Shown: positions 1-64,000 of the stretch, piece by piece
Position numbering within the stretch: the first letter of the stretch is position 1
How the letters are laid out: each line of letters begins with the position of its first letter
Assembly (NCBI GenBank): GCA_038210275.1
Contig: JBBQWV010000002.1
Location: 134,141 to 198,140 of the forward strand
Length of the DNA stretch: 64,000 bases
Direction of reading: 5' to 3'
Origin: Candidatus Kapaibacterium sp.
GTDB taxonomy: Bacteria > Bacteroidota > Ignavibacteria > Palsa-1295
Translations under genes and position numbers: made by a program
The notes under the pieces: model-generated
Seen by the model: only the letters and a program-made list of their open reading frames with translations
Told to the model about the DNA's origin: nothing
Databases searched by the model: none

Positions 1-1203
1 ATAGCTCTCGCTTTGACTTTCACTTCATGCGTGGAAAATGATAATCCGCTTCCTATACCGATGCGAGATTCGCTAAAGAGCAGACTTCTCAATTCCACTT
101 CAATTCCAAAACAATCTTTGCATCTTTTGGAAGGCGTTTATAGTGTCGAAGCAGGGAATGCAGAATTCGGCAACCAGATGATCTTAAAACAAACCGGAGA
201 TCATATTTCTCTTTTCGGCGCTAACAGCAGGTACCTTGTATTTGAAACGGGAGATGTTGATACGCTTGCAATCTTCGAAGGCTACTGGCGATTCGATGTT
301 GGCACAGAGACAGGATATGCAACACTTGATGTTGCTAAAACTTTTGACGTAAAAACTATTGATACTAATTTGCTAATAAAAGGATATTACACTGGAAATG
401 GTACAAAGAATATCAATCCCCTGCGATTGCGCTTTAAGCGGAAGTTAAAAGACACAACGAATAATTTTCTTATCCTCGATCATCACGGTGGCTTTAATGG
501 TGCGGGATTTCCATACTCGGAGAATAGCTTAAATAGTATTCGTCTTGCGCAATATGTCGGCGCGAATGGAATTGAGATCGACGTAAAACTTACTGCCGAT
601 AATATCCCTGTTCTTTTCCATGACGATAATCTTGGCACTGACTTAGTCAACGGCGAATTTGCGATCGGACCAATCGGCAACTTCACCCTTGCGCAGCTTC
701 GCGCATTATGCACTCTCAAAGACGGCGAACAAATTCCTACTTTGCAAGAAGCGCTTGATGTAATCTATAATGAAACAGAGTATAAAGCAGTCTGGCTTGA
801 TATAAAAGATGCGACAACTGTTCCATACGTCCTGCCTATTGAAATTAATTTTATCAATAAATTTAAATCCGCGGGACGTGACGTAACGATCTGGGCAGGA
901 TTATCGAGTGCCGATCACATCACAGCATATATGGCTGACTCGCTTCATACAAAAGCGACAAGCATTTGCGAGCTTCTGCCAAGTGATGTGGAGAATGCCG
1001 GTTGTATTGCATGGGGACCTCGGTGGACGGCGGGTGATCAAGTATCATCCGCGCAACCGCTTCGTGCCGAGGGAAAAAAGGTTATTTATTGGACAGTTGA
1101 TAAACCGGAATTCATCAATCCATTTTTAAATCATGGTAATCTCGACGGATTATTAACCGATCATCCGGGCACTGTTGCTTTTTATTACTATATCCGCAAT
1201 TGA
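1..1203 (+). CDS. glycerophosphodiester phosphodiesterase (GDPD) family protein, 5' end probably outside window; lipoprotein-like N-terminus
   Basis: ORF 13..1203 continues open to base 1 (IALALTFTSC lipobox-like). The GDPD core motif LDHHGGFNGAGFPYSENSLNSIRLA...GIEIDVKLTADNIPVLFHDDNL matches the HRG...PENT...E.D...T.DG..V..HD signature. Confidence 0.6.
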   Translation: MALALTFTSCVENDNPLPIPMRDSLKSRLLNSTSIPKQSLHLLEGVYSVEAGNAEFGNQMILKQTGDHISLFGANSRYLVFETGDVDTLAIFEGYWRFDVGTETGYATLDVAKTFDVKTIDTNLLIKGYYTGNGTKNINPLRLRFKRKLKDTTNNFLILDHHGGFNGAGFPYSENSLNSIRLAQYVGANGIEIDVKLTADNIPVLFHDDNLGTDLVNGEFAIGPIGNFTLAQLRALCTLKDGEQIPTLQEALDVIYNETEYKAVWLDIKDATTVPYVLPIEINFINKFKSAGRDVTIWAGLSSADHITAYMADSLHTKATSICELLPSDVENAGCIAWGPRWTAGDQVSSAQPLRAEGKKVIYWTVDKPEFINPFLNHGNLDGLLTDHPGTVAFYYYIRN

Positions 1204-1206
1204 TCG

Positions 1207-1821
1207 TTGAAAAATACCACTGTATATTTTATTTTTATATTAGCACTATCGATGTCAATGCCTTTATATGCGCAGGCACAAAATACAAAGCCGTTTGAGA
1301 TTTGGATTGATGGTGGCGGAGGATATTCGAGGAATATCACACGCGTAGTTCAGGCAACTGCTTCGCCCGGAGGTGATTTTACAAATGGTGGATTTACTGG
1401 ACTGCTTCGTATTCGCGGAAGCAAGAATCATTTTATCACTATAGGAATTGAAACGGGCTTTCAACGAATTTCATCGGTGACTCAGCAGAATGCTCAAGCA
1501 GTCGGGTTTGGAACAACAGATATTACTGCAACACTTTCAGCCATTCCTGTTATGGGAGTTATCACCTTGCAAGATTATAATGTGCAGCTTCATGGATCGG
1601 CAGGAGTGTATCGCCTCATCTCAAAGGCATCACTCTTTGGGAGCTCAGTTTCAAGCTCTGAATGGGATATGGCTTTTTCCATTTCTGCAGGTTACGAAAT
1701 CACCGTAAGTGGAGAATATAAAATCATCCCAGAGTTCCGTTGGTCACGCATTAACGATTTACAGAAATCTTTTCTATCGTTAATGATAAGATTAGAACTA
1801 CCATCCTGGGAGCCTTTTTGA
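1207..1821 (+). CDS. hypothetical secreted/outer-membrane beta-barrel-like protein
   Basis: N-terminal signal peptide MKNTTVYFIFILALSMSMPLYAQA. Gly/Ser/Thr-rich alternating pattern, no recognisable enzyme motif. Confidence 0.4.
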   Translation: MKNTTVYFIFILALSMSMPLYAQAQNTKPFEIWIDGGGGYSRNITRVVQATASPGGDFTNGGFTGLLRIRGSKNHFITIGIETGFQRISSVTQQNAQAVGFGTTDITATLSAIPVMGVITLQDYNVQLHGSAGVYRLISKASLFGSSVSSSEWDMAFSISAGYEITVSGEYKIIPEFRWSRINDLQKSFLSLMIRLELPSWEPF

Positions 1822-1849
1822 TCGTCGTTCGTCTTTCGCCTAATAAAAT

Positions 1850-1961
1850 GTCATTGCGAGGAGTTGCTTGCGAACGACGTGGCAATCTAAAAACTTAAAC
1901 GTTGATTCTACATTTAATATTTTAGATTGCTTCGTCGGGCTAAAGCCTTTCTCGCAATGAC
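1850..1961. repeat. palindromic MITE/REP-like element, family A copy 1 (112 nt)
   Basis: Terminal inverted repeats GTCATTGCGAG...CTCGCAATGAC with a nested inverted repeat GCAATCTAAAA...TTTTAGATTGC. Near-identical copy at 25368..25477. Sits between convergent genes. Confidence 0.8.
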
Positions 1962-1976
1962 ATTATTATATACTAA

Positions 1977-2963
1977 TCACTTGCCGCTAGTAACAAAAAT
2001 TTCTTCTCCGATCGTCCAATTCTTCAAAGGTTCATCAATTTGAGTCATCTGCACTTTCAAGCCATCGGCAGTGCGGATAAGCTTGCAGAAATGATGTCGG
2101 CGTTCAGGACCATCGCGAAACAGGTCTTGCTTTACTGAATTCTTTTTCGGTGCTTCAAGCCGCTGGCTTGGACCTGCACCGCCGGAGACGATAAAATCTT
2201 TTCCACTGATCTTAAAATGCTCATACGAATGACAATGCCCGCTAAAGAAAAGCTTTGCTTTAGGCGTATGAATATACGAAGGAACAAAGTATTTCTGAAC
2301 ATCTTTATCGTCGTTGACAACGCTGCTATTGGTAAATGGCGGCTGATGACAACAAACGATAATTATCGCAACCGAAGAATCTGCTTGCATTTTTTTCATT
2401 TCACCTAGATACCATTTCCTCTCGTCAGTAATATCATCTTTCGATAAATTACTAAAATTCGAATTCAACGTGATGATGCCAATATCCTTCCATTTTTTTG
2501 AATACCATAGCTGCTCCTTAATCTGTGGGAAGCGAGAGAAATACTGAGTAAAGGCAACATTGTGGTTTCCGAAATACTCATGATTGCCGGGAAGCGGAAA
2601 GATCGGAATACCTTTGGTGCGTATTGGCTTTGCAAGGTCATCAAAATCCTGCCATGAGTTAAGCGAACTGCCCGGAAATGTAAAATCTCCTAAAACCAAA
2701 ACAAAGGATGGATCTTCTTCTGAGATCTTTTTTAACAAGGCACGGACAGCATTCTTATTATCTTCACGACCAATGAGAATTTCCGGTGTACCCCGAAGTT
2801 GAACATCACCGATAAAAATAAAACTGGATGCTGTATCAATGCGGGTTGGAGAGCCTGAATAGATAGGGATTTGCGAGCTTGAAAGCCCTGGGGTAAAAGA
2901 AAGTAGAACAAATAAGAGAACAGTTTTTCTCAAAATTTTTCTATAATATTTATGCCTGTTCAA
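1977..2963 (-). CDS. calcineurin-like metallophosphoesterase (secreted)
   Basis: Motifs GDVQ..G, LVLGDFTFPG, GNHEY, SGHCHSYEH are typical of the MPP superfamily. N-terminal signal peptide. Confidence 0.7.
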   Translation of the reverse strand: MNRHKYYRKILRKTVLLFVLLSFTPGLSSSQIPIYSGSPTRIDTASSFIFIGDVQLRGTPEILIGREDNKNAVRALLKKISEEDPSFVLVLGDFTFPGSSLNSWQDFDDLAKPIRTKGIPIFPLPGNHEYFGNHNVAFTQYFSRFPQIKEQLWYSKKWKDIGIITLNSNFSNLSKDDITDERKWYLGEMKKMQADSSVAIIIVCCHQPPFTNSSVVNDDKDVQKYFVPSYIHTPKAKLFFSGHCHSYEHFKISGKDFIVSGGAGPSQRLEAPKKNSVKQDLFRDGPERRHHFCKLIRTADGLKVQMTQIDEPLKNWTIGEEIFVTSGK

Positions 2964-3183
2964 TTCTCTTTATCTCCGGTGCTTCGAACATGATCGCTCG
3001 CTCTATTCCGGCACGAAGCGTCATTAATTTTAGCGGGCACGTTGCACATGCTCCTAAGAAGCGAACATCAACTATGCCTGCACTTTCGTCAATGCTGACG
3101 AGTTCGATGTCACCGCCATCGACTTTCAGAAACGGTCGGCAGAATTCAAGCGCTTTTTCTATGCGTTGGCGAAGATCATTCAT
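2950..3183 (-). CDS. NifU-like Fe-S cluster scaffold domain protein (Nfu-type)
   Basis: 77 aa with GGDIELVSID...VRFLGACATCPLKLMTLRAGIE matching the Nfu/NifU C-terminal CxxC fold. Overlaps the 3' end of the phosphoesterase gene. Confidence 0.6.
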   Translation of the reverse strand: MNDLRQRIEKALEFCRPFLKVDGGDIELVSIDESAGIVDVRFLGACATCPLKLMTLRAGIERAIMFEAPEIKRIEQA

Positions 3184-4310
3184 TAATTCTCAGTGCCAAG
3201 TAGAATTTCAACTGGCTTTTGGTTCGGAGCCAAATTCGCAATACTCACCTGCTGCGCCATTGCCTGTGCAATGTCTCTGAATGAATGCGCTGCCTGCGTC
3301 TCCGGACCGCTAACGACGATAGGCGAACCATCATCGCTTCCGACACGAACCGATGTCTCAAGAGGTAGCTCACCCAAGAAAGGTACTCCGAATTCGGTCG
3401 CTGCTTTCGCCGCTCCGCCATGCGAAAAGATTTCTTCGCGATGATGACAAGCCGAGCAAATAAAATAACTCATGTTCTCGATGATTCCAAGAACAGGCAC
3501 GTGTACTTTCTCGAACATACGAACTGCTTTCCGTGCATCAGCAAGAGCCACATCTTGCGGAGTAGTGACAATCACTGCTCCGGTAAGAGGAATAGTTTGC
3601 ACAAGAGTAAGCTGAATATCCCCTGTTCCGGGAGGAAGATCAAAGATCAGATAATCGAGTTCACCCCAAAGCACATCCGACATAAATTGCTTCAATGCAC
3701 CTGATGCCATGGGACCGCGCCATACGACTGCGGTATTTGGATCAACGAGGAATCCAATCGACATCACCTTCACTCCGTGCGCTTCAAGAGGGATCATCAT
3801 CGCATGACCATTCACTTGTTGTGCCTCAGGTTTTGAATATTCCAAGCCGAACATTAGTGGAATGCTCGGGCCATAAATATCGGCATCAAGTAACCCGACC
3901 TTCGCCCCATCTTTTGCGAGTGCAACAGCGAGATTCGCTGCAACGGTTGACTTCCCTACTCCACCTTTGCCGGAAGCAACAGCGATGGTGTTCCGAACAC
4001 CTAAAAGTGCAGTCGGTTTATTTACCCCTTGCTGCATTGCCACGTTCGATGTCATCGCAACTTTTACATTACCTTCACCGGCAATTTTTTCTACTGTAGT
4101 CCGCGCTTCGAGTTCAAGTTTATCTTTGAGCGGGCATGAGGGTGTAGTAAGTTCAAATGTAAAAGATACTTGATCGCCTGCAATCTTTATATTCTTTATC
4201 ATCCCAAGCGAGACGACATCTTTATGAAGATCGGGGTCAATGACGGCGCGAAGAGCATCAAGCACTTCCGCTTCAGTAAGAGTAGAACTATTTTTTGAAA
4301 AGAATCCCAT
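3183..4310 (-). CDS. apbC: Fe-S cluster carrier ATPase Mrp/ApbC (N-terminal DUF59 plus ParA-type P-loop)
   Basis: Walker A SGKGGVGKSTVAANLA, CxxC near C-terminus (CSAC), N-terminal MIP18/DUF59-like domain. Adjacent to the Nfu gene. Confidence 0.85.
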   Translation of the reverse strand: MGFFSKNSSTLTEAEVLDALRAVIDPDLHKDVVSLGMIKNIKIAGDQVSFTFELTTPSCPLKDKLELEARTTVEKIAGEGNVKVAMTSNVAMQQGVNKPTALLGVRNTIAVASGKGGVGKSTVAANLAVALAKDGAKVGLLDADIYGPSIPLMFGLEYSKPEAQQVNGHAMMIPLEAHGVKVMSIGFLVDPNTAVVWRGPMASGALKQFMSDVLWGELDYLIFDLPPGTGDIQLTLVQTIPLTGAVIVTTPQDVALADARKAVRMFEKVHVPVLGIIENMSYFICSACHHREEIFSHGGAAKAATEFGVPFLGELPLETSVRVGSDDGSPIVVSGPETQAAHSFRDIAQAMAQQVSIANLAPNQKPVEILLGTEN

Positions 4311-4368
4311 TGAAATTTATTTTATGTGGCGCTAAAACAGAATGAGAGGAGCATGGGTTCGGATTCCT

Positions 4369-5058
4369 CTACTCTCTGGCATTATGCGCCACAATGCTAT
4401 CGGCAAATGCATGGATTTCGCGCTTTAATGCGGGCGTCAGGTATTTCGCATTTTTTGATTGCATTTTATTAATGTAACCTGCAATATCATCCGTTGGTAT
4501 ATTATTTTGAGAGATGCTATTAACCCAATATTTGAATGACCATTTATATTGCGGCATTCGGAGCTTCTGATAAAATTCATCAACGAATTGCATACTGTAA
4601 TGTACAGCATATGATGGCAGCAGTTCGGGATCAGTAGCCCAAGGCTCACCAAGTCGATAAAATCTCAGAAAGAGAAAATAATAGAATGGACGTGTCGTAT
4701 CGTTTTGCGTAAGAAGACTATCACATAAATAGTAGGTCTCCGAATTATCAACGCTCGGAATAAATCGAAGCAAATAAAAATTCTTGGCAGTTTGCGATAC
4801 ATCACTTCTATTGAGGTAAAATGAAACCGGTCTACCTTCGATAAGAGAATCCGATAGAGGAAATATTTTCCTCATCTCATCGCTTATACCGACGCTATCA
4901 GTATTCACTTTACCTGTATCAAGTTCACTAAGCGGCACATCCTGATCCGTCCACCGAGCGCTATCGGGCATGAACAGCTTCTTCTTTCCGCCGCCGCAGC
5001 TTTCCATCACCGTTAACAGGATAATAAGTGTATAAATAATTAGAGTAGCTCTATTCAT
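4369..5058 (-). CDS. hypothetical lipoprotein
   Basis: Signal peptide plus lipobox (LTVMESCGGG). No recognised catalytic motifs. Confidence 0.4.
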   Translation of the reverse strand: MNRATLIIYTLIILLTVMESCGGGKKKLFMPDSARWTDQDVPLSELDTGKVNTDSVGISDEMRKIFPLSDSLIEGRPVSFYLNRSDVSQTAKNFYLLRFIPSVDNSETYYLCDSLLTQNDTTRPFYYFLFLRFYRLGEPWATDPELLPSYAVHYSMQFVDEFYQKLRMPQYKWSFKYWVNSISQNNIPTDDIAGYINKMQSKNAKYLTPALKREIHAFADSIVAHNARE

Positions 5059-5132
5059 AGATTACTTTCAACAGCCAACCGCTATTCTTCATTCAACAGG
5101 AATTTTCTTCCCAATCATTCGTTAAATACTCC

Positions 5133-6760
5133 ATGCTCAGGAATGTGGTTTTGGTCATCGCCTTCATGGTTGCAGTTCTCTCAACTGCAAGCGATCTATG
5201 TGCGCAATTATTAATCGTGCCTCCCGCTCGGTTATCGCCTGATAATTTTTTCGATGCCGAAGGAGTATCAATCGTCATCAATCCTTCCAATTCGTCTCAG
5301 ATTGCTGCGGGATCAAACGTAAATTATTATTATTTCTCGACCGACTTAGGACATTCATGGCAAGCGAATGCTTTGAATCCCACGTTCGGTGATGGTGGTG
5401 ATCCCTCGCTTACCTCCGATTCAAAAGGAAATTTCTATTATGCACATCTATCCAGCGAAGTTAATGGCGTAGGATATAATCAAGATAGGATCGTTATTCA
5501 GAAATCAACAGATGGGGGAAAAACATATTCACCCGGGACATTCACCGGACATGACCGTTCTCCAAAACAGCAATTCAAGGAATGGATCACTTGCGATAAT
5601 TCATCTTCCACGCCATACAAAGATAATCTTTATCTTTCTTGGACAGAGTTTGATTCTTATCAAAGTCATTTTCCGCAATTTGATAGCACGAGAATTCTTT
5701 TCTCGGGTTCAACCGATGCAGGCGAAACATGGTCTGATGCCGTGACTGTAAGCGATAAAGAAGGTGATACCATTGATAGCACCAACTCCGTTAATGGCTC
5801 AAGATGTATCACCGGTCCTAACGGCGAAATTTATGTTACGTGGGAAGGACCCGACGGATTGCTATTCGATAAATCAACCGACGGCGGAAAATCTTTTACA
5901 AAAGATAAACTCCTTGAGCAACTTGTGCCGGGCTGGAGGTTTGATATCAAGGGTATTTATCGCGCCAATGGATTTGCTACTCCGCTTTGTGATAACGGTA
6001 ATTCGAAACATCGCGGAAATCTTTATGTACTTTTTTCCGATAAACGCAACGGACCGGATGATTGTGATATTTTTCTGCTTCGCTCAACGAATGGCGGTGA
6101 TTCATGGAGTTCACCTGTTCGTGTGAATGACGATACGTCGCATCTCGAACAATTTTTTCCATCAGCAGCGATTGACGAAACTACCGGATTCATCTATGCA
6201 GTCTTTTATGATCGCAGGGATCATAAAGGTACGAATCTCACAGAAGTATATCTTGCCAGATCTATTGATGGGGGCAGAGTTTTCAAAATTTCAGATTACA
6301 TTCAGCTCCTTTCAATCCAAACAACAAGATTTACATCGGTGATTATACTCATATCGCTGCCCATAATACATTAGTCTATCCGACTTGGACGGACATACAT
6401 ACAAATAACGATGGAGTATCTTATTCTGAAAGTATTTGGATATGCAGAGTTATTGATACCGGCGCGTTTAATTTAGATGTCCCGACTCCGATGGATAGGA
6501 AGCAATCTTTCTCCTTACACGTCGTTCCAAATCCTGCACGATCGGAGATTCAAATCCAATTCAGTCATCCGCTCGAAAGGAATTCTTCCATTCAAATAAC
6601 CGACGTAGTAGGAAGAACTCTCGTAAACAGCATTGAAGGAGAGTACGACAATAAAGACAGAATTACTTATGATATAAGCAACCTTCCAAGCGGCATCTAC
6701 TATTGTTTAGTACAATACGGAACAGAGCACGCCATTCAAAAAATAATCGTGTCACATTAA
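5133..6760 (+). pseudogene. BNR/Asp-box repeat (sialidase-like) T9SS cargo protein, frameshifted at a G5 tract (frames 5133..6374 and about 6269..6760)
   Basis: The upstream frame carries at least four S.D.G.(T/S)(W/F) BNR motifs (STDGGKTY, STDAGETW, STDGGKSF, STNGGDSW). It reads ...ARSIDGG then runs out of frame. The other frame continues ...QSFQNFRLHSAPFNPNNKIYIGDYTHIAAHN... and ends in a T9SS C-terminal domain (GIYYCLVQYGTEHAIQKIIVSH). Joining them at GGGGG (about 6270..6274) recreates a perfect SIDGGQSF BNR motif. Confidence 0.55.
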
Positions 6761-6774
6761 GAGAATTTAAACTT

Positions 6775-6829
6775 AAAAGTCAAAGATCAAAACGTGATTT
6801 CTATTTTTGACTTTTAGCTTTTGACTTTT
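6775..6829. terminator. A/T-rich inverted repeat (AAAAGTCAAAG...CTTTGACTTTT) between convergent genes; terminator-like, overlapping the last codons of the minus-strand CDS
   Basis: About 10-bp arms with flanking A/T runs. Located between the stop of the 5133..6760 gene and the stop of 6801..7256. Confidence 0.4.
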
Positions 6830-7256
6830 GAATTCTCTTAATGCTTTTTCCCATCCGTTCTTTATATTCTTTCGGAGGGTATTCAACCTTTGCCATCTCC
6901 TTCACAAATTTCTCGGCAATATCAAGCGGCATCTGTACTACGTCCTTAAAATTAATGCAGCCCTTTTGGAATTTTGCTTTTGGCATAAGCTTTTCGAATT
7001 TCTCGCGCAAGCCGCTTCCACCAAAACCTTTTGAACTGCCATACATTACCATCGAATGGAATGACATGTGCTCCTTCACCGAGGAAAGTGCATACTTCAT
7101 GATATCGCCTTGCATATACATAAGCATTTCCTTCCCCATCATACTGCTCACGACTTCTTTAACAAGCGGGTCAGATTTTAAAATAAGCTCGCGCAATTTG
7201 GATAAGATCGCCTTGCGATCTTCGGGCAGAGAATCAAGATATTCTTTAGGTGTCAT
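6801..7256 (-). CDS. hypothetical protein, DUF1801 (YdhG-like) resemblance
   Basis: N-terminus MTPKEYLDSLPEDRKAILSKLRELI resembles DUF1801 proteins. Lys-rich C-terminus is encoded partly by the hairpin repeat. Confidence 0.35.
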   Translation of the reverse strand: MTPKEYLDSLPEDRKAILSKLRELILKSDPLVKEVVSSMMGKEMLMYMQGDIMKYALSSVKEHMSFHSMVMYGSSKGFGGSGLREKFEKLMPKAKFQKGCINFKDVVQMPLDIAEKFVKEMAKVEYPPKEYKERMGKSIKRIQKSKAKSQK

Positions 7257-7318
7257 GCGTTTGAAAAAATATGAAATGTGAAAGCTGACTATGGGACTCG
7301 ATATTTTTATTTACAATT

Positions 7319-7723
7319 TTATTCTTCACTTGCAGTTTCAGCTTCTTGCCGAGGGTTTCCATAAGAAGGTCTCTTCTCATTCCTCAAAGTAGTCCAGTCT
7401 TCTTCTCGATAGGCTTTTAAGGTATAATCTATCTGTTCATCAAAGGCAGCAGGGCTATGAGAGAATATGAGTGGGCGGATATCAACGCTCCACCCTTCCA
7501 AATGTTTCGCATTATAAAGAGCTTCGCGCTCTTCGGCAGTCTCGCAAAAAAAAACTGCAATGCCTCCGGGCTTGCCAATAAAATGGTCGTGGAAGATAAC
7601 CAGAGGCAGAGTCCTATCGCCGACAAATTCATTGAATATCCGGTTTACTTCCGAAGGCAGCATAACCACCGGCGCTAAGGCATAGGCGAGGAAGCATCGC
7701 GGTTTTTTAATTGGTGGTATCAT
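7319..7723 (-). CDS. hypothetical protein
   Basis: 134-aa ORF. Its start overlaps the stop of the upstream T9SS gene by 4 nt (translational coupling). No recognisable motif. Confidence 0.4.
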   Translation of the reverse strand: MIPPIKKPRCFLAYALAPVVMLPSEVNRIFNEFVGDRTLPLVIFHDHFIGKPGGIAVFFCETAEEREALYNAKHLEGWSVDIRPLIFSHSPAAFDEQIDYTLKAYREEDWTTLRNEKRPSYGNPRQEAETASEE

Positions 7724-8766
7724 TCTACAATTACCTTCTTCGTCACCACTCCCTCTGCCGTTTCCATTCGAACATAATACATACCCGGCGGAAGCTTAAA
7801 AGAGAAATCGCGATGCAGATCATTCATCATACCATCGAAGACCGTCATCACATCTTTGCCGAGTTCGTTGAAGACGTTGAGGTGGAGATATCCCGTGTAT
7901 TGAGACGAATATGAGACATAGAGCAATCCAATTGCAGGATTAGGGTGAATATAAAGCACTGCTGGCAGTTGCAAAGTCTTAATGACGTTACTCTTAAGTT
8001 TAGGATTAAAAACAAAACTTATTGGAATGGTAATCATAGAATCAATGCTATGATTTTTTATGTGGGTATGGAGCACCCCAAGAAACCTCATAGTATCTAG
8101 GAATACTGATGCTGATGTAACAAAGTGGAATCTCAACGTTTTAAAAGATAAGGGATTCACTATTGTATTTTGAAGAATAATTGAATCTGTACTAGCAATC
8201 ACGGATAATTTGGATTCTGTACCTACATCTAAAGAAAATTTATCGCAAAATAGAGGATCATTAATATTGTTAAAAACTTGTACCTCAATAATTGGTGAAG
8301 GACTCGCAGGAAGGTAATTCAATCCATTCGAATCTGGACGAAAAAATAATCCGTTATTTTTGTGCACCCTCAACTTAACTGTGCTATCGAAATAACTTTC
8401 TACATCGAAATTTCTGACTTCATTCATAGAAAGTTTACAATCACTACAGCTAGGGCTGTAAACATGTGTCCAAGTAAATGTAAAGGTGTCTACATATTTT
8501 CCTACAACCGTTGGATTTACATTAAATGGCGAAAATAGATTCCAACCAAATGGCGCCTGAGGGAATAAAGGATAATGGTTTGTTCTATACACTTCTATAA
8601 ATTGGTAGCTACAGGTATCCAAACCTCTAGAACAAGACTGATAAACAATCTTAATATATTGAGGGGTATACAGGATCGAATCTGAACCTACTGGTACGCG
8701 AATGACTTGAGAAGTGCTCATCCTTACCATACTAAGAACCATCAAAACACAAACCAGAACTTTCAT
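7720..8766 (-). CDS. secreted protein with T9SS C-terminal sorting domain
   Basis: Signal peptide MKVLVCVLMVLSMVRMSTSQ. C-terminus PGMYYVRMETAEGVVTKKVIVE is typical of Por_Secre_tail. Confidence 0.6.
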   Translation of the reverse strand: MKVLVCVLMVLSMVRMSTSQVIRVPVGSDSILYTPQYIKIVYQSCSRGLDTCSYQFIEVYRTNHYPLFPQAPFGWNLFSPFNVNPTVVGKYVDTFTFTWTHVYSPSCSDCKLSMNEVRNFDVESYFDSTVKLRVHKNNGLFFRPDSNGLNYLPASPSPIIEVQVFNNINDPLFCDKFSLDVGTESKLSVIASTDSIILQNTIVNPLSFKTLRFHFVTSASVFLDTMRFLGVLHTHIKNHSIDSMITIPISFVFNPKLKSNVIKTLQLPAVLYIHPNPAIGLLYVSYSSQYTGYLHLNVFNELGKDVMTVFDGMMNDLHRDFSFKLPPGMYYVRMETAEGVVTKKVIVE

Positions 8767-8887
8767 AGTATTTTTAGCAAATGTTTACCATACAAAGATA
8801 CGTCAGAAATCCAAAAATTGTACCAATCAGACAAGGTCAAATACTATTGCCCTATTTCTCATTTAGAATTTCATCTGTGGATACAGC

Positions 8888-11848
8888 TTACCCCACCTGT
8901 ATCTTCAATTTCTCCATCTGCACCCTAAAGCTCTCGAGTTTTTCCTTTTCTTTGATAATGATATGCTCCGGAGCACGGCTGACGAAGTTGTCATCGCTGA
9001 GTTTTGCGTTTAGACTTTCGTATTGCTTTACAATGCGCTCAAGCTCTTTGCGGAGACGGTCTTTTTCTTTCTTGGTATCTTCTTCGCTTTGCGCTTCCTG
9101 TTTAATAAAGATCTGGCCTCTTCCGGCAAGTAATTCAGCAGCATACTCTTTTGAGGACAGCTCTCTCATTGTGTCATTGCGAGGAATCTGCGCAGCAGAC
9201 GACGCGGCAATCTCAAAATTCTCGGTACTATTAGACATTTTAGATTGCTTCGCTGCGCTCGCAATGACGTCCCCAAATGTGTCTTGTTCGATTATGAGTG
9301 ATGAAGCTTTACATATCTTTTCAATGATATTTCGCGAAGCTTCTGTGAGAATTAAATCTTCTTGAGTCTTCAAACGAATAATAAACTCTGCCGACTTGCT
9401 CGGAACAAGTTTTGCATTCGCACGCAAGAGTCTTGCGGCTTCAATAATTTTTTGTATAAAAGCGAATTCCTCTTCCGCTTCATCATCTATCTTTCCTTCA
9501 TCGGCTGTGATGTAGTCATCTCTGCCAATAAGCATATTTTCCGGATTACCCGTTAAGCCATGCCAAAGCTCTTCGGTGACAAATGGCATGATTGGATGGA
9601 TCATTCGGAGAATGCCTTCGAGAATTTCCACAGCAAGCGGAGTTGATTCGGGCTGTAGCTTTACGATCTCCAAATACCAATCGCAATAATCTTTCCAGAT
9701 GAAATCGTAAAGGTATTTTGTAACGTCATTAATGAGATAGGCGTCGAAAGCTTTCTTCACATCTCGCGCAGTTCTATTCGCACGAGAGAGAATCCATTTA
9801 TCAGCGAGGGTAGACGGTGGTTTTGCAGAGAAGCCAGCCTTCTCCAGTGGGACGGACTTTAGTCCATCCGTCTCACGGACTGAAGTCCGTGCCACTGAAT
9901 TGTTATATTCTGTATCTTCAGATTCAAACTTCGGCTCGGGATGAGTTGATTGATATTCATCACGCTTCATTAATATAAAGCGTGTTGCATTATATAATTT
10001 ATTTGCAAAATTCCTGCCTTGTTCACAGCTTTCTTCTCCGAAACGAACATCTTGTCCGAGCGGTGCCAGATAGAGCAATGTAAAACGAACAGCATCCGTA
10101 CCATATTTACGAACGAGATCAATCGGATCGGGCGAGTTGCCGAGCGACTTACTCATTTTCCTTCCCTGCTGGTCACGCAAGATATTATGGAAATACACAT
10201 CGGTGAAAGGAATCAGATCTTCTAACTTTTCACGTTTCGAACCATCGGGCATCTCCATACCTTGCATGAATTCGATGCCGCCCATGATCATTCGCGCAAC
10301 CCAGAAGAAAATAATATCGGGCGCAGTTGAAAGCAGATTGCCGGGATAAAATAATTGCAGATCTTTTGTATTCTCTGGCCAACCGAATGTCGCAAAGGGC
10401 CAGAGCCACGATGAGAACCATGTATCAACGACATCGGGATCTTGACGGAGTTCGCCTTTGTATCCAGCGGCATCGGCTTTAGCTCTTGCTTCGGCATCAT
10501 TACGTCCGACAAATATTTCTCCATCAACTCCATACCAAGCTGGAATGCGCTGCCCCCACCAAAGCTGGCGTGAGATACACCAATCACGAATCCCTGTCAT
10601 CCAATGACGATAGGTATTGATCCAGCGTTCTGGATGAAAATGAATAAGTCCATCTTCAACAACTTTTAGTGCAGGCTCGGCAAGCGGCTTCATCGAAACG
10701 AACCACTGATCAGATAGATATGGCTCGATCATCTCGCCGCCGCGTTCAGAATAGCCTACAGAATGAGTATATTCATCAATCTTCTCAATAAGCCCCATCT
10801 CTTCCAATTCCGCAACGATCTTCTTTCGTGCAACAAAGCGGTCCAGTCCTGCAAATTTTCCACCGAGTTCGTTGATATGGGCTTTTGTATCCATGACATT
10901 GATTTGTGGCAAATCATGTCGCTTTCCGATCTCGAAATCGTTTGGGTCATGGGCAGGAGTAATCTTCACACATCCTGTTCCAAATTCTTTATCGACGTAG
11001 TCATCGGCAATGATCGGGATTTCCCTATCCATAAATGGAAGCTGAAGTTTTCTGCCGATGAGTTTTATGTATCGTTCATCAGTAGGATTGACAGCAACGG
11101 CAACGTCGCCAAGCATTGTCTCAGGGCGCGTTGTTGCAATGACAATAAATTCTGGTTCGCCGGATTTCCTATCGATAAGCGGATAACGGAAATGATAAAG
11201 CTTGCCTTTCGTCTCTTTGTAATTTACTTCTTCGTCGCTAAGAGCAGACTGTGCAACAGGGGACCAATTAATGATACGCTTGCCTTTATAGATCAGCCCT
11301 TTTTCATAAAGTCTGACAAATGCTTCAACGACAGCTTTCTCATAGCTCGCATCCATCGTGAAAGTGAAACGGCGCCAATCTGGTGAGCAGCCGAGAGCAC
11401 GAAGTTGCTTCTCTATAAAATCAGAATGCTCATGCTTCCACTTCCAAACTTCGTCAATAAATTTTTCACGACCCAAATCGTGACGAGTCTTTCCCTCTTC
11501 TTTTAATTTCTTCTCAACTTTCGTCTGCGTTGCAATTCCCGCATGATCGGTGCCCGGCATCCACAGGGCTTCATGCCCAAGCATCCGGTGATAGCGGATA
11601 TAGGTATCCTGAATGGCATTATTGAGCGCATGACCCATGTGCAGAATGCCCGTCACATTCGGCGGCGGCATACAGACTACGAATGGCGGCTTGTCATTGG
11701 CGCGGCGTCCGGTGGGGTCCTGCGGTACTTCATCGGGGCGATTGGCTTCAAAAAGCTTCTCCGCTTCCCAACGCTCGTACCACTGCTGTTCAACATCCTG
11801 CGGCGCATACGCCTTCGGTAATTCCCTTTTCTCTATTTCTGACATCAA
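8888..11848 (-). CDS. valS: valine--tRNA ligase (986 aa)
   Basis: Class I HIGH (ILHMGHALNN) and KMSKS motifs. Editing and anticodon-binding regions align with E. coli ValRS (…NKLYNATRFILM…DKWIL…CDWYLE). C-terminal coiled coil. Confidence 0.95.
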   Translation of the reverse strand: MMSEIEKRELPKAYAPQDVEQQWYERWEAEKLFEANRPDEVPQDPTGRRANDKPPFVVCMPPPNVTGILHMGHALNNAIQDTYIRYHRMLGHEALWMPGTDHAGIATQTKVEKKLKEEGKTRHDLGREKFIDEVWKWKHEHSDFIEKQLRALGCSPDWRRFTFTMDASYEKAVVEAFVRLYEKGLIYKGKRIINWSPVAQSALSDEEVNYKETKGKLYHFRYPLIDRKSGEPEFIVIATTRPETMLGDVAVAVNPTDERYIKLIGRKLQLPFMDREIPIIADDYVDKEFGTGCVKITPAHDPNDFEIGKRHDLPQINVMDTKAHINELGGKFAGLDRFVARKKIVAELEEMGLIEKIDEYTHSVGYSERGGEMIEPYLSDQWFVSMKPLAEPALKVVEDGLIHFHPERWINTYRHWMTGIRDWCISRQLWWGQRIPAWYGVDGEIFVGRNDAEARAKADAAGYKGELRQDPDVVDTWFSSWLWPFATFGWPENTKDLQLFYPGNLLSTAPDIIFFWVARMIMGGIEFMQGMEMPDGSKREKLEDLIPFTDVYFHNILRDQQGRKMSKSLGNSPDPIDLVRKYGTDAVRFTLLYLAPLGQDVRFGEESCEQGRNFANKLYNATRFILMKRDEYQSTHPEPKFESEDTEYNNSVARTSVRETDGLKSVPLEKAGFSAKPPSTLADKWILSRANRTARDVKKAFDAYLINDVTKYLYDFIWKDYCDWYLEIVKLQPESTPLAVEILEGILRMIHPIMPFVTEELWHGLTGNPENMLIGRDDYITADEGKIDDEAEEEFAFIQKIIEAARLLRANAKLVPSKSAEFIIRLKTQEDLILTEASRNIIEKICKASSLIIEQDTFGDVIASAAKQSKMSNSTENFEIAASSAAQIPRNDTMRELSSKEYAAELLAGRGQIFIKQEAQSEEDTKKEKDRLRKELERIVKQYESLNAKLSDDNFVSRAPEHIIIKEKEKLESFRVQMEKLKIQVG
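9173..9268. repeat. family A palindromic element, copy 2, 96 nt, inside the valS ORF and in frame
   Basis: GTCATTGCGAGG...GGCAATCTCAAAA...TTTTAGATTGC...CTCGCAATGAC. Length 96 is 32 codons with no stop in the valS frame. Encodes ...DVIASAAKQSKMSNSTENFEIAASSAAQIPRNDTM... just before the ValRS C-terminal coiled coil. Confidence 0.75.
9845..9897. repeat. family B palindromic element, copy 1, inside the valS ORF
   Basis: CAGTGGGACGGACTTTAGTCC..ACGGACTGAAGTCCGTGCCACTG. Matches the B copies flanking lexA. Encodes ...SVARTSVRETDGLKSVPLEKAGF... within a segment absent from E. coli ValRS at the equivalent position. Confidence 0.65.
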
Positions 11849-11901
11849 ATAATAATTTTATAGTCAGAATATAACGTTTATTGGGACGGGAGGTTCAAAT
11901 T

Positions 11902-12531
11902 TTACTTTATGTGATCAATTGTCCTTACTATCCAGAAACTTAATGCCAGCATCCATAACGTTACTGCGGCAAACCTGTATTTTTTATTTATTGGCTCTTT
12001 ATTCCATAAAAATGCTCCTCCTACAAAAGTCCAAAGCATGGCTACCTCGACGAGAAAAATATTGATCCCTCGCTCTGAAAAAAGTAGAGTCGGCGAAAGC
12101 GGCACGAGCGGTAATGGCGAAGAGAACCAAAAATATTTTGTCATATCGAATGGCGCAAGGTAAGATACGCCATATTTCCAATCGGTGCTGAAGCCATCGA
12201 AAAATGGATGAGAGAAAGTAATAGCAGCAAAAAGAATTGCAAGTTTTAGATATTCATTCGGAGCTATCCATTTCTTACGCTTAAAAAAAAGGGCAGCTAA
12301 AGCTCCGATCATGATTGCAAAGAAAATAGAATGGAAAACTCCGCGATGATCAAAGACTGTTCCGCGCCCAATAATGCTCATAACGATCGTATCGCTATCG
12401 GGAAGTCCGGCAAGTAAAAGCGAAGTAATAACGATCTTCTTTTTATTCTCGAATTGAAAAAAACTTGCAATTCCCGCTCCGACAAGACTGTGACTGATAA
12501 CAGTTGACATAGTAGTATAAATGGTCTTCAT
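11902..12531 (-). CDS. membrane-bound metal-dependent hydrolase, YdjM/DUF457-like
   Basis: N-terminal THSLVGAGIA motif and multiple TM helices resemble the LexA-regulated YdjM family. Weak. Confidence 0.4.
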   Translation of the reverse strand: MKTIYTTMSTVISHSLVGAGIASFFQFENKKKIVITSLLLAGLPDSDTIVMSIIGRGTVFDHRGVFHSIFFAIMIGALAALFFKRKKWIAPNEYLKLAILFAAITFSHPFFDGFSTDWKYGVSYLAPFDMTKYFWFSSPLPLVPLSPTLLFSERGINIFLVEVAMLWTFVGGAFLWNKEPINKKYRFAAVTLWMLALSFWIVRTIDHIK

Positions 12532-12632
12532 TATATAACATCAGCAAGATCGTTACGTGCCAACATGAGATAATAAATAAGAAATAGGTTTATACATTTA
12601 AATGTTCTAAGTTTCTTCATTTTTACTCATTC

Positions 12633-13397
12633 ATGACAATTGAGTTAGTCTTGTTATGCGCTTCGGCATTTTTAGCCGGATTCGTTGATGCTATTGTTGG
12701 TGGCGGCGGGTTGATACAAATTCCTGTTGGGCTGATCTTATTACCGCAATATCCGGTAGCAACCGTTATAGGAACTACGAAAATACCATCCTTCTGCGGA
12801 ACAAGTTTTGCGGCTGCTCAATATTCTCGACACGTCGAGTTGAACTATAAGCATCTTGTACTAATGATGTGTATTGCATTTTGCTCAGCATTTGCAGGAT
12901 CAAGACTTTTGACGCTTGTCAGCAATGACTTCATCAAACCTTTTCTTCTGATCGTTCTAACAGGTGTTGCTCTCTATACCTATCGCAATAAGAATTTCGG
13001 GGTTCATCAGGCAAAAGAACATAGTATTGGAGAGCAAAGGCTTTATGCAGCGATTATTGCTTTAGTTATTGGTTTCTATGATGGATTTATTGGTCCCGGT
13101 GCGGGAAGTTTTTTGGTCTGGGCATTTATTGGAGTGCTTGGATTTGATTTCCTTAGGGCAAGCGCCGATGCCAAATTCGTTAATCTTTCAACAAATCTGG
13201 GATCAATCCTGCTTTTTTCACTAAGCGGCAATATTATTTTCAAGATTGCATTACCGATGGCTGCGTGTAATGCACTTGGCGGATTTTTGGGTGCGAAGCT
13301 TGCGATATTGCGAGGAAATAAATTTATCCGTATTTTTTTCCTCTGCGTCGTAGTGGCGACAATTTTAAGATTAGCCTACGGCTATCTCTTTATTTAG
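12633..13397 (+). CDS. TSUP (TauE/SafE) family sulfite/anion exporter
   Basis: LAGFVDAIVGGGGLIQIPVGL and internal duplication with a second GxxxG-rich segment. 7-8 TM pattern. Confidence 0.8.
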   Translation: MTIELVLLCASAFLAGFVDAIVGGGGLIQIPVGLILLPQYPVATVIGTTKIPSFCGTSFAAAQYSRHVELNYKHLVLMMCIAFCSAFAGSRLLTLVSNDFIKPFLLIVLTGVALYTYRNKNFGVHQAKEHSIGEQRLYAAIIALVIGFYDGFIGPGAGSFLVWAFIGVLGFDFLRASADAKFVNLSTNLGSILLFSLSGNIIFKIALPMAACNALGGFLGAKLAILRGNKFIRIFFLCVVVATILRLAYGYLFI

Positions 13398-13447
13398 ATG
13401 AATTAGAATGAAGACTGATTTGGAATTTCTAAGAATGGGATGAGAAC

Positions 13448-13846
13448 TTATCCCTCAGCCATCGCTTTCCGACGCTGCGCGCCGGTAATTGCCGGAGTAA
13501 AAGCGGGATGCTTTACTTCTGCAATAACTTCAAATACATCGTTATATGGAGTTGCGAATTTATCGCATGCCTCTTGGAGTGATGTAGCTTCGATCACCAC
13601 ATTAATTCCGCTTTCGCCATGATATGGCTGGCGAATTTCCTTGAATCGTTTCGGATCGTCGAGCGCGTAAGGAGGCTGGAGAGCCGATGAAATAAAAGTA
13701 TATTTCTTTACACTGTTCTTCTTTTTCGAAGCAAGATCTGCAGGATCACAGCTAATGCCTAAAAAAACATAGCTAAAATTTTTGTTAAGATAAGAGGTCT
13801 TAACAATTGCCTCTGCCGGGGATTCCATCACTACTTGGTATTTCAT
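13448..13846 (-). CDS. hypothetical protein
   Basis: ORF with likely start at MKYQVVMESP. No diagnostic motif. Confidence 0.35.
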   Translation of the reverse strand: MKYQVVMESPAEAIVKTSYLNKNFSYVFLGISCDPADLASKKKNSVKKYTFISSALQPPYALDDPKRFKEIRQPYHGESGINVVIEATSLQEACDKFATPYNDVFEVIAEVKHPAFTPAITGAQRRKAMAEG

Positions 13847-13955
13847 CGTGATAATACAACACATATTTTCAAGAAAAAGATACAGCAAAGGATACAGCAA
13901 TTATAGCCTTTGCCAATACCCCCTAAAAATCAATCTATTCACCTTCAATTAGTCG

Positions 13956-15539
13956 CTATTCGGGGTCAAGTTTCCAGAGCGCGAGATCAGGCATAATAGG
14001 ATTTCTTATTGCCTTTCTGAAATCAACGACAAGATTTTTATTCAAAAGCCTGAATGAACCTGCGAACGTACGGTAAAGTGGCGAATAAATATCAACCTGC
14101 TGGCTTCCGTCAGAATTAAGTTTATTCACATAGGCAATCGATTCATCCGGATGTTCAGTCGTTTGACCGAGCCAGTATTGCACATTCTTCTCTTTGAGAT
14201 ATGCACCTATCCCCTCTTTTTGCAACCGATCGTTATAGTCATAATCACTAATCAGTCCATCCGAAGGAAGGATATTCATATCAGAATAATAGGCGATCAT
14301 GCCGGGCCAATCATAAATAAAAATATTCGTATGCGATGGTAGATTGCGTTTCAACCAAAAGGCGATTTCTATCTGCCACTTGCGATCCGTTTTGCCATGG
14401 AGATTAAACGGATTGAGGTTTTGTGAGTCACCATTCAAATATTTTCCCCAAGAACGGAATCCTGCACAAACCATTAGCAATGTAAATAAAGAGATAGCAA
14501 GGACTGATTTGAACTGCTTACGGTTTGGTATTATCCACGTCATGAGCAACTCAAAAAGTTGAGCGAGAAGCATTGAAAGCAATAAAATTCCTGCAACATA
14601 ATACCATGCCCATCTTGTATTACCATCAGTGAAGAGGAAAAGATAAAGACAGAGGAGCAGAACTCCACATGAAAGAGTGCAATAAATAAATTTTCTTCCT
14701 ATGTTTTCTTTTGAGAAAACGCCGAAGATCAAACCGACAAGGGCTGCCAGTATTGCAATCTCACCCACGCCCATAACTGCATGAATGTTAGCCGCTACAT
14801 GGGGGAATGTACTCTTAATCGCACCGCTTATGGGGACGAGGTGTCCGAATGAAAAACAATTGTACAAGATATACGGAATTGCAAGCAAGGCAAATGGCAA
14901 CGTCGCCTCAAGGAGGCATCGAATATATCGGCGATCTTTTCCTCGTGAGAGTTTCCACCAAGCAATAACAGCAAAAGCACCGATAACAAATACTGAATCG
15001 AGACGTGCTAAGAAAAGCAATCCGCTCAGAATTCCAATGCTAAACCAACTCTTCGAGGAGTAACTTGGTGACAGTATCTCTTTCGAAAAATAATACGTGA
15101 GCATTAATAACACAAGTCCATTTATATGCGCTTCGGAACCATAAAGACCGGTACAAAGGAAATATAATGTCAAAACAGGAATACAGAGATACCAATACCG
15201 AAGTTTTAAGAATTCATTCAGCCGATAAAGGTAATAAATAATTCCTATAAAAAATAATTGCTGAGTAATGCAAACCAAAAGAAGTGCAATATCTTTATTC
15301 CCTGCAGAAAGAAAAAATATCCCTGTGCAGCAGTATTGCCAAAGCGGATGAAACCCGTTCGTCAGAGTAATTTGGTTGAACGTACTGCCGTAACCACTTA
15401 CGATATTTCTCGCAACCTGTAAATAAAAGAAGGCATCATCAGAGGGATAATGTTCCGGACGCAGCAAAACCGAAATAATGCAGGCGATGACTCCGGCTAT
15501 TCCAAGAATTGCAATCAAAAATTTTTCAGATCTTGGCAT
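13956..15539 (-). CDS. polytopic membrane protein, GT-C-like (ArnT/PMT_2-type glycosyltransferase fold)
   Basis: About 12 predicted TM helices in the N-terminal two thirds with a soluble C-terminal domain. Resembles dolichyl-phosphate-mannose protein mannosyltransferase-like bacterial proteins. Confidence 0.4.
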   Translation of the reverse strand: MPRSEKFLIAILGIAGVIACIISVLLRPEHYPSDDAFFYLQVARNIVSGYGSTFNQITLTNGFHPLWQYCCTGIFFLSAGNKDIALLLVCITQQLFFIGIIYYLYRLNEFLKLRYWYLCIPVLTLYFLCTGLYGSEAHINGLVLLMLTYYFSKEILSPSYSSKSWFSIGILSGLLFLARLDSVFVIGAFAVIAWWKLSRGKDRRYIRCLLEATLPFALLAIPYILYNCFSFGHLVPISGAIKSTFPHVAANIHAVMGVGEIAILAALVGLIFGVFSKENIGRKFIYCTLSCGVLLLCLYLFLFTDGNTRWAWYYVAGILLLSMLLAQLFELLMTWIIPNRKQFKSVLAISLFTLLMVCAGFRSWGKYLNGDSQNLNPFNLHGKTDRKWQIEIAFWLKRNLPSHTNIFIYDWPGMIAYYSDMNILPSDGLISDYDYNDRLQKEGIGAYLKEKNVQYWLGQTTEHPDESIAYVNKLNSDGSQQVDIYSPLYRTFAGSFRLLNKNLVVDFRKAIRNPIMPDLALWKLDPE

Positions 15540-15748
15540 TCAAAAGAATTAAGATTATTGATTTATATCTACCCTATCAGATTTATCCATTTGTATGTTG
15601 TTGTACTTCAACTGTCAAAAATACGGCTTTTCCCCCATGAGATTGACACTATTGAATCATCCTGTTTATGAGATAGTGTAGTGCAGTAAGTTGCAATAAT
15701 TATCAAAAGCTAAAGATAACGTATATTCCCGAGCAGACCTGACGTTTT

Positions 15749-17506
15749 TTATTCTGGAATAATATTCTTACTCGAACATACGTCACACTTCCCGCATTTA
15801 CCTCCACCTTGTTTCTCGCCAAAATAATTCAAGATCATCGCAGCGCGGCATCTCCAATTTGTTGCATAGTTTTGGACTTCACGCAGTTTGCCGAGAGTAT
15901 GATCAAATGAAGTGTGTAGTTTTTCTAAGGGAAGAATTATTTCTTTCGTATGAATTCGATGTCCTAAAAATTTAAGACTATAAATTTTTGAATTGCTTGC
16001 TGCGAATGAAGATAATTTATGGGTAAGAATTTCGTTCGCCTCCAAAAGTCTGATCGCTTTATTAAAAGTAGTTTTATCAATGGAAAGCGTTTCGATTACC
16101 TCATCAGAATTAAAGGAGAATTCCATGCCAACACCTGACTCTTCTTCCAATAAATCAAATCGTTTAAGTAATTGAACTCCTATTCCGTTTCTTGAACGAT
16201 AGATATACTCTTCTCTTTTCTGTTTTGGGATGAGAAATTTAACTGAAGACGTTCTAATTTGCGAAGTATTTTTATCAATCGAGATCAGATTTGCTTCAGC
16301 AAGCAACTCTAAGCCGCGAGTTACTGAGCAGGATAGATCGGGGATAGAATTCAGGATCTGGCCTCGAGTAAAAGTAACAGTTCCTTTATAAAATGAACCG
16401 ACTTTATTCGATACCATTTCATTGATAGCTTCATAAAGAATGAGAAGTTCTTCTTCTGTAGGAAAATTTCGCTGCAATAAAAATTCATGAGTTCGCTCAT
16501 CGCCGGAGTTATACATCAGAATTGCAAATGCTTTGTTGCCATCACGTCCAGCTCTGCCTGATTCCTGATAGTATGCTTCAAGAGTCGCAGGAAGATCGTA
16601 ATGAATGACACATCGAACGTCGGGCTTATCAATTCCCATTCCAAATGCGCTTGTCGCGACAATTATCTGCACTTCACCTGAAAGAAATCCGTCCTGAACT
16701 CTCAGGCGCACTTCATTTCCCATCCCAGCATGATAACTCTCTGCACTGAACCCTAATTGATGAAGATTTAAAGCAAGCTTATCGGCTCTACTACGAGAAG
16801 AGGTATACACGATAATGCTTCCGCCAATAGTATGAGCAAGATCAATAAGCCGGACATCTTTCTCGCATTCTCCGAGAACTGCATAGCAAATATTTGGCCG
16901 CTCGAATCCGGTGACAATTTCAAGTGGCTTATTCAGTTCAAGCTGTTCTTTAATATCTGTCCGAACATCGGGCGTTGCCGTTGCAGTAAGAGCAATAACC
17001 GGCGGACGACCTTCAACGAATGAATGATAAAAATCCGGAATACGGCGATAGCTTTTTCGAAAATCATGCCCCCATTCACTGATGCAATGCGCTTCGTCAA
17101 TTGCAATAAATGAGATATGTAGTTCAGCAATTAATGACTTAAAAGATTCTGTTTCCAAGCGTTCAGGAGAAACATAGAGAAGTTTTAATTCACCAGATCG
17201 TGCTTTATCTAAAACTGCTTTGGAGTCTTCATACGATTGCGAGCTATTCATCGCAGCGGCAGCGATGTTCCGCAAATTTAGCTTATCAACCTGATCTTTC
17301 ATTAATGAAATCAGTGGGGAGATGATCAGAGCAGTACCATCCATGAGCACAGCAGGTAGCTGGAAACAAAGCGATTTTCCTCCGCCCGTTGGCATGACTA
17401 CAAAAATATCTCTTCCACTAATAAGAGCTGCAATAGCCTCTTCCTGCATCGGACGAAATGCAGTGATACCAAAAAATTCTTGAAGTGATTGAAGTAGTTG
17501 GCTCAA
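15749..17506 (-). CDS. recQ: ATP-dependent DNA helicase RecQ
   Basis: FRPMQEEAI...PTGGGKSLCFQLPA, DEAH box IAIDEAHCISEWGHDFR, RecQ-Ct zinc motif, C-terminal CGKCDVC. Confidence 0.9.
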   Translation of the reverse strand: MSQLLQSLQEFFGITAFRPMQEEAIAALISGRDIFVVMPTGGGKSLCFQLPAVLMDGTALIISPLISLMKDQVDKLNLRNIAAAAMNSSQSYEDSKAVLDKARSGELKLLYVSPERLETESFKSLIAELHISFIAIDEAHCISEWGHDFRKSYRRIPDFYHSFVEGRPPVIALTATATPDVRTDIKEQLELNKPLEIVTGFERPNICYAVLGECEKDVRLIDLAHTIGGSIIVYTSSRSRADKLALNLHQLGFSAESYHAGMGNEVRLRVQDGFLSGEVQIIVATSAFGMGIDKPDVRCVIHYDLPATLEAYYQESGRAGRDGNKAFAILMYNSGDERTHEFLLQRNFPTEEELLILYEAINEMVSNKVGSFYKGTVTFTRGQILNSIPDLSCSVTRGLELLAEANLISIDKNTSQIRTSSVKFLIPKQKREEYIYRSRNGIGVQLLKRFDLLEEESGVGMEFSFNSDEVIETLSIDKTTFNKAIRLLEANEILTHKLSSFAASNSKIYSLKFLGHRIHTKEIILPLEKLHTSFDHTLGKLREVQNYATNWRCRAAMILNYFGEKQGGGKCGKCDVCSSKNIIPE

Positions 17507-18543
17507 GCAACTCTAACCTTTCCCATTACAATAGGATCTTCGCCAACGGACTTTAAATGTGAGGTCATATCCTCAACGCGCGAAGCGTTTGCAATGATGA
17601 CAAGACCAATGCCAAGATTCAATGCCTTGCGCATACTTTCTTCCGGCACATTACCGACAGATTGAATTAAATTAAATATCGCTGGACGCTTCCAAGAATT
17701 CCAATCAACATCAAGGGCAAGACCTTCAGAGAGAACTCGTGATGTATTACCAACGATTCCACCGCCTGTGATATGACTGAGTGAATGAATATCTTCACGA
17801 AGAGAAAATTTTTCGAAGAGAGAGAGAACGGGTTTGAGATATGAGCGATGTACTTTTAATAATGCTTCGCCAATTGTTTCACCATCAAGTTCTTTTGGCT
17901 TTGCATCTACTCCTAAAATATCTACTAATGCCATACGTGCAAGGCTATAACCATTCGTATGCAATCCATTACTTCGCAAACCGATCAGCACATCGCCTGC
18001 TTGAACATTTTCACGAGATAAAATTGCATCGCGTTCAACGATACCGACAATAGTACCTGCGAGATCGAAATCATCTTTTGCATAAATGCCGGGCATCTCT
18101 GCTGTCTCGCCACCTATGAGGGCACAGCCATTCTCTTCGCAGCCATTAACGAAACCGGTGACGACAGATACTCCGTGCTCAACATCAAGTTTACCTGATG
18201 CAAAGTAATCAAGAAAAAATATCGGCTTGGCTCCGCAAACTAGAATATCATTCGTACAATGATTAACTAAATCATGTCCAACCGTGTCATACTTCCCTGC
18301 TGCTATTGCAACCTTGATCTTCGTCCCAACTCCATCGGTACTTGAGACCAGCACTGGCTGTTTCATTCCCGGAAATCGAGCGTCATAGAGCCCGCCAAAG
18401 CCACCGATGTCCGTAAGCACATTACTATTGAATGTCTTTCTAACAAGTGGCTTAATCCGCCGCACTACTTCTTCGCCTGCATCAATATTGACACCGGCAG
18501 ATTCATAGGTGATCATTCGTTCTTTCGCTTCGGTAACGATCAT
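17503..18543 (-). CDS. purM: phosphoribosylformylglycinamidine cyclo-ligase (AIR synthase)
   Basis: SAGVNIDAGEE...GGFGGLYD and the downstream AIRS_C pattern. Overlaps the recQ start by 4 nt. Confidence 0.9.
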   Translation of the reverse strand: MIVTEAKERMITYESAGVNIDAGEEVVRRIKPLVRKTFNSNVLTDIGGFGGLYDARFPGMKQPVLVSSTDGVGTKIKVAIAAGKYDTVGHDLVNHCTNDILVCGAKPIFFLDYFASGKLDVEHGVSVVTGFVNGCEENGCALIGGETAEMPGIYAKDDFDLAGTIVGIVERDAILSRENVQAGDVLIGLRSNGLHTNGYSLARMALVDILGVDAKPKELDGETIGEALLKVHRSYLKPVLSLFEKFSLREDIHSLSHITGGGIVGNTSRVLSEGLALDVDWNSWKRPAIFNLIQSVGNVPEESMRKALNLGIGLVIIANASRVEDMTSHLKSVGEDPIVMGKVRVA

Positions 18544-18546
18544 AAA

Positions 18547-19071
18547 TTATTGAAGAGGTCTTGCAGTCAATACTGCTGTCGTAGATACAGTGAAAGAAAA
18601 AGGCACTGAAGGGGGCTTCGATGAATACATCGTTAACCTATATGTTGAATTCTTCGCTTTCCAATATTGCACAAAATCGGCATTAGAATAATACAAACTG
18701 TCGGATGCTCCATTATATGTTGCAAGAACTTCCAATCCTATGGAATCCGCTTGTACCGAAAAGATCAACGAATCAATATTGGTAAATGGAAATGAAGGCT
18801 CTTCAGAAACAAGACGGAGCAAATTCAACTTCAAGGATTTTACCAAAAACATATCCGTCCCATTCGTTGCAAGACTTGTGCTGTCAATGGAAATCGCAAT
18901 GGGCACTATTACCGGCTGATTTTGAAAAAGTCCATTTTCCAAACTCACTCCATGTGCTGATGAAAGATTAAACGTAAAATAATCATCTATACCGCTTGAC
19001 GAACTGCAAGAAGAAAGAGCGAAAAGCAAAACTATTGCAGGAAGAAGAGGCGATTTGAAATTTTTCTTCAT
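18547..19071 (-). CDS. hypothetical lipoprotein, paralog 1
   Basis: Signal peptide plus lipobox LSSCSSSSG. The central segment VKSLKLNLLRLVSEEPSFPFTNIDSLIFSVQADSIGLEVLATYNGASD aligns with the next gene. Confidence 0.5.
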   Translation of the reverse strand: MKKNFKSPLLPAIVLLFALSSCSSSSGIDDYFTFNLSSAHGVSLENGLFQNQPVIVPIAISIDSTSLATNGTDMFLVKSLKLNLLRLVSEEPSFPFTNIDSLIFSVQADSIGLEVLATYNGASDSLYYSNADFVQYWKAKNSTYRLTMYSSKPPSVPFSFTVSTTAVLTARPLQ

Positions 19072-19181
19072 ATGATACTTAGATCGAATCGGCAATAAAT
19101 GAGCAAATCGTAACTAAAGAAAATAAATGTGCAGAGGCAATGCTCTGACAAAAATGGGGATGTCTTCTCATAAACGTTTTT

Positions 19182-19721
19182 CTATAACGGATCAGCGCTG
19201 AACGTTAACGTATAGCTCGTTTGAAGATTCACAGTATGCGACGGATCATTCTTCAACCGGAATTTTGCGAACAACTTATTATTCGAATTTTTTACTTGGG
19301 CTGAGAAGTCAGTATTCGTAAGAGTCTTCGTATCTGTTGCTCCGATATAGGTCGCCAAAAGAATGGTATGTAATGAGTCAAGACCAACTGAAAGCGTCAG
19401 AGTATCTATATTTGTTGGCAGATAATACGGATCATCGGTTGCAAGAGTCATACCAGTCAGTTTCACCGTCTTGACAAGTGAAAGCGATGTTTTCTGCTTT
19501 GCCAGATCAGCGCTATCAATTCCTATTGGCACTCCCGGTGAAGCAAACATAATGCCAGTCGGAGTGTACTGCAATATCGGAATATCCGGAGCTGTTTTCG
19601 TAATTGGAAAAGTCAAAAGATTACTGATGGCTTGGGTTATCTGCTTGCACGATAGGAAGCTAACTGCAAAGATCAGAAGGAGAGAAGGAAAGAAGCGGTT
19701 GATGTGTTGTGATGTTTTCAT
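19182..19721 (-). CDS. hypothetical lipoprotein, paralog 2
   Basis: Signal peptide plus lipobox FLSCKQ. VKTVKLTGMTLATDDPYYLPTNIDTLTLSVGLDSLHTILLATYIGATD is clearly homologous to the upstream gene. Confidence 0.5.
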   Translation of the reverse strand: MKTSQHINRFFPSLLLIFAVSFLSCKQITQAISNLLTFPITKTAPDIPILQYTPTGIMFASPGVPIGIDSADLAKQKTSLSLVKTVKLTGMTLATDDPYYLPTNIDTLTLSVGLDSLHTILLATYIGATDTKTLTNTDFSAQVKNSNNKLFAKFRLKNDPSHTVNLQTSYTLTFSADPL

Positions 19722-19775
19722 AACGGTTTAACGAGTTATTTTAGTACGCTGTTCCACAATTAATCCACAAATTCC

Positions 19776-20954
19776 ATGCCATATCCCGATATTATTGTCA
19801 GTAATCGCCATGAACGCAGACTTCTTAAAGGTCATTTGTGGGCATTTAGTAATGAGTTAAAGGAAGTCCCGAAGAATATTCCGGCTGGGACTATCGTCCG
19901 CCTCGTCCGAGAATTTGATAATAAGCCCTTTGCCCTTGCCTTTTACCATCCTAATTCCCTGATCGCCGCCAGAGTCATCACTAAAGATGCTACGAAAGAA
20001 ATTGGTGAAGCATTTTTCAGATCACGAATTGAAAGAGCTGCCGAACGCAGAGCTTTTATCCTTAAAGAACGTAATGCCGTTCGTCTTATCCACGGCGAAA
20101 GCGATTTCCTTCCGGGACTTATCGTCGAAAAATATAATGATATCCTGACTTTTCAGATCACCTCAGCCGGGATGGAGATGCAAAAAGAAATTATTGTGTC
20201 GCTATTAAAGGACATTTTCTCTCCGAAATCAATCATTGAAAAGAACAAATCGCATCTGCGAAAACTTGAAGGGCTTCCTGAATTGGAATCCGTGATTTAC
20301 GGCTCAGAAACCGATACAACGATTCACGATTCAGGCGGCACGAAATTTGCTGTCTCATTACTGAAAGGACAGAAAACCGGATTCTATCTTGATCAGATGG
20401 ATAATCATACGGCGATCAAGCGATATGTGAAACAAGGAGATCATGTTTTGGATCTCTTTAGTAATGAAGGGGGCTTCACATTAAATGCCGCCGCTGCCCG
20501 GGCGAATGAAGTCATTGCAGTTGATGCTTCCGAAGATGCTTTATTAGCATTATCGAAAAATGCGGTATTGAATAATCTCTCAGAGAAAATCAAGACTGTA
20601 ACGACAGATTGTTTCGACTACTTACGAGATTCGACTGAGAAATTCGATCTCATCGTTCTTGATCCCCCATCGCTTTTGCGATCAAAAAAAGAACTGAATA
20701 CAGCAAAAAAAGCGTACTTCAATTTACATAAAAATGCAATGAAGTTGATAAAACAGGAAGGAATTCTGGCAACGGCATCGTGTTCGCATCACTTCACTCG
20801 TGATTTGTTCTTAGATACAATTCGCGACGCATCGCATGAAGTCGGCAGATCTGTTACGATTCTCGAAGAACGCGGAGCCGGAGCAGATCATCCGATTCTG
20901 GCAATGATGCCCGAAACGGAATATCTGAAAATGTTTATTCTGAGAGTGCATTAG
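19776..20954 (+). CDS. class I SAM-dependent rRNA methyltransferase, RlmI/RlmK-like (PUA-like N-terminus)
   Basis: N-terminal PUA-like region, methyltransferase motif I VLDLFSNEGGFTLNAA, motif LDPP at DLIVLDPPS. Confidence 0.75.
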   Translation: MPYPDIIVSNRHERRLLKGHLWAFSNELKEVPKNIPAGTIVRLVREFDNKPFALAFYHPNSLIAARVITKDATKEIGEAFFRSRIERAAERRAFILKERNAVRLIHGESDFLPGLIVEKYNDILTFQITSAGMEMQKEIIVSLLKDIFSPKSIIEKNKSHLRKLEGLPELESVIYGSETDTTIHDSGGTKFAVSLLKGQKTGFYLDQMDNHTAIKRYVKQGDHVLDLFSNEGGFTLNAAAARANEVIAVDASEDALLALSKNAVLNNLSEKIKTVTTDCFDYLRDSTEKFDLIVLDPPSLLRSKKELNTAKKAYFNLHKNAMKLIKQEGILATASCSHHFTRDLFLDTIRDASHEVGRSVTILEERGAGADHPILAMMPETEYLKMFILRVH

Positions 20955-21010
20955 GCAAGAATGAATGCCCGATGTAACTTTCACCCCACTTCACGGGTTA
21001 TTAATTATAG

Positions 21011-21706
21011 ATGAAGTTCAGAGCTTTACATATTGCGTTTTTCATAGCGGTGCTACTAAGTGCTTCGGCATCCTTTGCCCAAATGCCAACCGGCTCTGTC
21101 AAGACCAGCAGCCCGAAAGATTCTGCGATCATTTTTGAATCACCACGTCCGCTATATGAAGATAACTCGGCAGGGAATAATCTGCTTTATAACTCCTTCG
21201 GTTTTTCGGCAATGATCAGTGATTTCGGTTTCGGACTTGGCCTATACTACCGCCGCAATCTCAGCACTGATCTTAGCGCTCTGGTAACCTTCGATTTCGG
21301 TGGCGCTAAAGATCCGAAAGAATTCGGATTGACCGAAGAAATAAAGATCAACAGAATCTATGTCATGCCGCTCATGGCGTCGCTCCAATACCGACTTTTC
21401 CGAGATGCTCTAAGCGAAGGTCTTCGTCCTTATATCACCGCAGGAGCCGGACCGGCAATTGTTGCAACGACAGATGGATCACAAGGTTTTTTTACTGCGC
21501 TAATCCATCCAAGTTTTTCAGCAACATTCGGCGGCTTCCTTGGAGTTGGGGCTAATTTTGGCTCCGATCCGAAAACAACATTTGGTGCAAGCTTCAAATA
21601 TTATATTATCCCCTACCCTTCTCCGGGAATCGAAAGTATTCAGGGACATCGCCTCACAAATTTCAGCGCCGCAACGCTGATGATCAATTACGGATTTAAT
21701 TTTTAG
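21011..21706 (+). CDS. outer-membrane beta-barrel protein (hypothetical)
   Basis: Signal peptide, amphipathic beta-strand pattern, C-terminal aromatic residue (…YGFNF). Confidence 0.45.
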   Translation: MKFRALHIAFFIAVLLSASASFAQMPTGSVKTSSPKDSAIIFESPRPLYEDNSAGNNLLYNSFGFSAMISDFGFGLGLYYRRNLSTDLSALVTFDFGGAKDPKEFGLTEEIKINRIYVMPLMASLQYRLFRDALSEGLRPYITAGAGPAIVATTDGSQGFFTALIHPSFSATFGGFLGVGANFGSDPKTTFGASFKYYIIPYPSPGIESIQGHRLTNFSAATLMINYGFNF

Positions 21707-21729
21707 GAATTCGCTAAAGAAGAATCCTC

Positions 21730-22323
21730 TTAGTGCTTCACACAAATATCTTCACTTCTTATCATAGCTCCATTCGAGGAGATCGTCAAATGGTATTTAC
21801 CGCTTGAAAGATTTCTGGCGTCAAGTGATAAGCTATGCCCAACCGGTTGAACCACACCCACAACGCTTACTCCGGCTGAATTAAATAATTCGATCGCTAC
21901 ATTCGGATAAAGGGAAATATCCGTATTGATCGTACAAAAATCTTTTGCGGGATTCGGATACGCGGGATGATTAATATATTGATCCTCAGCTTTCCTGACG
22001 GCGCTTGCAACAGGAGCAGTCAATGTGATCGAGGTAAGCGTCGCACCATGAGAATCTTTGATTTGTGCCGAGCGCGTTATACCATCATGCGGAATGATAG
22101 CAATCTTAAAATCAAGCATACCCGATTCGCCCAGATCGTAGGGCATGGGTTTCAGCGATTCAAGACGGAAGTTTACTGTATCATCAATACGCAGTGATTC
22201 AATCCGCATGGCTGCGCCATAAGGATTGCTGATCGAATATATTTTTTCAATGCTCTGTGATAAGGCAGCAGAAGCAAAAAATAACACTCCCAACAGACAA
22301 CAACATTTCATCAATATCTTCAT
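21730..22323 (-). CDS. hypothetical secreted protein, possible T9SS-type C-terminal domain
   Basis: Signal peptide MKILMKCCCLLGVLFFASAALSQ. C-terminus GKYHLTISSNGAMIRSEDICVKH loosely resembles a T9SS sorting domain. Confidence 0.4.
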   Translation of the reverse strand: MKILMKCCCLLGVLFFASAALSQSIEKIYSISNPYGAAMRIESLRIDDTVNFRLESLKPMPYDLGESGMLDFKIAIIPHDGITRSAQIKDSHGATLTSITLTAPVASAVRKAEDQYINHPAYPNPAKDFCTINTDISLYPNVAIELFNSAGVSVVGVVQPVGHSLSLDARNLSSGKYHLTISSNGAMIRSEDICVKH

Positions 22324-22443
22324 TACCGGAAAAAGATAAAAAGATACACAACTAAAATTCACACAAATAAAATATGCATATAATAAAAAGAAAATCCGAG
22401 CGAATAATTCCTAATTTTCGTGGGGATCGGTGGGAATCTGCAT

Positions 22444-22507
22444 CAAGTCAAAAGTCAAAACTTCAAAATAAAATGAGACTCCTCTTATTCTTGACTTGTA
22501 TTTTTTT
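22444..22507 (+). terminator. hairpin CAAGTCAA-N40-TTGACTTG followed by a T8 run, in a 420-nt intergenic region
   Basis: 8-bp stem and long loop followed by TATTTTTTT on the plus strand. There is no annotated plus-strand gene upstream, so it may be a stand-alone small transcript. Confidence 0.3.
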
Positions 22508-22783
22508 ACTTCCCCTGAGCCATAGTTAACTCCTTATAAACCAAACAACTAATATTAACAAGTTGACCGATCAGAGTAAAAATCCCCTAAACGCCCGACC
22601 GCCTAAAACCGATACCCAATTCCCCGGGTGAGCAACTGTAACTCCATATAATTCATGAATATCGCTATGCACATTTGCACTCTTTCTTCCCCCCTAAACT
22701 TTTAGCTTTGAAGTTTAAGCTTGCGTGTCTTTGGCGTGTAGGTGCCCATCATAATGGCTACCAATATACACAATATTTTTTCT

Positions 22784-23962
22784 CTACTGCAAAAGTATCT
22801 TTTTTACCACTACCGAATTTGTGGTTACAAATTTGGCATAATATATTCCGGGCGCTTGCTTCGAAAGATCGATGGTGAAATTTGACGAATGCGGGTTTGT
22901 AAGTTCTAATACTTTCTCCCCAAGAATGTTTGCGATGGTAACTTGGGATGTATTTTCGGGTGCACCATATATAGTTATTACTCCATTGGTCGGATTTGGA
23001 AAAAGCGAAATATTCAACGGGTTTGCAATATATTTTTGCTTCACATCCAGCCCAGCAAGTGGGTGTTTCCAGATACCATCTTTGTCAGTACCTGCAAAGA
23101 AATAGGAGGTGCTTACTCCAAATGTTGTGACACTAATTGAATCTGTCAGACCAGTGTTAAATTTCATCCAACTTGTACCACTATCGGAAGAAAGAAAAAT
23201 TCCGGCATCTGTCCCTGCAAAAAGATTCTTGCCTATCACCGCCAAGGCATAGATAGTGTGAACCTCATTAAAATCTCCTAACATACTGCATACTTTCCAA
23301 GTTATTCCATTGTCCGTTGAATGACAAACTTGATTACTCCTTCCCACAAAAAGATCGGATCCATTTGAGATAATACATTTAAAAATCCCTATGAAGCCAA
23401 GACGTTTCCAACTCGAACCAAAATCGGTCGAAACCAATATACTATCAACCGAAGATGTAGTTGCGAATAGACTCGTACCATTTACAGCAAAACGATTAAA
23501 ATCATTCGTCTGAAAATGAAAATCTAACTCAGTCCAACTCATGCCACTGTCGGATGAAACAAAACTATCATATCCTCCAGCAATAATTTTTGTTCCGATG
23601 ACTGCAAGACAGTGTATATTCCTCATATATTCAACTGTAGTTGTCCAAGTTTTTCCGGTGTCAGATGAGAGGAAGAGTCCTTTCGTTGTGCCTGTAATGA
23701 TAGTATTTCCAATTTTTGTAAAACAGAAGATAGGAATGGTATCAAAAAAACTGTTCCCTATGTCCTTCCAACTTACACCGCTATTGGTTGAAAGCAAAAT
23801 TCCATGATTGCTCGTCCCGGCATAGATATTATCACCATCGACAAAAAAGCAAGTCTCCCAAGCATTATGTGGCGCAGTTGTCTGAACCCATTGGCTCCTA
23901 ACATTTGAAGCCATGAACGTGATCTGGAGAAGGAATGCGATGAGTATTAATTTCTGTTTCAT
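22784..23962 (-). CDS. BNR-repeat (sortilin/Ycf48-like beta-propeller) protein with T9SS C-terminal sorting domain
   Basis: Six S.D.G.(S/T)W motifs (STNSGVSWK, SSDTGKTWT, SSDSGMSWT, STDFGSSWK, STDNGITWK, SSDSGTSWM). C-terminus PGIYYAKFVTTNSVVVKKILLQ. Probable start at MKQKLILIAF (signal peptide). Confidence 0.65.
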   Translation of the reverse strand: MKQKLILIAFLLQITFMASNVRSQWVQTTAPHNAWETCFFVDGDNIYAGTSNHGILLSTNSGVSWKDIGNSFFDTIPIFCFTKIGNTIITGTTKGLFLSSDTGKTWTTTVEYMRNIHCLAVIGTKIIAGGYDSFVSSDSGMSWTELDFHFQTNDFNRFAVNGTSLFATTSSVDSILVSTDFGSSWKRLGFIGIFKCIISNGSDLFVGRSNQVCHSTDNGITWKVCSMLGDFNEVHTIYALAVIGKNLFAGTDAGIFLSSDSGTSWMKFNTGLTDSISVTTFGVSTSYFFAGTDKDGIWKHPLAGLDVKQKYIANPLNISLFPNPTNGVITIYGAPENTSQVTIANILGEKVLELTNPHSSNFTIDLSKQAPGIYYAKFVTTNSVVVKKILLQ

Positions 23963-24065
23963 AATTTTTAATCCCGAATCATTTTTATTGTTATAATATA
24001 GGGATTGATTTGGTAATGTTCTTGAGCCTATAAAGAACTTATTAAATCTGAAATAGTTACACTTT

Positions 24066-24091
24066 ACGGACGGACTAAAGTCCGTCCCACT
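24066..24091. repeat. family B palindromic element, half copy
   Basis: ACGGACGGACTAAAGTCCGTCCCACT, in the divergent promoter region between the BNR gene and lexA. Confidence 0.6.
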
Positions 24092-24212
24092 CACAATACC
24101 AAACTTCGAGAGTCACGCAAAACTTCGACTTATCTCCCAACCCTAAAAATTTCGGATTTTACGCGGAGGCGAAAAAGATTGCTTATATTAGTACGTGCTC
24201 TTATGGGCACCT

Positions 24213-24238
24213 ATGCTATGAGAAATGCCGCTCATAGC
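24213..24238 (+). promoter_or_regulatory. inverted repeat TGCTATGAG-N8-CTCATAGCA about 50 bp upstream of lexA; candidate LexA operator (autoregulation)
   Basis: Perfect 9-bp inverted repeat with an 8-bp spacer, located where SOS boxes are usually found. The motif differs from the E. coli (CTGT-N8-ACAG) and Cheo-box consensus, so the assignment is inference only. Confidence 0.3.
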
Positions 24239-24284
24239 ACATAATAAGGCATCTAAATGATTGATCTATAGAAAGATAACGACG

Positions 24285-24959
24285 ATGTACGCAGAACCAA
24301 AATACGATACTATCGCAATCCGTGATTCCCTTCCGCTCCAACAGGCGAGGGTGCTCGACTATGTCGAGGAGTTCATTGACATCTCCGGCTACCCCCCGAC
24401 CATAGCCGAAATAACCGAATTTCTGGGAGTCTCTTCGACCTTCGGAGTTCGCAAACATATCGAAGCGCTGACCAAAAAAGGCTTCATCGTTCGCGGCGGT
24501 CCCGGACTCTCGCGTTCGATCATGGTGGCGAATAATCACCGCGCAAACTCGGTACCGATCGTCGGCAGAGTCACAGCCGGTGCGCCCATCCTTGCCGTTG
24601 AGCATATCGAAGGCTGGCTGGCATTTCAGCCTATCAAAGATCCACGCAAAATGTTTGCGCTTAAAGTGCAGGGCGAAAGCATGAAGGATAAAGGCATCAT
24701 GGATGGCGACTACGTGATCTGCCGCCAACAGGATGAAGCATCGAACGGCGAGATCATCGTTGCCTTGCTTGATGACTCGGCAACAGTAAAAACTTTCCGC
24801 AAGTACGGCAAGCGTTACGAACTCGAACCGGCGAACGAGCTATTCAAGCCCATCCCCATTACCGAAGACAGCGGCTTCAAAGTGCTTGGGAAAGTTACGA
24901 GCATCTATCGTATGATAGATGATAGGAAGCCGGGGCTATTGCAATTGAAGTATAACTAA
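24285..24959 (+). CDS. lexA: LexA repressor (S24 peptidase)
   Basis: N-terminal winged helix (LPLQQARVLDYVEEFIDISGYPPTIAEI), cleavage region and S24 catalytic domain with VQGESMKD (Ser nucleophile) and the downstream Lys motif. ATG at 24285, 24 nt downstream of the TTG of ORF 24261, is the more plausible start. Confidence 0.85.
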   Translation: MYAEPKYDTIAIRDSLPLQQARVLDYVEEFIDISGYPPTIAEITEFLGVSSTFGVRKHIEALTKKGFIVRGGPGLSRSIMVANNHRANSVPIVGRVTAGAPILAVEHIEGWLAFQPIKDPRKMFALKVQGESMKDKGIMDGDYVICRQQDEASNGEIIVALLDDSATVKTFRKYGKRYELEPANELFKPIPITEDSGFKVLGKVTSIYRMIDDRKPGLLQLKYN

Positions 24960-24965
24960 TTTCTG

Positions 24966-25015
24966 TAGTGGGGCGGACTTCAGTCCGTCCGAACGGACTA
25001 AAGTCCGTTCCACTA
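24966..25015. repeat. family B palindromic element, full copy, 6 nt downstream of the lexA stop
   Basis: TAGTGGGGCGGACTTCAGTCCGTCCGAACGGACTAAAGTCCGTCCCACTA. The two ACGGACT.AAGTCCGT hairpin units lie within a larger palindrome. Confidence 0.7.
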
Positions 25016-25058
25016 CTACCAGAAATAACAAAACAATTTTAGAATAATCAGAACAACC

Positions 25059-25340
25059 ATGCAAACATTAACCACTACACTTCAAGCGCCGCGCAGAGCA
25101 GAAGTTTATACTGCACCAATGCCGCAGCAGAAGGAAATACAAGTTGCCGAAGAGCAGGAGCTATCAGTTCGGCAGATCAGCCATTATATCGGCAAAACAA
25201 AATTCTGCGAGACGGGATACAGCACGACCACCTACGGCAGGATCGGCTTCACCAAAGTCGAAGCTGAGCACGTAACAGCAGATACGCTATTGCAAGCGAG
25301 ATTGGATATATTGTGTGATAAGCTTCGCGCACGCTATTAA
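25059..25340 (+). CDS. hypothetical small protein (93 aa) co-oriented downstream of lexA
   Basis: ORF between repeat B3 and repeat A3. No recognisable domain. Coding status unverified. Confidence 0.3.
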   Translation: MQTLTTTLQAPRRAEVYTAPMPQQKEIQVAEEQELSVRQISHYIGKTKFCETGYSTTTYGRIGFTKVEAEHVTADTLLQARLDILCDKLRARY

Positions 25341-25367
25341 CGTGCATCGTGAAGACTTTAAAACAAT

Positions 25368-25477
25368 GTCATCGCGAAGAGGGCGCAGCCAGACGTGGCG
25401 ATCTAAAAATTTGAGGGCGTGTGTAACGATTAAGATTTTAGATTGCCACGAAAGGCTAAAGCCTTTCTCGCAATGAC
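25368..25477. repeat. family A palindromic element, copy 3 (110 nt)
   Basis: Termini identical to copy 1 and a shared GGC(A/G)ATCTAAAAA...ATTTTAGATTGC core. Between convergent genes. Confidence 0.8.
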
Positions 25478-25520
25478 ATTCATAAAAGAATATTCATCCA
25501 TCCGCCTTCATCCTTACCCG

Positions 25521-26108
25521 TTAGTGTTTATGTACGGTGCTAATATAATGATACTGTGGCTCCCAGTCGTCACTTGCCGATGGCAACAGATCGAAGAGAT
25601 GCCAGATGGAGCAGTAATCATCTCCGGGACCGAAGAAATCTTTCGTAACGTGCGTGATCGTGCCATCCGCTTCTTTTCTGAATATCGAAACGCCGGGCAT
25701 CGGATCGTCTTTTTCATTTGCAAATCCCATGTCGCGTTTGAAGGTTGTGCCTTCAGTTGAATACATTCTGAAATTCCATCCGCGCTCCATCGCAAATTTT
25801 CTCTGTATCTCATAGTTATCCGGTGAAGTGAGAACAAATGCCATTCGGCTTTCGAGATGCTTCGTAAAACCGATAAATCCATCAGCCCAAAGTGTACAGT
25901 AGCGGCATGATCTTCCCATGTTATGCACGAGCATCAGTTCGTTCGATGAGCCGAACATCTCCGAGAGCATTGTCTTCTCGCCGGATGATCCTGTGAAGGA
26001 ATAATCTTTTACCGTTTCAGCAGGAATTTTACGGCGCACTTCTGCGACCTTTGCGCGAAGCTTCATTAAGTCATCACTAAGTTGGAAGAGTTCTTGTTCG
26101 GCTGTCAT
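25521..26108 (-). CDS. DUF899-family thioredoxin-like protein
   Basis: GRSCRYCTLWADG CxxC region and the overall 195-aa architecture are typical of DUF899. Confidence 0.5.
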   Translation of the reverse strand: MTAEQELFQLSDDLMKLRAKVAEVRRKIPAETVKDYSFTGSSGEKTMLSEMFGSSNELMLVHNMGRSCRYCTLWADGFIGFTKHLESRMAFVLTSPDNYEIQRKFAMERGWNFRMYSTEGTTFKRDMGFANEKDDPMPGVSIFRKEADGTITHVTKDFFGPGDDYCSIWHLFDLLPSASDDWEPQYHYISTVHKH

Positions 26109-26205
26109 GATATTTTATGAAATGTTTAGATTGCAAAGATACGAAAAATATAAATAGTAAACGGGCTTGCGCCCGTTTACTACCCCAACAATTTTGGTTA
26201 TCGTT

Positions 26206-28086
26206 TTACTTGATCACGACGATTCTGCCAGTCTCACGCTTCTCACCTATGGATAATTCATAGATGTACACTCCCGGGGCTTTTCCTTTTCCATTCCAAA
26301 CGATGTCGTAATCGTTTGGTGATAGTTGTCCGAGAGTTGACATACTTTCTTGCACTCCGGTAACTCCGAAAACTTTCAGCGAAACCTCAGCAGATTTTGA
26401 GACTGAGAACTTAATATGCGTCTCACCCGTCGATGGATTCGGTGAAACAATACTGTGTAATAATCCACCTTGCGTGGTTGCTACTGATGAAGTACCGCCT
26501 GTAATGAAACTCCAGATGGCGCTTGGTTTTCCTAATCCAATCTCATTCTCGCCACGAGCTCTCCAATAATAGGTAGTGCCCGGTTCAAAATCCACAGCCG
26601 CATACGTGACGGTAGTATCAGTAAGCGTATCGCTCTTGATCGGATTAGCCATTGTTTTGAAAGGCGAGATTTCTATCCAGAAATCATTTGCCCCAGGATT
26701 CGTATTACGCCAGTTCAACATAATATCGTTCAACCCTGTATTCGATCCGTTTGCTGGACCTAAGAGCACAACGGCTCCCAGCGGCAGCGCAACAGAGAAT
26801 GAAACAACGGGAGATGACTGTCCCCAACCGATAGTATTCTTTGCCTGAACGCGCCAGTAATACGTGGTAACATCTTTCAATGTGCCGAATTTCTTTGATG
26901 CAGTTGTAAGCAAAGAATCATTGCTGATGAGTTTTTTCATTGCTGGATCGGTGGCAAGCTGAAAACGGTATTTTGTTGCGCCGGCGACAGCATTCCAGCG
27001 GAAGATCACGGTATCAGAATTCACTACCGTATCCGAGATCGGGAATACAGCTTCTGCTTGAGCAGGAAACCCTGTCGCGCCTTGAATAAAATCAACTTTG
27101 ACATTCACATCACTAAGCGTTACCTGATGCGAGATCGGTGAAGTCAGCAATCCCCCAGAAGCTGTAACAGTAACTGTTCCCTGATCAGTGATCGGAATCG
27201 CATATCCGCCTGACCCTGAACTCACTGCACTTCCTGAACTGCCGGAAACAGTTATAGTCGCACCCGCGAGTCCTTCGCCAACATCATAAAAATTATTATG
27301 ATTATCATCGCCATAAACGACACCTGTAATGAATGTGGTGCTCGGCTTATGACCAAAATCCTCAGTCGTGATGATCGGACCTACATTCGGTGATCCACTT
27401 CCTCCGTGAAGAATCCCGATACCGATCTCGGTATAAACGTATGTCCCAAAATTAATGAGGTTCTCTCTGTGCCCTAAACCGGGATTTCCGAAATCAATTT
27501 CAAATTCCTGATTGATCTCATCAAGATCATTGCCATAAGCAAAAATATTTTCACCTGCAAAATCATATCCAACGTAACCGGCTTGCTGCATACGGGTAAA
27601 AGGCGACGAGCCATCTGTTGGAGAGTCATGAGCCTGATAGTTATGATCAAGCATATCCTGACTATGTCTTCTTGCCGCAGCGATAAGATCTTTATTGAAT
27701 GCAAGCGGCATTTGGGCTGCGTATCCTGCAAAATCAGACTTTACCTGACTACGAGTCGGTGTGCCCCATTGAGTATATTGATTGACAACCCACGGATTCG
27801 TTGTGCTGAATAAGAGATTTCCTTCGGCAGGTGGATTTGCACGGGCGCGGTTGATAAGCTCAAGTTCATACTGCTCTTCGGCTGTCGGATCACCATGATC
27901 ATAGACATTAAGCGCGCTCTGAGGGGTTACGTTGTGTTTTGCCAATACCGGATTACGTTTCGCCGTAACGGCTGTAGGAAGTGTAACACGTTGTCCCTGC
28001 GCAATGGCAGAAGTAGCGGCAATGCTCAGAACGAAAGCGAGAATTAATAAATAATGGAATCTGGTTGTTACCTTCATAAAAGACAA
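26206..28086 (-). CDS. secreted CAP/SCP-domain protein with Fn3-like repeats and T9SS C-terminal sorting domain
   Basis: Signal peptide. YELELINRARANP...GHRENLINFGTYVYTEIGIGIL resembles the CAP (PR-1) domain. Two repeated ...TYYWR... Ig/Fn3-like modules. C-terminus PGVYIYELSIGEKRETGRIVVIK. Confidence 0.5.
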   Translation of the reverse strand: MSFMKVTTRFHYLLILAFVLSIAATSAIAQGQRVTLPTAVTAKRNPVLAKHNVTPQSALNVYDHGDPTAEEQYELELINRARANPPAEGNLLFSTTNPWVVNQYTQWGTPTRSQVKSDFAGYAAQMPLAFNKDLIAAARRHSQDMLDHNYQAHDSPTDGSSPFTRMQQAGYVGYDFAGENIFAYGNDLDEINQEFEIDFGNPGLGHRENLINFGTYVYTEIGIGILHGGSGSPNVGPIITTEDFGHKPSTTFITGVVYGDDNHNNFYDVGEGLAGATITVSGSSGSAVSSGSGGYAIPITDQGTVTVTASGGLLTSPISHQVTLSDVNVKVDFIQGATGFPAQAEAVFPISDTVVNSDTVIFRWNAVAGATKYRFQLATDPAMKKLISNDSLLTTASKKFGTLKDVTTYYWRVQAKNTIGWGQSSPVVSFSVALPLGAVVLLGPANGSNTGLNDIMLNWRNTNPGANDFWIEISPFKTMANPIKSDTLTDTTVTYAAVDFEPGTTYYWRARGENEIGLGKPSAIWSFITGGTSSVATTQGGLLHSIVSPNPSTGETHIKFSVSKSAEVSLKVFGVTGVQESMSTLGQLSPNDYDIVWNGKGKAPGVYIYELSIGEKRETGRIVVIK

Positions 28087-28227
28087 ATTGTAATATTATT
28101 ATAATCAATACACAGCATAATAGTAACCCAATATATGCTAAAAGCATTTCCGAAAAGAAAGAGATTGCCAAGGGAATTATATCTTAATTAATGGCTTTTC
28201 AATGATTATCTTTGTTTATAAAAATAC

Positions 28228-29241
28228 ATGAAATCTCTCTTAGTTGTTCTTCTGGCACTATCCTGCTCGTTTATTTCCGGCTGCGTTTTGGATTATAATC
28301 CGAACTCCAGACTTCCCCCGGAGAACCCTTTCCGAGCATTAACATGGAATGCTGATGGAAGCAGGATATTCGCCATTGTTGATTCGTTTGCTACAGGCAC
28401 TTCGTATAGAATTAAGGAATATGATAAGGACGGTAATCTGCTTCAATCATTTCCACAGCCGGAAGAATTGAGTTATTGGTCAGGAAGATTCATCTGGGGT
28501 ACAAATGACGACTCCACTTTTTATTTTACTTCTCGTAGAGACTTTTATCGTGTAAATAAATATAATCCCGCAAATGGCTTGATCTCAGAGATCGCAGGAG
28601 GCACGGTTTACGGAATATCTCCTGATCGCAATCATGTATTCATTGGTCCTTACGGTCAATCTTCAGGTTCAAGCATCCAAAATGATTTTCTGATCCTTGA
28701 CGTGAGTACATCCAAAACACGTTTACAAAAAAGTTGGCAATCCGCTGTCCCTTCATACTATTATTATAGTGGCGCATGGCTTGGCAATAGCAGCGTCGGG
28801 TATTTTCGATATAATCAATTGAACTTGGTTGACTTTGTTATTGTCGATACGAACGGAGTGCGAGTGGATTCTTTCGACGTTCCTTTCAGTCGGCGAAACG
28901 AGACCAGAATTTATCATGGAAATGGCAATATACTATTTGCAACTCCGGATAGTTTAATCCAATTTGATTCTGTTACGCGAACATTCAAAACATTGATCAA
29001 GGATTATTTCATTGAGTCAAGCGTATCCTCCGACGGTACATTCATTGTTTATTCAACGGGTGGTTATTATGGCGGAAGTCCGTTATTTGTCATTAATACA
29101 AAGACAGGAGTTTCAAAAATGCTTACAGGTCAAGCCTCAGGTCTTGTTGCAATTTCACCTGCGAATGATCATGTTGCATATTTAGATAATAGTGATTCGA
29201 AAACTTATAAACTCACTGTTATACCTGTAAGTGCTCCATAA
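28228..29241 (+). CDS. hypothetical lipoprotein (possible beta-propeller)
   Basis: Lipobox LALSCSFISGC. Ser/Thr/Tyr-rich repetitive sequence. Confidence 0.4.
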   Translation: MKSLLVVLLALSCSFISGCVLDYNPNSRLPPENPFRALTWNADGSRIFAIVDSFATGTSYRIKEYDKDGNLLQSFPQPEELSYWSGRFIWGTNDDSTFYFTSRRDFYRVNKYNPANGLISEIAGGTVYGISPDRNHVFIGPYGQSSGSSIQNDFLILDVSTSKTRLQKSWQSAVPSYYYYSGAWLGNSSVGYFRYNQLNLVDFVIVDTNGVRVDSFDVPFSRRNETRIYHGNGNILFATPDSLIQFDSVTRTFKTLIKDYFIESSVSSDGTFIVYSTGGYYGGSPLFVINTKTGVSKMLTGQASGLVAISPANDHVAYLDNSDSKTYKLTVIPVSAP

Positions 29242-29279
29242 AAAATGCCGCAAGATAAACTTTTGGCATTTTTTGATTT

Positions 29280-31820
29280 TTAAATCTTGACCTGTAGCTG
29301 CAGAACATACATTCTCGGCAATCCGAAATGTGTGCCGCCAAAAACAGATTCAAATTTATAGAGATACTTTGTATCGAGAACATTCAAGATCGTACCGGAT
29401 ATCTTTGCAGGCACTCCGAGCGTTTTATTAAAATCAAATCCTGCAGAGAGATCAAGGATAAAATGGGACGCACTTGATTTATCCGGTGACCCAGGTTTAT
29501 CGACTGCAAGATTTAGAAGATTTATAATATCATCACTATATCCTCGGCGTTTTAATTCAGCTTTTGATTGCGCCTCATCAAGCCCTACGCCATTGGAATC
29601 GGCAATATCAAAAGGTAAGCCTGAATCAAATCTTCCACCAAGCGTAGAAAAAAATCCGGATGGGTGAGCATAGTTTAATGTGAATGATGCTGTCAGAGCT
29701 TGATTGTGCTCGGTTTGGAATGCGTCTTCACCGGCAAAAGGTTTATTGTAATTTTCTCCTTCTTCACCAATGATAAGCCCACCGGCAATAGGAGACGAAC
29801 CATCACTCGGTTTCAAACCTCGCGCATCACACGTTGCAAACGAGAGTGTACCGGAAAAATTATTCCAGTCATGAAGCCGCACTTCAAGTTCGCCGCCAAG
29901 GACTCTTCCTTGTTTGAGATTCACAGGGAAGATCACTCCGGAAACACCAAGTTCGACTTTGACAATATAATTATCAATAAACTTTCCATATCCGTTAAGA
30001 TCAATATCAATGTTCTCGTTAAGCTTGTATGAAGCGCCGATCTCGACGACGTGTTCTTTTTCTGACATGACAGATGTGGGAGTACTTCCCTGTTCTGTTC
30101 CAACAAGTATTTTTGCCTCATCCGAACTTGAAACCAAAATGTTTTCAACCGGAGCTTGCATGATGATTCTGTTATAAGAAGCTTTGAGCCAAAGATCACT
30201 CGTTAAATGATAAGCTGCCGATAGACGCGGAGAAATACCGGATTCATCAGCAAGAAGTTTAAACATATCGTATCGCAAGCCTGCATCAATGATCCAGTCT
30301 TGGAGCGTCAAATGATCCTGTGCATAAACTGAGAATCTTGTTCCAGTCTTTGATTGATTGACAAGAAACGGATGCCCTCCTTGAGTTAAATCATACGGAA
30401 TTAGCCTGTCATCACCACCTGGGAGAGCAGGATTCGATTTATCCGGATTTGTTACCGCAAAAGTAAAAAACTCTTGTAACGGATAGGACTCTCCACCAAC
30501 TCCGAATTTCAAAGCATTCGGTACAGAAAACCATTTTGTAACAGCAGAGAATTCAACTTGTCCACCGATCACTTCATCAATGCGGTGAGCGCCGATAAAG
30601 AAATCTTCGTTTTCTTGCACTGCCTTTATTGAATCGGCAGCGGAATTGATCTGCATTAAGCCTCCGCTCGTATTCATTGCTTCGGTTTGGCGTTTGTAAC
30701 CTAAAATACTCAGAGCAGAATTATCCCCAAGCGTTGCATTTAACCGCGCTGCGAACATATAATCGGAAAGATTTTGTCTTTGGTCCTGCTCCGGAGGTGC
30801 AGGAAGTTGCAATGTTCTGAGACCGGTCTTTCCGCCATTTGCAATACCAAAATTTGCGAGATTGCGAGTGCCAAGGATGACAATATCAATATTATCGGAA
30901 AGAAGAAAATCTGCTTTGGCAAAATAATTATGGGTGTATCCATCAGTATGGTTCGGATCAAAACTTTTTATCGGATCGAGATACCTATCAGTTTCAGAAC
31001 TTGAATACCCTGCAAAGAGGGCAACACGCCCATCAATATTTCCGCCAATAGAAAGCGTTCTAACCATCGTTCCAAAGCTTCCGATGCTTGCCGAACCTTC
31101 AGCGAAAACAGGAGCGTCGAATCCTGATCGAGTATTGATGGAAACAACTGCAGAAGTAGCAACACCATATTCGGCAGGAAGTCCGCCGCGCTGAATATCT
31201 ACCGATTTGATAAGACTTGCGTTAAAAAGGCTCGAATAAATTCGGGATGAATTCGTCGTGACCGGGATGCCATCGATCACATATTGCAATTGGGCATCTT
31301 CCCCTCTGAAATGCATTCTGCCATCTTCATCAGGGACAGCGCCCGGTGTATTGAGAATGATCGCTTCCATCTTTTTTGGTGAAGAAGCCGCAGGCAGATT
31401 TTCTATCTGACGAGAGCTATAATATGTATGTGCTCCGGGTTCGACATCTCCCTTAGACCCTTCAACGATGATCTCACCAGCTTCGACCTTGCGCAATCCC
31501 GCAAGCTCTAAGTGCTGCGGAACGCTTGAATTTATAGTTACAGTGCCTGTTGATATAACGGAATTACCATCAAACAGTCTGACATAATATGATGCAAAAG
31601 GAACATCGTGTATAATAATTTCGTCTGTTGCGCCAACTTTTGCTTCTTGGACAAGAACTCTTGATGACTTTTCAACAAGTTGAATCCTGAACTTACCTTC
31701 GCCCTTTAATGCATCAGGGCTGACTTTAACAACCAATGTTCCTGATGATTGCTGAGCAAGTGTCTCAGAAAAGAAAAATATAAGAAAAGCGAAACAGAGA
31801 AAGAGATTGCGATTCTTCAT
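29280..31820 (-). CDS. TonB-dependent outer-membrane receptor with N-terminal carboxypeptidase-regulatory-like domain
   Basis: Signal peptide, CarbopepD_reg-like N-terminus (GTLVVKVSPD...), plug region (…IILNTPGAVPDEDG…), long beta-barrel. Confidence 0.65.
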   Translation of the reverse strand: MKNRNLFLCFAFLIFFFSETLAQQSSGTLVVKVSPDALKGEGKFRIQLVEKSSRVLVQEAKVGATDEIIIHDVPFASYYVRLFDGNSVISTGTVTINSSVPQHLELAGLRKVEAGEIIVEGSKGDVEPGAHTYYSSRQIENLPAASSPKKMEAIILNTPGAVPDEDGRMHFRGEDAQLQYVIDGIPVTTNSSRIYSSLFNASLIKSVDIQRGGLPAEYGVATSAVVSINTRSGFDAPVFAEGSASIGSFGTMVRTLSIGGNIDGRVALFAGYSSSETDRYLDPIKSFDPNHTDGYTHNYFAKADFLLSDNIDIVILGTRNLANFGIANGGKTGLRTLQLPAPPEQDQRQNLSDYMFAARLNATLGDNSALSILGYKRQTEAMNTSGGLMQINSAADSIKAVQENEDFFIGAHRIDEVIGGQVEFSAVTKWFSVPNALKFGVGGESYPLQEFFTFAVTNPDKSNPALPGGDDRLIPYDLTQGGHPFLVNQSKTGTRFSVYAQDHLTLQDWIIDAGLRYDMFKLLADESGISPRLSAAYHLTSDLWLKASYNRIIMQAPVENILVSSSDEAKILVGTEQGSTPTSVMSEKEHVVEIGASYKLNENIDIDLNGYGKFIDNYIVKVELGVSGVIFPVNLKQGRVLGGELEVRLHDWNNFSGTLSFATCDARGLKPSDGSSPIAGGLIIGEEGENYNKPFAGEDAFQTEHNQALTASFTLNYAHPSGFFSTLGGRFDSGLPFDIADSNGVGLDEAQSKAELKRRGYSDDIINLLNLAVDKPGSPDKSSASHFILDLSAGFDFNKTLGVPAKISGTILNVLDTKYLYKFESVFGGTHFGLPRMYVLQLQVKI

Positions 31821-31908
31821 GTGGGATATCGTATTCCTGAAATTTCATATACGATTGCCGAAACAAACAAGAAGAGATCAAAAAACGACTATGAATAATT
31901 ATTCATAG

Positions 31909-33807
31909 TCAAAAATAACGTTTTTCCCACAACATAAGGTTTAGTAGCGACCAAAGCAGGTCGCCATTCTTTCGCGCGCCTGATTCATGCTCAGATTGCA
32001 AAGTCTTGATATAGTTTTTATCAAGATATTCTTTGACAATTCTACTGGAGTTTAAGCACTCATCAAACAATGGTTTTAGATCTTTCTTCAACCACTCTGC
32101 AACTGGCGCGGCAAAGCCTTGCTTCTTGCGGTAAATATGTTCATTCGGCAAAATTCCTTCACTTGCTTTCTTTAAGATATGCTTCGGTACCATGTTTGGA
32201 CCAAGCTTTATTCGCATCGGCATTCTGAATGCATACTCAACGATACGATGATCAAGAAACGGTACTCGCGCTTCAATACTCGTTGCCATTGATACTTTGT
32301 CAACGCGCATGAGGAGCATTTGCGGAAGACGTTGCTGAAATTCCAGATACATCATCCGTTGCTGATATTCTGCATTTGGATACCGTTCTGAAATTTCTCG
32401 GTGCCACTTCTCCGGAAATTTATAAGTTGAATGATCTTCTTTCGAATAGTTATTGAATAAACTCCTCTTATGTTCTTCCGTGAAAGCCATTGCACCGCCC
32501 CAAAAGAACTCTTCTCCTTCCGAGTAGCGTCTGAGATATTCGCGCATCAAGGGATGCTTAATGAAAGGACTTGAAGCAATATACCCTGCCCGACGAAGTG
32601 GCTTTGGAATAAAACTCTTCCAATACTTTGACCTGAATTTCAGATTACGGATCATCCACGGATAACCCAAAAATTCTTCATCTGAACCTTCGCCAACCTG
32701 TACAACGATCGTCCCGCTATCACGAGCAAGTTTGGAAACGAAATAGAGTGGAATGCAGACGGGGTCGCCATTCGGCTCATCTTCATGCCAGGCAAGATCA
32801 GATAATTTATCTTGCGCAGTTTTTGCATCTATGAGAATTTCGTGATGATCGGTTTTGAATTTCTCGGCGATCTGCCGCGCATAGCCAAGTTCATTGTATT
32901 TTTCAAGTTCGCTAAAACCAACAGTGAATGTTTGCACCGGACGATCCATCAACTCACTCATTAATGCAACATTCAAACTCGAATCAATACCGCCGGAAAG
33001 AAAAACTCCAAATGGCACGTCGCTCATCATCCTATCTTTGATCGCACGACGCAAGAGAAAGCGAAGATCTTCGATAGCTTCTGCTTCGGTCAAAGATTCT
33101 GTCATTGGACCCGCATCGAGCAATGTCCACCAACGCTTCTTCGTAATCTCGCCACTGGCAGTAATGCGCAATGAATGCCCGGCTTCAAGTTTAGATATTC
33201 CCGCAAACATTGTCTCCGGTGCCGGAGGCATTAAGAGCGAAAGATAATGTGGTAAAGCTTGCTCATTCAATTCTCTTTTAATAGCAGGGTGTTCAAGTAA
33301 AACTTTTATTTCACTTGCCCACAAAAATCTACCATCGGGATTTGCGTAATAAAGCGGTTTGATTCCTATGCGATCACGGATAACGAAAAGCTCTTTGGTC
33401 TCTTCATCATAGATTGAGATCGCAAACATTCCAAGAAATTTCTTGAAGCATTCTTCACCCCATTCTTTGTATGCATAAAGAATAGTCTCCGTATCTGAGC
33501 GCGATCTATATTGATAACCTTTCGCCTCAAGCTCTTGACGAACTTCGAGGTGATTATAAATCTCTCCGTTAAAAACAATGGTATATCTTCCATCAGGAGT
33601 TGACATCGGCTGATGCCCGGCCGGAGAGAGATCAACAATTGCAAGGCGGCGGAATGTTAAACCGCATTGTCCGTTGCGAGATATGTGAAAGCCCGCATCA
33701 TCGGGACCTCGATGAATCATACGGTCGGACATGCGCGTCAGCAACTCGGGGGTTACTTGCGGGTTTTTCGAAAATCCGTAATCATATACTCCTGCAATTC
33801 CGCACAT
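31909..33807 (-). CDS. asnB: asparagine synthase (glutamine-hydrolysing)
   Basis: MCGIAG N-terminal nucleophile, GATase-II domain, PP-loop SGGIDSS in the synthetase domain. Confidence 0.9.
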   Translation of the reverse strand: MCGIAGVYDYGFSKNPQVTPELLTRMSDRMIHRGPDDAGFHISRNGQCGLTFRRLAIVDLSPAGHQPMSTPDGRYTIVFNGEIYNHLEVRQELEAKGYQYRSRSDTETILYAYKEWGEECFKKFLGMFAISIYDEETKELFVIRDRIGIKPLYYANPDGRFLWASEIKVLLEHPAIKRELNEQALPHYLSLLMPPAPETMFAGISKLEAGHSLRITASGEITKKRWWTLLDAGPMTESLTEAEAIEDLRFLLRRAIKDRMMSDVPFGVFLSGGIDSSLNVALMSELMDRPVQTFTVGFSELEKYNELGYARQIAEKFKTDHHEILIDAKTAQDKLSDLAWHEDEPNGDPVCIPLYFVSKLARDSGTIVVQVGEGSDEEFLGYPWMIRNLKFRSKYWKSFIPKPLRRAGYIASSPFIKHPLMREYLRRYSEGEEFFWGGAMAFTEEHKRSLFNNYSKEDHSTYKFPEKWHREISERYPNAEYQQRMMYLEFQQRLPQMLLMRVDKVSMATSIEARVPFLDHRIVEYAFRMPMRIKLGPNMVPKHILKKASEGILPNEHIYRKKQGFAAPVAEWLKKDLKPLFDECLNSSRIVKEYLDKNYIKTLQSEHESGARKNGDLLWSLLNLMLWEKRYF

Positions 33808-33813
33808 ATTGTT

Positions 33814-34149
33814 CTATTCGCTTTCGAGAAAGGATATAATATTACGGAAAACGTTAATAAAGCGCTCAGGCTTCATCGAGCCTGCTTTATTAATGATAAG
33901 ATTCTGGTGGAGCGTAAATAGTCTGTTTGGTCTGATGTAACTTTCTTTCAAGAGTCCTCCATCAAAGAAATCTACAGTCGATAATGGAATTGAGAAATTA
34001 TCGTTCTTTAGTTTACTGGTAATTTGGCAAAGAATTAGATCTTCATTATCTATAACTTTAAGGACTAATGCAGGACGACGCTTTGCTTCTCTGAGGTCGG
34101 TAAAGGGAAAGTTGACGACGACAATATCACCTCTCATAAATCTTTCCAT
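33814..34149 (-). CDS. mazF: MazF/PemK-family type II toxin (endoribonuclease)
   Basis: RGDIVVVNFPFTDLREAKRRPALVLKV matches the PemK/MazF signature. Overlaps the upstream small ORF by 16 nt. Confidence 0.7.
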   Translation of the reverse strand: MERFMRGDIVVVNFPFTDLREAKRRPALVLKVIDNEDLILCQITSKLKNDNFSIPLSTVDFFDGGLLKESYIRPNRLFTLHQNLIINKAGSMKPERFINVFRNIISFLESE

Positions 34150-34328
34150 GCTTCATCCTCCTCGGGCGATAACCAATCTTTTGCCAATGCAGCTTCACTT
34201 AAAAGACTTATCTCATTCACATCGATTGCCCGAACAATTTTTAAAGCACGAATAAACTCAAGCACTTCGGAAGAAAATTCCTCCGGCGCTTCATCAATCT
34301 CCTTTAATATAAGTTCTTTAGTACTCAT
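34134..34328 (-). CDS. antitoxin, DUF2281-like (MazE functional analogue)
   Basis: 64-aa acidic protein ending ...SPEEDEAWKDL, as in DUF2281 antitoxins. Gene order antitoxin then toxin with overlap. Confidence 0.5.
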   Translation of the reverse strand: MSTKELILKEIDEAPEEFSSEVLEFIRALKIVRAIDVNEISLLSEAALAKDWLSPEEDEAWKDL

Positions 34329-34381
34329 GCAATGATATAAACGCTTTACGACAGAGAAAGGTCGCGGTTACGTTGGTGCCT

Positions 34382-34906
34382 TTATTTAATTTTCCATTGC
34401 AAGAAACCTAATGAATCAGCAGACTTATTTTTTGGGAGTGTAATAATAGCATGTGTTATAATAAATGTTTCGGGTGCAGGAGTACACTCAATATGAATAG
34501 TATCATCTTTCATTGCTATTTTTGTAGGGTTTGTTTTTTGCTGATTTGAGCCTGCCATATAATCAAAACTCAGCAGAACGGAATCGTGATGCAATGACAC
34601 GTTATTTATTGAGCGAATCGAATTACCATACAAATATAGCCCTGTGATATTCACCGTAACCAAAATGGAATCTGTCAGTAAATCCGAATTTGTGACTTCA
34701 TATTTCGCGGTATCAGGATAGCCATAAGAGTGTGTGTTCACAAAAAGATATGTTGAATCGGAAGAAAGAGGAATTTTTATCGAATCAGTAAAACTCTTTA
34801 CTATCGGTGCTGTTCCATCTGAACCACAGCCGCCAGTTGTACAACCGTGGAAAAGGAATAAAGAAACTCCGAAAGGGAGTATTGCTAAGATTTTAATATA
34901 TTTTTT
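34382..34906 (-). CDS. hypothetical lipoprotein
   Basis: MKKYIKILAILPFGVSLFLFHGCTTGGCGS signal peptide plus lipobox. Confidence 0.4.
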   Translation of the reverse strand, partial: KKYIKILAILPFGVSLFLFHGCTTGGCGSDGTAPIVKSFTDSIKIPLSSDSTYLFVNTHSYGYPDTAKYEVTNSDLLTDSILVTVNITGLYLYGNSIRSINNVSLHHDSVLLSFDYMAGSNQQKTNPTKIAMKDDTIHIECTPAPETFIITHAIITLPKNKSADSLGFLQWKIK

Positions 34907-35024
34907 CATAGTATTGAGGTAGTTCTTCATAGTAAGACACATTTTCTCCGTAATAGTTACAAAATAAATCTTTCGGAATGACAAAGAACATGAATGCGTT
35001 ACTAATCCTGATAATTATATACCC

Positions 35025-36068
35025 ATGTCAGAAGAGCAAAAAACGAGCGCTATTATTCGCGAAGGCGATCTTGAGAAAGTTTATGGAAAGCGAAAGCCGC
35101 GTATTCTATCCGGAATGCGACCTACGGGCAAACTTCATATCGGGCATTTTGCCGGAGCGCTGGAGCCATGGGTAAAATTACAAAATATTGCCGAAAATTT
35201 TCATCTCATCGCCGATTATCATGTCCTGACGACAAAGCTTGATACGTCGGATATTTTGCAGCTTTCGATCGACATGGCAACGGATTGGATAGCATTTGGT
35301 ATTGATCCGGAAAAATCGCCGATATTTAGACAGTCTAAGGTGAAAGAACATGCTGAGTTATTTTTGCTTTTTTCGATGCTTATCTCGAAGGCACGGTTAG
35401 AGCGCAACCCGGCTGTCAAAGATCAGGTTCGCGATCTGGGGATTGGCGAAGCGATGACGTATGGGCATCTCGGCTATCCTGTATTGCAGGCAGCGGATAT
35501 TCTTTTATACAAAGGCGAGCTTGTCCCTGTCGGCGAAGATCAAGTCCCTCATGTTGAGATCACCAGGGAATTCGCTCGTGATTTTAATAATCATTACGGG
35601 CAGGTCTTCCCTATTCCGCGTGCCTATATTTCCGATCATCCGAGACTTCAGGGTTTGGATGGAAAGCGCATGTCAAAATCACTTGGCAATACGATTTTAC
35701 TGAGCGATACTCCTGATGATACTTGGAAGAAAATGAAATCGGCAGTCACCGATCCGTTGAAGGTCAGAAAAAATGATCCCGGTCGTCCGGAAGTATGTCT
35801 GATCTATACATACCATCAAAAATGGAATCCTCTTGAAGTTCAGGAAATTCACGATGGCTGCACAAGCGGCGCACTCGGTTGTGTGGATTGCAAAAAGCGA
35901 GTTACGGAAAAATTAAATGAATCCTTCGCACCCATGCGCGAAAAAAGAACGGAATTAGCAAAAGATCAGGGAGTCGTTCTTAAGATAATGGAACAAGGCG
36001 AAGTTCGTGCCCGTGAAGAAGCCGAGAAAACGATGCGCGATGTTCGCAATGCAATGAAATTCGGATAA
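35025..36068 (+). CDS. trpS: tryptophan--tRNA ligase
   Basis: LSGMRPTGKLHIGHF (HIGH) and KMSKSLGN (KMSKS). 347 aa is typical of bacterial TrpRS. Confidence 0.9.
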   Translation: MSEEQKTSAIIREGDLEKVYGKRKPRILSGMRPTGKLHIGHFAGALEPWVKLQNIAENFHLIADYHVLTTKLDTSDILQLSIDMATDWIAFGIDPEKSPIFRQSKVKEHAELFLLFSMLISKARLERNPAVKDQVRDLGIGEAMTYGHLGYPVLQAADILLYKGELVPVGEDQVPHVEITREFARDFNNHYGQVFPIPRAYISDHPRLQGLDGKRMSKSLGNTILLSDTPDDTWKKMKSAVTDPLKVRKNDPGRPEVCLIYTYHQKWNPLEVQEIHDGCTSGALGCVDCKKRVTEKLNESFAPMREKRTELAKDQGVVLKIMEQGEVRAREEAEKTMRDVRNAMKFG

Positions 36069-36088
36069 AGATTAAACTTGCGCTTTTT

Positions 36089-37798
36089 TTAATGCTGCAC
36101 AATGAATGGGATCTGATTTTTTTTCCCATCTTGGTTGACATACATAAAATAATTTCCGGAAGGTAGTTTGTCAATATGAATTGATATATTATGATCATCA
36201 ATAATTTCGAACTGACATTGAAATTTTCTTCCGAGCATATCAAAGAATTCTGGTTTTGAGAACCTCCCATTGCTATTGGAATGAATCGTCACTTGTGAAT
36301 TTGCAGGGTTCGGGTAAATGTTGAAACTCGGATTATTTGCTTCCGATACTGGAATGGTCTCTGAATTAGAACTACCACTAAGCTTGAAGACCCAAGCATT
36401 TTTACCCGATGAATCCTGATGTTGCCCCAAGAGATCACCGTCATGAGAATTTGAAGATCCGGCGATGGCGAAACCTCCGTCAGAGGTTTTTACAATAGAA
36501 AATGCCCCATCGTCGCCTGTTCCACCAAGGCATTTCTGCCATTGAATGTTGCCTGAAGAACTAAGCTTAATTATCCATGCATCGGACCCACCATGGTTAC
36601 CTGCTATATATTCATCTGTTGATCTTGTGAAGCCCGCTACTGCATACCCGCTATCCGGTGTTTGTATAATACTTGATATTTCCTCTGCATTTATCCCCCC
36701 CAAGCATTTCTGCCATTGGATAGCACCTAATGAAGTGAGTTTAACAAACCATGCGTCGGAATTGCCATGATTACCTGCAACATCTCCATCAATACAATTT
36801 GTTGTTCCTGCGACGGCAAATCCCCCATCAACAGTTTTGATGAGACTATATAACTCTGTATAACCGGAACCTCCGAGGCACTTCTGCCAAATTATTTTTC
36901 CCGTATCGTTCGTTTTTACAACCCAACCGTCAGGATTTTTATAAGATTTGGCATGAAATCCCACAACATCGCCATCAGATGAAGTAGTAGATCCTGCGAT
37001 AACATATCCATGATCATAATCTTCTACGATCGAGTGACCATAGTCTTGGTCTGTTCCGCCCAGACATTTTTGCCATTTAATCCTTCCGGATGAATCAAGA
37101 TGAACGATCCAGACATCAGAAAAATAATCTGGATAGATGCCCGAATGAAATCCCATAACATCTCCATCAAAAGAAGTCGTGTATCCAACGAAAGTATATC
37201 CTCCTTCTTTACCGGAGTTTTCAATAATCGAAGTTGCATACTCGGAATATTCTCCACCAATACATTTCTGCCATTCTATAATCCCTGAATTCGTCAGTTT
37301 TACTATCCATGCGTCCGAACAAGGATATTCGATCGAAGGACTTACTCCTCCATGCTGCCCTTTAACATCTCCATCAAATGAAGTTGTGTAGCCAGAGGCT
37401 ATATACCCACCATCACGTGTGTGAATAATGCATGAAAATGCTTCATCACCCGATCCTCCAAGACATTTCTGCCATTCGATAATACCCAAAGAATCAAATT
37501 TTGCGATCCAGGCATCAATGCCTTCGACTCCACGAACACCGTCTTTGCCATGGTTATCAATGAAATCTCCATCGGAAGAATACGTACCACCTACAGCAAT
37601 ATACCCGCCATCAGAAGTCTGAAGAATGGAACTTGCCCAATCATCATGAGTACCACCAAGAACTTCCTGCCATTGAATTCCGGGAACCATCTGTGAATAA
37701 ACTGCGCAAGGCGAAATGATAAAAATAACAATACACAATTGCGCAATTCGAATTTTGCAATTCAGGATCGCGTCTTTTAATTGTTCATTCATTGCCAT
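36089..37798 (-). CDS. tandem-repeat (beta-propeller-type, about 47-aa unit x8-9) secreted protein with T9SS C-terminal domain
   Basis: Repeating unit ...GGT.DD.A.SI..T.DGGY..AG.T.S.DGD..G.HG.SDAWI.KL...G.I.WQKC.GG... C-terminus PSGNYFMYVNQDGKKNQIPFIVQH. Confidence 0.6.
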   Translation of the reverse strand: MAMNEQLKDAILNCKIRIAQLCIVIFIISPCAVYSQMVPGIQWQEVLGGTHDDWASSILQTSDGGYIAVGGTYSSDGDFIDNHGKDGVRGVEGIDAWIAKFDSLGIIEWQKCLGGSGDEAFSCIIHTRDGGYIASGYTTSFDGDVKGQHGGVSPSIEYPCSDAWIVKLTNSGIIEWQKCIGGEYSEYATSIIENSGKEGGYTFVGYTTSFDGDVMGFHSGIYPDYFSDVWIVHLDSSGRIKWQKCLGGTDQDYGHSIVEDYDHGYVIAGSTTSSDGDVVGFHAKSYKNPDGWVVKTNDTGKIIWQKCLGGSGYTELYSLIKTVDGGFAVAGTTNCIDGDVAGNHGNSDAWFVKLTSLGAIQWQKCLGGINAEEISSIIQTPDSGYAVAGFTRSTDEYIAGNHGGSDAWIIKLSSSGNIQWQKCLGGTGDDGAFSIVKTSDGGFAIAGSSNSHDGDLLGQHQDSSGKNAWVFKLSGSSNSETIPVSEANNPSFNIYPNPANSQVTIHSNSNGRFSKPEFFDMLGRKFQCQFEIIDDHNISIHIDKLPSGNYFMYVNQDGKKNQIPFIVQH

Positions 37799-37817
37799 AG
37801 TATTCAGTTATTAATAC

Positions 37818-40790
37818 CTATTTTAATACACTGACATTCCGGCTCATCACTTTGCCATTGCAATCAACTCGCAAGGTATAATGTCCTGCCGGAATATTGC
37901 GCAGATCAAGCGGCAGATCATACGAGCCTTGATAGAGTTCGCCGTTTACAACATTCGCAACTTCTCTTCCAAGATCATCAAAGAGAGAAATTTTTACTTC
38001 GCCGAAATTTGCAAGAGTCAGTTTTACTTTTGCATCGGTTTGCGCAGGGTTCGGCATGATACTCACGCTTGTTACTGAATTCCCATCTGCGGTGACTCCA
38101 TTATTCGGTGTATTCATCGTTTCGATATAATACCAAGGAGTATTGATGACTGATTGGTCTATCGCAATTTTAAATGTATTAGTGCCGGTGATCTTGATCC
38201 CCTCGATTGAAGAAGCCATCATATTTCCAGTTTGATCGAGCGGGTGAACGATGAGGCGATTCGAATCAGAATTCACAAAAAATTCAAATTTTCCGGCACT
38301 CATGATCGTCGGTGCTGCTCCCCAATGATTGCCGATACTGGAATCTCCGTATTGCCAAATAGCACGGGAGTTTTGAGAGCGAGTAGCCGTTGTCAAAAGC
38401 ATAGTCGATGATGAAAGCTGTGAAAGCAATATCGACTGCAAATCTCCGGCATTATCCAATCTTCGAAACTTGAGCGCTCCGTCTTTGACTGTATCAGCGC
38501 CAAATACTCCAACGGCAGCATTGAATCCATTTGAATTGGCTAAGAAATATCTACCAGTTTGGCTCCAGCGGAGTTCGCCGGTTGCGGATATTTTTGTTGA
38601 GGTATCGGTGGTATATGGATATTCAGCAGCCACCTTCGGTGTCGTTACATCAAACTTCTGACGGACAAGATCCTGAGTAGCAATATTGGGGTCAAGATAT
38701 CCTTCGACTCCGAAGGGTCCTTGATAATGACCCGGCACACTTTCGAGCAAAACATCATCAGCAACGTGAGTCACGGTATCAACCGACGTAGCAGCTTTTA
38801 TTTTCTGATTTCTGAATGCATCGCTTGCCTGTGGCATTTGGATAAGAAGCGACGGACTGCCTGCTATACTCCACCAACTACCGGCACGGGCGATGTTTGC
38901 GAAAAGATCTTCATAGTATGTTGCATAATTGACAAAGAAAAGCCCGTCCCAATCTTGTAATGAAGCATAAGAAGTAAAGAATGGTACTACTTCTGCGGAT
39001 TGTTGATTAGTCACAAGATTCATAAACCTCCCGACAAACGGCTTTCCTGCTATGCTTGCCGCAGCGAGACTTCCCATAGTCCCATTTCCAGCATCGGAAA
39101 GAATATTATTATTGAGCATCACCCAAGTTGAGTCTGAGTACGCTGGTCCACCAGGTCGGGTATGTGGATAATCGGTATTAATGTGCGACTGAGCAAAATC
39201 ACTATACCTATTTGCATAATGATCCTGCAACGTTCCCCAATACTCTGGTGCATAAAAGTTTACGAGTACAGGTGATTTTAATGTATCGGTAATACATTTT
39301 TTTATCGCCGTGAAATAATCATTTTGTAAAGAATCGTAAAAGAGAGCCAAATCACGCGGTCTCTGACGTGGAAGCAGATCAGTTTCGCCAAATTTAATTC
39401 GGACAATAGATGAAGTTGAACTGGCTTCACCGGGGAAGAGTCCATATTCCACTTTTCGCTTGATCGAAACTGCATCGAACATCACATCACCTAATTGCTG
39501 TCCTAAAGCGAAGTATAATGTATGCAAACCACCTGCCTTCGCTCTGAACGGAAAAGTATATTTTTTCCATGATGTATCAATTGTCTGGCTCACTCCAAGA
39601 GAGTTGATGCCGGTTTGATATTGTGAAAGGTATGCATAGATCGATCTGGTAAGTACCGGATTTGCAGGACTATAACGAATCTTCGCATAGAACGATAATT
39701 CATAAAGAGTATCTTTTCCTAAACGTGGAGTAGTGTTCTGCAAGTAAGCGTCGAAGGAACTTGGTGTAGCACTTAGACTGCTTATAATAGCAAGCATACA
39801 ATATTGCGAATCAATGGCTGGTGAAAAAATTGTTTTATCACCTGTCGCTCCATTTCCTACAGCAAATGACCAGATTGCCGATCCTACTTGCTCAAAACTT
39901 CCGTTACCAATTAAATTCGGTGGGTTTGGCGGCGCTCCCCCAGCCCAAGCATTATTGATTCCAACATCACTTCCATATTTATGCAAGAGATATTGCGAGA
40001 ACAGAGTATCCAATCGGCGCGAGCGATTCCAGCCTATAGATTGTCCATTCCGGTAAGTACTATTGTCAACCCAATTTATCATTCCGGCACGCCAACCCGT
40101 AAGAAGACTAAAGCCAGGTGAAGTAACTTCGACTGCCGCAAGAACGGGGTCATCGGCAAGCCTTAAACCTGTTAAAGGATTAATATGTGTCAGAATGGTT
40201 TTTACCCATTGGCGATGGAGTTCCGCTGCACGTCTATCAATAAAGTGGGTATATTGTGCACCCATTGTGCTATCAGGCTGTGCGACACCATCTGCCGCAA
40301 TAAAAGTATGTTGGGAATTTAAGACAAGGAATACATAGATACCTTGCTTTTTAAATTCGTTGAGCAGTGTATCAAACCGAGCAACTTGAACAGGATTGAC
40401 ATTATATGACGTAGTCGCATTCGGATAATCGAGAAAGCTTCCTTGCGCCCACCATACTTCATCGTTATCGATCAAACGGATAGCATTGAAACCAAGTTTA
40501 TGCAAACGCTTTGCAAGAACTCTTGCATCTGTTGCACTTAAGAATTGCGATGTATATTCTAACTCCGTTCCGAAGAAACGGATTCGCTCAGAGTTCTTAC
40601 CGCCAACATCAAAATGTCCGCCGTTCAGCGTCACTCTCCGTATAACAGTCGGCGGCTCAGGAAGTATTGAAGATTTTGATGTATCGCTTCCATCTTGTAC
40701 AAAAACATACGGCGATCTGATCGGCTGTGCAGAAATTGAACCTACACAAAGGATAATAATTATCGCAACAGAAGTAAAATATCGTTTCAT
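37818..40790 (-). CDS. large secreted protein with GH5-like TIM-barrel N-terminal region and T9SS C-terminal domain; putative glycoside hydrolase
   Basis: Signal peptide MKRYFTSVAIIIILCVGSISAQ. ...LHKLGFNAIRL... resembles the GH5 GFN(A/T)VR motif. C-terminus GHYTLRVDCNGKVMSRNVSVLK. Catalytic assignment uncertain. Confidence 0.45.
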   Translation of the reverse strand: MKRYFTSVAIIIILCVGSISAQPIRSPYVFVQDGSDTSKSSILPEPPTVIRRVTLNGGHFDVGGKNSERIRFFGTELEYTSQFLSATDARVLAKRLHKLGFNAIRLIDNDEVWWAQGSFLDYPNATTSYNVNPVQVARFDTLLNEFKKQGIYVFLVLNSQHTFIAADGVAQPDSTMGAQYTHFIDRRAAELHRQWVKTILTHINPLTGLRLADDPVLAAVEVTSPGFSLLTGWRAGMINWVDNSTYRNGQSIGWNRSRRLDTLFSQYLLHKYGSDVGINNAWAGGAPPNPPNLIGNGSFEQVGSAIWSFAVGNGATGDKTIFSPAIDSQYCMLAIISSLSATPSSFDAYLQNTTPRLGKDTLYELSFYAKIRYSPANPVLTRSIYAYLSQYQTGINSLGVSQTIDTSWKKYTFPFRAKAGGLHTLYFALGQQLGDVMFDAVSIKRKVEYGLFPGEASSTSSIVRIKFGETDLLPRQRPRDLALFYDSLQNDYFTAIKKCITDTLKSPVLVNFYAPEYWGTLQDHYANRYSDFAQSHINTDYPHTRPGGPAYSDSTWVMLNNNILSDAGNGTMGSLAAASIAGKPFVGRFMNLVTNQQSAEVVPFFTSYASLQDWDGLFFVNYATYYEDLFANIARAGSWWSIAGSPSLLIQMPQASDAFRNQKIKAATSVDTVTHVADDVLLESVPGHYQGPFGVEGYLDPNIATQDLVRQKFDVTTPKVAAEYPYTTDTSTKISATGELRWSQTGRYFLANSNGFNAAVGVFGADTVKDGALKFRRLDNAGDLQSILLSQLSSSTMLLTTATRSQNSRAIWQYGDSSIGNHWGAAPTIMSAGKFEFFVNSDSNRLIVHPLDQTGNMMASSIEGIKITGTNTFKIAIDQSVINTPWYYIETMNTPNNGVTADGNSVTSVSIMPNPAQTDAKVKLTLANFGEVKISLFDDLGREVANVVNGELYQGSYDLPLDLRNIPAGHYTLRVDCNGKVMSRNVSVLK

Positions 40791-40950
40791 AGCGAGATAA
40801 TAAATTTTGTAATGATCAAGACACAAACGCAGGTAGTCTTTTTGACCCCTTTGTAACTCTGGCGGATTTACAATTGGGCAACAATTGTTGCAAAATGTAA
40901 CATTGAGCTTTTAGAAAGCGTTACCCAAAAGTATATGCAAAAAGAGGCTA

Positions 40951-41658
40951 TTGCCAAGATTGAAAATTAGAAAATTAATTATATTCTTCCATAGAGCAAG
41001 CCTCCGTTCGTTGCGGAGTCCTGTCGCGATGATTTTGTTTTTGATTGCAGGAGTAGCGGCTTCTCCGCTTGATGCTCAAGTATTGCCTGATAGCGGCAAA
41101 CCACTTCCGGATATTGTCCTCTTCGCAGAAGGAGCAGGATTTATTCCCTTTCAACAAAGTTACCGTATCAATTATCAGACAAGCCTTGCAGGGCTTCCAA
41201 TCGAAATCGCAACAGGGGTTTGTTTCCCGGTAAATAGCTCTTTATCTGCAATGTGCGAATTTCGGTATAAACGGCGTACGGCAGCATTTGTATCAGATTT
41301 TAGAATTAAGACTCTGGAAATTGAATTAGGAGTTCGTGATTATCTCGAAAAAGAACATGAGAAAGATCTTCGACTTTATGGAAGTGCTGGCTTGATCTTG
41401 GCTAAATCAACAGCCGCCGGAATTATAAATGCAACTTCGGACGGAATAAACGTAATACCTTCTGAGGTGAGTCAGGACTACTTTAATATCGGCATTGCCT
41501 TAGGTCTTGGTGTTGAATATGCTCTCACCAATGCTTCAAGTATTTATTTAGGCATCCATATGGGCATTTATTTTGCCGATCCGATAAAGAGCGGCGGGCT
41601 TGGAAATATCGGCGGACTTTCGATTGGATTGGGATACCGTATAGCATTAGGAAATTAA
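40951..41658 (+). CDS. hypothetical outer-membrane beta-barrel protein
   Basis: Signal peptide (…AGVAASPLDAQ) then alternating hydrophobic pattern with Gly-rich C-terminus. Start may be the internal ATG at about 41029. Confidence 0.4.
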   Translation: MPRLKIRKLIIFFHRASLRSLRSPVAMILFLIAGVAASPLDAQVLPDSGKPLPDIVLFAEGAGFIPFQQSYRINYQTSLAGLPIEIATGVCFPVNSSLSAMCEFRYKRRTAAFVSDFRIKTLEIELGVRDYLEKEHEKDLRLYGSAGLILAKSTAAGIINATSDGINVIPSEVSQDYFNIGIALGLGVEYALTNASSIYLGIHMGIYFADPIKSGGLGNIGGLSIGLGYRIALGN

Positions 41659-41660
41659 AT

Positions 41661-42152
41661 ATGAAGAGTAAAAATCTTTTTTTGAATGAACGAAATCTTT
41701 GGCTTTTAGCATTTTGCTTCTTGCCCTGTTTTCTTGCGTGCCGGGATTTCCAAACTCCCGATCAATCCATTCACATTCAAGGAACAGCACAATACTCAAT
41801 TCGTAAAACATTCCGCATTCAAAGTTCAGGCATATTTCCTGATTCACTTGCTCCTATTTATCCGAATCCTTTCAATCACAATATCGGTGATAGTGCCGAG
41901 ACGATCAATTTTACATTGAAGGATACCGGAGAAGTGAAGATTATTATTCAAAATCCTCTCGGAGATTCAGTTGCTATTTTCCGCGATAGCGTTCTGCTGC
42001 CAGGTAGTTTTACCGGCGCTTGGGAGCCTGTGAGTTCAAGTGGGATAAGGCTTCGCGCCGGTCTATATTTCATTACCATCCGCATCGCACCGAATGATCC
42101 GAATAGAAATTACATCAACTCTCGTTTATTACAAATCCAATCCAATGATTAA
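41661..42152 (+). CDS. hypothetical lipoprotein
   Basis: Cys-containing signal region LLAFCFLPCFLACRD. Overlaps the next gene by 8 nt. Confidence 0.35.
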   Translation: MKSKNLFLNERNLWLLAFCFLPCFLACRDFQTPDQSIHIQGTAQYSIRKTFRIQSSGIFPDSLAPIYPNPFNHNIGDSAETINFTLKDTGEVKIIIQNPLGDSVAIFRDSVLLPGSFTGAWEPVSSSGIRLRAGLYFITIRIAPNDPNRNYINSRLLQIQSND

Positions 42153-43089
42153 GAAAATTTTTGCAACAAATAAATTCATTCTGCTTATTGCCATCGTTGT
42201 TTTAACCTCTTCTTTGTATGGACAGAATAAATCCACATACTTGAAAAACGGTGTCCTGATTGCACGATTTCCGATGCATTTCACGAATGGATTTATGTTC
42301 ATCACCGTTCCGGTTATTGATACGGATATCTTCGGCAAGGCGATTACTCTGAGCAGAAGTTTTATCCTCGATCCGGCTGCCTCAAATGATGGAAGTTTTA
42401 TGCCCGATGATTCTTTGGTTAATGTCACAGGAAATAGAAAATTCTATTTCCCGGTTTCACCTCAACGAACTCTTACAGCAGAACTTGTCCCTACTCTTGC
42501 TAAGGGAATTTACAAAAGAACAGATACCTCATTTTATGGCGTTCTTGGGTATGCCTTTATTCGCAAATACATCACGATCATTAATTTCTTTGAACGCTCG
42601 GTTTCGTTCTATTCGCTTTCCGAAGGAGCGTCTGATTGGGATGCGCGTTTAGATACTGCTGCGATTCATGTTCCATATCTTGACGATGCGATCTTAGATC
42701 ATTGCAATTGTTCATTCCCTACTATGTGGTTCGAAGTAAAAGCTCCGCCGCTCAAAGAAGGCCGAGTTCATTTCTCACTTGCAGAGCGACAATCGGTTAT
42801 CTTCAAACAAGCACTTGAACCAAAAACTCAAAAATTTATTGATGACGATTGGCGGAAGGATTCGCTTTCGGGTAAGAAGACAAGTCTGGGCGGTATAGAA
42901 GTGGCAAAATTCGAACTTGGAGGCATCAATATTGCGGACCGTAGTCCACGACGAGCCATAAATAATTTACCGCCGATCTTCCGTAATCTAAATATTTTTA
43001 TCACCGGCACTGTTGCTGTTGATGTGCTCCGGCATTTCCATGCCGTCATTATTGATCCGACAAGATCACGAGTGATGCTGGTTAAGTAG
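42145..43089 (+). CDS. secreted protein with two retropepsin-like (clan AA) lobes, catalytic motifs degenerate
   Basis: GVLGYAFIRKYITIINFFERSVSF and TGTVAVDVLRHFHAVIIDPTRSRVML match the C-terminal LG.DFL..F...ID pattern of Asp_protease_2 domains. The first lobe has ILDPAAS in place of LDTGAS. Confidence 0.3.
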   Translation: MIKKIFATNKFILLIAIVVLTSSLYGQNKSTYLKNGVLIARFPMHFTNGFMFITVPVIDTDIFGKAITLSRSFILDPAASNDGSFMPDDSLVNVTGNRKFYFPVSPQRTLTAELVPTLAKGIYKRTDTSFYGVLGYAFIRKYITIINFFERSVSFYSLSEGASDWDARLDTAAIHVPYLDDAILDHCNCSFPTMWFEVKAPPLKEGRVHFSLAERQSVIFKQALEPKTQKFIDDDWRKDSLSGKKTSLGGIEVAKFELGGINIADRSPRRAINNLPPIFRNLNIFITGTVAVDVLRHFHAVIIDPTRSRVMLVK

Positions 43090-43108
43090 TTATTTTATAA
43101 ATAACTAC

Positions 43109-43681
43109 TTAAAAAATAGCAACAGATAATGAAAATCCCACAATTGCTTGGGCGATCAGTGAACTTCTTGCTATTGGGCTATCTTTTTTTCTCAAGAGAC
43201 CGATAGGAGTCCACCATGCCCAAGTTATTTCCCTCTGCTGAAGACCGTTATTAACCCTATTATCTCTTGCCCATCCAGGATTTAGTGCATTTGCCCAACC
43301 ATAGTAACCAATATCTGTCCCCCAAGTCCACCAAATTAAATTAAAGGAAACGGCAGAATTAATACCACATTCTTTATAAAGAAAATACGTGATCGCAGCT
43401 TGAACGGTAGTTTGTAGGATACGGTAAGAAAATGGTGCTTTGTTATTACCCCTTACCAAATTATAACCGACATAATCAAAAAGTGAAAAAAGAAGTGTCG
43501 CACCCAAAACATAACCGCCATTCTCAAGTTTTGTAGAAAAAGACTCTCTTGGAGGAAAACGAAAAACCGTCAATGAATCGCTTTGACCAGACAATACCGC
43601 AGAAGAATCAACTTGTCCAAACACAACTCCTTTTGTGGCAAGCACAAGAAGACCGTACACTACAATATTCTTAAACAACAT
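43109..43681 (-). CDS. hypothetical secreted/membrane protein
   Basis: Signal peptide MLFKNIVVYGLLVLATKGVVFGQ. Trp/Tyr-rich. Confidence 0.35.
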   Translation of the reverse strand: MLFKNIVVYGLLVLATKGVVFGQVDSSAVLSGQSDSLTVFRFPPRESFSTKLENGGYVLGATLLFSLFDYVGYNLVRGNNKAPFSYRILQTTVQAAITYFLYKECGINSAVSFNLIWWTWGTDIGYYGWANALNPGWARDNRVNNGLQQREITWAWWTPIGLLRKKDSPIARSSLIAQAIVGFSLSVAIF

Positions 43682-43696
43682 TATAGATAGTATCTC

Positions 43697-44413
43697 CTAC
43701 ATTTCACCCGCAACCAGTCTCTTCTTCAATTGCGAAATATGCCAAGTAATATTAATCTCCTTCGGACAGGCTTCAACGCAGTTGAAAATCGTATGACAGC
43801 GCCAAATACCATCGGCAGAATCAAGCGCATCCATGTGCTCTTCAGGAGCTTCATCGCGTGTATCAAAAGCAAAGCGGTAGCCTTTTAAAATGGCTGCAGG
43901 TCCGAGGTAATTTTCATTCGACCAAAGCGAGGGACAGCTTGTCGTGCAACATGCACACATGATGCACTTCGATGACTCCATCAGAAGCTCAGCATCTGGG
44001 CTTGATTGATACCGCTCCATTTCAGGAGGTGGAGTCTTCGTAATCAGATACGGCTTCACCAACTCATATTTCTTATAAAAATCCGTCATCTCGATCACGA
44101 GATCTTTGACGATCGGCAAATATGGCAAAGGCTCAATTGTGACAACCTTGCCGTCACCAATGCCTTTAATATCTTTAAGCAAAAGTGAACAGGCAAGAGT
44201 ATTCTTTCCGTTAATCTTCATCCCGTCCGAGCCGCACACGCCATGGGCACAAGAACGGCGAAAGGTCAGGGTACCATCGATCTTCCATTTAATATCATGA
44301 AGCGCATCGAGGACACGGTATGTGCCATCGAGATTGTCGAGAGTATAGTCCTGAAAATATGGCTTGGCATCCTTCTCAGGATTATAGCGCTGAATACGGA
44401 AAGTTACTTTCAT
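43697..44413 (-). CDS. sdhB: succinate dehydrogenase/fumarate reductase iron-sulfur subunit
   Basis: 2Fe-2S Cys cluster (CAHGVCGSDGMKING), 4Fe-4S CIMCACCTTSCP and 3Fe-4S CHTIFNCVEACPK. Confidence 0.9.
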   Translation of the reverse strand: MKVTFRIQRYNPEKDAKPYFQDYTLDNLDGTYRVLDALHDIKWKIDGTLTFRRSCAHGVCGSDGMKINGKNTLACSLLLKDIKGIGDGKVVTIEPLPYLPIVKDLVIEMTDFYKKYELVKPYLITKTPPPEMERYQSSPDAELLMESSKCIMCACCTTSCPSLWSNENYLGPAAILKGYRFAFDTRDEAPEEHMDALDSADGIWRCHTIFNCVEACPKEINITWHISQLKKRLVAGEM

Positions 44414-44523
44414 GTACAGTACAACAAATTTATTTCTGCAAAATTACGGCTTTTTTCGCGCTTACGAGAATTATATTCGAAAAAGACGTATTTTTGTACG
44501 ATTTCACAAACACAAAAATCACC

Positions 44524-45624
44524 ATGAAATACTTTGTTACATTATTATTTGTTATTCTTTCATCTACTATTGCCTGTGCGCAGATCACAATCTCTGCAGA
44601 TGATTTCATTGCCGGATTTTCGAAGATCGGAAGTGCTGAACGTACTTCTTATAGCATTTCTTCATTGACGGGTTCAGGGATAGGGATGATTGCAAAAAAA
44701 ACCGGGGCTGGATTGGATTGGGATTTCTCTCCCTTCACGTTCGATCAGGAGACTACCGCCTCGCTACAAGTGATGGCTTATCCTGGTGGAGCGCCCTTTG
44801 CCAACGATCCTGACTTCACTACTGCAACTCATGTCATAAAAGTCGCACCGAAAAATCAAGGCGGTGCAACGATCTACCAATTCGTAAAAATCGATCAGAA
44901 CGGTTTCTTTAATCTCGGCTCTTCATCCGATACATTAGGCGGCAAGAAATTATTGTCTTATATTCCACCTTTGCAGGAATACAAATTCCCTATCACCTTT
45001 CAATCTTCGTGGGATAGTTACGGAAATTGGACCAATACTCCTGTAGCCGGGGTACTTGCATCGGATTCGATCCATGTTACCGTCGATGGATATGGTAGCC
45101 TTACAACCCCTATAGCAACTCATCAGAAGAAAGGCGCTTCTCCAATGGCATCCATAAATGATGCCCTTCGCATTACGACGAAAAAAACAAATACTATTAC
45201 TTATGGTACTTTCTCACAGTCCGTCGTTACATATAAGTATGAATGGCTTACAAAAGCCGACCACCGAGTAATTGCGAATGCTGACAAAGATCAAAAAATT
45301 ACAAGCTTTACCTATAGCGCCGGAACAAGCAGTTCCGTCGAAGAAGACTTCAGCCCCGAATCATCTTTGAATCTCCATCTCTCTGTCAACCCTGTATCAA
45401 ATTCTGAAACAAGATTTTTCTATACCTTGAAAAAAGGTGGCAATGCTCAAGTCAGTATCGTGAATATGCTTGGCAATGAAGTTTCGATGCTTCATAATGG
45501 TCCAGCTGAAGCGGGTCAGAATATCATCCCCATTGACCCCACAAAGTTTACTGCAGGAACATACTTCCTTCGAGTCAATGCCGAAGGAATGTCAGAAATG
45601 AGGAAACTTATCATTACAAAATAA
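44524..45624 (+). CDS. secreted protein with T9SS C-terminal sorting domain
   Basis: Signal peptide MKYFVTLLFVILSSTIACAQ. C-terminus AGTYFLRVNAEGMSEMRKLIITK. Confidence 0.55.
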   Translation: MKYFVTLLFVILSSTIACAQITISADDFIAGFSKIGSAERTSYSISSLTGSGIGMIAKKTGAGLDWDFSPFTFDQETTASLQVMAYPGGAPFANDPDFTTATHVIKVAPKNQGGATIYQFVKIDQNGFFNLGSSSDTLGGKKLLSYIPPLQEYKFPITFQSSWDSYGNWTNTPVAGVLASDSIHVTVDGYGSLTTPIATHQKKGASPMASINDALRITTKKTNTITYGTFSQSVVTYKYEWLTKADHRVIANADKDQKITSFTYSAGTSSSVEEDFSPESSLNLHLSVNPVSNSETRFFYTLKKGGNAQVSIVNMLGNEVSMLHNGPAEAGQNIIPIDPTKFTAGTYFLRVNAEGMSEMRKLIITK

Positions 45625-45644
45625 TCAATCTTATATCGGATCAG

Positions 45645-45673
45645 AAAGGCGGAGAGATCTCCGCCTTTTTTTA
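45645..45673 (+). terminator. rho-independent terminator (GGCGGAGAGATCTCCGCC then T7)
   Basis: Perfect 8-bp GC-rich stem flanked by AAA and TTTTTTT, between convergent genes. Confidence 0.6.
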
Positions 45674-45677
45674 TGCC

Positions 45678-47033
45678 CTAAGTTCTCTCAACCATTGGCA
45701 CATGGATCTCGACCGGCTCTAACCCGCCTTTACGCAAGGCATGGACTTTGTTTACTTCTCGGTGAGGACGTTCTGCCGAAACTTTGGCGGCAAACTCTTC
45801 TGGGAATCGCTGAATAGTAAATTTTACGGGCCATGCAGCTGCTTCGCCTAAAGCGCAGATCGTTCTGCCTTCAATATTTTTTGCAACATCTTCAAGTAGT
45901 GCAACATCTGCCGTCGAGCCTTCACCTGCATTGATGCGTTTTAAAACTTTATGAAGCCAGCCTGTTCCCTCTCGGCATGGAGTACACTGTCCGCAGGATT
46001 CATGCCAATAAAATTTTGAAATGCGCTGTAAGACTTTTACAATATCGGTATCTTCATCCATCACCATGATGCCACCTGTTCCGATGGATGAACCTACAGC
46101 CTTCAAACTTTCTGCATCCATCTTCACACCTTCAAGCGCATCACCACGCAACGGTGGCATTGATGATCCACCCGGAATTACCATCTTGATCTTTTTATTT
46201 CCCGGCACTCCTCCGCCATATTTATAGATCATATCAGTCAACAAAGTACCAGATGGTACTTCATAAACTCCTGGACGATTCACATGACCACTTACTCCAA
46301 GAAGTAAAGTACCCGGATGCTTCGCCTCCCCAATCTTAGAATATGCTTCAGCTCCCATCTTGAGTATTGGCGGAATGTTGGCGATAGTCTCGACATTATT
46401 GATCGTTGTCGGGTATCCCCAAAGCCCGTAGTTCGCTGGAAACGGCGGCTTGACTCGAGGATAACCGCGCTGACCTTCGAGCGAATTCATCAACGCTGAT
46501 TCTTCACCAACGATATATGCTCCGGCACCCTTGTGAACAGTTATATCAACAGAATAAGGAACGCCATCACCGGAAGCAGGAAAAGTCTGCTTCATCTTTT
46601 CGCCGATGAAACCGTGGGAATAAGCATCTGCAACAGCTTTTTCAACCATCTTCACCCAAGCCGCATATTCGCCGCGAATATAAACGTAAGCATGATTGAC
46701 CTGCATTGCATACGCAGCAAGCAACATCCCTTCGATCATCTGATGCGGATTGAACTCGAATATCTGCCGATCTTTAAATGATCCCGGCTCAGATTCATCG
46801 CCATTGATGAGCAAGAATTTTTTACGGTCAGTGCCTTTTGGCATGAACGTCCATTTTAATCCCGTAGGAAATGCAGCGCCGCCTCTTCCACGAAGACCGG
46901 ATTTTTTGACTTCTTCAGTAACCTCTTCAGGCTTCATCGAAAATGCTTTGCGCATCACCTCGCCATAGCCGCCATTTTTAATATAGACGTCAATGTCGCC
47001 GAGATTTGGAATATTTGGTAATACTAAGTTCAC
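45678..47033 (-). CDS. nuoF: NADH-quinone oxidoreductase subunit F (51-kDa, FMN/NADH-binding)
   Basis: GLRGRGGAAFPTGLKW FMN/NADH motif and C-terminal 4Fe-4S CGQCTPCREG. Confidence 0.9.
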   Translation of the reverse strand: MNLVLPNIPNLGDIDVYIKNGGYGEVMRKAFSMKPEEVTEEVKKSGLRGRGGAAFPTGLKWTFMPKGTDRKKFLLINGDESEPGSFKDRQIFEFNPHQMIEGMLLAAYAMQVNHAYVYIRGEYAAWVKMVEKAVADAYSHGFIGEKMKQTFPASGDGVPYSVDITVHKGAGAYIVGEESALMNSLEGQRGYPRVKPPFPANYGLWGYPTTINNVETIANIPPILKMGAEAYSKIGEAKHPGTLLLGVSGHVNRPGVYEVPSGTLLTDMIYKYGGGVPGNKKIKMVIPGGSSMPPLRGDALEGVKMDAESLKAVGSSIGTGGIMVMDEDTDIVKVLQRISKFYWHESCGQCTPCREGTGWLHKVLKRINAGEGSTADVALLEDVAKNIEGRTICALGEAAAWPVKFTIQRFPEEFAAKVSAERPHREVNKVHALRKGGLEPVEIHVPMVERT

Positions 47034-47056
47034 TGTTTGTTTTGTGTTACTTTCAT

Positions 47057-47094
47057 GTCATCGCGAGGAGTCCGCCGCGGCGAATTGCAATGAC
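47057..47094. repeat. family A-related short hairpin (terminal repeats only) between nuoE and nuoF
   Basis: GTCATCGCGAGGAGTCCGCCGCGGCGAATTGCAATGAC shares both A-family termini but lacks the internal region. Confidence 0.5.
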
Positions 47095-47104
47095 ACTATA
47101 AAAT

Positions 47105-47629
47105 TTACTCTAAATTTAACTCCGGCATCTGAGCATATCGCTTTGGCTCCGGAACGGATTTTGTTGTCTTAATAGTATTGACTATATTAATCGCTTCATC
47201 GCTTGATACTCGTTCAAAGAACGTCTCCCCAACTGCGATCATCGGTGCGCCGCCGCAAGCTCCCATACACTCGACTTCTTCGAGAGAGAACATACCGTCA
47301 CTTGTCCGCTCTAAATGTCCACAGCCAAGTTGAGCTTTGAGGTCTTCATAGATCTTTTCGCCTCCGCGCAGCATACAGCTTACGTTCGTGCAAACCTGAA
47401 CGTGGTAACGCCCCATCGGCTTTTCGAAATACATCGTATAAAAACTAACGACACCCAAGACATGACTTTTTGGCACGTCACAAAGACGTGCTGCTTCCTC
47501 CATCCCACGCTGATCGATCCAGCCATTCTTCTCCTGAATTTTCCAAAGGATAGGAAGTAGCGCTGCCTGAGGTTTTTCATAGCGCAGTTTAAGCGCTGCT
47601 ATTTCTGAGAGTTCTTGTTCGGTAAACAT
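47105..47629 (-). CDS. nuoE: NADH-quinone oxidoreductase subunit E (24-kDa, 2Fe-2S)
   Basis: Thioredoxin-like 2Fe-2S pattern C..C...CMGACGGAPM. Confidence 0.85.
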   Translation of the reverse strand: MFTEQELSEIAALKLRYEKPQAALLPILWKIQEKNGWIDQRGMEEAARLCDVPKSHVLGVVSFYTMYFEKPMGRYHVQVCTNVSCMLRGGEKIYEDLKAQLGCGHLERTSDGMFSLEEVECMGACGGAPMIAVGETFFERVSSDEAINIVNTIKTTKSVPEPKRYAQMPELNLE

Positions 47630-47751
47630 AGTTTATAATGCAAAAATACGACGGAATTTTCACCTAAACCGTTCTTTTCAAGGATTTAACTTTTTTTTGC
47701 GTATCTTTGAACAATTTATTTCACTATTTAATAACTAATCGGAATAATTTT

Positions 47752-48852
47752 ATGAAAGAACTCCGCCTTTTCCTCACACTCCTTTTAGTATGTTGTACTA
47801 TATCGAGAGTTTCCGCTCAGGACGGACGGCTTGAACCAAAACCTGCAAGTGAAGATGAACTTGCAGTGATCAAGCGCGGAGCCGACCTTAATGATGAGGG
47901 AAAGTATGGTGACGCGATTGAAGAGTTCAATAAGGTGCTTGTAAAAAATCCTGATTGCGTTCAGGTAATGTATGAAATGGCAAATACCTATTATGCTAAA
48001 GGAGATTCCAAAAAATCAATGGAATTTGCAGATAAGGGTTTGAAGTACAAATCTCAATATTTGCCGCTTTTTTATGTATTAGAAGGCAGTATTGAAGACG
48101 ACAACAAAAACCCCGACGGAGCGATCGCAGATTATAAAAAAGCTATAGCTGTCTCCCCTAAATTCCAATCTGCATATTTTAATCTGGGCATTACCCTCCG
48201 AAGAATGGGAAAAACTGAGGAGGCGTTAGATAATCTCAAGCAATCGGTAAAACTTAAACCAGAGCATTCTTCATCGAATTTGCAGATAGCAGATATTTAC
48301 CGGATGAGGAATCAGAAAATCCCGGCATTCATGGCATACATGTCTTATCTCTATTTTGCAGATGACGAAGATAAACGCATTCCGCGTGTTATTGAAGAGC
48401 TCAGAAAATTGGCAGGTGGCGGAGAAAAAAATGCAAGCGGTGGAATGAATATCTCCTTATCTATGGATTCGACAGAAGGAAATTTCTTTGGCTCTGAACT
48501 GATGATGGGCCTCGATGCTGCAAGTGATTTAGATAAAGCGATAGATTCTGCTAATAAAACTCAAACTACTCCATTCGAAAAGGAAATTCATAGATATAAT
48601 ATGATCATTCGTTCGATATATGTTGATGCTTCTAAATATGTTGATCCTTCTAAAGAACATCATGAAGGATTTGCAATGCAATTTTATGCTCCATTTCTTC
48701 GATCAATGCAAGAATCCGGTAATACAGATACATACTGCCATATCATTGGCATCCGTATTGATAAAGAAGAAGCGAAAGAGTGGTTTGACAAACATACAGA
48801 TGATTTCAAAAAATACTGGGCATGGGAAAAAGAATATTACTCCAAGAAATAA
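47752..48852 (+). CDS. tetratricopeptide-repeat (TPR) protein, secreted
   Basis: Signal peptide MKELRLFLTLLLVCCTISRVSAQ. Several TPR units (…AYFNLGITLRRMGKTEEALDNLKQSVKL…). Confidence 0.6.
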   Translation: MKELRLFLTLLLVCCTISRVSAQDGRLEPKPASEDELAVIKRGADLNDEGKYGDAIEEFNKVLVKNPDCVQVMYEMANTYYAKGDSKKSMEFADKGLKYKSQYLPLFYVLEGSIEDDNKNPDGAIADYKKAIAVSPKFQSAYFNLGITLRRMGKTEEALDNLKQSVKLKPEHSSSNLQIADIYRMRNQKIPAFMAYMSYLYFADDEDKRIPRVIEELRKLAGGGEKNASGGMNISLSMDSTEGNFFGSELMMGLDAASDLDKAIDSANKTQTTPFEKEIHRYNMIIRSIYVDASKYVDPSKEHHEGFAMQFYAPFLRSMQESGNTDTYCHIIGIRIDKEEAKEWFDKHTDDFKKYWAWEKEYYSKK

Positions 48853-48897
48853 ATCTTACTCCTCTTATTGAAAAATACCTATTAGGAAGCGAATCCT

Positions 48898-48935
48898 TTA
48901 AAAGTTGAAAACCCGACGAAATTGCTTTCGGCGGG
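48898..48935 (-). terminator. minus-strand intrinsic terminator (hairpin CCCGCCGAAAGCAATTTCGTCGGG then TTTTCAACTTTT), about 190 nt downstream of nusG
   Basis: 10-bp stem with one mismatch, followed by a T-rich tract on the minus strand. Confidence 0.4.
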
Positions 48936-49122
48936 CTTCCAGGAGGTCACTATGAAACACACAGAACGTGAGACTGAAGTGTTGGTGAGACACTAACCAA
49001 TATATATGCAATTGGTGTGCCAAACTTCTTCAACTCAGAAAATTATTTTGAGCCATAGGTAACTCTATATAAATCAACGAACTAAGTTTATATTTTCCGT
49101 ATCTCCTATTACCCATCTTCCC

Positions 49123-49674
49123 TTACTCAGGCTCAACCTGACCATAATCCAGTTCAACAGGTGTCTTCCTGCCGAAGATAGAAACCTCGACTTTGAGCTT
49201 TTGCTTATCGTCATTGATCTCTTTGATCTGCCCTTGGAATCCGTTAAAAGGTCCATCAATGACCTTAACAGGCTGTCCTAAGAAGTACTTCACCTCCGGA
49301 GACTCCGTATCCTTCTTTTCTTCGACCTTACCCAAGATGCGACGCATCTCATCGGCATGAAGAGCTGTCGGGCGATCTTTTGAAGGACCAACGAAGCTCA
49401 CGACACTTGGAATCGAGAGGATAATATCAATGATCTTCTTATCAATCGCGGCTTCCAAAAGGATGTAGCCGGGAAGAAAGCTCTTTGTTTTGACGCGTTT
49501 TTTTCCATCGCGCACTTCGAACACTTTCTCGACGGGGATAACCACTTCCAAAACACGGTCAGCAAGCCCACGGCGCTTCATCTCATCTTCGATGTATGCC
49601 TTGACCTTATTTTCATGCCCGGTGAAACACCTAAGGGCATACCATTTCATTTGTGTCGCTTGCAGTTCGCTCAT
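49123..49674 (-). CDS. nusG: transcription termination/antitermination factor NusG
   Basis: NGN domain (KWYALRCFTGHENKVK) and C-terminal KOW (GQPVKVIDGPFNGFQGQIKEI). Confidence 0.9.
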   Translation of the reverse strand: MSELQATQMKWYALRCFTGHENKVKAYIEDEMKRRGLADRVLEVVIPVEKVFEVRDGKKRVKTKSFLPGYILLEAAIDKKIIDIILSIPSVVSFVGPSKDRPTALHADEMRRILGKVEEKKDTESPEVKYFLGQPVKVIDGPFNGFQGQIKEINDDKQKLKVEVSIFGRKTPVELDYGQVEPE

Positions 49675-49689
49675 TTGTGGAGTTCGGTC

Positions 49690-49926
49690 TTAGAGTGAAT
49701 AAACAAGGCGCAGGACGACTTCGAAGATCTTATCCACGCCAAAGACGAATGCCGAAAAAAGAACGCATAATCCAAGCGTCACAAGCGTTGCGTCAAGAAG
49801 CTCTTCGCGCGTCGGCCATGTAACCTTCTTCATCTCCTTGTTTACGTCGATGAAGAAACCAATGGTCTTGTCTTTAAGACTCTTTCGCTCAGGAGCGAGT
49901 TGTGTTGAAACGAGTGTATCTGCCAT
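49690..49926 (-). CDS. secE: preprotein translocase subunit SecE
   Basis: 78 aa with a single C-terminal TM helix (TLVTLGLCVLFSAFVFGVD). Conserved position between tRNA-Trp and nusG. Confidence 0.85.
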   Translation of the reverse strand: MADTLVSTQLAPERKSLKDKTIGFFIDVNKEMKKVTWPTREELLDATLVTLGLCVLFSAFVFGVDKIFEVVLRLVYSL

Positions 49927-49930
49927 AATC

Positions 49931-50019
49931 CTTGATAAAAAAGCTAAAAGCTAGAAGCTAAAAGCTAAAAAAAATAGATCGTTGGGCGTCAAACTTTTAG
50001 CTTTTGGCTTCTAGCTCTT
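49931..50019. repeat. long A/T-rich inverted repeat (about 30-bp arms of AGCTAAAAGCT-type units) between tRNA-Trp and secE
   Basis: AAAAGCTAAAAGCTAGAAGCTAAAAGCTAAAA ... TTTTAGCTTTTGGCTTCTAGCTCTTCGCTTTT. Could form a stem of about 30 bp in the minus-strand transcript. Confidence 0.55.
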
Positions 50020-50032
50020 CGCTTTTGTATCG

Positions 50033-50105
50033 CACGTCAGGAGGGAATTGAACCCCCAACCAACGGTTTTGGAGACCGCTACTCTACCAATTGAGCTACT
50101 GACGT
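50033..50105 (-). tRNA. tRNA-Trp (anticodon CCA)
   Basis: Minus-strand sequence ...AGCTCAATTGGTAGAGT.GCGGTCTCCAAAACCGT..GGGGGTTCAATTCCC... Cloverleaf with CCA anticodon. No encoded 3' CCA. Confidence 0.8.
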
Positions 50106-50142
50106 GTCTGAAAGCTGACAGCAACCGCTGGCAGCCTACAGC

Positions 50143-50292
50143 TTATTTGGTCTCTTTGTGGATCTGACGCTTTCTGCAGCGCGAGCAAAACTTCTTGTAC
50201 TCCACACGTCCTGATTGCTTGCGCTTGTTTTTGGTCGCAGAGTAGTTACGCTCTTTGCACTCAGTACATTCTAACGTTATAATGTCTCTCAT
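50143..50292 (-). CDS. rpmG: 50S ribosomal protein L33 (zinc-ribbon type; below the 60-aa ORF-track cutoff)
   Basis: Translation [49 protein letters not shown] closely resembles Bacillus-type L33 ([24 protein letters not shown]...KKYCPRC..HT.HKE.K). AGGA Shine-Dalgarno sequence 8 nt upstream. Confidence 0.85.
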
Positions 50293-50355
50293 TGTCGTAT
50301 TCCTTTCGTAAAAAAAATCTTTGGTAGAGACGCACCATGGCGCGTCTCTACGTAG

Positions 50356-50428
50356 AGCGGGAGACGAGACTCGAACTCGCGACCAACAGCTTGGAAGGCT
50401 GTGACTCTACCAACTGAGTTACTCCCGC
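50356..50428 (-). tRNA. tRNA-Gly (anticodon TCC)
   Basis: Minus strand GCGGGAGTAACTCAGTTGGTAGAGTCACAGCCTTCCAAGCTGTTGGTCGCGAGTTCGAGTCTCGTCTCCCGC. Anticodon loop CTTCCAA. Confidence 0.8.
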
Positions 50429-50507
50429 AAAAACAAACTTAAACTTTAATGCTTAAAAAACTTCTTCCCCATTTCAGCATTAAACTTTCGAGGCGTAGCC
50501 TCGGCAG

Positions 50508-50580
50508 AGCTCACGATCGGGATTGAACCGACGACCTCGTCCTTACCAAGGACGTGCTCTACCAACTGAGCTACGTGAGC
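50508..50580 (-). tRNA. tRNA-Thr (anticodon GGT)
   Basis: Minus strand GCTCACGTAGCTCAGTTGGTAGAGCACGTCCTTGGTAAGGACGAGGTCGTCGGTTCAATCCCGATCGTGAGC. Confidence 0.8.
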
Positions 50581-50586
50581 GACTTG

Positions 50587-50650
50587 GCAAGGATGAAGGA
50601 TGAATGATGAATGATGATTTTTTTTTCATCTTTCATCCTTCATCCTTCAT
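50587..50650. repeat. hairpin built from tandem heptamers (GGATGAA/TGATGAA)n with a T9 loop between tRNA-Tyr and tRNA-Thr
   Basis: GGCAAGGATGAAGGATGAATGATGAATGATGATTTTTTTTTCATCTTTCATCCTTCATCCTTCATCCTTGCC. Near-perfect arms of about 20 bp. Confidence 0.7.
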
Positions 50651-50657
50651 CCTTGCC

Positions 50658-50740
50658 CACGAAGTGGGCAGAGAAGGACTCGAACCTTCGTAGACGTAAG
50701 TCAGCAGATTTACAGTCTGCCCTCGTTGACCGCTTGAGTA
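50658..50740 (-). tRNA. tRNA-Tyr (anticodon GTA, long variable arm)
   Basis: Minus strand GGGCAGATACTCAAGCGGTCAACGAGGGCAGACTGTAAATCTGCTGACTTACGTCTACGAAGGTTCGAGTCCTTCTCTGCCCA. Confidence 0.8.
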
Positions 50741-50843
50741 TCTGCCCATGTTAGCTTCAAAAATAAACTTAAAGCTAAAAAACAAATCCATATCATTTTT
50801 TTACGCTCTTCCCTATCAAACCCATGAGACAAAAGCCTCAATG

Positions 50844-50916
50844 AGCCGGCAGACGGACTCGAACCGACGACCTGCTGATTACAAATCAGCTGCTCTACCA
50901 ACTGAGCTATGCCGGC
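50844..50916 (-). tRNA. tRNA-Thr (anticodon TGT)
   Basis: Minus strand GCCGGCATAGCTCAGTTGGTAGAGCAGCTGATTTGTAATCAGCAGGTCGTCGGTTCGAGTCCGTCTGCCGGC. Confidence 0.8.
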
Positions 50917-50968
50917 GTAAAAAATCAAATTCTCTCCCACCAATGTTGGCGGAAGAGAATTTAGCCCG

Positions 50969-50974
50969 ATTATA
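50969..50974 (-). promoter_or_regulatory. candidate -10 element (TATAAT) about 50 nt upstream of the tRNA cluster, with an adjacent imperfect palindrome abutting the tRNA-Thr 5' end
   Basis: CATTATAATC on the minus strand. Palindrome CTCTCCCACCAATGTTGGCGGAAGAG lies between it and the tRNA. Weak, no clear -35. Confidence 0.2.
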
Positions 50975-51071
50975 ATGATTTTCAGGCGTTTCTGGTTCCC
51001 AAAATCGGGTTTTTAACCAAAATAGCCGTAATAATTAAGACATCAACTATGAAAATCTATTGTCAGGATAG

Positions 51072-51788
51072 TTACTGAAAAAGGTTGTATTTTATTATGC
51101 ACCGTATAGCACTGAATCCATCCTTCCAGCCAATTTTTTTTCCTTCTTCGTACCTTCTTCCGTTATAGGATATACCAACTTCAAAGATTCTAAGATTCTC
51201 TTTTTTTGCTAGTCTTGCAATTTTTGCTGTTATCTCAGGTTCAAATCCAAATCTATTCTCCTGTAAAGTGATTCTCCGAAGAATTTCGATGCGAAATGCT
51301 TTATAGCAGGTTTCCATATCAGTAAGATTCAAATTACTGAGCATATTTGAAAGTCTTGTGAGAAACTGATTACCGAGATAATGCCAATAATAAAGCACTC
51401 GATGTGCCTCTCCCCCAACAAAACGAGATCCAAAAACAACATCAGCCTTCCCCTCGACAATGGGTTTAAGAATTTTCAAATATTCTCGTGGGTCATATTC
51501 TAAATCTGCATCTTGAATAATTGCTATGTCCCCTGTTACAGCTTCAAACCCTGTTTGCAAAGCAGCCCCTTTGCCACGATTGACATTGTGGCTGATTATT
51601 CTAACATTCGGAATATCCTTGAACACCGCCAATGACAGTAAGGTGTTATCAGTCGAAGCATCATTCACGACGACAACTTCTTTTTCAAGACCTAATGCAC
51701 TCAGATCTTGCGACAAGACAGTTTTAAGAAGTTCAGCAACTGAGCTTTCTTCGTTGTAAACCGGAATAATAATTGATAATAATTTCAT
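51072..51788 (-). CDS. GT2 polyprenol-phosphate glycosyltransferase (dolichol-P-mannose/glucose synthase-like; CsbB/GtrB type)
   Basis: [29 protein letters not shown] (DxD) motifs of GT2 Dpm1/GtrB-type enzymes. Confidence 0.75.
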
Positions 51789-51853
51789 CGCTTTTGCAAT
51801 TAGTTGCCGTCTTAACAAATACAAACATAAGCAATGTTTGTATCAATACTTCC

Positions 51854-54307
51854 TTACAATAATGTTCGGCGGTTTTTTTGCTTTCGCCGAATTAAGAAAA
51901 TTCCTGATATACTCAAAAGAAATGTGATGGCACTGATGCTATAGCCTGCAGTATAAATATCCGGTTCGAAAATAAAAGTGATCGTTGATTTGCCGGAATT
52001 GATAGGAACTCCGCGCATACAGTAGTTGACTCTATAAATAGGCGTTTCTTCTCCATTAACATAACATTTCCAACCTGGATAATAAGAGTCTGTAATAATT
52101 AATAACCCCTTAGTGCTCGATTCGGCTAGAATTTCAACTTTCTCATTCTCATTTGTAGAAATGCGTACAGAATTTGATCCGGCTTGCCCTAAACTTGTAT
52201 CAAGAGGAGCATCTCCCTTTGTAAAAATGGCTGTTGTCCCATCAAAATTATTCTGTAATAATTCATCTTTGATTTCATTCTCGGTATTTAATATTTTACA
52301 TTTATATGCAATATAGGCACGGGGCTTAGAAAGAAGATTCTCATAGATCTTTACACCATCTGCGGAATAAACCGGGCGAAGAAAAGGCGAAGGAAGTTCT
52401 TTCTTTCCAGCAACAATATATTTTACGTTTACCAAACCAAGTAAATGCAAATCAAGTGAATCATAGCCTACATTTTTGAGATAGAAAGTAATAAAAGAAC
52501 GGCTCGTTAGGCTTTCATATCCATGTATATCATTAATTTTATAAACATTAGAACTATTTCGAATTAAAATGAAAGGATCTTTAGAAGCATCTCGCCACAC
52601 AATAAATCTGCTATCCGAAGAATCGCTACGCAAAAAATTGGAGATTGGGTTTTGAGGGTAAATAGGAAATTTTCCTTGGTCTATAGTTGGAAGCCAGATC
52701 CTTGAAAAAGTAAAAAGATCGACAATAGTCAGGAGTAAAATTATAGGGATAGCTTTTTTTTCAGCGAGTTTTCCACGGAGAAAATATGTAAGTGTAAGTA
52801 AAGAAACAATTCCTAATACGATCGGAAGCCATAACGCCAATGATGGTGTCGAATAGTAATCCAAGGTCTTGCTAATTCTTTCCATCATCCAACTTTCATT
52901 TCCCGCTCCGAATGCAGATTCTTGTATTTTCGGAATAAGGATATTTGAATACTTTCTGAGGAGCATTTCATAATTAAGATTAATATATACTGCTACTCCA
53001 AATAAAACAACAACCATACCGATAAATAAAAATTTTGTCCATCGGAAAAATCTTTTAAATGAATTTCGCAATTCCTGATTGCTAAGTAGGGATTGGAAAG
53101 CAACCGCCCCAATTATTGAGAGCGCAAAAGAGGCAACAATAAAGATTCTGTGGTATAAATAATAGTAAAGCGGTGTAGCGATCGGAAGTAAAATGGCACT
53201 AATACCAAGAACAATGAACGGACGTATTGATTTATTTTTCCAAAGAATAAAACACCCCCAAATTGCAAACAGGAATGGAAGGAAGCTGATAGCGCCATTA
53301 AAATTCATGGGGTCAAGATTTGCGATCTTCTTAAGATTAAATATTTGTGCATCGCCACTGAGAGTCGGGAATGCAAGAGTTGCAAGAAAAGGGATGCTCA
53401 GAATACGATGAAGAATTGTATATTCAGAATAAATACTCGAAGAGTTCAAACTTCCCCCACCAGTGATCGTCCTGAAAAATAACTCCAGTGTAGGAAGCCA
53501 CATTATTGCGGATAATCCAAACGAGACAGCACCGATTAGGACGAAAAGACCAACTCGTCGAAAGAATTTATTTTCATTAGTTCTATCAGGATATAGTAAT
53601 AGCACTCCTCCGACAATAAGAAGGGCATAAAAAGCAGTTTGTAGGGTACCTCCAAAAAAACAAAATGCAAGGAAAATAGATGAATAAATAATATTTTTAT
53701 TATCTCCGGTATTAAAATATCTCAGTATCATTAATACGACAAATGGCACCCAGCAAAAAGAGGCAATGATCCAACGATTTGCTGCAGTTGAGATAAACAT
53801 ACTGTTCAGCATATATGCTGAAGAGAAAAGCAGATTAATTAATTGATGAACTCCAAAAAATCGTAAAAGAAAAAGCATTCCAATGCCTGCAATCAACAAT
53901 TCAAGTACTGTTTCCCAATGAATTGCATCAACAGCATTCAGCCAGAATAAAAGGATATTAAACACATCAAAATTATTTGCCATCGTTTCCGCATATTCCG
54001 GGTACCCTGCAAGAATATGAGGATTCCAATAGGCAAGTTTTCCACGCTTGAGAGCTTCTTGAGTCTCAATCTTGTATGGATAGGTCTGTGCGAGTCCGTC
54101 TAAAAAATAATGGTTTTGAGATTGTGGGTTATGATATTCTCCGTTAAAAGGAGCAGTCATCGTATCAAATAGATCTGACGGAAGAAATGTCTTGCCGGCA
54201 AAAAGATAAGGTAAGAAAGTCAAACAAAGCAATGCAATAAGAGCAACAATAAGCCACCGAAGTGGATACGGTCTGTAATTTGTACCGGGGAAAATACTGG
54301 TTGTCAT
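51854..54307 (-). CDS. YfhO-family polytopic membrane protein (putative GT-C glycosyltransferase), paralog 1, 817 aa
   Basis: About 13 TM segments with a large C-terminal extracytoplasmic domain. Conserved N-terminal block DLFDTMTAPFN..Y...Q.HY..DGLAQ..PYKIET..A..RG.LAYWNPHIL.GYPEYAE is shared with the next gene. Confidence 0.6.
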   Translation of the reverse strand: MTTSIFPGTNYRPYPLRWLIVALIALLCLTFLPYLFAGKTFLPSDLFDTMTAPFNGEYHNPQSQNHYFLDGLAQTYPYKIETQEALKRGKLAYWNPHILAGYPEYAETMANNFDVFNILLFWLNAVDAIHWETVLELLIAGIGMLFLLRFFGVHQLINLLFSSAYMLNSMFISTAANRWIIASFCWVPFVVLMILRYFNTGDNKNIIYSSIFLAFCFFGGTLQTAFYALLIVGGVLLLYPDRTNENKFFRRVGLFVLIGAVSFGLSAIMWLPTLELFFRTITGGGSLNSSSIYSEYTILHRILSIPFLATLAFPTLSGDAQIFNLKKIANLDPMNFNGAISFLPFLFAIWGCFILWKNKSIRPFIVLGISAILLPIATPLYYYLYHRIFIVASFALSIIGAVAFQSLLSNQELRNSFKRFFRWTKFLFIGMVVVLFGVAVYINLNYEMLLRKYSNILIPKIQESAFGAGNESWMMERISKTLDYYSTPSLALWLPIVLGIVSLLTLTYFLRGKLAEKKAIPIILLLTIVDLFTFSRIWLPTIDQGKFPIYPQNPISNFLRSDSSDSRFIVWRDASKDPFILIRNSSNVYKINDIHGYESLTSRSFITFYLKNVGYDSLDLHLLGLVNVKYIVAGKKELPSPFLRPVYSADGVKIYENLLSKPRAYIAYKCKILNTENEIKDELLQNNFDGTTAIFTKGDAPLDTSLGQAGSNSVRISTNENEKVEILAESSTKGLLIITDSYYPGWKCYVNGEETPIYRVNYCMRGVPINSGKSTITFIFEPDIYTAGYSISAITFLLSISGIFLIRRKQKNRRTLL

Positions 54308-56760
54308 TAAATCGTATTTCTCTGCCGTTTTTTAAATATCAGAATACCTCCGAAAAGAAGCAGCGCTGTGATCGAGCTAATGCCTATGCCAGCCATAAAA
54401 ATATTCGGTTCAAATTTAAAAATGATCTCCGATTTACCGGCATCAACAATCACGCCTCGCATACAATGATTAACTCGGTAAATAGGCGCGGGCTTCCCGT
54501 TAATAGAACATTTCCAACCGGGGTAATAGGTATCGGTAAGAATAAGAATACCTTTCGTTTGGGTTTCGGTATTAATCCTAATCTCTTCATTTTCTGATCT
54601 GTCGAAGTGAATGCTGTTCTTTCCATCGGAATATTCTCCGAGATCATTCGGCGCATCTTCTTTTGTAAATACCGCTTCGGAGCCATCAAAATCTGAGCGA
54701 AGTAATTCGCTTGCCGCATCAATTTCTGTAGCAGCTACTTTAGTTTTAAATGCAAAATACGCTCTGGGTTTACAACGCAAGTTCTCATAGATGGTCATAC
54801 TATCAGCAGAAAACACCGGTTTCAGATTTGAAGTGGTAATCTGCCTTTTTCCGATAATCACATATTTTAGATTTGCAAGACCGAGCAGACGCAGATCAAG
54901 TGAATCACTCATGTTATGAAATCTATGAAAAAGACTCATACTTCGGTTTGAGCAGACTTCATATCCGTGAATATCATTTATTCCGTAGATATTCGAAGCA
55001 TTTGATGCAAGAATATAGGGATCCTTTGATGCGTCACGCCAAACGGTAAACCTGCTGCCTGATGAATCATTCTGTATGAATGAGACAATCGGATTCTTCG
55101 GATAAATTGGAAACTTCTCTGTATCAATGTTTGGCAGCCACGTTCTTGCTGAAACAGAAAGCTGCATCATTGTCAACACTAATAATAGCAGCAGTAAATT
55201 TCTTTGTGTGATTTTATTGTTCTGATAATATGCAATAGCTATAACAATAGCTATTGCTCCCAAGATCGGAAGCCACAGAGCCGGAGAGAAGGAGGAGTAA
55301 TAATGCAATGTCTTCGGGATTCTCCCATACATCCACGATTCATTTCCACTTCCGAAAGCTGAGCCGGGTACTTGTGGAGCAACATACTGAGTAAATTTGG
55401 AGAGAACCGTTGTGTAGTTGAGCGCGATATAAGCCCATACAAGTGCAAGAGCTGCGAATAATATTCCGAGAGTAACTTTTATCCATCGAAAGAACGCAGA
55501 GAATGAAGCTCGTACAATTGCGTTTCGAATAAACGATTGAAATGCTACTGCGCCGATAACACAAAATGCAAAACTTGAGACAATAAAAAACCGATGATAT
55601 ACAAATGAGAAAAGCGGTGTTGCGATTGGAAATAATACTCCGCAAAGTGCAATAATAATAAATGGGCGCATTGTTTTATTCTTCCATAAAGAATAACAGC
55701 CCCATAGCGCGAACAAAGCAGGTAAAAAAGCTATCGCACCATTGAAATTAATAATATCAACTCCGGCTATTTTCCGAAGATTATAGGATTGCGAATTCCC
55801 TAGCACTTCCGGAAAAAAGAACATAATGAGAAGCGGCAACGATAGCAGACGCTGCTTAATCGTGTAAGCATCATAGATATTTGTAGAGTTTAAACTTCCT
55901 CCTCTAAAAATAGTTTGGAAAAGCAGCTCTAACGTAGGCAGCCATATTATCGCGGAAAGAGCAAAAGAAACTATGCCAACAAAAGAAAGTATCCCAACCC
56001 GACCGAAGAATTTATATTTTAAATTACTTGAAGGATAGAATAAAATAATAATGGCTACAATGAATGCTGCAAAGACGGATGTTTGGAAATTACCTCCTAA
56101 AAAAGTCAGCGCAAGAAATAGTGATGCATATAATATATTTTGTTTTTGTGAGGTATAGAAATACCGCAGCAACATTAATACGACAAATGGAATCCAGCAG
56201 AATGATGCAATCGGACACCGGTAATGTGCGCTGGAAATGAACATACTGTTAAGCATATACGCACTTGCAAAGATCAGATTCACCAAGGGATCAACTCCGA
56301 TAAATCGCAAGAGGAGAAGCATACCGATCCCGGCAAGGAGTAATTCAAGCACTGTCTCCCAATGAATCACATCAACTGGACTAAACCAAAGAAGCAAGAT
56401 ATTAAAAACGTCGTAATTATTTGCCAGCGACTCAGCATACTCGGGATAACCACCTAATATATGAGGATTCCAATATGCAAGTGTTCCTCGCTCAAATGCT
56501 TTCTTAGTCTCTATCTTGTAAGGAAGTTCTTGGGCAAGTCCGTCAAAGACGTAATGATTTTGTGCTTGAGATGGAGCGTATTCCGTATTGAAAGGTGCTG
56601 TCATCGTATCGAAAAGATCGGCGGGCAGCATTGTCATCCCACCGAAAAGATACGGAAAAAAAGTAATGCAGATCAAACCTGCAAGTCCTGCGACGAGCCA
56701 TCGCAGTCTATACTGTTGGGGTTTAATCCCAGCTATTAATTCAGGCTCTCTCACTTCCAT
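54307..56760 (-). CDS. YfhO-family polytopic membrane protein, paralog 2, 817 aa
   Basis: Same length and collinear similarity to the downstream paralog (for example ...NGKPAPIYRVNHCMRGVIV... versus ...NGEETPIYRVNYCMRGVPI...). Stop overlaps the paralog start by 1 nt. Confidence 0.6.
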   Translation of the reverse strand: MEVREPELIAGIKPQQYRLRWLVAGLAGLICITFFPYLFGGMTMLPADLFDTMTAPFNTEYAPSQAQNHYVFDGLAQELPYKIETKKAFERGTLAYWNPHILGGYPEYAESLANNYDVFNILLLWFSPVDVIHWETVLELLLAGIGMLLLLRFIGVDPLVNLIFASAYMLNSMFISSAHYRCPIASFCWIPFVVLMLLRYFYTSQKQNILYASLFLALTFLGGNFQTSVFAAFIVAIIILFYPSSNLKYKFFGRVGILSFVGIVSFALSAIIWLPTLELLFQTIFRGGSLNSTNIYDAYTIKQRLLSLPLLIMFFFPEVLGNSQSYNLRKIAGVDIINFNGAIAFLPALFALWGCYSLWKNKTMRPFIIIALCGVLFPIATPLFSFVYHRFFIVSSFAFCVIGAVAFQSFIRNAIVRASFSAFFRWIKVTLGILFAALALVWAYIALNYTTVLSKFTQYVAPQVPGSAFGSGNESWMYGRIPKTLHYYSSFSPALWLPILGAIAIVIAIAYYQNNKITQRNLLLLLLVLTMMQLSVSARTWLPNIDTEKFPIYPKNPIVSFIQNDSSGSRFTVWRDASKDPYILASNASNIYGINDIHGYEVCSNRSMSLFHRFHNMSDSLDLRLLGLANLKYVIIGKRQITTSNLKPVFSADSMTIYENLRCKPRAYFAFKTKVAATEIDAASELLRSDFDGSEAVFTKEDAPNDLGEYSDGKNSIHFDRSENEEIRINTETQTKGILILTDTYYPGWKCSINGKPAPIYRVNHCMRGVIVDAGKSEIIFKFEPNIFMAGIGISSITALLLFGGILIFKKRQRNTI

Positions 56761-56772
56761 GCATATTTCTTT

Positions 56773-58233
56773 TTATTGCATTCCAACAAAAAACTTTCTT
56801 TCCTTTTGTTTATTCAAAAACGCTTGAACGCTAAGAAGAGCGTCAGTATTTTTATCGACATACTCTTGATGCAATTTTTCGCTTACTTCAGAAGTAAATT
56901 CATCCGCAACAAATTTTGTCGAGAACTCCCCATTTTGAAATTTTTTATTTTCCATCACGAATCGTGCAAATGGTATAGTCGTTGAAACTCCAACGATTCG
57001 CATCTCAGCAAGCGCGCGCTCCATACGCTTAATTGCTTTTGCACGATCTATATCCCATACAATTAACTTGCTCAAAAGCGAGTCGTAATAACCCGATACT
57101 TCCAAGCCTGAAAAAAGTCCGCTGTCATTGCGAACAAATGCTCCGCCCGGATGACGAACATACGCGATCTTTCCTAAACTCGGAAGGAAATCATTCCAGA
57201 CATCTTCGGCTTGAATTCGTGCCTCGATTGAATGACCTCGCGCTATTATATTTTTCTGCTGCAATCCGAGTTTCTCGCCTTCAGCTATGCGGAATTGCTC
57301 GCGTACAAGATCCATACCTGTGACAAATTCTGTAACCGGATGCTCGACCTGCAATCTTGTATTTACCTCAAGGAAATAATATTTTCCTTTATCGTCAACA
57401 AGAAACTCGACTGTTCCTGCTCCCTCATACTTTGCTTCGCGAATAAGCGAGATCGCGGCTTCTCCCATTTCTTTTCGCATTGCCTCATTCAAAGTAACTG
57501 ACGGCGATTCTTCGATCAGCTTTTGATTGCGTCTCTGTATCGAGCATTCACGTTCGCCGAGATGAACAGCATTACCATGAGAATCAGCAAGTATCTGAAA
57601 TTCGATATGTCGCGGACTGGTAATATATTTTTCTATATATACTCGGTCGTCACCGAATGAACTCAGCGCTTCGCTCTTTGCGCGTGTTAGACCTTCGCTA
57701 ATTCCCTCTTCCGATTCAACTATTCGCATTCCCTTTCCGCCGCCGCCTGCTGCGGCTTTAAGCATTACCGGGTAGCCGATCTTCTTTGCTACTTCTTTTG
57801 CTTCTGCTTCACCCTGCAATGCTTCTGTTGTTCCGCCCGGAGTTGGTACGCCGAGTCTCTTTGCAAGAGTACGTGCTTTGGTTTTATCACCGAGCAAGTC
57901 AATTGCATCGGGGGTCGGACCAATAAATTTTATTCCAGCCTTTGCACATTCCTCGGAGAAAAGTGCATTCTCCGAAAGAAACCCATATCCGGGATGCACA
58001 GCATCTGCTTTTGTTTTTTTGGCGATTGCAAGAACTTGAGCATGATCAAGATAGGATTCTTTCGGAAGATTTCCCGACAGAACGTGAGGCTCTTCTGCTT
58101 CTCGCACATAAAGAGCATTCGCGTCATGCGGCGAATGAATCGCAATCGAATGATAGCCGCATTCATGCGCTGAACGAATGACACGTCTAGCGATCTCAGA
58201 ACGATTGGCAATGAGAATATTTTTGAGTTTCAT
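56773..58233 (-). CDS. accC: biotin carboxylase (acetyl-CoA carboxylase AccC / two-subunit pyruvate carboxylase PycA-type), 486 aa
   Basis: MKLKNILIANRSEIARRVIRSAHECG, ATP-grasp domain, C-terminal biotin carboxylase domain. No biotinyl (BCCP) domain. Confidence 0.85.
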   Translation of the reverse strand: MKLKNILIANRSEIARRVIRSAHECGYHSIAIHSPHDANALYVREAEEPHVLSGNLPKESYLDHAQVLAIAKKTKADAVHPGYGFLSENALFSEECAKAGIKFIGPTPDAIDLLGDKTKARTLAKRLGVPTPGGTTEALQGEAEAKEVAKKIGYPVMLKAAAGGGGKGMRIVESEEGISEGLTRAKSEALSSFGDDRVYIEKYITSPRHIEFQILADSHGNAVHLGERECSIQRRNQKLIEESPSVTLNEAMRKEMGEAAISLIREAKYEGAGTVEFLVDDKGKYYFLEVNTRLQVEHPVTEFVTGMDLVREQFRIAEGEKLGLQQKNIIARGHSIEARIQAEDVWNDFLPSLGKIAYVRHPGGAFVRNDSGLFSGLEVSGYYDSLLSKLIVWDIDRAKAIKRMERALAEMRIVGVSTTIPFARFVMENKKFQNGEFSTKFVADEFTSEVSEKLHQEYVDKNTDALLSVQAFLNKQKERKFFVGMQ

Positions 58234-60735
58234 TTATTTCAATTCTACGATTGTTACCCCCATTCCGCCCTCTGTTCGTTCGCCAAATCGGAATGTTGCC
58301 ACAACGGGATTGGATTTTAGCGATTGATGAATTCGTCTGCCGAGCGCTCCTGTTCCGGTGCCGTGAAGTATTTCTACTTTATCCAAGCCCCGCGCGTTCG
58401 CCGTTGCAATAAATTTTTCTACTTCCACTACGCCTTCATCACCATACTTGCCGCGTAAGTCAATTCGCGGACTGAATGCCTCGTCGTAAAAAGTACCGAA
58501 TTGCTTCATCTTTCGCTCGTCGTGCCTCGCTTCTTTATGGGAGATCACTTCAAGCTGTGAAAGCTTTGCTTTCAGTTTCATTGAGCCAAAAGCAACTTCG
58601 GCTTCATTACCTTTTACTGATAGTACTTCGCCGGTTTGTGCGGGATTTGAAAGAAGTCTTACGTTTGCTCCAATTTTTAATTCAAGATTCTTTTCTACCG
58701 TTGGTGCACTCGCTGTTTTATGCTCATCAACTTCCTTTACGATCTCTGCCAACTCCATCTTTTGCTTCGCGCGTAAATCCGAAAGTTCGGCTGTCTGTTC
58801 TTTTACATACTCTTTCGCAACCGGAGCAGCAGCTTCACGCGCTTCGCGGATCGCTCGTTCAACAAAACTATTTGCTTTTGTCAAGAGCGCATCTGCCTGA
58901 TTTGAGGCTTCTGCAAGAATCTTTTTCTTTTGAGAAGTAATCTCTCCGCTTAACCTCTCATATTCAATTCGTTCGATGCGCGATCTGCCAAGTTCTTTTT
59001 CTATTTCTGCTTTCTTTGCTGAAAGCTCCTGCTCTTTCACGCTCATCGAATGGATAAGGTCTTCAAGCCTCGACGATTTCCCTCCTGCAATCTCTCTTGC
59101 ATGAGTGATGATACGTTTCGGAAGTTCATAACGCTCTGCAATATCGAATGCATGAGATGAACCGGGTATGCCAATACGAAAACGGTACGTTGGCTTGAGA
59201 TCGCTTTCACTGAATTCCATAGAGCCGTTAATAGCTCCCTTATATGTCTCAGCAAATGCAGCAAGTCTTCCGTAATGAGTTGTAGCAATGGTAAAACCTG
59301 CGTTTTTTGTGAGATGCTCAAGAATACTTTCTGCGAGTGCGCCACCTTCTTCCGGCGCCGTTCCGCTTCCGATCTCATCAAGAAGCACAACGCTATACTC
59401 ATTCGCCTGCTCAATGATTTCTTTTAATGAACGGATATGCGAACTGAAGGTGGAAAGATCATCGGCGATAGATTGCGCGTCGCCGATGTCAACATAAAGT
59501 CCATCAATTGAAGGAAGGACAGCATCAGGCATTGCAGGAATCGGAAGACCTGCATGACTCATCAATAAAATTATTCCAAGTGTTTTAAGAAGAACTGTCT
59601 TTCCTCCGGCATTCGGTCCTGTCAAAACGACTGTTCTCTTTTCGTCATCAAGTGTAATTGAGAACGGTACTGTCTTCTCTCTTCCAAGTTTTGTAATCAG
59701 GAAAGGATGCCGCGCTTCATGAAGCACGATAGTACTATCTTTCGGATCACGATGCGATTGGATGGTTGGCGTCGATGACTCTATAGAGATCGCATAGCGG
59801 CTTTTTGCTGTCACTGCTTCAAGATGCCCTGCCACTTCAAGTGAATGCAGCATCACAGGCACTGAGGAGCGAATACGTTCAGTAAGTTCACGGAGGATTC
59901 GATCGATCTCGCGCTGCTCTGCAAACTCATAAGAACGCAGTTCATTGTTGAGTTCGATAGTTTCCGCCGGCTCGATGTATATCGTTTGTCCTGTCTGCGA
60001 AGCAGAGTGAATCATGCCCGCTACTCTTCGTTTATGCTCACTCTTGACCGGAATTACCGATCTTCCATCACGCTGAGTGATAATATTTTCCTGAAGCAAG
60101 TCGTCTTCGGTAAATTTCTTTATCAGCGATGCAAGTTTAGTACGAAGGCGTTCACCTGTAGTGACAATGTCGCGGCGAATGCGATTGAGTTCAGAACTTG
60201 CAGAATCTCTAATTGATCCATTCTCTTCAAAGACAGAATCAAATGCCATTTCAATTAAACGGTCTTCGAAGAGATGCACTGCTGACCGCCAAATCGTTGG
60301 TGCAACCTTTGTTCTTTTTGCAAAAAAATCACGAAGTAATCGCATCCCTTTCAATGTTCGGAGAAGCGGCAGACCTTCATCTATATAGATGGTGCTTCCA
60401 TCAATATCAACTTTATGAAGAATGCTGCGAATATCATGGATTCCATCGAAGTTCGGAATTTCACCTGAGCCGATCAGTATCCGAATCTCATCTATCTCCG
60501 CAAATGAGTCCGTGATCTTCTCGCGATCACGTTTGGGAACAAGTTCTTTCGCAAGCGATAATCTTCCAAGAGATGAATGCGCAAACCGCAAGTGTGCGGC
60601 AAGGATTTCATCATACTGTAGAACCTGCGCAGCACGTCTGAACTGATGCGGAATGTCCCGCAAAAGCTGTGTGCGCAATTGATCGGTTGGGATATTTACG
60701 CGATCTTGTTCGGAGAAATCTGTTTCGTCTGCCAT
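58234..60735 (-). CDS. mutS2: endonuclease MutS2 (MutS domain III/IV ATPase plus C-terminal Smr)
   Basis: Walker A VLTGPNAGGKTVLLKT. C-terminal Smr domain IDLRGKYGDEG...ILHGTGTGALG. Confidence 0.9.
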   Translation of the reverse strand: MADETDFSEQDRVNIPTDQLRTQLLRDIPHQFRRAAQVLQYDEILAAHLRFAHSSLGRLSLAKELVPKRDREKITDSFAEIDEIRILIGSGEIPNFDGIHDIRSILHKVDIDGSTIYIDEGLPLLRTLKGMRLLRDFFAKRTKVAPTIWRSAVHLFEDRLIEMAFDSVFEENGSIRDSASSELNRIRRDIVTTGERLRTKLASLIKKFTEDDLLQENIITQRDGRSVIPVKSEHKRRVAGMIHSASQTGQTIYIEPAETIELNNELRSYEFAEQREIDRILRELTERIRSSVPVMLHSLEVAGHLEAVTAKSRYAISIESSTPTIQSHRDPKDSTIVLHEARHPFLITKLGREKTVPFSITLDDEKRTVVLTGPNAGGKTVLLKTLGIILLMSHAGLPIPAMPDAVLPSIDGLYVDIGDAQSIADDLSTFSSHIRSLKEIIEQANEYSVVLLDEIGSGTAPEEGGALAESILEHLTKNAGFTIATTHYGRLAAFAETYKGAINGSMEFSESDLKPTYRFRIGIPGSSHAFDIAERYELPKRIITHAREIAGGKSSRLEDLIHSMSVKEQELSAKKAEIEKELGRSRIERIEYERLSGEITSQKKKILAEASNQADALLTKANSFVERAIREAREAAAPVAKEYVKEQTAELSDLRAKQKMELAEIVKEVDEHKTASAPTVEKNLELKIGANVRLLSNPAQTGEVLSVKGNEAEVAFGSMKLKAKLSQLEVISHKEARHDERKMKQFGTFYDEAFSPRIDLRGKYGDEGVVEVEKFIATANARGLDKVEILHGTGTGALGRRIHQSLKSNPVVATFRFGERTEGGMGVTIVELK

Positions 60736-61248
60736 CTATTTTCTGAGTGTATCGTTCGGCGTCATATCATCATAGACTTCGCTTGATAATTGGCCGACAA
60801 GCGGCTTCAATTGCGAGACCATCAGTGTCGATGATCTTAGAACCATCGGATAAACAATGGATGAGTTTGCAGATCTTGTGGAAGGCAATTGAAAGATTCG
60901 TAGAAATCCAAAAAGCAAGCCAAGCAAAAGAACAGCTCTGAGAAATCCGAAGATCGCACCAAATATTTTATCAGCGCCAGCGAGAAATCCTTTTTTCGGT
61001 TTGATCCATCTCTTGATGAAACTTGCGATAATCAGGATAATAATAAACAGGATAAAAAATCCTGTTACTGGATGAAGCAACGTGGGACCAACGCCAATTG
61101 CTTTTCCGAACGGAGTTGCAAAAAGTGTCGCAATAATGATCGCCGTGACAAGTACGAGAATTGAAACGAACATAGTGATCGCTCCTTTTTTCCACCCGCG
61201 ATATACCGCGAATAGAAGAAGAGCGACGATTAGGAAATCAAGAATCAT
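60736..61248 (-). CDS. cvpA: CvpA-family membrane protein
   Basis: MILDFLIVALLLFAVYRGWKKGA and four TM helices are characteristic of CvpA. Confidence 0.7.
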   Translation of the reverse strand: MILDFLIVALLLFAVYRGWKKGAITMFVSILVLVTAIIIATLFATPFGKAIGVGPTLLHPVTGFFILFIIILIIASFIKRWIKPKKGFLAGADKIFGAIFGFLRAVLLLGLLFGFLRIFQLPSTRSANSSIVYPMVLRSSTLMVSQLKPLVGQLSSEVYDDMTPNDTLRK

Positions 61249-61697
61249 AACGCTGCTAATTTTTCTTTAACAATTTCCTGAACTAACTTTCCATCGGCTT
61301 TGCCTTTCAGCTCTTTCATCAGAACAGGAATAACCTTATTCGTATCCGCAGCTCCGGTCGCTCCGACTTCAGCGATCACTTCAACTACGCGCTTTTCGAC
61401 TTCTTCGCGAGTCATTTGCTTTGGCAAATACTCTGCGATGATCTCATATTCTGCTTTTTCTTTTTCAGCAAGTTCTGGGCGGTTGTTCGTTTGGAAAAGC
61501 TCCTGCGCCTCCTTGCGCTTTTTTGCAGCAGAGAGAAGCAGCTTTAACTCTTCATCTGCTGTCATTGCGCGGTCTGTTCCACTTTTTTCAAAATCCAAAA
61601 TAAGCGCGCGCAAGCTGCGCAGCGTTTCGGTGCGTAGCTTATCTCCTGATTTCATTGAGGCTGTCAGGTCAGCCGTAATTGTCTCTTTTAATGCCAT
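61245..61697 (-). CDS. yqeY: GatB/YqeY domain protein
   Basis: MALKETITADLTASMKSGDKLRTETLRSLRA matches the YqeY N-terminal motif. 150 aa. Confidence 0.7.
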   Translation of the reverse strand: MALKETITADLTASMKSGDKLRTETLRSLRALILDFEKSGTDRAMTADEELKLLLSAAKKRKEAQELFQTNNRPELAEKEKAEYEIIAEYLPKQMTREEVEKRVVEVIAEVGATGAADTNKVIPVLMKELKGKADGKLVQEIVKEKLAAL

Positions 61698-61731
61698 AAT
61701 TTTTTTTGATTCGAAATCCTAAATTAAAATT

Positions 61732-62406
61732 TTAGAGTCCATTTGGTACGCGAAGTACTGATCCGTTCACTGCTTTGCCTTCATCCGATGCTAAGAACAA
61801 ACAAAGAGCCGCAATATCTTCCGGCTTCGTCCATTTGGGAATATCTTCCGGTGCGCCCCACGATTCATTTGCTTTTGTATGAATCACCGTCGGCACAATA
61901 CAATTCGCATTCACTCCGTACTCTTTCGTTTCAAGTGCAATAGTTTGCGTGAATACAATCACAGCGGCTTTGGCAGCAACATAAGCCGCTTTCTTTGGTT
62001 CGGGCTTTAACGCAGTTTCAGCCCCCATTGTTACTATTGAGCCTACTCCAACCGGTTTCATTAATTTCGTCGCTTGCTTGACGCAATGAAATGTTGCAAG
62101 GATATTCAGATCCATCACATAACGAAAATCCTCTGTTGAAATTTCCTCATGCGGCGCCCACGGCTTTAAGCCGCCGATCGTTGCAAAGAGCAATCGCGGC
62201 GCACCAAACTTTTGGTTTGCATAATTAAATGCAGCCTCAACTGACGATTCATTTGCACTATCAATTTTCTGAAAAAGGAAGTGCTCATCTCTGAATCCGT
62301 CATCAAATGCATCCATTCCTGCCACGTTCCAGCCCTTACCCAAAAAATACTTTCGCGTGGCGCTTCCGAGTCCGCCGGATGATCCGGTTAAATATAATGT
62401 ATTCAT
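61732..62406 (-). CDS. SDR-family NAD(P)-dependent oxidoreductase
   Basis: TGSSGGLG Rossmann glycine motif. Downstream YVAAKAA (YxxxK) catalytic motif. Confidence 0.65.
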   Translation of the reverse strand: MNTLYLTGSSGGLGSATRKYFLGKGWNVAGMDAFDDGFRDEHFLFQKIDSANESSVEAAFNYANQKFGAPRLLFATIGGLKPWAPHEEISTEDFRYVMDLNILATFHCVKQATKLMKPVGVGSIVTMGAETALKPEPKKAAYVAAKAAVIVFTQTIALETKEYGVNANCIVPTVIHTKANESWGAPEDIPKWTKPEDIAALCLFLASDEGKAVNGSVLRVPNGL

Positions 62407-62549
62407 AATATGCAAAGTTACGGAAGAAGTACGACTCCCCATCTCAAAAAAAACATCCTATTCAATTAAAGCGATGGTGCATTGTTCAGGTAGTATTCCA
62501 AAAAATGTAGTAAATTGCATAAATTATCACGTACGCATCTCGCACAATA

Positions 62550-63827
62550 ATGCTAAACTCGCAGGAAAACTCAATTATCTTGACTTCCGATCATCCTGAT
62601 CCGCAGTCCGCTATTTCCGAGATCAAGCATGCATCCCGCTTCGATGGAATCGCAATTGCATTAGGTGGACTGGCGCTTGTCGTGCTCGTAGCATTTATTA
62701 TTGAAGGCTTTTGGCCCTTCGTGATCGCTGCTGCTCTTTTTCTTCTTCTCTTTCCTTTCCGGGAATACCGCGCTTCTCGGACGATCATGTTTGCCGCTGG
62801 AATTCTTACAGGTCTTTGGCTTTTTATCACGCTCGCAAGTCTGATGCTTCCTTTTATTATCGGACTTCTGATCGCCTATCTCTTTAATCCGGTAGTAACG
62901 CGGATCGAATCTAAATGGAAAATTGCGCGAGGTTGGAGTTCGCTTGTAATCGTCATTCTTTTATGCACCATCGTTTTCATACTGGGTTGGCTGCTTATTC
63001 CTATCATTATCGATCAATTACAAACATTGCTTATGACGATCTCCGATTATTTTCAACATTCAAAGTTAACGTTTGATGAGAAAGGAATTCGTAATTTCTT
63101 TTTATCGCTTGGGTTGCCGCAGAAATTTACCGATCAATATCTGACAACACAGATCAATCAACAGTTAAAAATACTCTATACTGGGCTTCCGGAAGTTATG
63201 GTCACCATACTTTCTGCTTTACCGGGATATGCGGCACGTATGCTTGATCTTATTATTATTCCTATCGCCGCGATCTACTTTCTCAAAGATTGGCAGGTGA
63301 TGGTAGAGAGTATAGAATCACTCGTCTCACAACGACATAGACCGGCATTTATTACAACATTCCGCAATATAGATAAAGTACTTTACGGATATATTCGTGG
63401 ACAATCAACGGTTGCTGCGATCATCGGATTATTGGCAGCCATTGCTTTCACAATTCTCGGTATTCCTTATGGCGCACTACTAGGGCTTGTCGTCGCGCTC
63501 TTCGATCTTATCCCGTTCATCGGACTTATCGTCAGCATCATTGTTGTCGAAGTTGTGATATTACTCACGATGCCAATAACTTTCGGCTCGCTTGCAAGCG
63601 GATTTTTAGTGATTGCCGGATTGCATACATTCGAGAATTATTATTTGGGTCCAAAAATTGTCGGCAAAGGAGTGGGCATTCCACCGGTACTTATTATTAT
63701 TTCGATATTCGTCTTTGGCTACTTCATGGGATTTATCGGAATGATTATCGCCGTGCCACTGACAGGTATTATCTTGCTCTTTGTCCGCGAATATAGGCAA
63801 GCACTTGTCGAACATCCTTTACAATAA
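62550..63827 (+). CDS. AI-2E (UPF0118/PerM) family transporter
   Basis: Eight TM pattern with conserved ...YGYIRGQ... and C-terminal ...PLTGIILLFVREY... typical of AI-2E transporters. Confidence 0.7.
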   Translation: MLNSQENSIILTSDHPDPQSAISEIKHASRFDGIAIALGGLALVVLVAFIIEGFWPFVIAAALFLLLFPFREYRASRTIMFAAGILTGLWLFITLASLMLPFIIGLLIAYLFNPVVTRIESKWKIARGWSSLVIVILLCTIVFILGWLLIPIIIDQLQTLLMTISDYFQHSKLTFDEKGIRNFFLSLGLPQKFTDQYLTTQINQQLKILYTGLPEVMVTILSALPGYAARMLDLIIIPIAAIYFLKDWQVMVESIESLVSQRHRPAFITTFRNIDKVLYGYIRGQSTVAAIIGLLAAIAFTILGIPYGALLGLVVALFDLIPFIGLIVSIIVVEVVILLTMPITFGSLASGFLVIAGLHTFENYYLGPKIVGKGVGIPPVLIIISIFVFGYFMGFIGMIIAVPLTGIILLFVREYRQALVEHPLQ

Positions 63828-63830
63828 CTG

Positions 63831-64000
63831 ATGAAGGGCACGCTGCATATTGTCTCTACTCCGATTGGAAATATTACAGATATTTCTGCTCGTGCAATCG
63901 AGGCAATAAGAAATTGCGACATCCTTCTATGCGAAGAAGCAAAACCTGCAAGGCGGCTTCTCTCGCAATTACAAATTCAAAAAGAATTTATTCTACTCAA
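63831..64000 (+). CDS. rsmI: 16S rRNA (cytidine1402-2'-O)-methyltransferase RsmI, 3'-truncated by window end
   Basis: MKGTLHIVSTPIGNITDISARAIEAIRNCDILLCEE matches the RsmI N-terminus (GTLY.V.TPIGNL.D...RA...L). Confidence 0.6.
   Translation, partial: MKGTLHIVSTPIGNITDISARAIEAIRNCDILLCEEAKPARRLLSQLQIQKEFILL

Follow-up and report, generated by a model that had tools for sequence, protein, structure and literature searches.

Results

Gene content of the locus

In the window, as we call the whole 64-kb stretch of DNA analysed here, a candidate three-gene glycosylation module lies on the minus strand in the order YfhO-A, YfhO-B and GT2, followed by a strong terminator-like hairpin. The features of the locus, with the evidence for each in brackets, are:

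54307-56760, minus strand: YfhO-A, the upstream 817-aa YfhO-family predicted GT-C paralog (Pfam and alignment)
51854-54307, minus strand: YfhO-B, the downstream 817-aa YfhO-family predicted GT-C paralog and the more diverged copy (Pfam and model)
51072-51788, minus strand: 238-aa GT2 (GT-A fold), a predicted polyprenyl-phosphate sugar synthase (Pfam and fold matches)
50926-50963, minus strand: terminator-like hairpin just before tRNA-Thr (hairpin scan)
51822-51829, minus strand: TATGTTTG, a TAnnTTTG-type -7 element (motif search)
56773-58233, minus strand: 486-aa biotin carboxylase (AccC-like), a co-directional context gene (Pfam domains)

The ORF list confirms two paralogs of equal length (817 aa) with the GT2 gene downstream, as described in the original prediction, and the two YfhO ORFs overlap by 1 nt at a TAATG junction (...ATT TAATG ACA...). 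In the ORF list, the GT2 frame begins at a TTG and spans 51072-51824 (250 aa). Translation almost certainly initiates instead at the ATG at 51788, giving 238 aa, because homologs are 227-241 aa long and an identical 238-aa protein is on record. The hairpin at 50926-50963, with a stem of 17 pairs, a 4-nt loop and a ATTTTTTACG tail, follows the GT2 stop codon at a distance of 109 nt; no other site within 50800-62600 is as strongly terminator-like, and the hairpin probably ends the transcription unit. The element TATGTTTG sits 34 nt upstream of the GT2 ATG and matches the Bacteroidota-type -7 element TAnnTTTG, making it a possible, if weak, candidate for an internal GT2 promoter; the window as a whole shows no enrichment of this motif (60 found versus 54 expected). 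The same motif also occurs approximately 5-10 nt upstream of tRNA-Tyr and tRNA-Gly.

The biotin carboxylase gene (Pfam Biotin_carb_N, CPSase_L_D2 and Biotin_carb_C) ends 12 nt ahead of YfhO-A. It also adjoins the YfhO gene in locus L081 and in the P0013 and P0016 contigs, and does not in the P0022 contig; this linkage may be plain synteny that does not imply membership of the module. The module stands among a series of housekeeping genes (yqeY, cvpA, mutS2 and accC), and the local context therefore gives no pointer to its substrate. The 64-kb window contains no GtrA- or Wzx-like flippase gene, and a small multi-TM GtrA-like ORF was found neither in the window nor beside the GT2 gene in related loci; by analogy with gtcA in Bacillus and Listeria, the flippase may be encoded elsewhere. 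T9SS C-terminal sorting domains are present in three proteins of the window, which also encodes a TonB-dependent receptor; both features bear out the earlier view of the host as diderm: it is a two-membrane, Kapabacteria-like uncultured bacterium.

The YfhO paralogs

Both paralogs score above the Pfam cut-off of 28.5 bits for the YfhO family (PF09586, GT-C clan), YfhO-B with 52.5 bits and YfhO-A with 38.2 bits, in a match that takes in the C-terminal end alone (80-90 residues; profile positions 746-835 out of 835, or 756-835 in YfhO-A). Intermediate relatives, which align with the window proteins over residues ~20-810, match PF09586 at positions 72-629 as well as at the C-terminus, and an hhalign comparison of the clade profile with a Bacteroides finegoldii protein annotated as 'YfhO family protein' gave 99.9% probability (E 8.6e-35) over 727 columns. 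These intermediate relatives and the hhalign match place the paralogs, as judged from sequence, in the YfhO family over their whole length, membrane domain included, in agreement with the family assignment originally made.

The AlphaFold2 model of YfhO-B (pLDDT 89.2, pTM 0.90) was compared with the PDB using Foldseek. All 11 hits at E<=1e-3 are GT-C enzymes, and the top 17, which include AftD, STT3, ArnT, PglB, EmbA/B and DPY19, are all of this type; ArnT reached a TM-score of 0.55 normalised to the target. The C-terminal periplasmic beta-domain gave weak local matches to accessory domains of glycoside hydrolases (E ~0.4). The model thus points to a GT-C fold for the 817-aa proteins, as had been anticipated, and not to an unrelated transporter family.

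More than 80 homologs were recovered in a first search and tens of thousands in a profile search, and the long ORFs are therefore not chance occurrences. The family comprises 88,708 cluster representatives and reaches CPR bacteria, Chloroflexota and archaeal MAGs. These three groups are not known to have LPS or teichoic acids. Named close relatives of the window paralogs are Kapabacteria or Bacteroidota MAGs. Judging from these searches, YfhO-family genes are common rather than unusual in diderm phyla, and the module, although genuine, is a rather ordinary representative of a family that is very large and had been recognised before.

YfhO-A and YfhO-B are 57% identical (456/805) and 74% similar, with zero gaps. 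The predicted conserved N-terminal block is evident at residues 33-207, which are 70-74% identical, as opposed to 34-55% in the most diverged stretches. No relative exceeds 56% identity to YfhO-B, whereas values of 58-65% are reached for YfhO-A. The duplication is old, and the saturation of synonymous sites between the paralogs, together with 57% protein identity, indicates purifying selection on both copies. It had been proposed that the two copies reflect two acceptor or sugar specificities, which is not supported: a comparison across genomes finds a single position out of 817 that distinguishes copies of the upstream type from those of the downstream type.

Among 79 family members from many phyla, D70, W94, G101, R567, D740, W746 and G772 (YfhO-B numbering) are conserved at 96-100%, and W94-N95, G101 and P103 are near-universal; D70, the conserved aspartate expected in a GT-C loop, is kept in 76/79 proteins, compared with 39/79 for D45. 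Asp70 of YfhO-B corresponds to Asp73 in YfhO-A. YfhO-A retains the residues aligned to D70, W94-N95, G101, P103, R387 and D740-x-YYPGW of YfhO-B, and both paralogs keep every family residue conserved at 95% or above except G341 (Ser in B, Ala in A). Both are probably active and drawing on the same donor, given that each preserves all of the proposed active-site residues. YfhO-A has ~13 hydrophobic segments and a terminal helix followed by KKRQR. In YfhO-B, the Arg residues before TM1, R149 after TM2 and RRKQKNRR after the terminal helix place the loop 37-124 and the domain 540-782 in the periplasm. From the model, the topology and the conservation, we infer an active site built from the first periplasmic loop (Asp70, W94-N95, G101 and P103), to which a similarly conserved motif of the C-terminal periplasmic beta-domain (R567, D740-x-YYPGW and R765) probably contributes.

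The GT2 enzyme

The GT2 matches Pfam Glycos_transf_2 at 1.4e-33, and the best solved structures for its family profile are Pyrococcus DPMS (3.3e-26), ArnC and GtrB. Its QDADLE segment aligns with DADLQ of DPMS, with D93-A-D95 as the DxD motif. In Foldseek, the model (pLDDT 85.6) matched only ArnC, DPMS or GtrB among its best 20 hits, with TM-scores of 0.64-0.80 over the whole protein, followed by a group of glucosyl-3-phosphoglycerate synthases (GpgS), which are soluble cytoplasmic GT2s. Both sequence and fold thus place the protein nearest to polyprenyl-phosphate glycosyltransferases rather than in a cytoplasmic glycan pathway, and the model makes a polyprenyl-phosphate sugar synthase its most likely identity.

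The protein has no transmembrane segment (highest 19-residue hydropathy 1.15) and its C-terminus is an amphipathic helix (221-236), whereas GtrB, CsbB and ArnC each have two C-terminal TM helices and Pyrococcus DPMS has four. It falls well short of every NCBIfam equivalog cut-off, including those for AglJ (103.6 bits versus 325), PgfS (70 versus 500), ArnC (67.5 versus 529) and PpgS (56.2 versus 370), and its sugar specificity is therefore not assignable; PgfS is its second-best NCBIfam match, and the PpgS model matches at 3.1e-15. The original label of CsbB/GtrB-type is apt for the polyprenyl-phosphate affinity and fails for the subtype: because it lacks transmembrane helices, the enzyme is, by sequence, anchor-less and PpgS/DPM1-like. 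One homolog, 64% identical, carries a fused GtrA domain (PF04138), and orthologs in Geobacter and Planctomycetes adjoin other GT-C genes (GT87 and PMT_2).

Conservation of the YfhO-GT2 linkage

A YfhO gene followed by the GT2 gene is found in the window, in loci L081 and L002 and in the P0013 and P0016 contigs; the pair is also present in the P0022 contig, where the flanks are quite different. At 16 of 79 loci from other phyla, a GT2 of the same subfamily (at least 140 bits) lies within 10 kb of the YfhO relative, compared with a chance expectation of about 1 for a single-copy gene, a figure that is our own estimate. Nitrospirota, Desulfuromonadales, CPR and an archaeal MAG show the pairing too, and the called YfhO and GT2 ORFs overlap in locus L048 (Nitrospirota) and locus L025 (Desulfuromonadales). 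Some close relatives have YfhO without an adjoining GT2 (the P0029 and P0036 contigs, L003 and L004). The conserved linkage expected under the original prediction is thus observed, and adjacency across unrelated contexts and phyla supports the module reading.

The YfhO gene lies inside a type IV pilin operon at 12/79 loci, two of which also have a short GT2. Distant relatives occur near polysaccharide-type genes (Wzx at 12 loci, GT4 at 19 and PMT_2 at 23), whereas the close contexts examined showed no LPS, O-antigen or capsule genes beside the module.

Discussion

Proposed mechanism

We consider it likely that the three genes work together as a transmembrane glycosylation module of known design, with GT-A and GT-C components, an assessment that leaves the acceptor aside. 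As its fold and context suggest, the GT2 (soluble or peripheral) would take a single sugar residue from a nucleotide sugar and attach it to polyprenyl (undecaprenyl) phosphate at the cytoplasmic face; the lipid-linked sugar would be flipped across the inner membrane by a protein encoded elsewhere; and both YfhO GT-C paralogs would use the flipped lipid-P-sugar in the periplasm, a step consistent with their fold, topology and conservation. The candidate three-gene envelope glycosylation module holds up in its YfhO membership, GT-C fold, GT2 affinity and linkage. Counting against it are the restriction of the Pfam YfhO match to the last 80-90 residues, the absence of a flippase gene from the window, the close relatives without an adjoining GT2, and a GT2 that lacks the GtrB/CsbB/ArnC anchor and has GpgS among its next fold matches.

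Comparison with known systems

The CsbB-GtcA-YfhO systems of Bacillus subtilis, Staphylococcus aureus and Listeria monocytogenes, which carry out GlcNAc glycosylation of LTA/WTA, share with the window a GT2 that charges C55-P and a GT-C of the YfhO family that works outside the membrane. GtcA had been taken for a GT2 in the original prediction; CsbB and GtlA are the GT2s, and GtcA is the putative GtrA-type flippase (PMC8035078). In B. subtilis, csbB and yfhO are co-transcribed and the flippase gene lies elsewhere (PMC5836110, PMC8035078). The window differs in having a diderm host in which teichoic acid acceptors are not expected, a GT2 without the two C-terminal TM helices, two tandem GT-C genes in the order GT-C, GT-C, GT2, and Pfam similarity confined to the C-terminal 80-90 residues.

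YfhO-family enzymes also O-glycosylate proteins in streptococci, through GtrB/PgtC2 and the Pgf system of S. mutans (PMC12041528), a precedent that had been overlooked. The Pgf operon encodes the GT2 PgfS, the YfhO-domain GT-Cs PgfM1 and PgfM2, and the epimerase PgfE, and the acceptors of Pgf and PgtC2 are extracytoplasmic proteins (PMC12041528). With one GT2 and two YfhO-domain GT-Cs, Pgf is the nearest known parallel to the window gene set. The resemblance is one of layout only, as the window GT2 reaches 70 bits against the PgfS cut-off of 500, the window ORF list has no epimerase gene adjoining the module, and the host is of Gram-negative type.

Short (~230-260 aa), anchor-less Dpm1-like polyprenyl-phosphate GT2s that feed a GT-C enzyme are exemplified by human DPM1 and by mycobacterial PpgS (Rv3631), which together with the GtrA-like Rv3632 and the GT-C Rv3779 provides polyprenyl-P-GalNAc for arabinogalactan. 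The window GT2 is likewise short and anchor-less and matches the PpgS model, but reaches only 56 bits against the cut-off of 370, and its GT-C partner is of a different family. The ArnC/ArnT and GtrA/GtrB/GtrC systems of Gram-negative bacteria go through the same three steps, likewise in a diderm envelope; the window GT2 finds its best structural match in ArnC (TM-score 0.75-0.80), and the YfhO model has ArnT among its top matches. Unlike the window GT2, ArnC and GtrB have transmembrane helices, and ArnT and GtrC belong to other GT-C families without the large C-terminal periplasmic beta-domain and terminal helix of the window YfhO proteins. TfpW of Pseudomonas aeruginosa group IV is a GT-C arabinosyltransferase encoded next to the pilin gene and glycosylates pilins; a TfpW-like pilin-locus arrangement is seen only in distant YfhO relatives, and the window module is not near pilin genes.

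Acceptor and alternative explanations

We rank periplasmic or envelope proteins, modified by Ser/Thr O-glycosylation, as the leading candidate acceptor, a preference that is tentative and falls somewhat short of even chances; an envelope glycan or lipid (LPS core, O-antigen, lipid A, capsule or EPS) comes next and other acceptors make up the remainder. We lean towards proteins because the streptococcal PgtC2 and PgfM1 glycosylate proteins (PMC12041528). The 12/79 loci with YfhO in a type IV pilin operon and the spread of the family across CPR, Chloroflexota and archaeal MAGs, groups not known to have LPS or teichoic acids, point in the same direction. The same mechanism acting on a glycan or lipid, comparable to O-antigen glucosylation by GtrC or lipid A modification by ArnT and with the two paralogs decorating two positions or two polymers, is a substantial minority possibility. 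The first-characterised YfhO enzymes modify the teichoic acids LTA and WTA (PMC5836110, PMC8035078), a point that counts against a protein acceptor, as does the occurrence of distant relatives beside Wzx, GT4 and PMT_2 genes typical of polysaccharide clusters; the ArnT fold match (TM-score 0.55) and the weak resemblance of the beta-domain to glycoside-hydrolase accessory domains (E ~0.4) are also in keeping with a glycan or lipid. The lack of LPS, O-antigen and capsule genes in the close contexts examined argues the other way, as do the abundance of the family in lineages not known to have LPS or teichoic acid and the pilin-operon members and streptococcal enzymes, which indicate that proteins, too, are acceptors in the family (PMC12041528).

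A different mechanism would apply if the paralogs were en-bloc O-oligosaccharyltransferases moving an Und-PP-glycan onto proteins, with the GT2 unrelated or limited to building the glycan. A prediction made in a 2026 preprint casts YfhO as the general O-oligosaccharyltransferase so far missing in the phylum Bacteroidota (10.64898/2026.07.27.740950), and the Bacteroidales proteins come from the same broad lineage as the window host, as do its named close relatives (Kapabacteria or Bacteroidota MAGs). The Bacteroides protein also shares with the window paralogs end-to-end homology (hhalign 99.9%, 727 columns), a Pfam YfhO match at the C-terminus only and a C-terminal DxYYPGW-type motif. We nonetheless regard this reading as unlikely. 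Identity to the Bacteroides protein is only ~20%, and its phmmer score of 58 bits to YfhO-A is no higher than those to relatives from Planctomycetes, CPR and Chloroflexota (56-83 bits), which indicates that the two are not orthologs. The Bacteroidales gene lies beside sahH or mtnN-luxS (in Bacteroides as a single copy at the locus, with ahcY upstream and no adjoining GT2), whereas the window ORF list has no sahH or luxS near the module, and the window clade keeps next door a DPMS/ArnC-like GT2, a type of enzyme that makes monophosphate-linked single sugars. The oligosaccharyltransferase role is itself a prediction, as is the pyrophosphate-linked oligosaccharide donor, which differs from the donor in our reading of the window.

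That only one paralog is catalytic, the other being degenerate, regulatory or a scaffold, seems quite unlikely. YfhO-B evolves faster and is at most 56% identical to anything, and in Pgf the main activity is that of PgfM1, loss of PgfM2 causing only a mobility shift (PMC12041528); against this, both copies keep the residues conserved at 95% or above (except G341) and have identical length and architecture, and the saturated synonymous sites at 57% protein identity point to purifying selection on both. Inherited gene order, with the GT2 serving an unrelated and possibly cytoplasmic pathway and the YfhO donor coming from elsewhere, appears very unlikely. It would fit the string of unrelated housekeeping genes, the relatives without an adjoining GT2, and a GT2 that lacks a membrane anchor and has the soluble GpgS among its lower fold matches; yet the pair survives when both flanks change (P0022 and P0013 contigs), is seen again in Nitrospirota, Desulfuromonadales, CPR and an archaeal MAG, and has GT2 orthologs that adjoin other GT-C families or, in one case, are fused to GtrA.

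The specific proposal that the paralogs are diderm periplasmic protein O-glycosyltransferases using a lipid-monophosphate single sugar from an anchor-less GT2 is possible, but on the unlikely side. If true, this would give the streptococcal GtrB/PgtC2 and Pgf systems a Gram-negative equivalent, and the reading would also cover YfhO-GT2 pairs in great number across phyla, among them the pairs located in type IV pilin operons. Such a system would differ from the en-bloc O-glycosylation of Bacteroidota and might complement it.

Elsewhere in the window, the 527-aa ORF at 13956-15539, which had been described as GT-C-like, has ~9 hydrophobic segments. It has no Pfam hit of its own, and the description is plausible by an indirect route: PF13231 (PMT_2), which is a GT-C family, is present in 15 of the 120 homologs listed.

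Organization of the YfhO–GT2 locus

The original prediction, made from sequence alone, was that a GT2 glycosyltransferase and two tandem 817-aa YfhO-family paralogs at 51072-56760 form a three-gene envelope glycosylation module; ORF calling and comparison showed all of its coordinates and features in this region to be correct. The upstream paralog (YfhO-A) and the downstream paralog (YfhO-B) meet at a TAATG junction with one base in common. The true GT2 start is almost certainly the ATG at 51788, as judged by sequence comparison, because an identical 238-aa protein is on record and homologs are 227-241 aa long.

Features of the locus and its flanks (window positions, strand, feature)
56773-58233, minus strand, stand-alone AccC-like biotin carboxylase, 486 aa, no accB adjoining, immediately 5′ of YfhO-A
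54307-56760, minus strand, YfhO-A ORF, 817 aa
51854-54307, minus strand, YfhO-B ORF, 817 aa
51072-51824, minus strand, GT2 ORF as called, from TTG
50963-50926, minus strand, terminator-like hairpin with a 17-bp stem, 3′ of GT2
49123-50916, minus strand, tRNA-Thr, Tyr, Thr, Gly, rpmG, tRNA-Trp, secE and nusG, beyond the hairpin
51822-51829, 50758-50765 and 50434-50441, minus strand, matches to TAnnTTTG (Bacteroidota-type promoter element)

Co-directional genes 5′ of YfhO-A (yqeY-like, cvpA-like, mutS2 and the AccC-like gene) are separated by gaps of 0-12 nt. The AccC-like gene adjoins YfhO in the window and on three related contigs, regardless of differences farther out, but not on a fourth, and the linkage may be plain synteny; we considered it as a fourth module component and rejected it, as the linkage is missing outside the close clade. 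One TAnnTTTG match lies 34 nt 5′ of the GT2 start and the others ~5-10 nt 5′ of tRNA-Tyr and tRNA-Gly, and the motif has no overall enrichment in the window (60 matches vs 54 expected). A sigma-70 promoter scan was uninformative (28 sites vs 26.5 expected). The tRNA-rpmG-secE-nusG cluster is without tuf; in many bacteria this gene separates tRNAs arranged like these from tRNA-Trp.

A TonB-dependent receptor and several T9SS-sorted proteins encoded in the window show the host to be diderm, as had been proposed. Close relatives with names are Candidatus Kapabacteria/Kapaibacterium and "Bacteroidota bacterium" MAGs. Several homologs have T9SS-cargo genes nearby, which we judged uninformative because genes of this type abound in these genomes.

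Family, fold, and conserved residues of the YfhO paralogs

Both paralogs score above the Pfam YfhO (PF09586) threshold, with the match confined to the final 80-90 of the 835 profile positions, and no NCBIfam model matches either protein. Their full-length membership of the family, as judged by sequence, rests on intermediate relatives and on a match to a Bacteroides protein. Relatives in Chloroflexota, CPR, and further phyla can be aligned to residues ~20-810 of the window protein and match the YfhO profile at positions 72-629 (the membrane part) and at the C-terminus, while a profile of the window clade matches a Bacteroides finegoldii "YfhO family protein" with 99.9% probability (E 8.6e-35, 727 columns). 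The clade profile matches 88,708 cluster representatives at E ≤ 1e-3; tightening the cut-off to E ≤ 1e-30 leaves 25,056. Four giant proteins (P0375, P0392, P0422, and P0466; 1506-3051 aa), each with 3-4 separate stretches matching this profile, appear to be fused tandem YfhO units, or YfhO joined to other domains.

A PDB sequence search with YfhO-B gave no match, so that no solved YfhO structure is present in the PDB copy searched. The AlphaFold2 model (41 homologs as input; pLDDT 89.2, pTM 0.90) predicts TM1, a long first loop with two short helices, ~twelve further helices, a mainly beta domain at 540-782, and a last helix at 783-816 (YfhO-B numbering). When this fold was compared with the PDB using Foldseek, all 11 matches at E ≤ 1e-3, and the top 17 ranked, were GT-C glycosyltransferases (AftD, yeast and human STT3, ArnT, PglB, EmbA/B, and DPY19); transporter-like matches had non-significant E-values only, and assignment of the 817-aa proteins to an unrelated transporter family thus found no support. 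The anticipated GT-C fold with a conserved Asp-containing loop was recovered in the model, the residue being D70. The charge distribution, with Arg before TM1, R149 after TM2, and RRKQKNRR after the last helix, places the first loop and the beta domain on the predicted periplasmic side.

Among 79 family members from many phyla, the first loop contributes D70, W94, G101, and P103 to the residues that are 96-100% conserved; the periplasmic domain contributes R567, D740, W746 (within DxYYPGW), R765, and G772. Arg or Lys occupies position 387 in 90% of these members. All are kept in both window paralogs.

History of the duplication

Aligned over 805 residues with zero gaps, YfhO-A and YfhO-B share 57% identity and 74% similarity. 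Identity peaks at 70-74% in residues 33-207, which confirms the conserved N-terminal block reported previously, and is lowest (34-55%) near residues 208-257, 408-457, 483-557, and 683-732. Identity at third codon positions is only 43% along the full length, from which we conclude that the duplication is old; recent gene conversion between the paralogs left no sign in this value, and we rejected it. Both copies, with their conserved residues intact, have been maintained by purifying selection.

It had also been suggested that the two paralogs have two specificities. In a neighbor-joining tree across genomes, upstream copies fall loosely together, as do downstream copies; only 1 of 817 positions is diagnostic of upstream-type vs downstream-type copies, however, and pairwise identities among copies (52-65%) leave orthology unresolved. 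The two copies at the related locus L081, for example, share 64% identity, on a par with that of either to a window copy, and YfhO-B is the more diverged window copy, at most 56% identical to anything. We therefore dropped the view of the paralogs as two conserved functional types; two specificities are possible, without positive support. Tandem YfhO paralogs are common, with 160 YfhO ORFs in 79 loci and up to three in a row (CPR and Margulisbacteria loci).

A short GT2 without a membrane anchor

The GT2 matches Pfam Glycos_transf_2 at 1.4e-33, and its closest solved structures by sequence are Pyrococcus dolichyl-phosphate mannose synthase (DPMS), ArnC, and GtrB. The family profile matches DPMS at 3.3e-26, with QDADLE lining up with the catalytic DAD motif. 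The 20 best fold matches to the predicted structure (pLDDT 85.6) are only ArnC, DPMS, and GtrB (TM-score 0.64-0.80 over the full 238 residues), and soluble glucosyl-3-phosphoglycerate synthases come next. Unlike ArnC, DPMS, and GtrB, the GT2 has no transmembrane helix in either the model or hydropathy analysis, so that it is of the anchor-less PpgS/DPM1 kind rather than the CsbB/GtrB kind originally suggested. Its scores lie well under every NCBIfam equivalog cut-off (AglJ, PgfS, ArnC, and PpgS), and the sugar therefore cannot be named.

The family is strikingly conserved across lineages, with homologs among the matches listed, including Planctomycetes, Phycisphaerales, and Geobacter proteins, being 61-66% identical to the window GT2. 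One homolog, P0205 (366 aa), naturally joins a short GT2 (64% identical) to a GtrA-family (PF04138) membrane domain at the C-terminus; no second fusion of this kind occurs among the 120 best matches. Orthologs in Geobacter and a planctomycete adjoin GT87 and PMT_2 GT-C genes. Taken together, the sequence and fold matches, the GtrA fusion, and the GT-C neighbors strongly favor a role with a lipid carrier over a purely cytoplasmic one.

Conserved linkage of YfhO and GT2

In the close clade, one or two YfhO copies are followed by GT2 in the window, at loci L081 and L002, and on the contigs of homologs P0013 and P0016; on the P0022 contig this order is kept with entirely different flanks (NfeD upstream, MacAB-type genes downstream). 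Some relatives have YfhO without a GT2 partner (the P0029 and P0036 contigs, L003, and L004). Among more distant relatives, a same-subfamily GT2 (≥140 bits) lies within 10 kb of YfhO at 16 of 79 loci, against ~1 case that we estimate by chance for a single-copy gene in a 1-4 Mb genome, and the called YfhO and GT2 ORFs overlap in Nitrospirota (L048) and Desulfuromonadales (L025). The proposed GT2-YfhO linkage is thus conserved, and the module interpretation is supported with the corrections described here. A recurrent cluster in CPR and one Pacearchaeota MAG (L036, L044, L071, L061, and L047; up to three YfhO paralogs per locus) has the order YfhO, ~305-aa GT2 (weak match), short GT2 (~175 bits to the window GT2), YfhO. 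Two of the MAGs with YfhO (L044 and L058) are labelled archaeal.

A phmmer search with the GtrA half of P0205 found no GtrA-type flippase in the window or 80 loci, and a hydropathy screen of the window and the surroundings of GT2 orthologs for small proteins with ≥3 TM segments gave only CvpA-, YdjM-, and DUF2304-like candidates. As no GtrA/Wzx-like gene occurs in the window or beside GT2 orthologs, the flippase step is unaccounted for; the flippase is likewise missing beside the GT2/YfhO genes of Bacillus and Listeria.

Known systems and the nature of the acceptor

CsbB/GtcA/YfhO systems glycosylate lipoteichoic or wall teichoic acid, and GtcA, previously named as a GT2, is the flippase candidate there (PMC5836110, PMC8035078). 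In streptococcal GtrB/PgtC2, a YfhO-family enzyme O-glycosylates Ser/Thr-rich regions of extracytoplasmic proteins. Of the known layouts, that of the Pgf operon of S. mutans comes nearest to the present one: it encodes the GT2 PgfS, two YfhO-domain GT-Cs (PgfM1 and PgfM2), and an epimerase (PMC12041528).

The window itself gives no hint of a substrate. We tentatively regard a protein as a plausible acceptor, a reading towards which three indirect arguments lean: the streptococcal precedent, lineages understood to be free of LPS and teichoic acids, and pilin operons. The YfhO family is abundant in CPR bacteria, Chloroflexota, and archaeal MAGs, and CPR bacteria, Chloroflexota, and archaea are understood to be without LPS and teichoic acids. 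A distant YfhO gene also lies between pilin genes in a type IV pilus/T2SS-like operon at 12 of 79 loci, twice with a short GT2; in L025 and L045 the short GT2 follows YfhO, which suggests pilin glycosylation. The arrangement parallels that of Pseudomonas TfpW, a GT-C in a pilin locus, and we found no paper linking YfhO to pilins. Arguing against a protein acceptor, many relatives are encoded in clusters of polysaccharide type, beside Wzx, GT4, and PMT_2 genes, and the first-characterised YfhO enzymes act on glycopolymers; a glycan or lipid acceptor is only slightly less plausible. A candidate reading that we consider less likely than not is that the window encodes a protein O-glycosylation system of a diderm host, with a lipid-monophosphate sugar as donor.

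The pilin-operon loci (L016, L019, L020, L025, L027, L029, L045, L049, L051, L064, L072, and L010; for example L016:4103-10664 and L025:3-5172) belong to Planctomycetia, Omnitrophota, Desulfuromonadales, Nitrospira, Nitrospinota, Uhrbacteria, and Margulisbacteria MAGs. Their order is response regulators, a ~560-aa gene that we take to be a putative PilB-like ATPase, PilC, pilins (G|FTLIE N-termini), YfhO, and minor pilins.

According to a prediction in a July 2026 preprint, the phylum's long-sought O-oligosaccharyltransferase is Bacteroidales YfhO, whose gene adjoins sahH or mtnN-luxS (10.64898/2026.07.27.740950). At the locus that the preprint discusses, as found in B. finegoldii (L088:2068-6026, NZ_OY725917.1), ahcY is directly upstream of yfhO and there is no GT2. 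This 91-kb record is labelled plasmid 15 and given the type non-mobilizable "plasmid"; it probably represents a piece of chromosome mislabelled in a plasmid collection. Bacteroides YfhO is a full-length homolog of the window proteins with only ~20% identity. Relatives in other phyla are as close to it as the window proteins are, which means that the window genes are not orthologous to it. The YfhO relatives of this lineage fall into at least two deeply separated subfamilies, one tied to a predicted monosaccharide-lipid synthase, which bears on the current question of which enzyme is the Bacteroidota O-glycosylation transferase.

Should the inferred mode of action hold, GT-A/GT-C transmembrane glycosylation systems, studied to our knowledge almost only in Firmicutes, gain a diderm case from the Kapabacteria lineage. 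The comparison shows the YfhO family to be paired across phyla with a highly conserved, anchor-less short GT2. The finding is a sound annotation and not a surprise. The family numbers tens of thousands of proteins, and close relatives already carry the labels "YfhO family protein" and "glycosyltransferase family 2 protein" from public pipelines, correctly at family level; what is new is the member from an uncultured lineage.

A further membrane protein

13956-15539, minus strand, 527-aa protein with ~9 hydrophobic segments and an SDDAFFY motif after the first helix

This protein had been flagged as GT-C-like. It has no Pfam match of its own, and hhalign found no relation to either a PMT_2 neighbor alignment or the YfhO profile; 15 of the 120 homologs listed for it nevertheless carry PF13231 (PMT_2). 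The indirect support from this homolog survey makes it a probable third enzyme of GT-C type in the window, which could then use the same lipid-linked donor as the YfhO paralogs.
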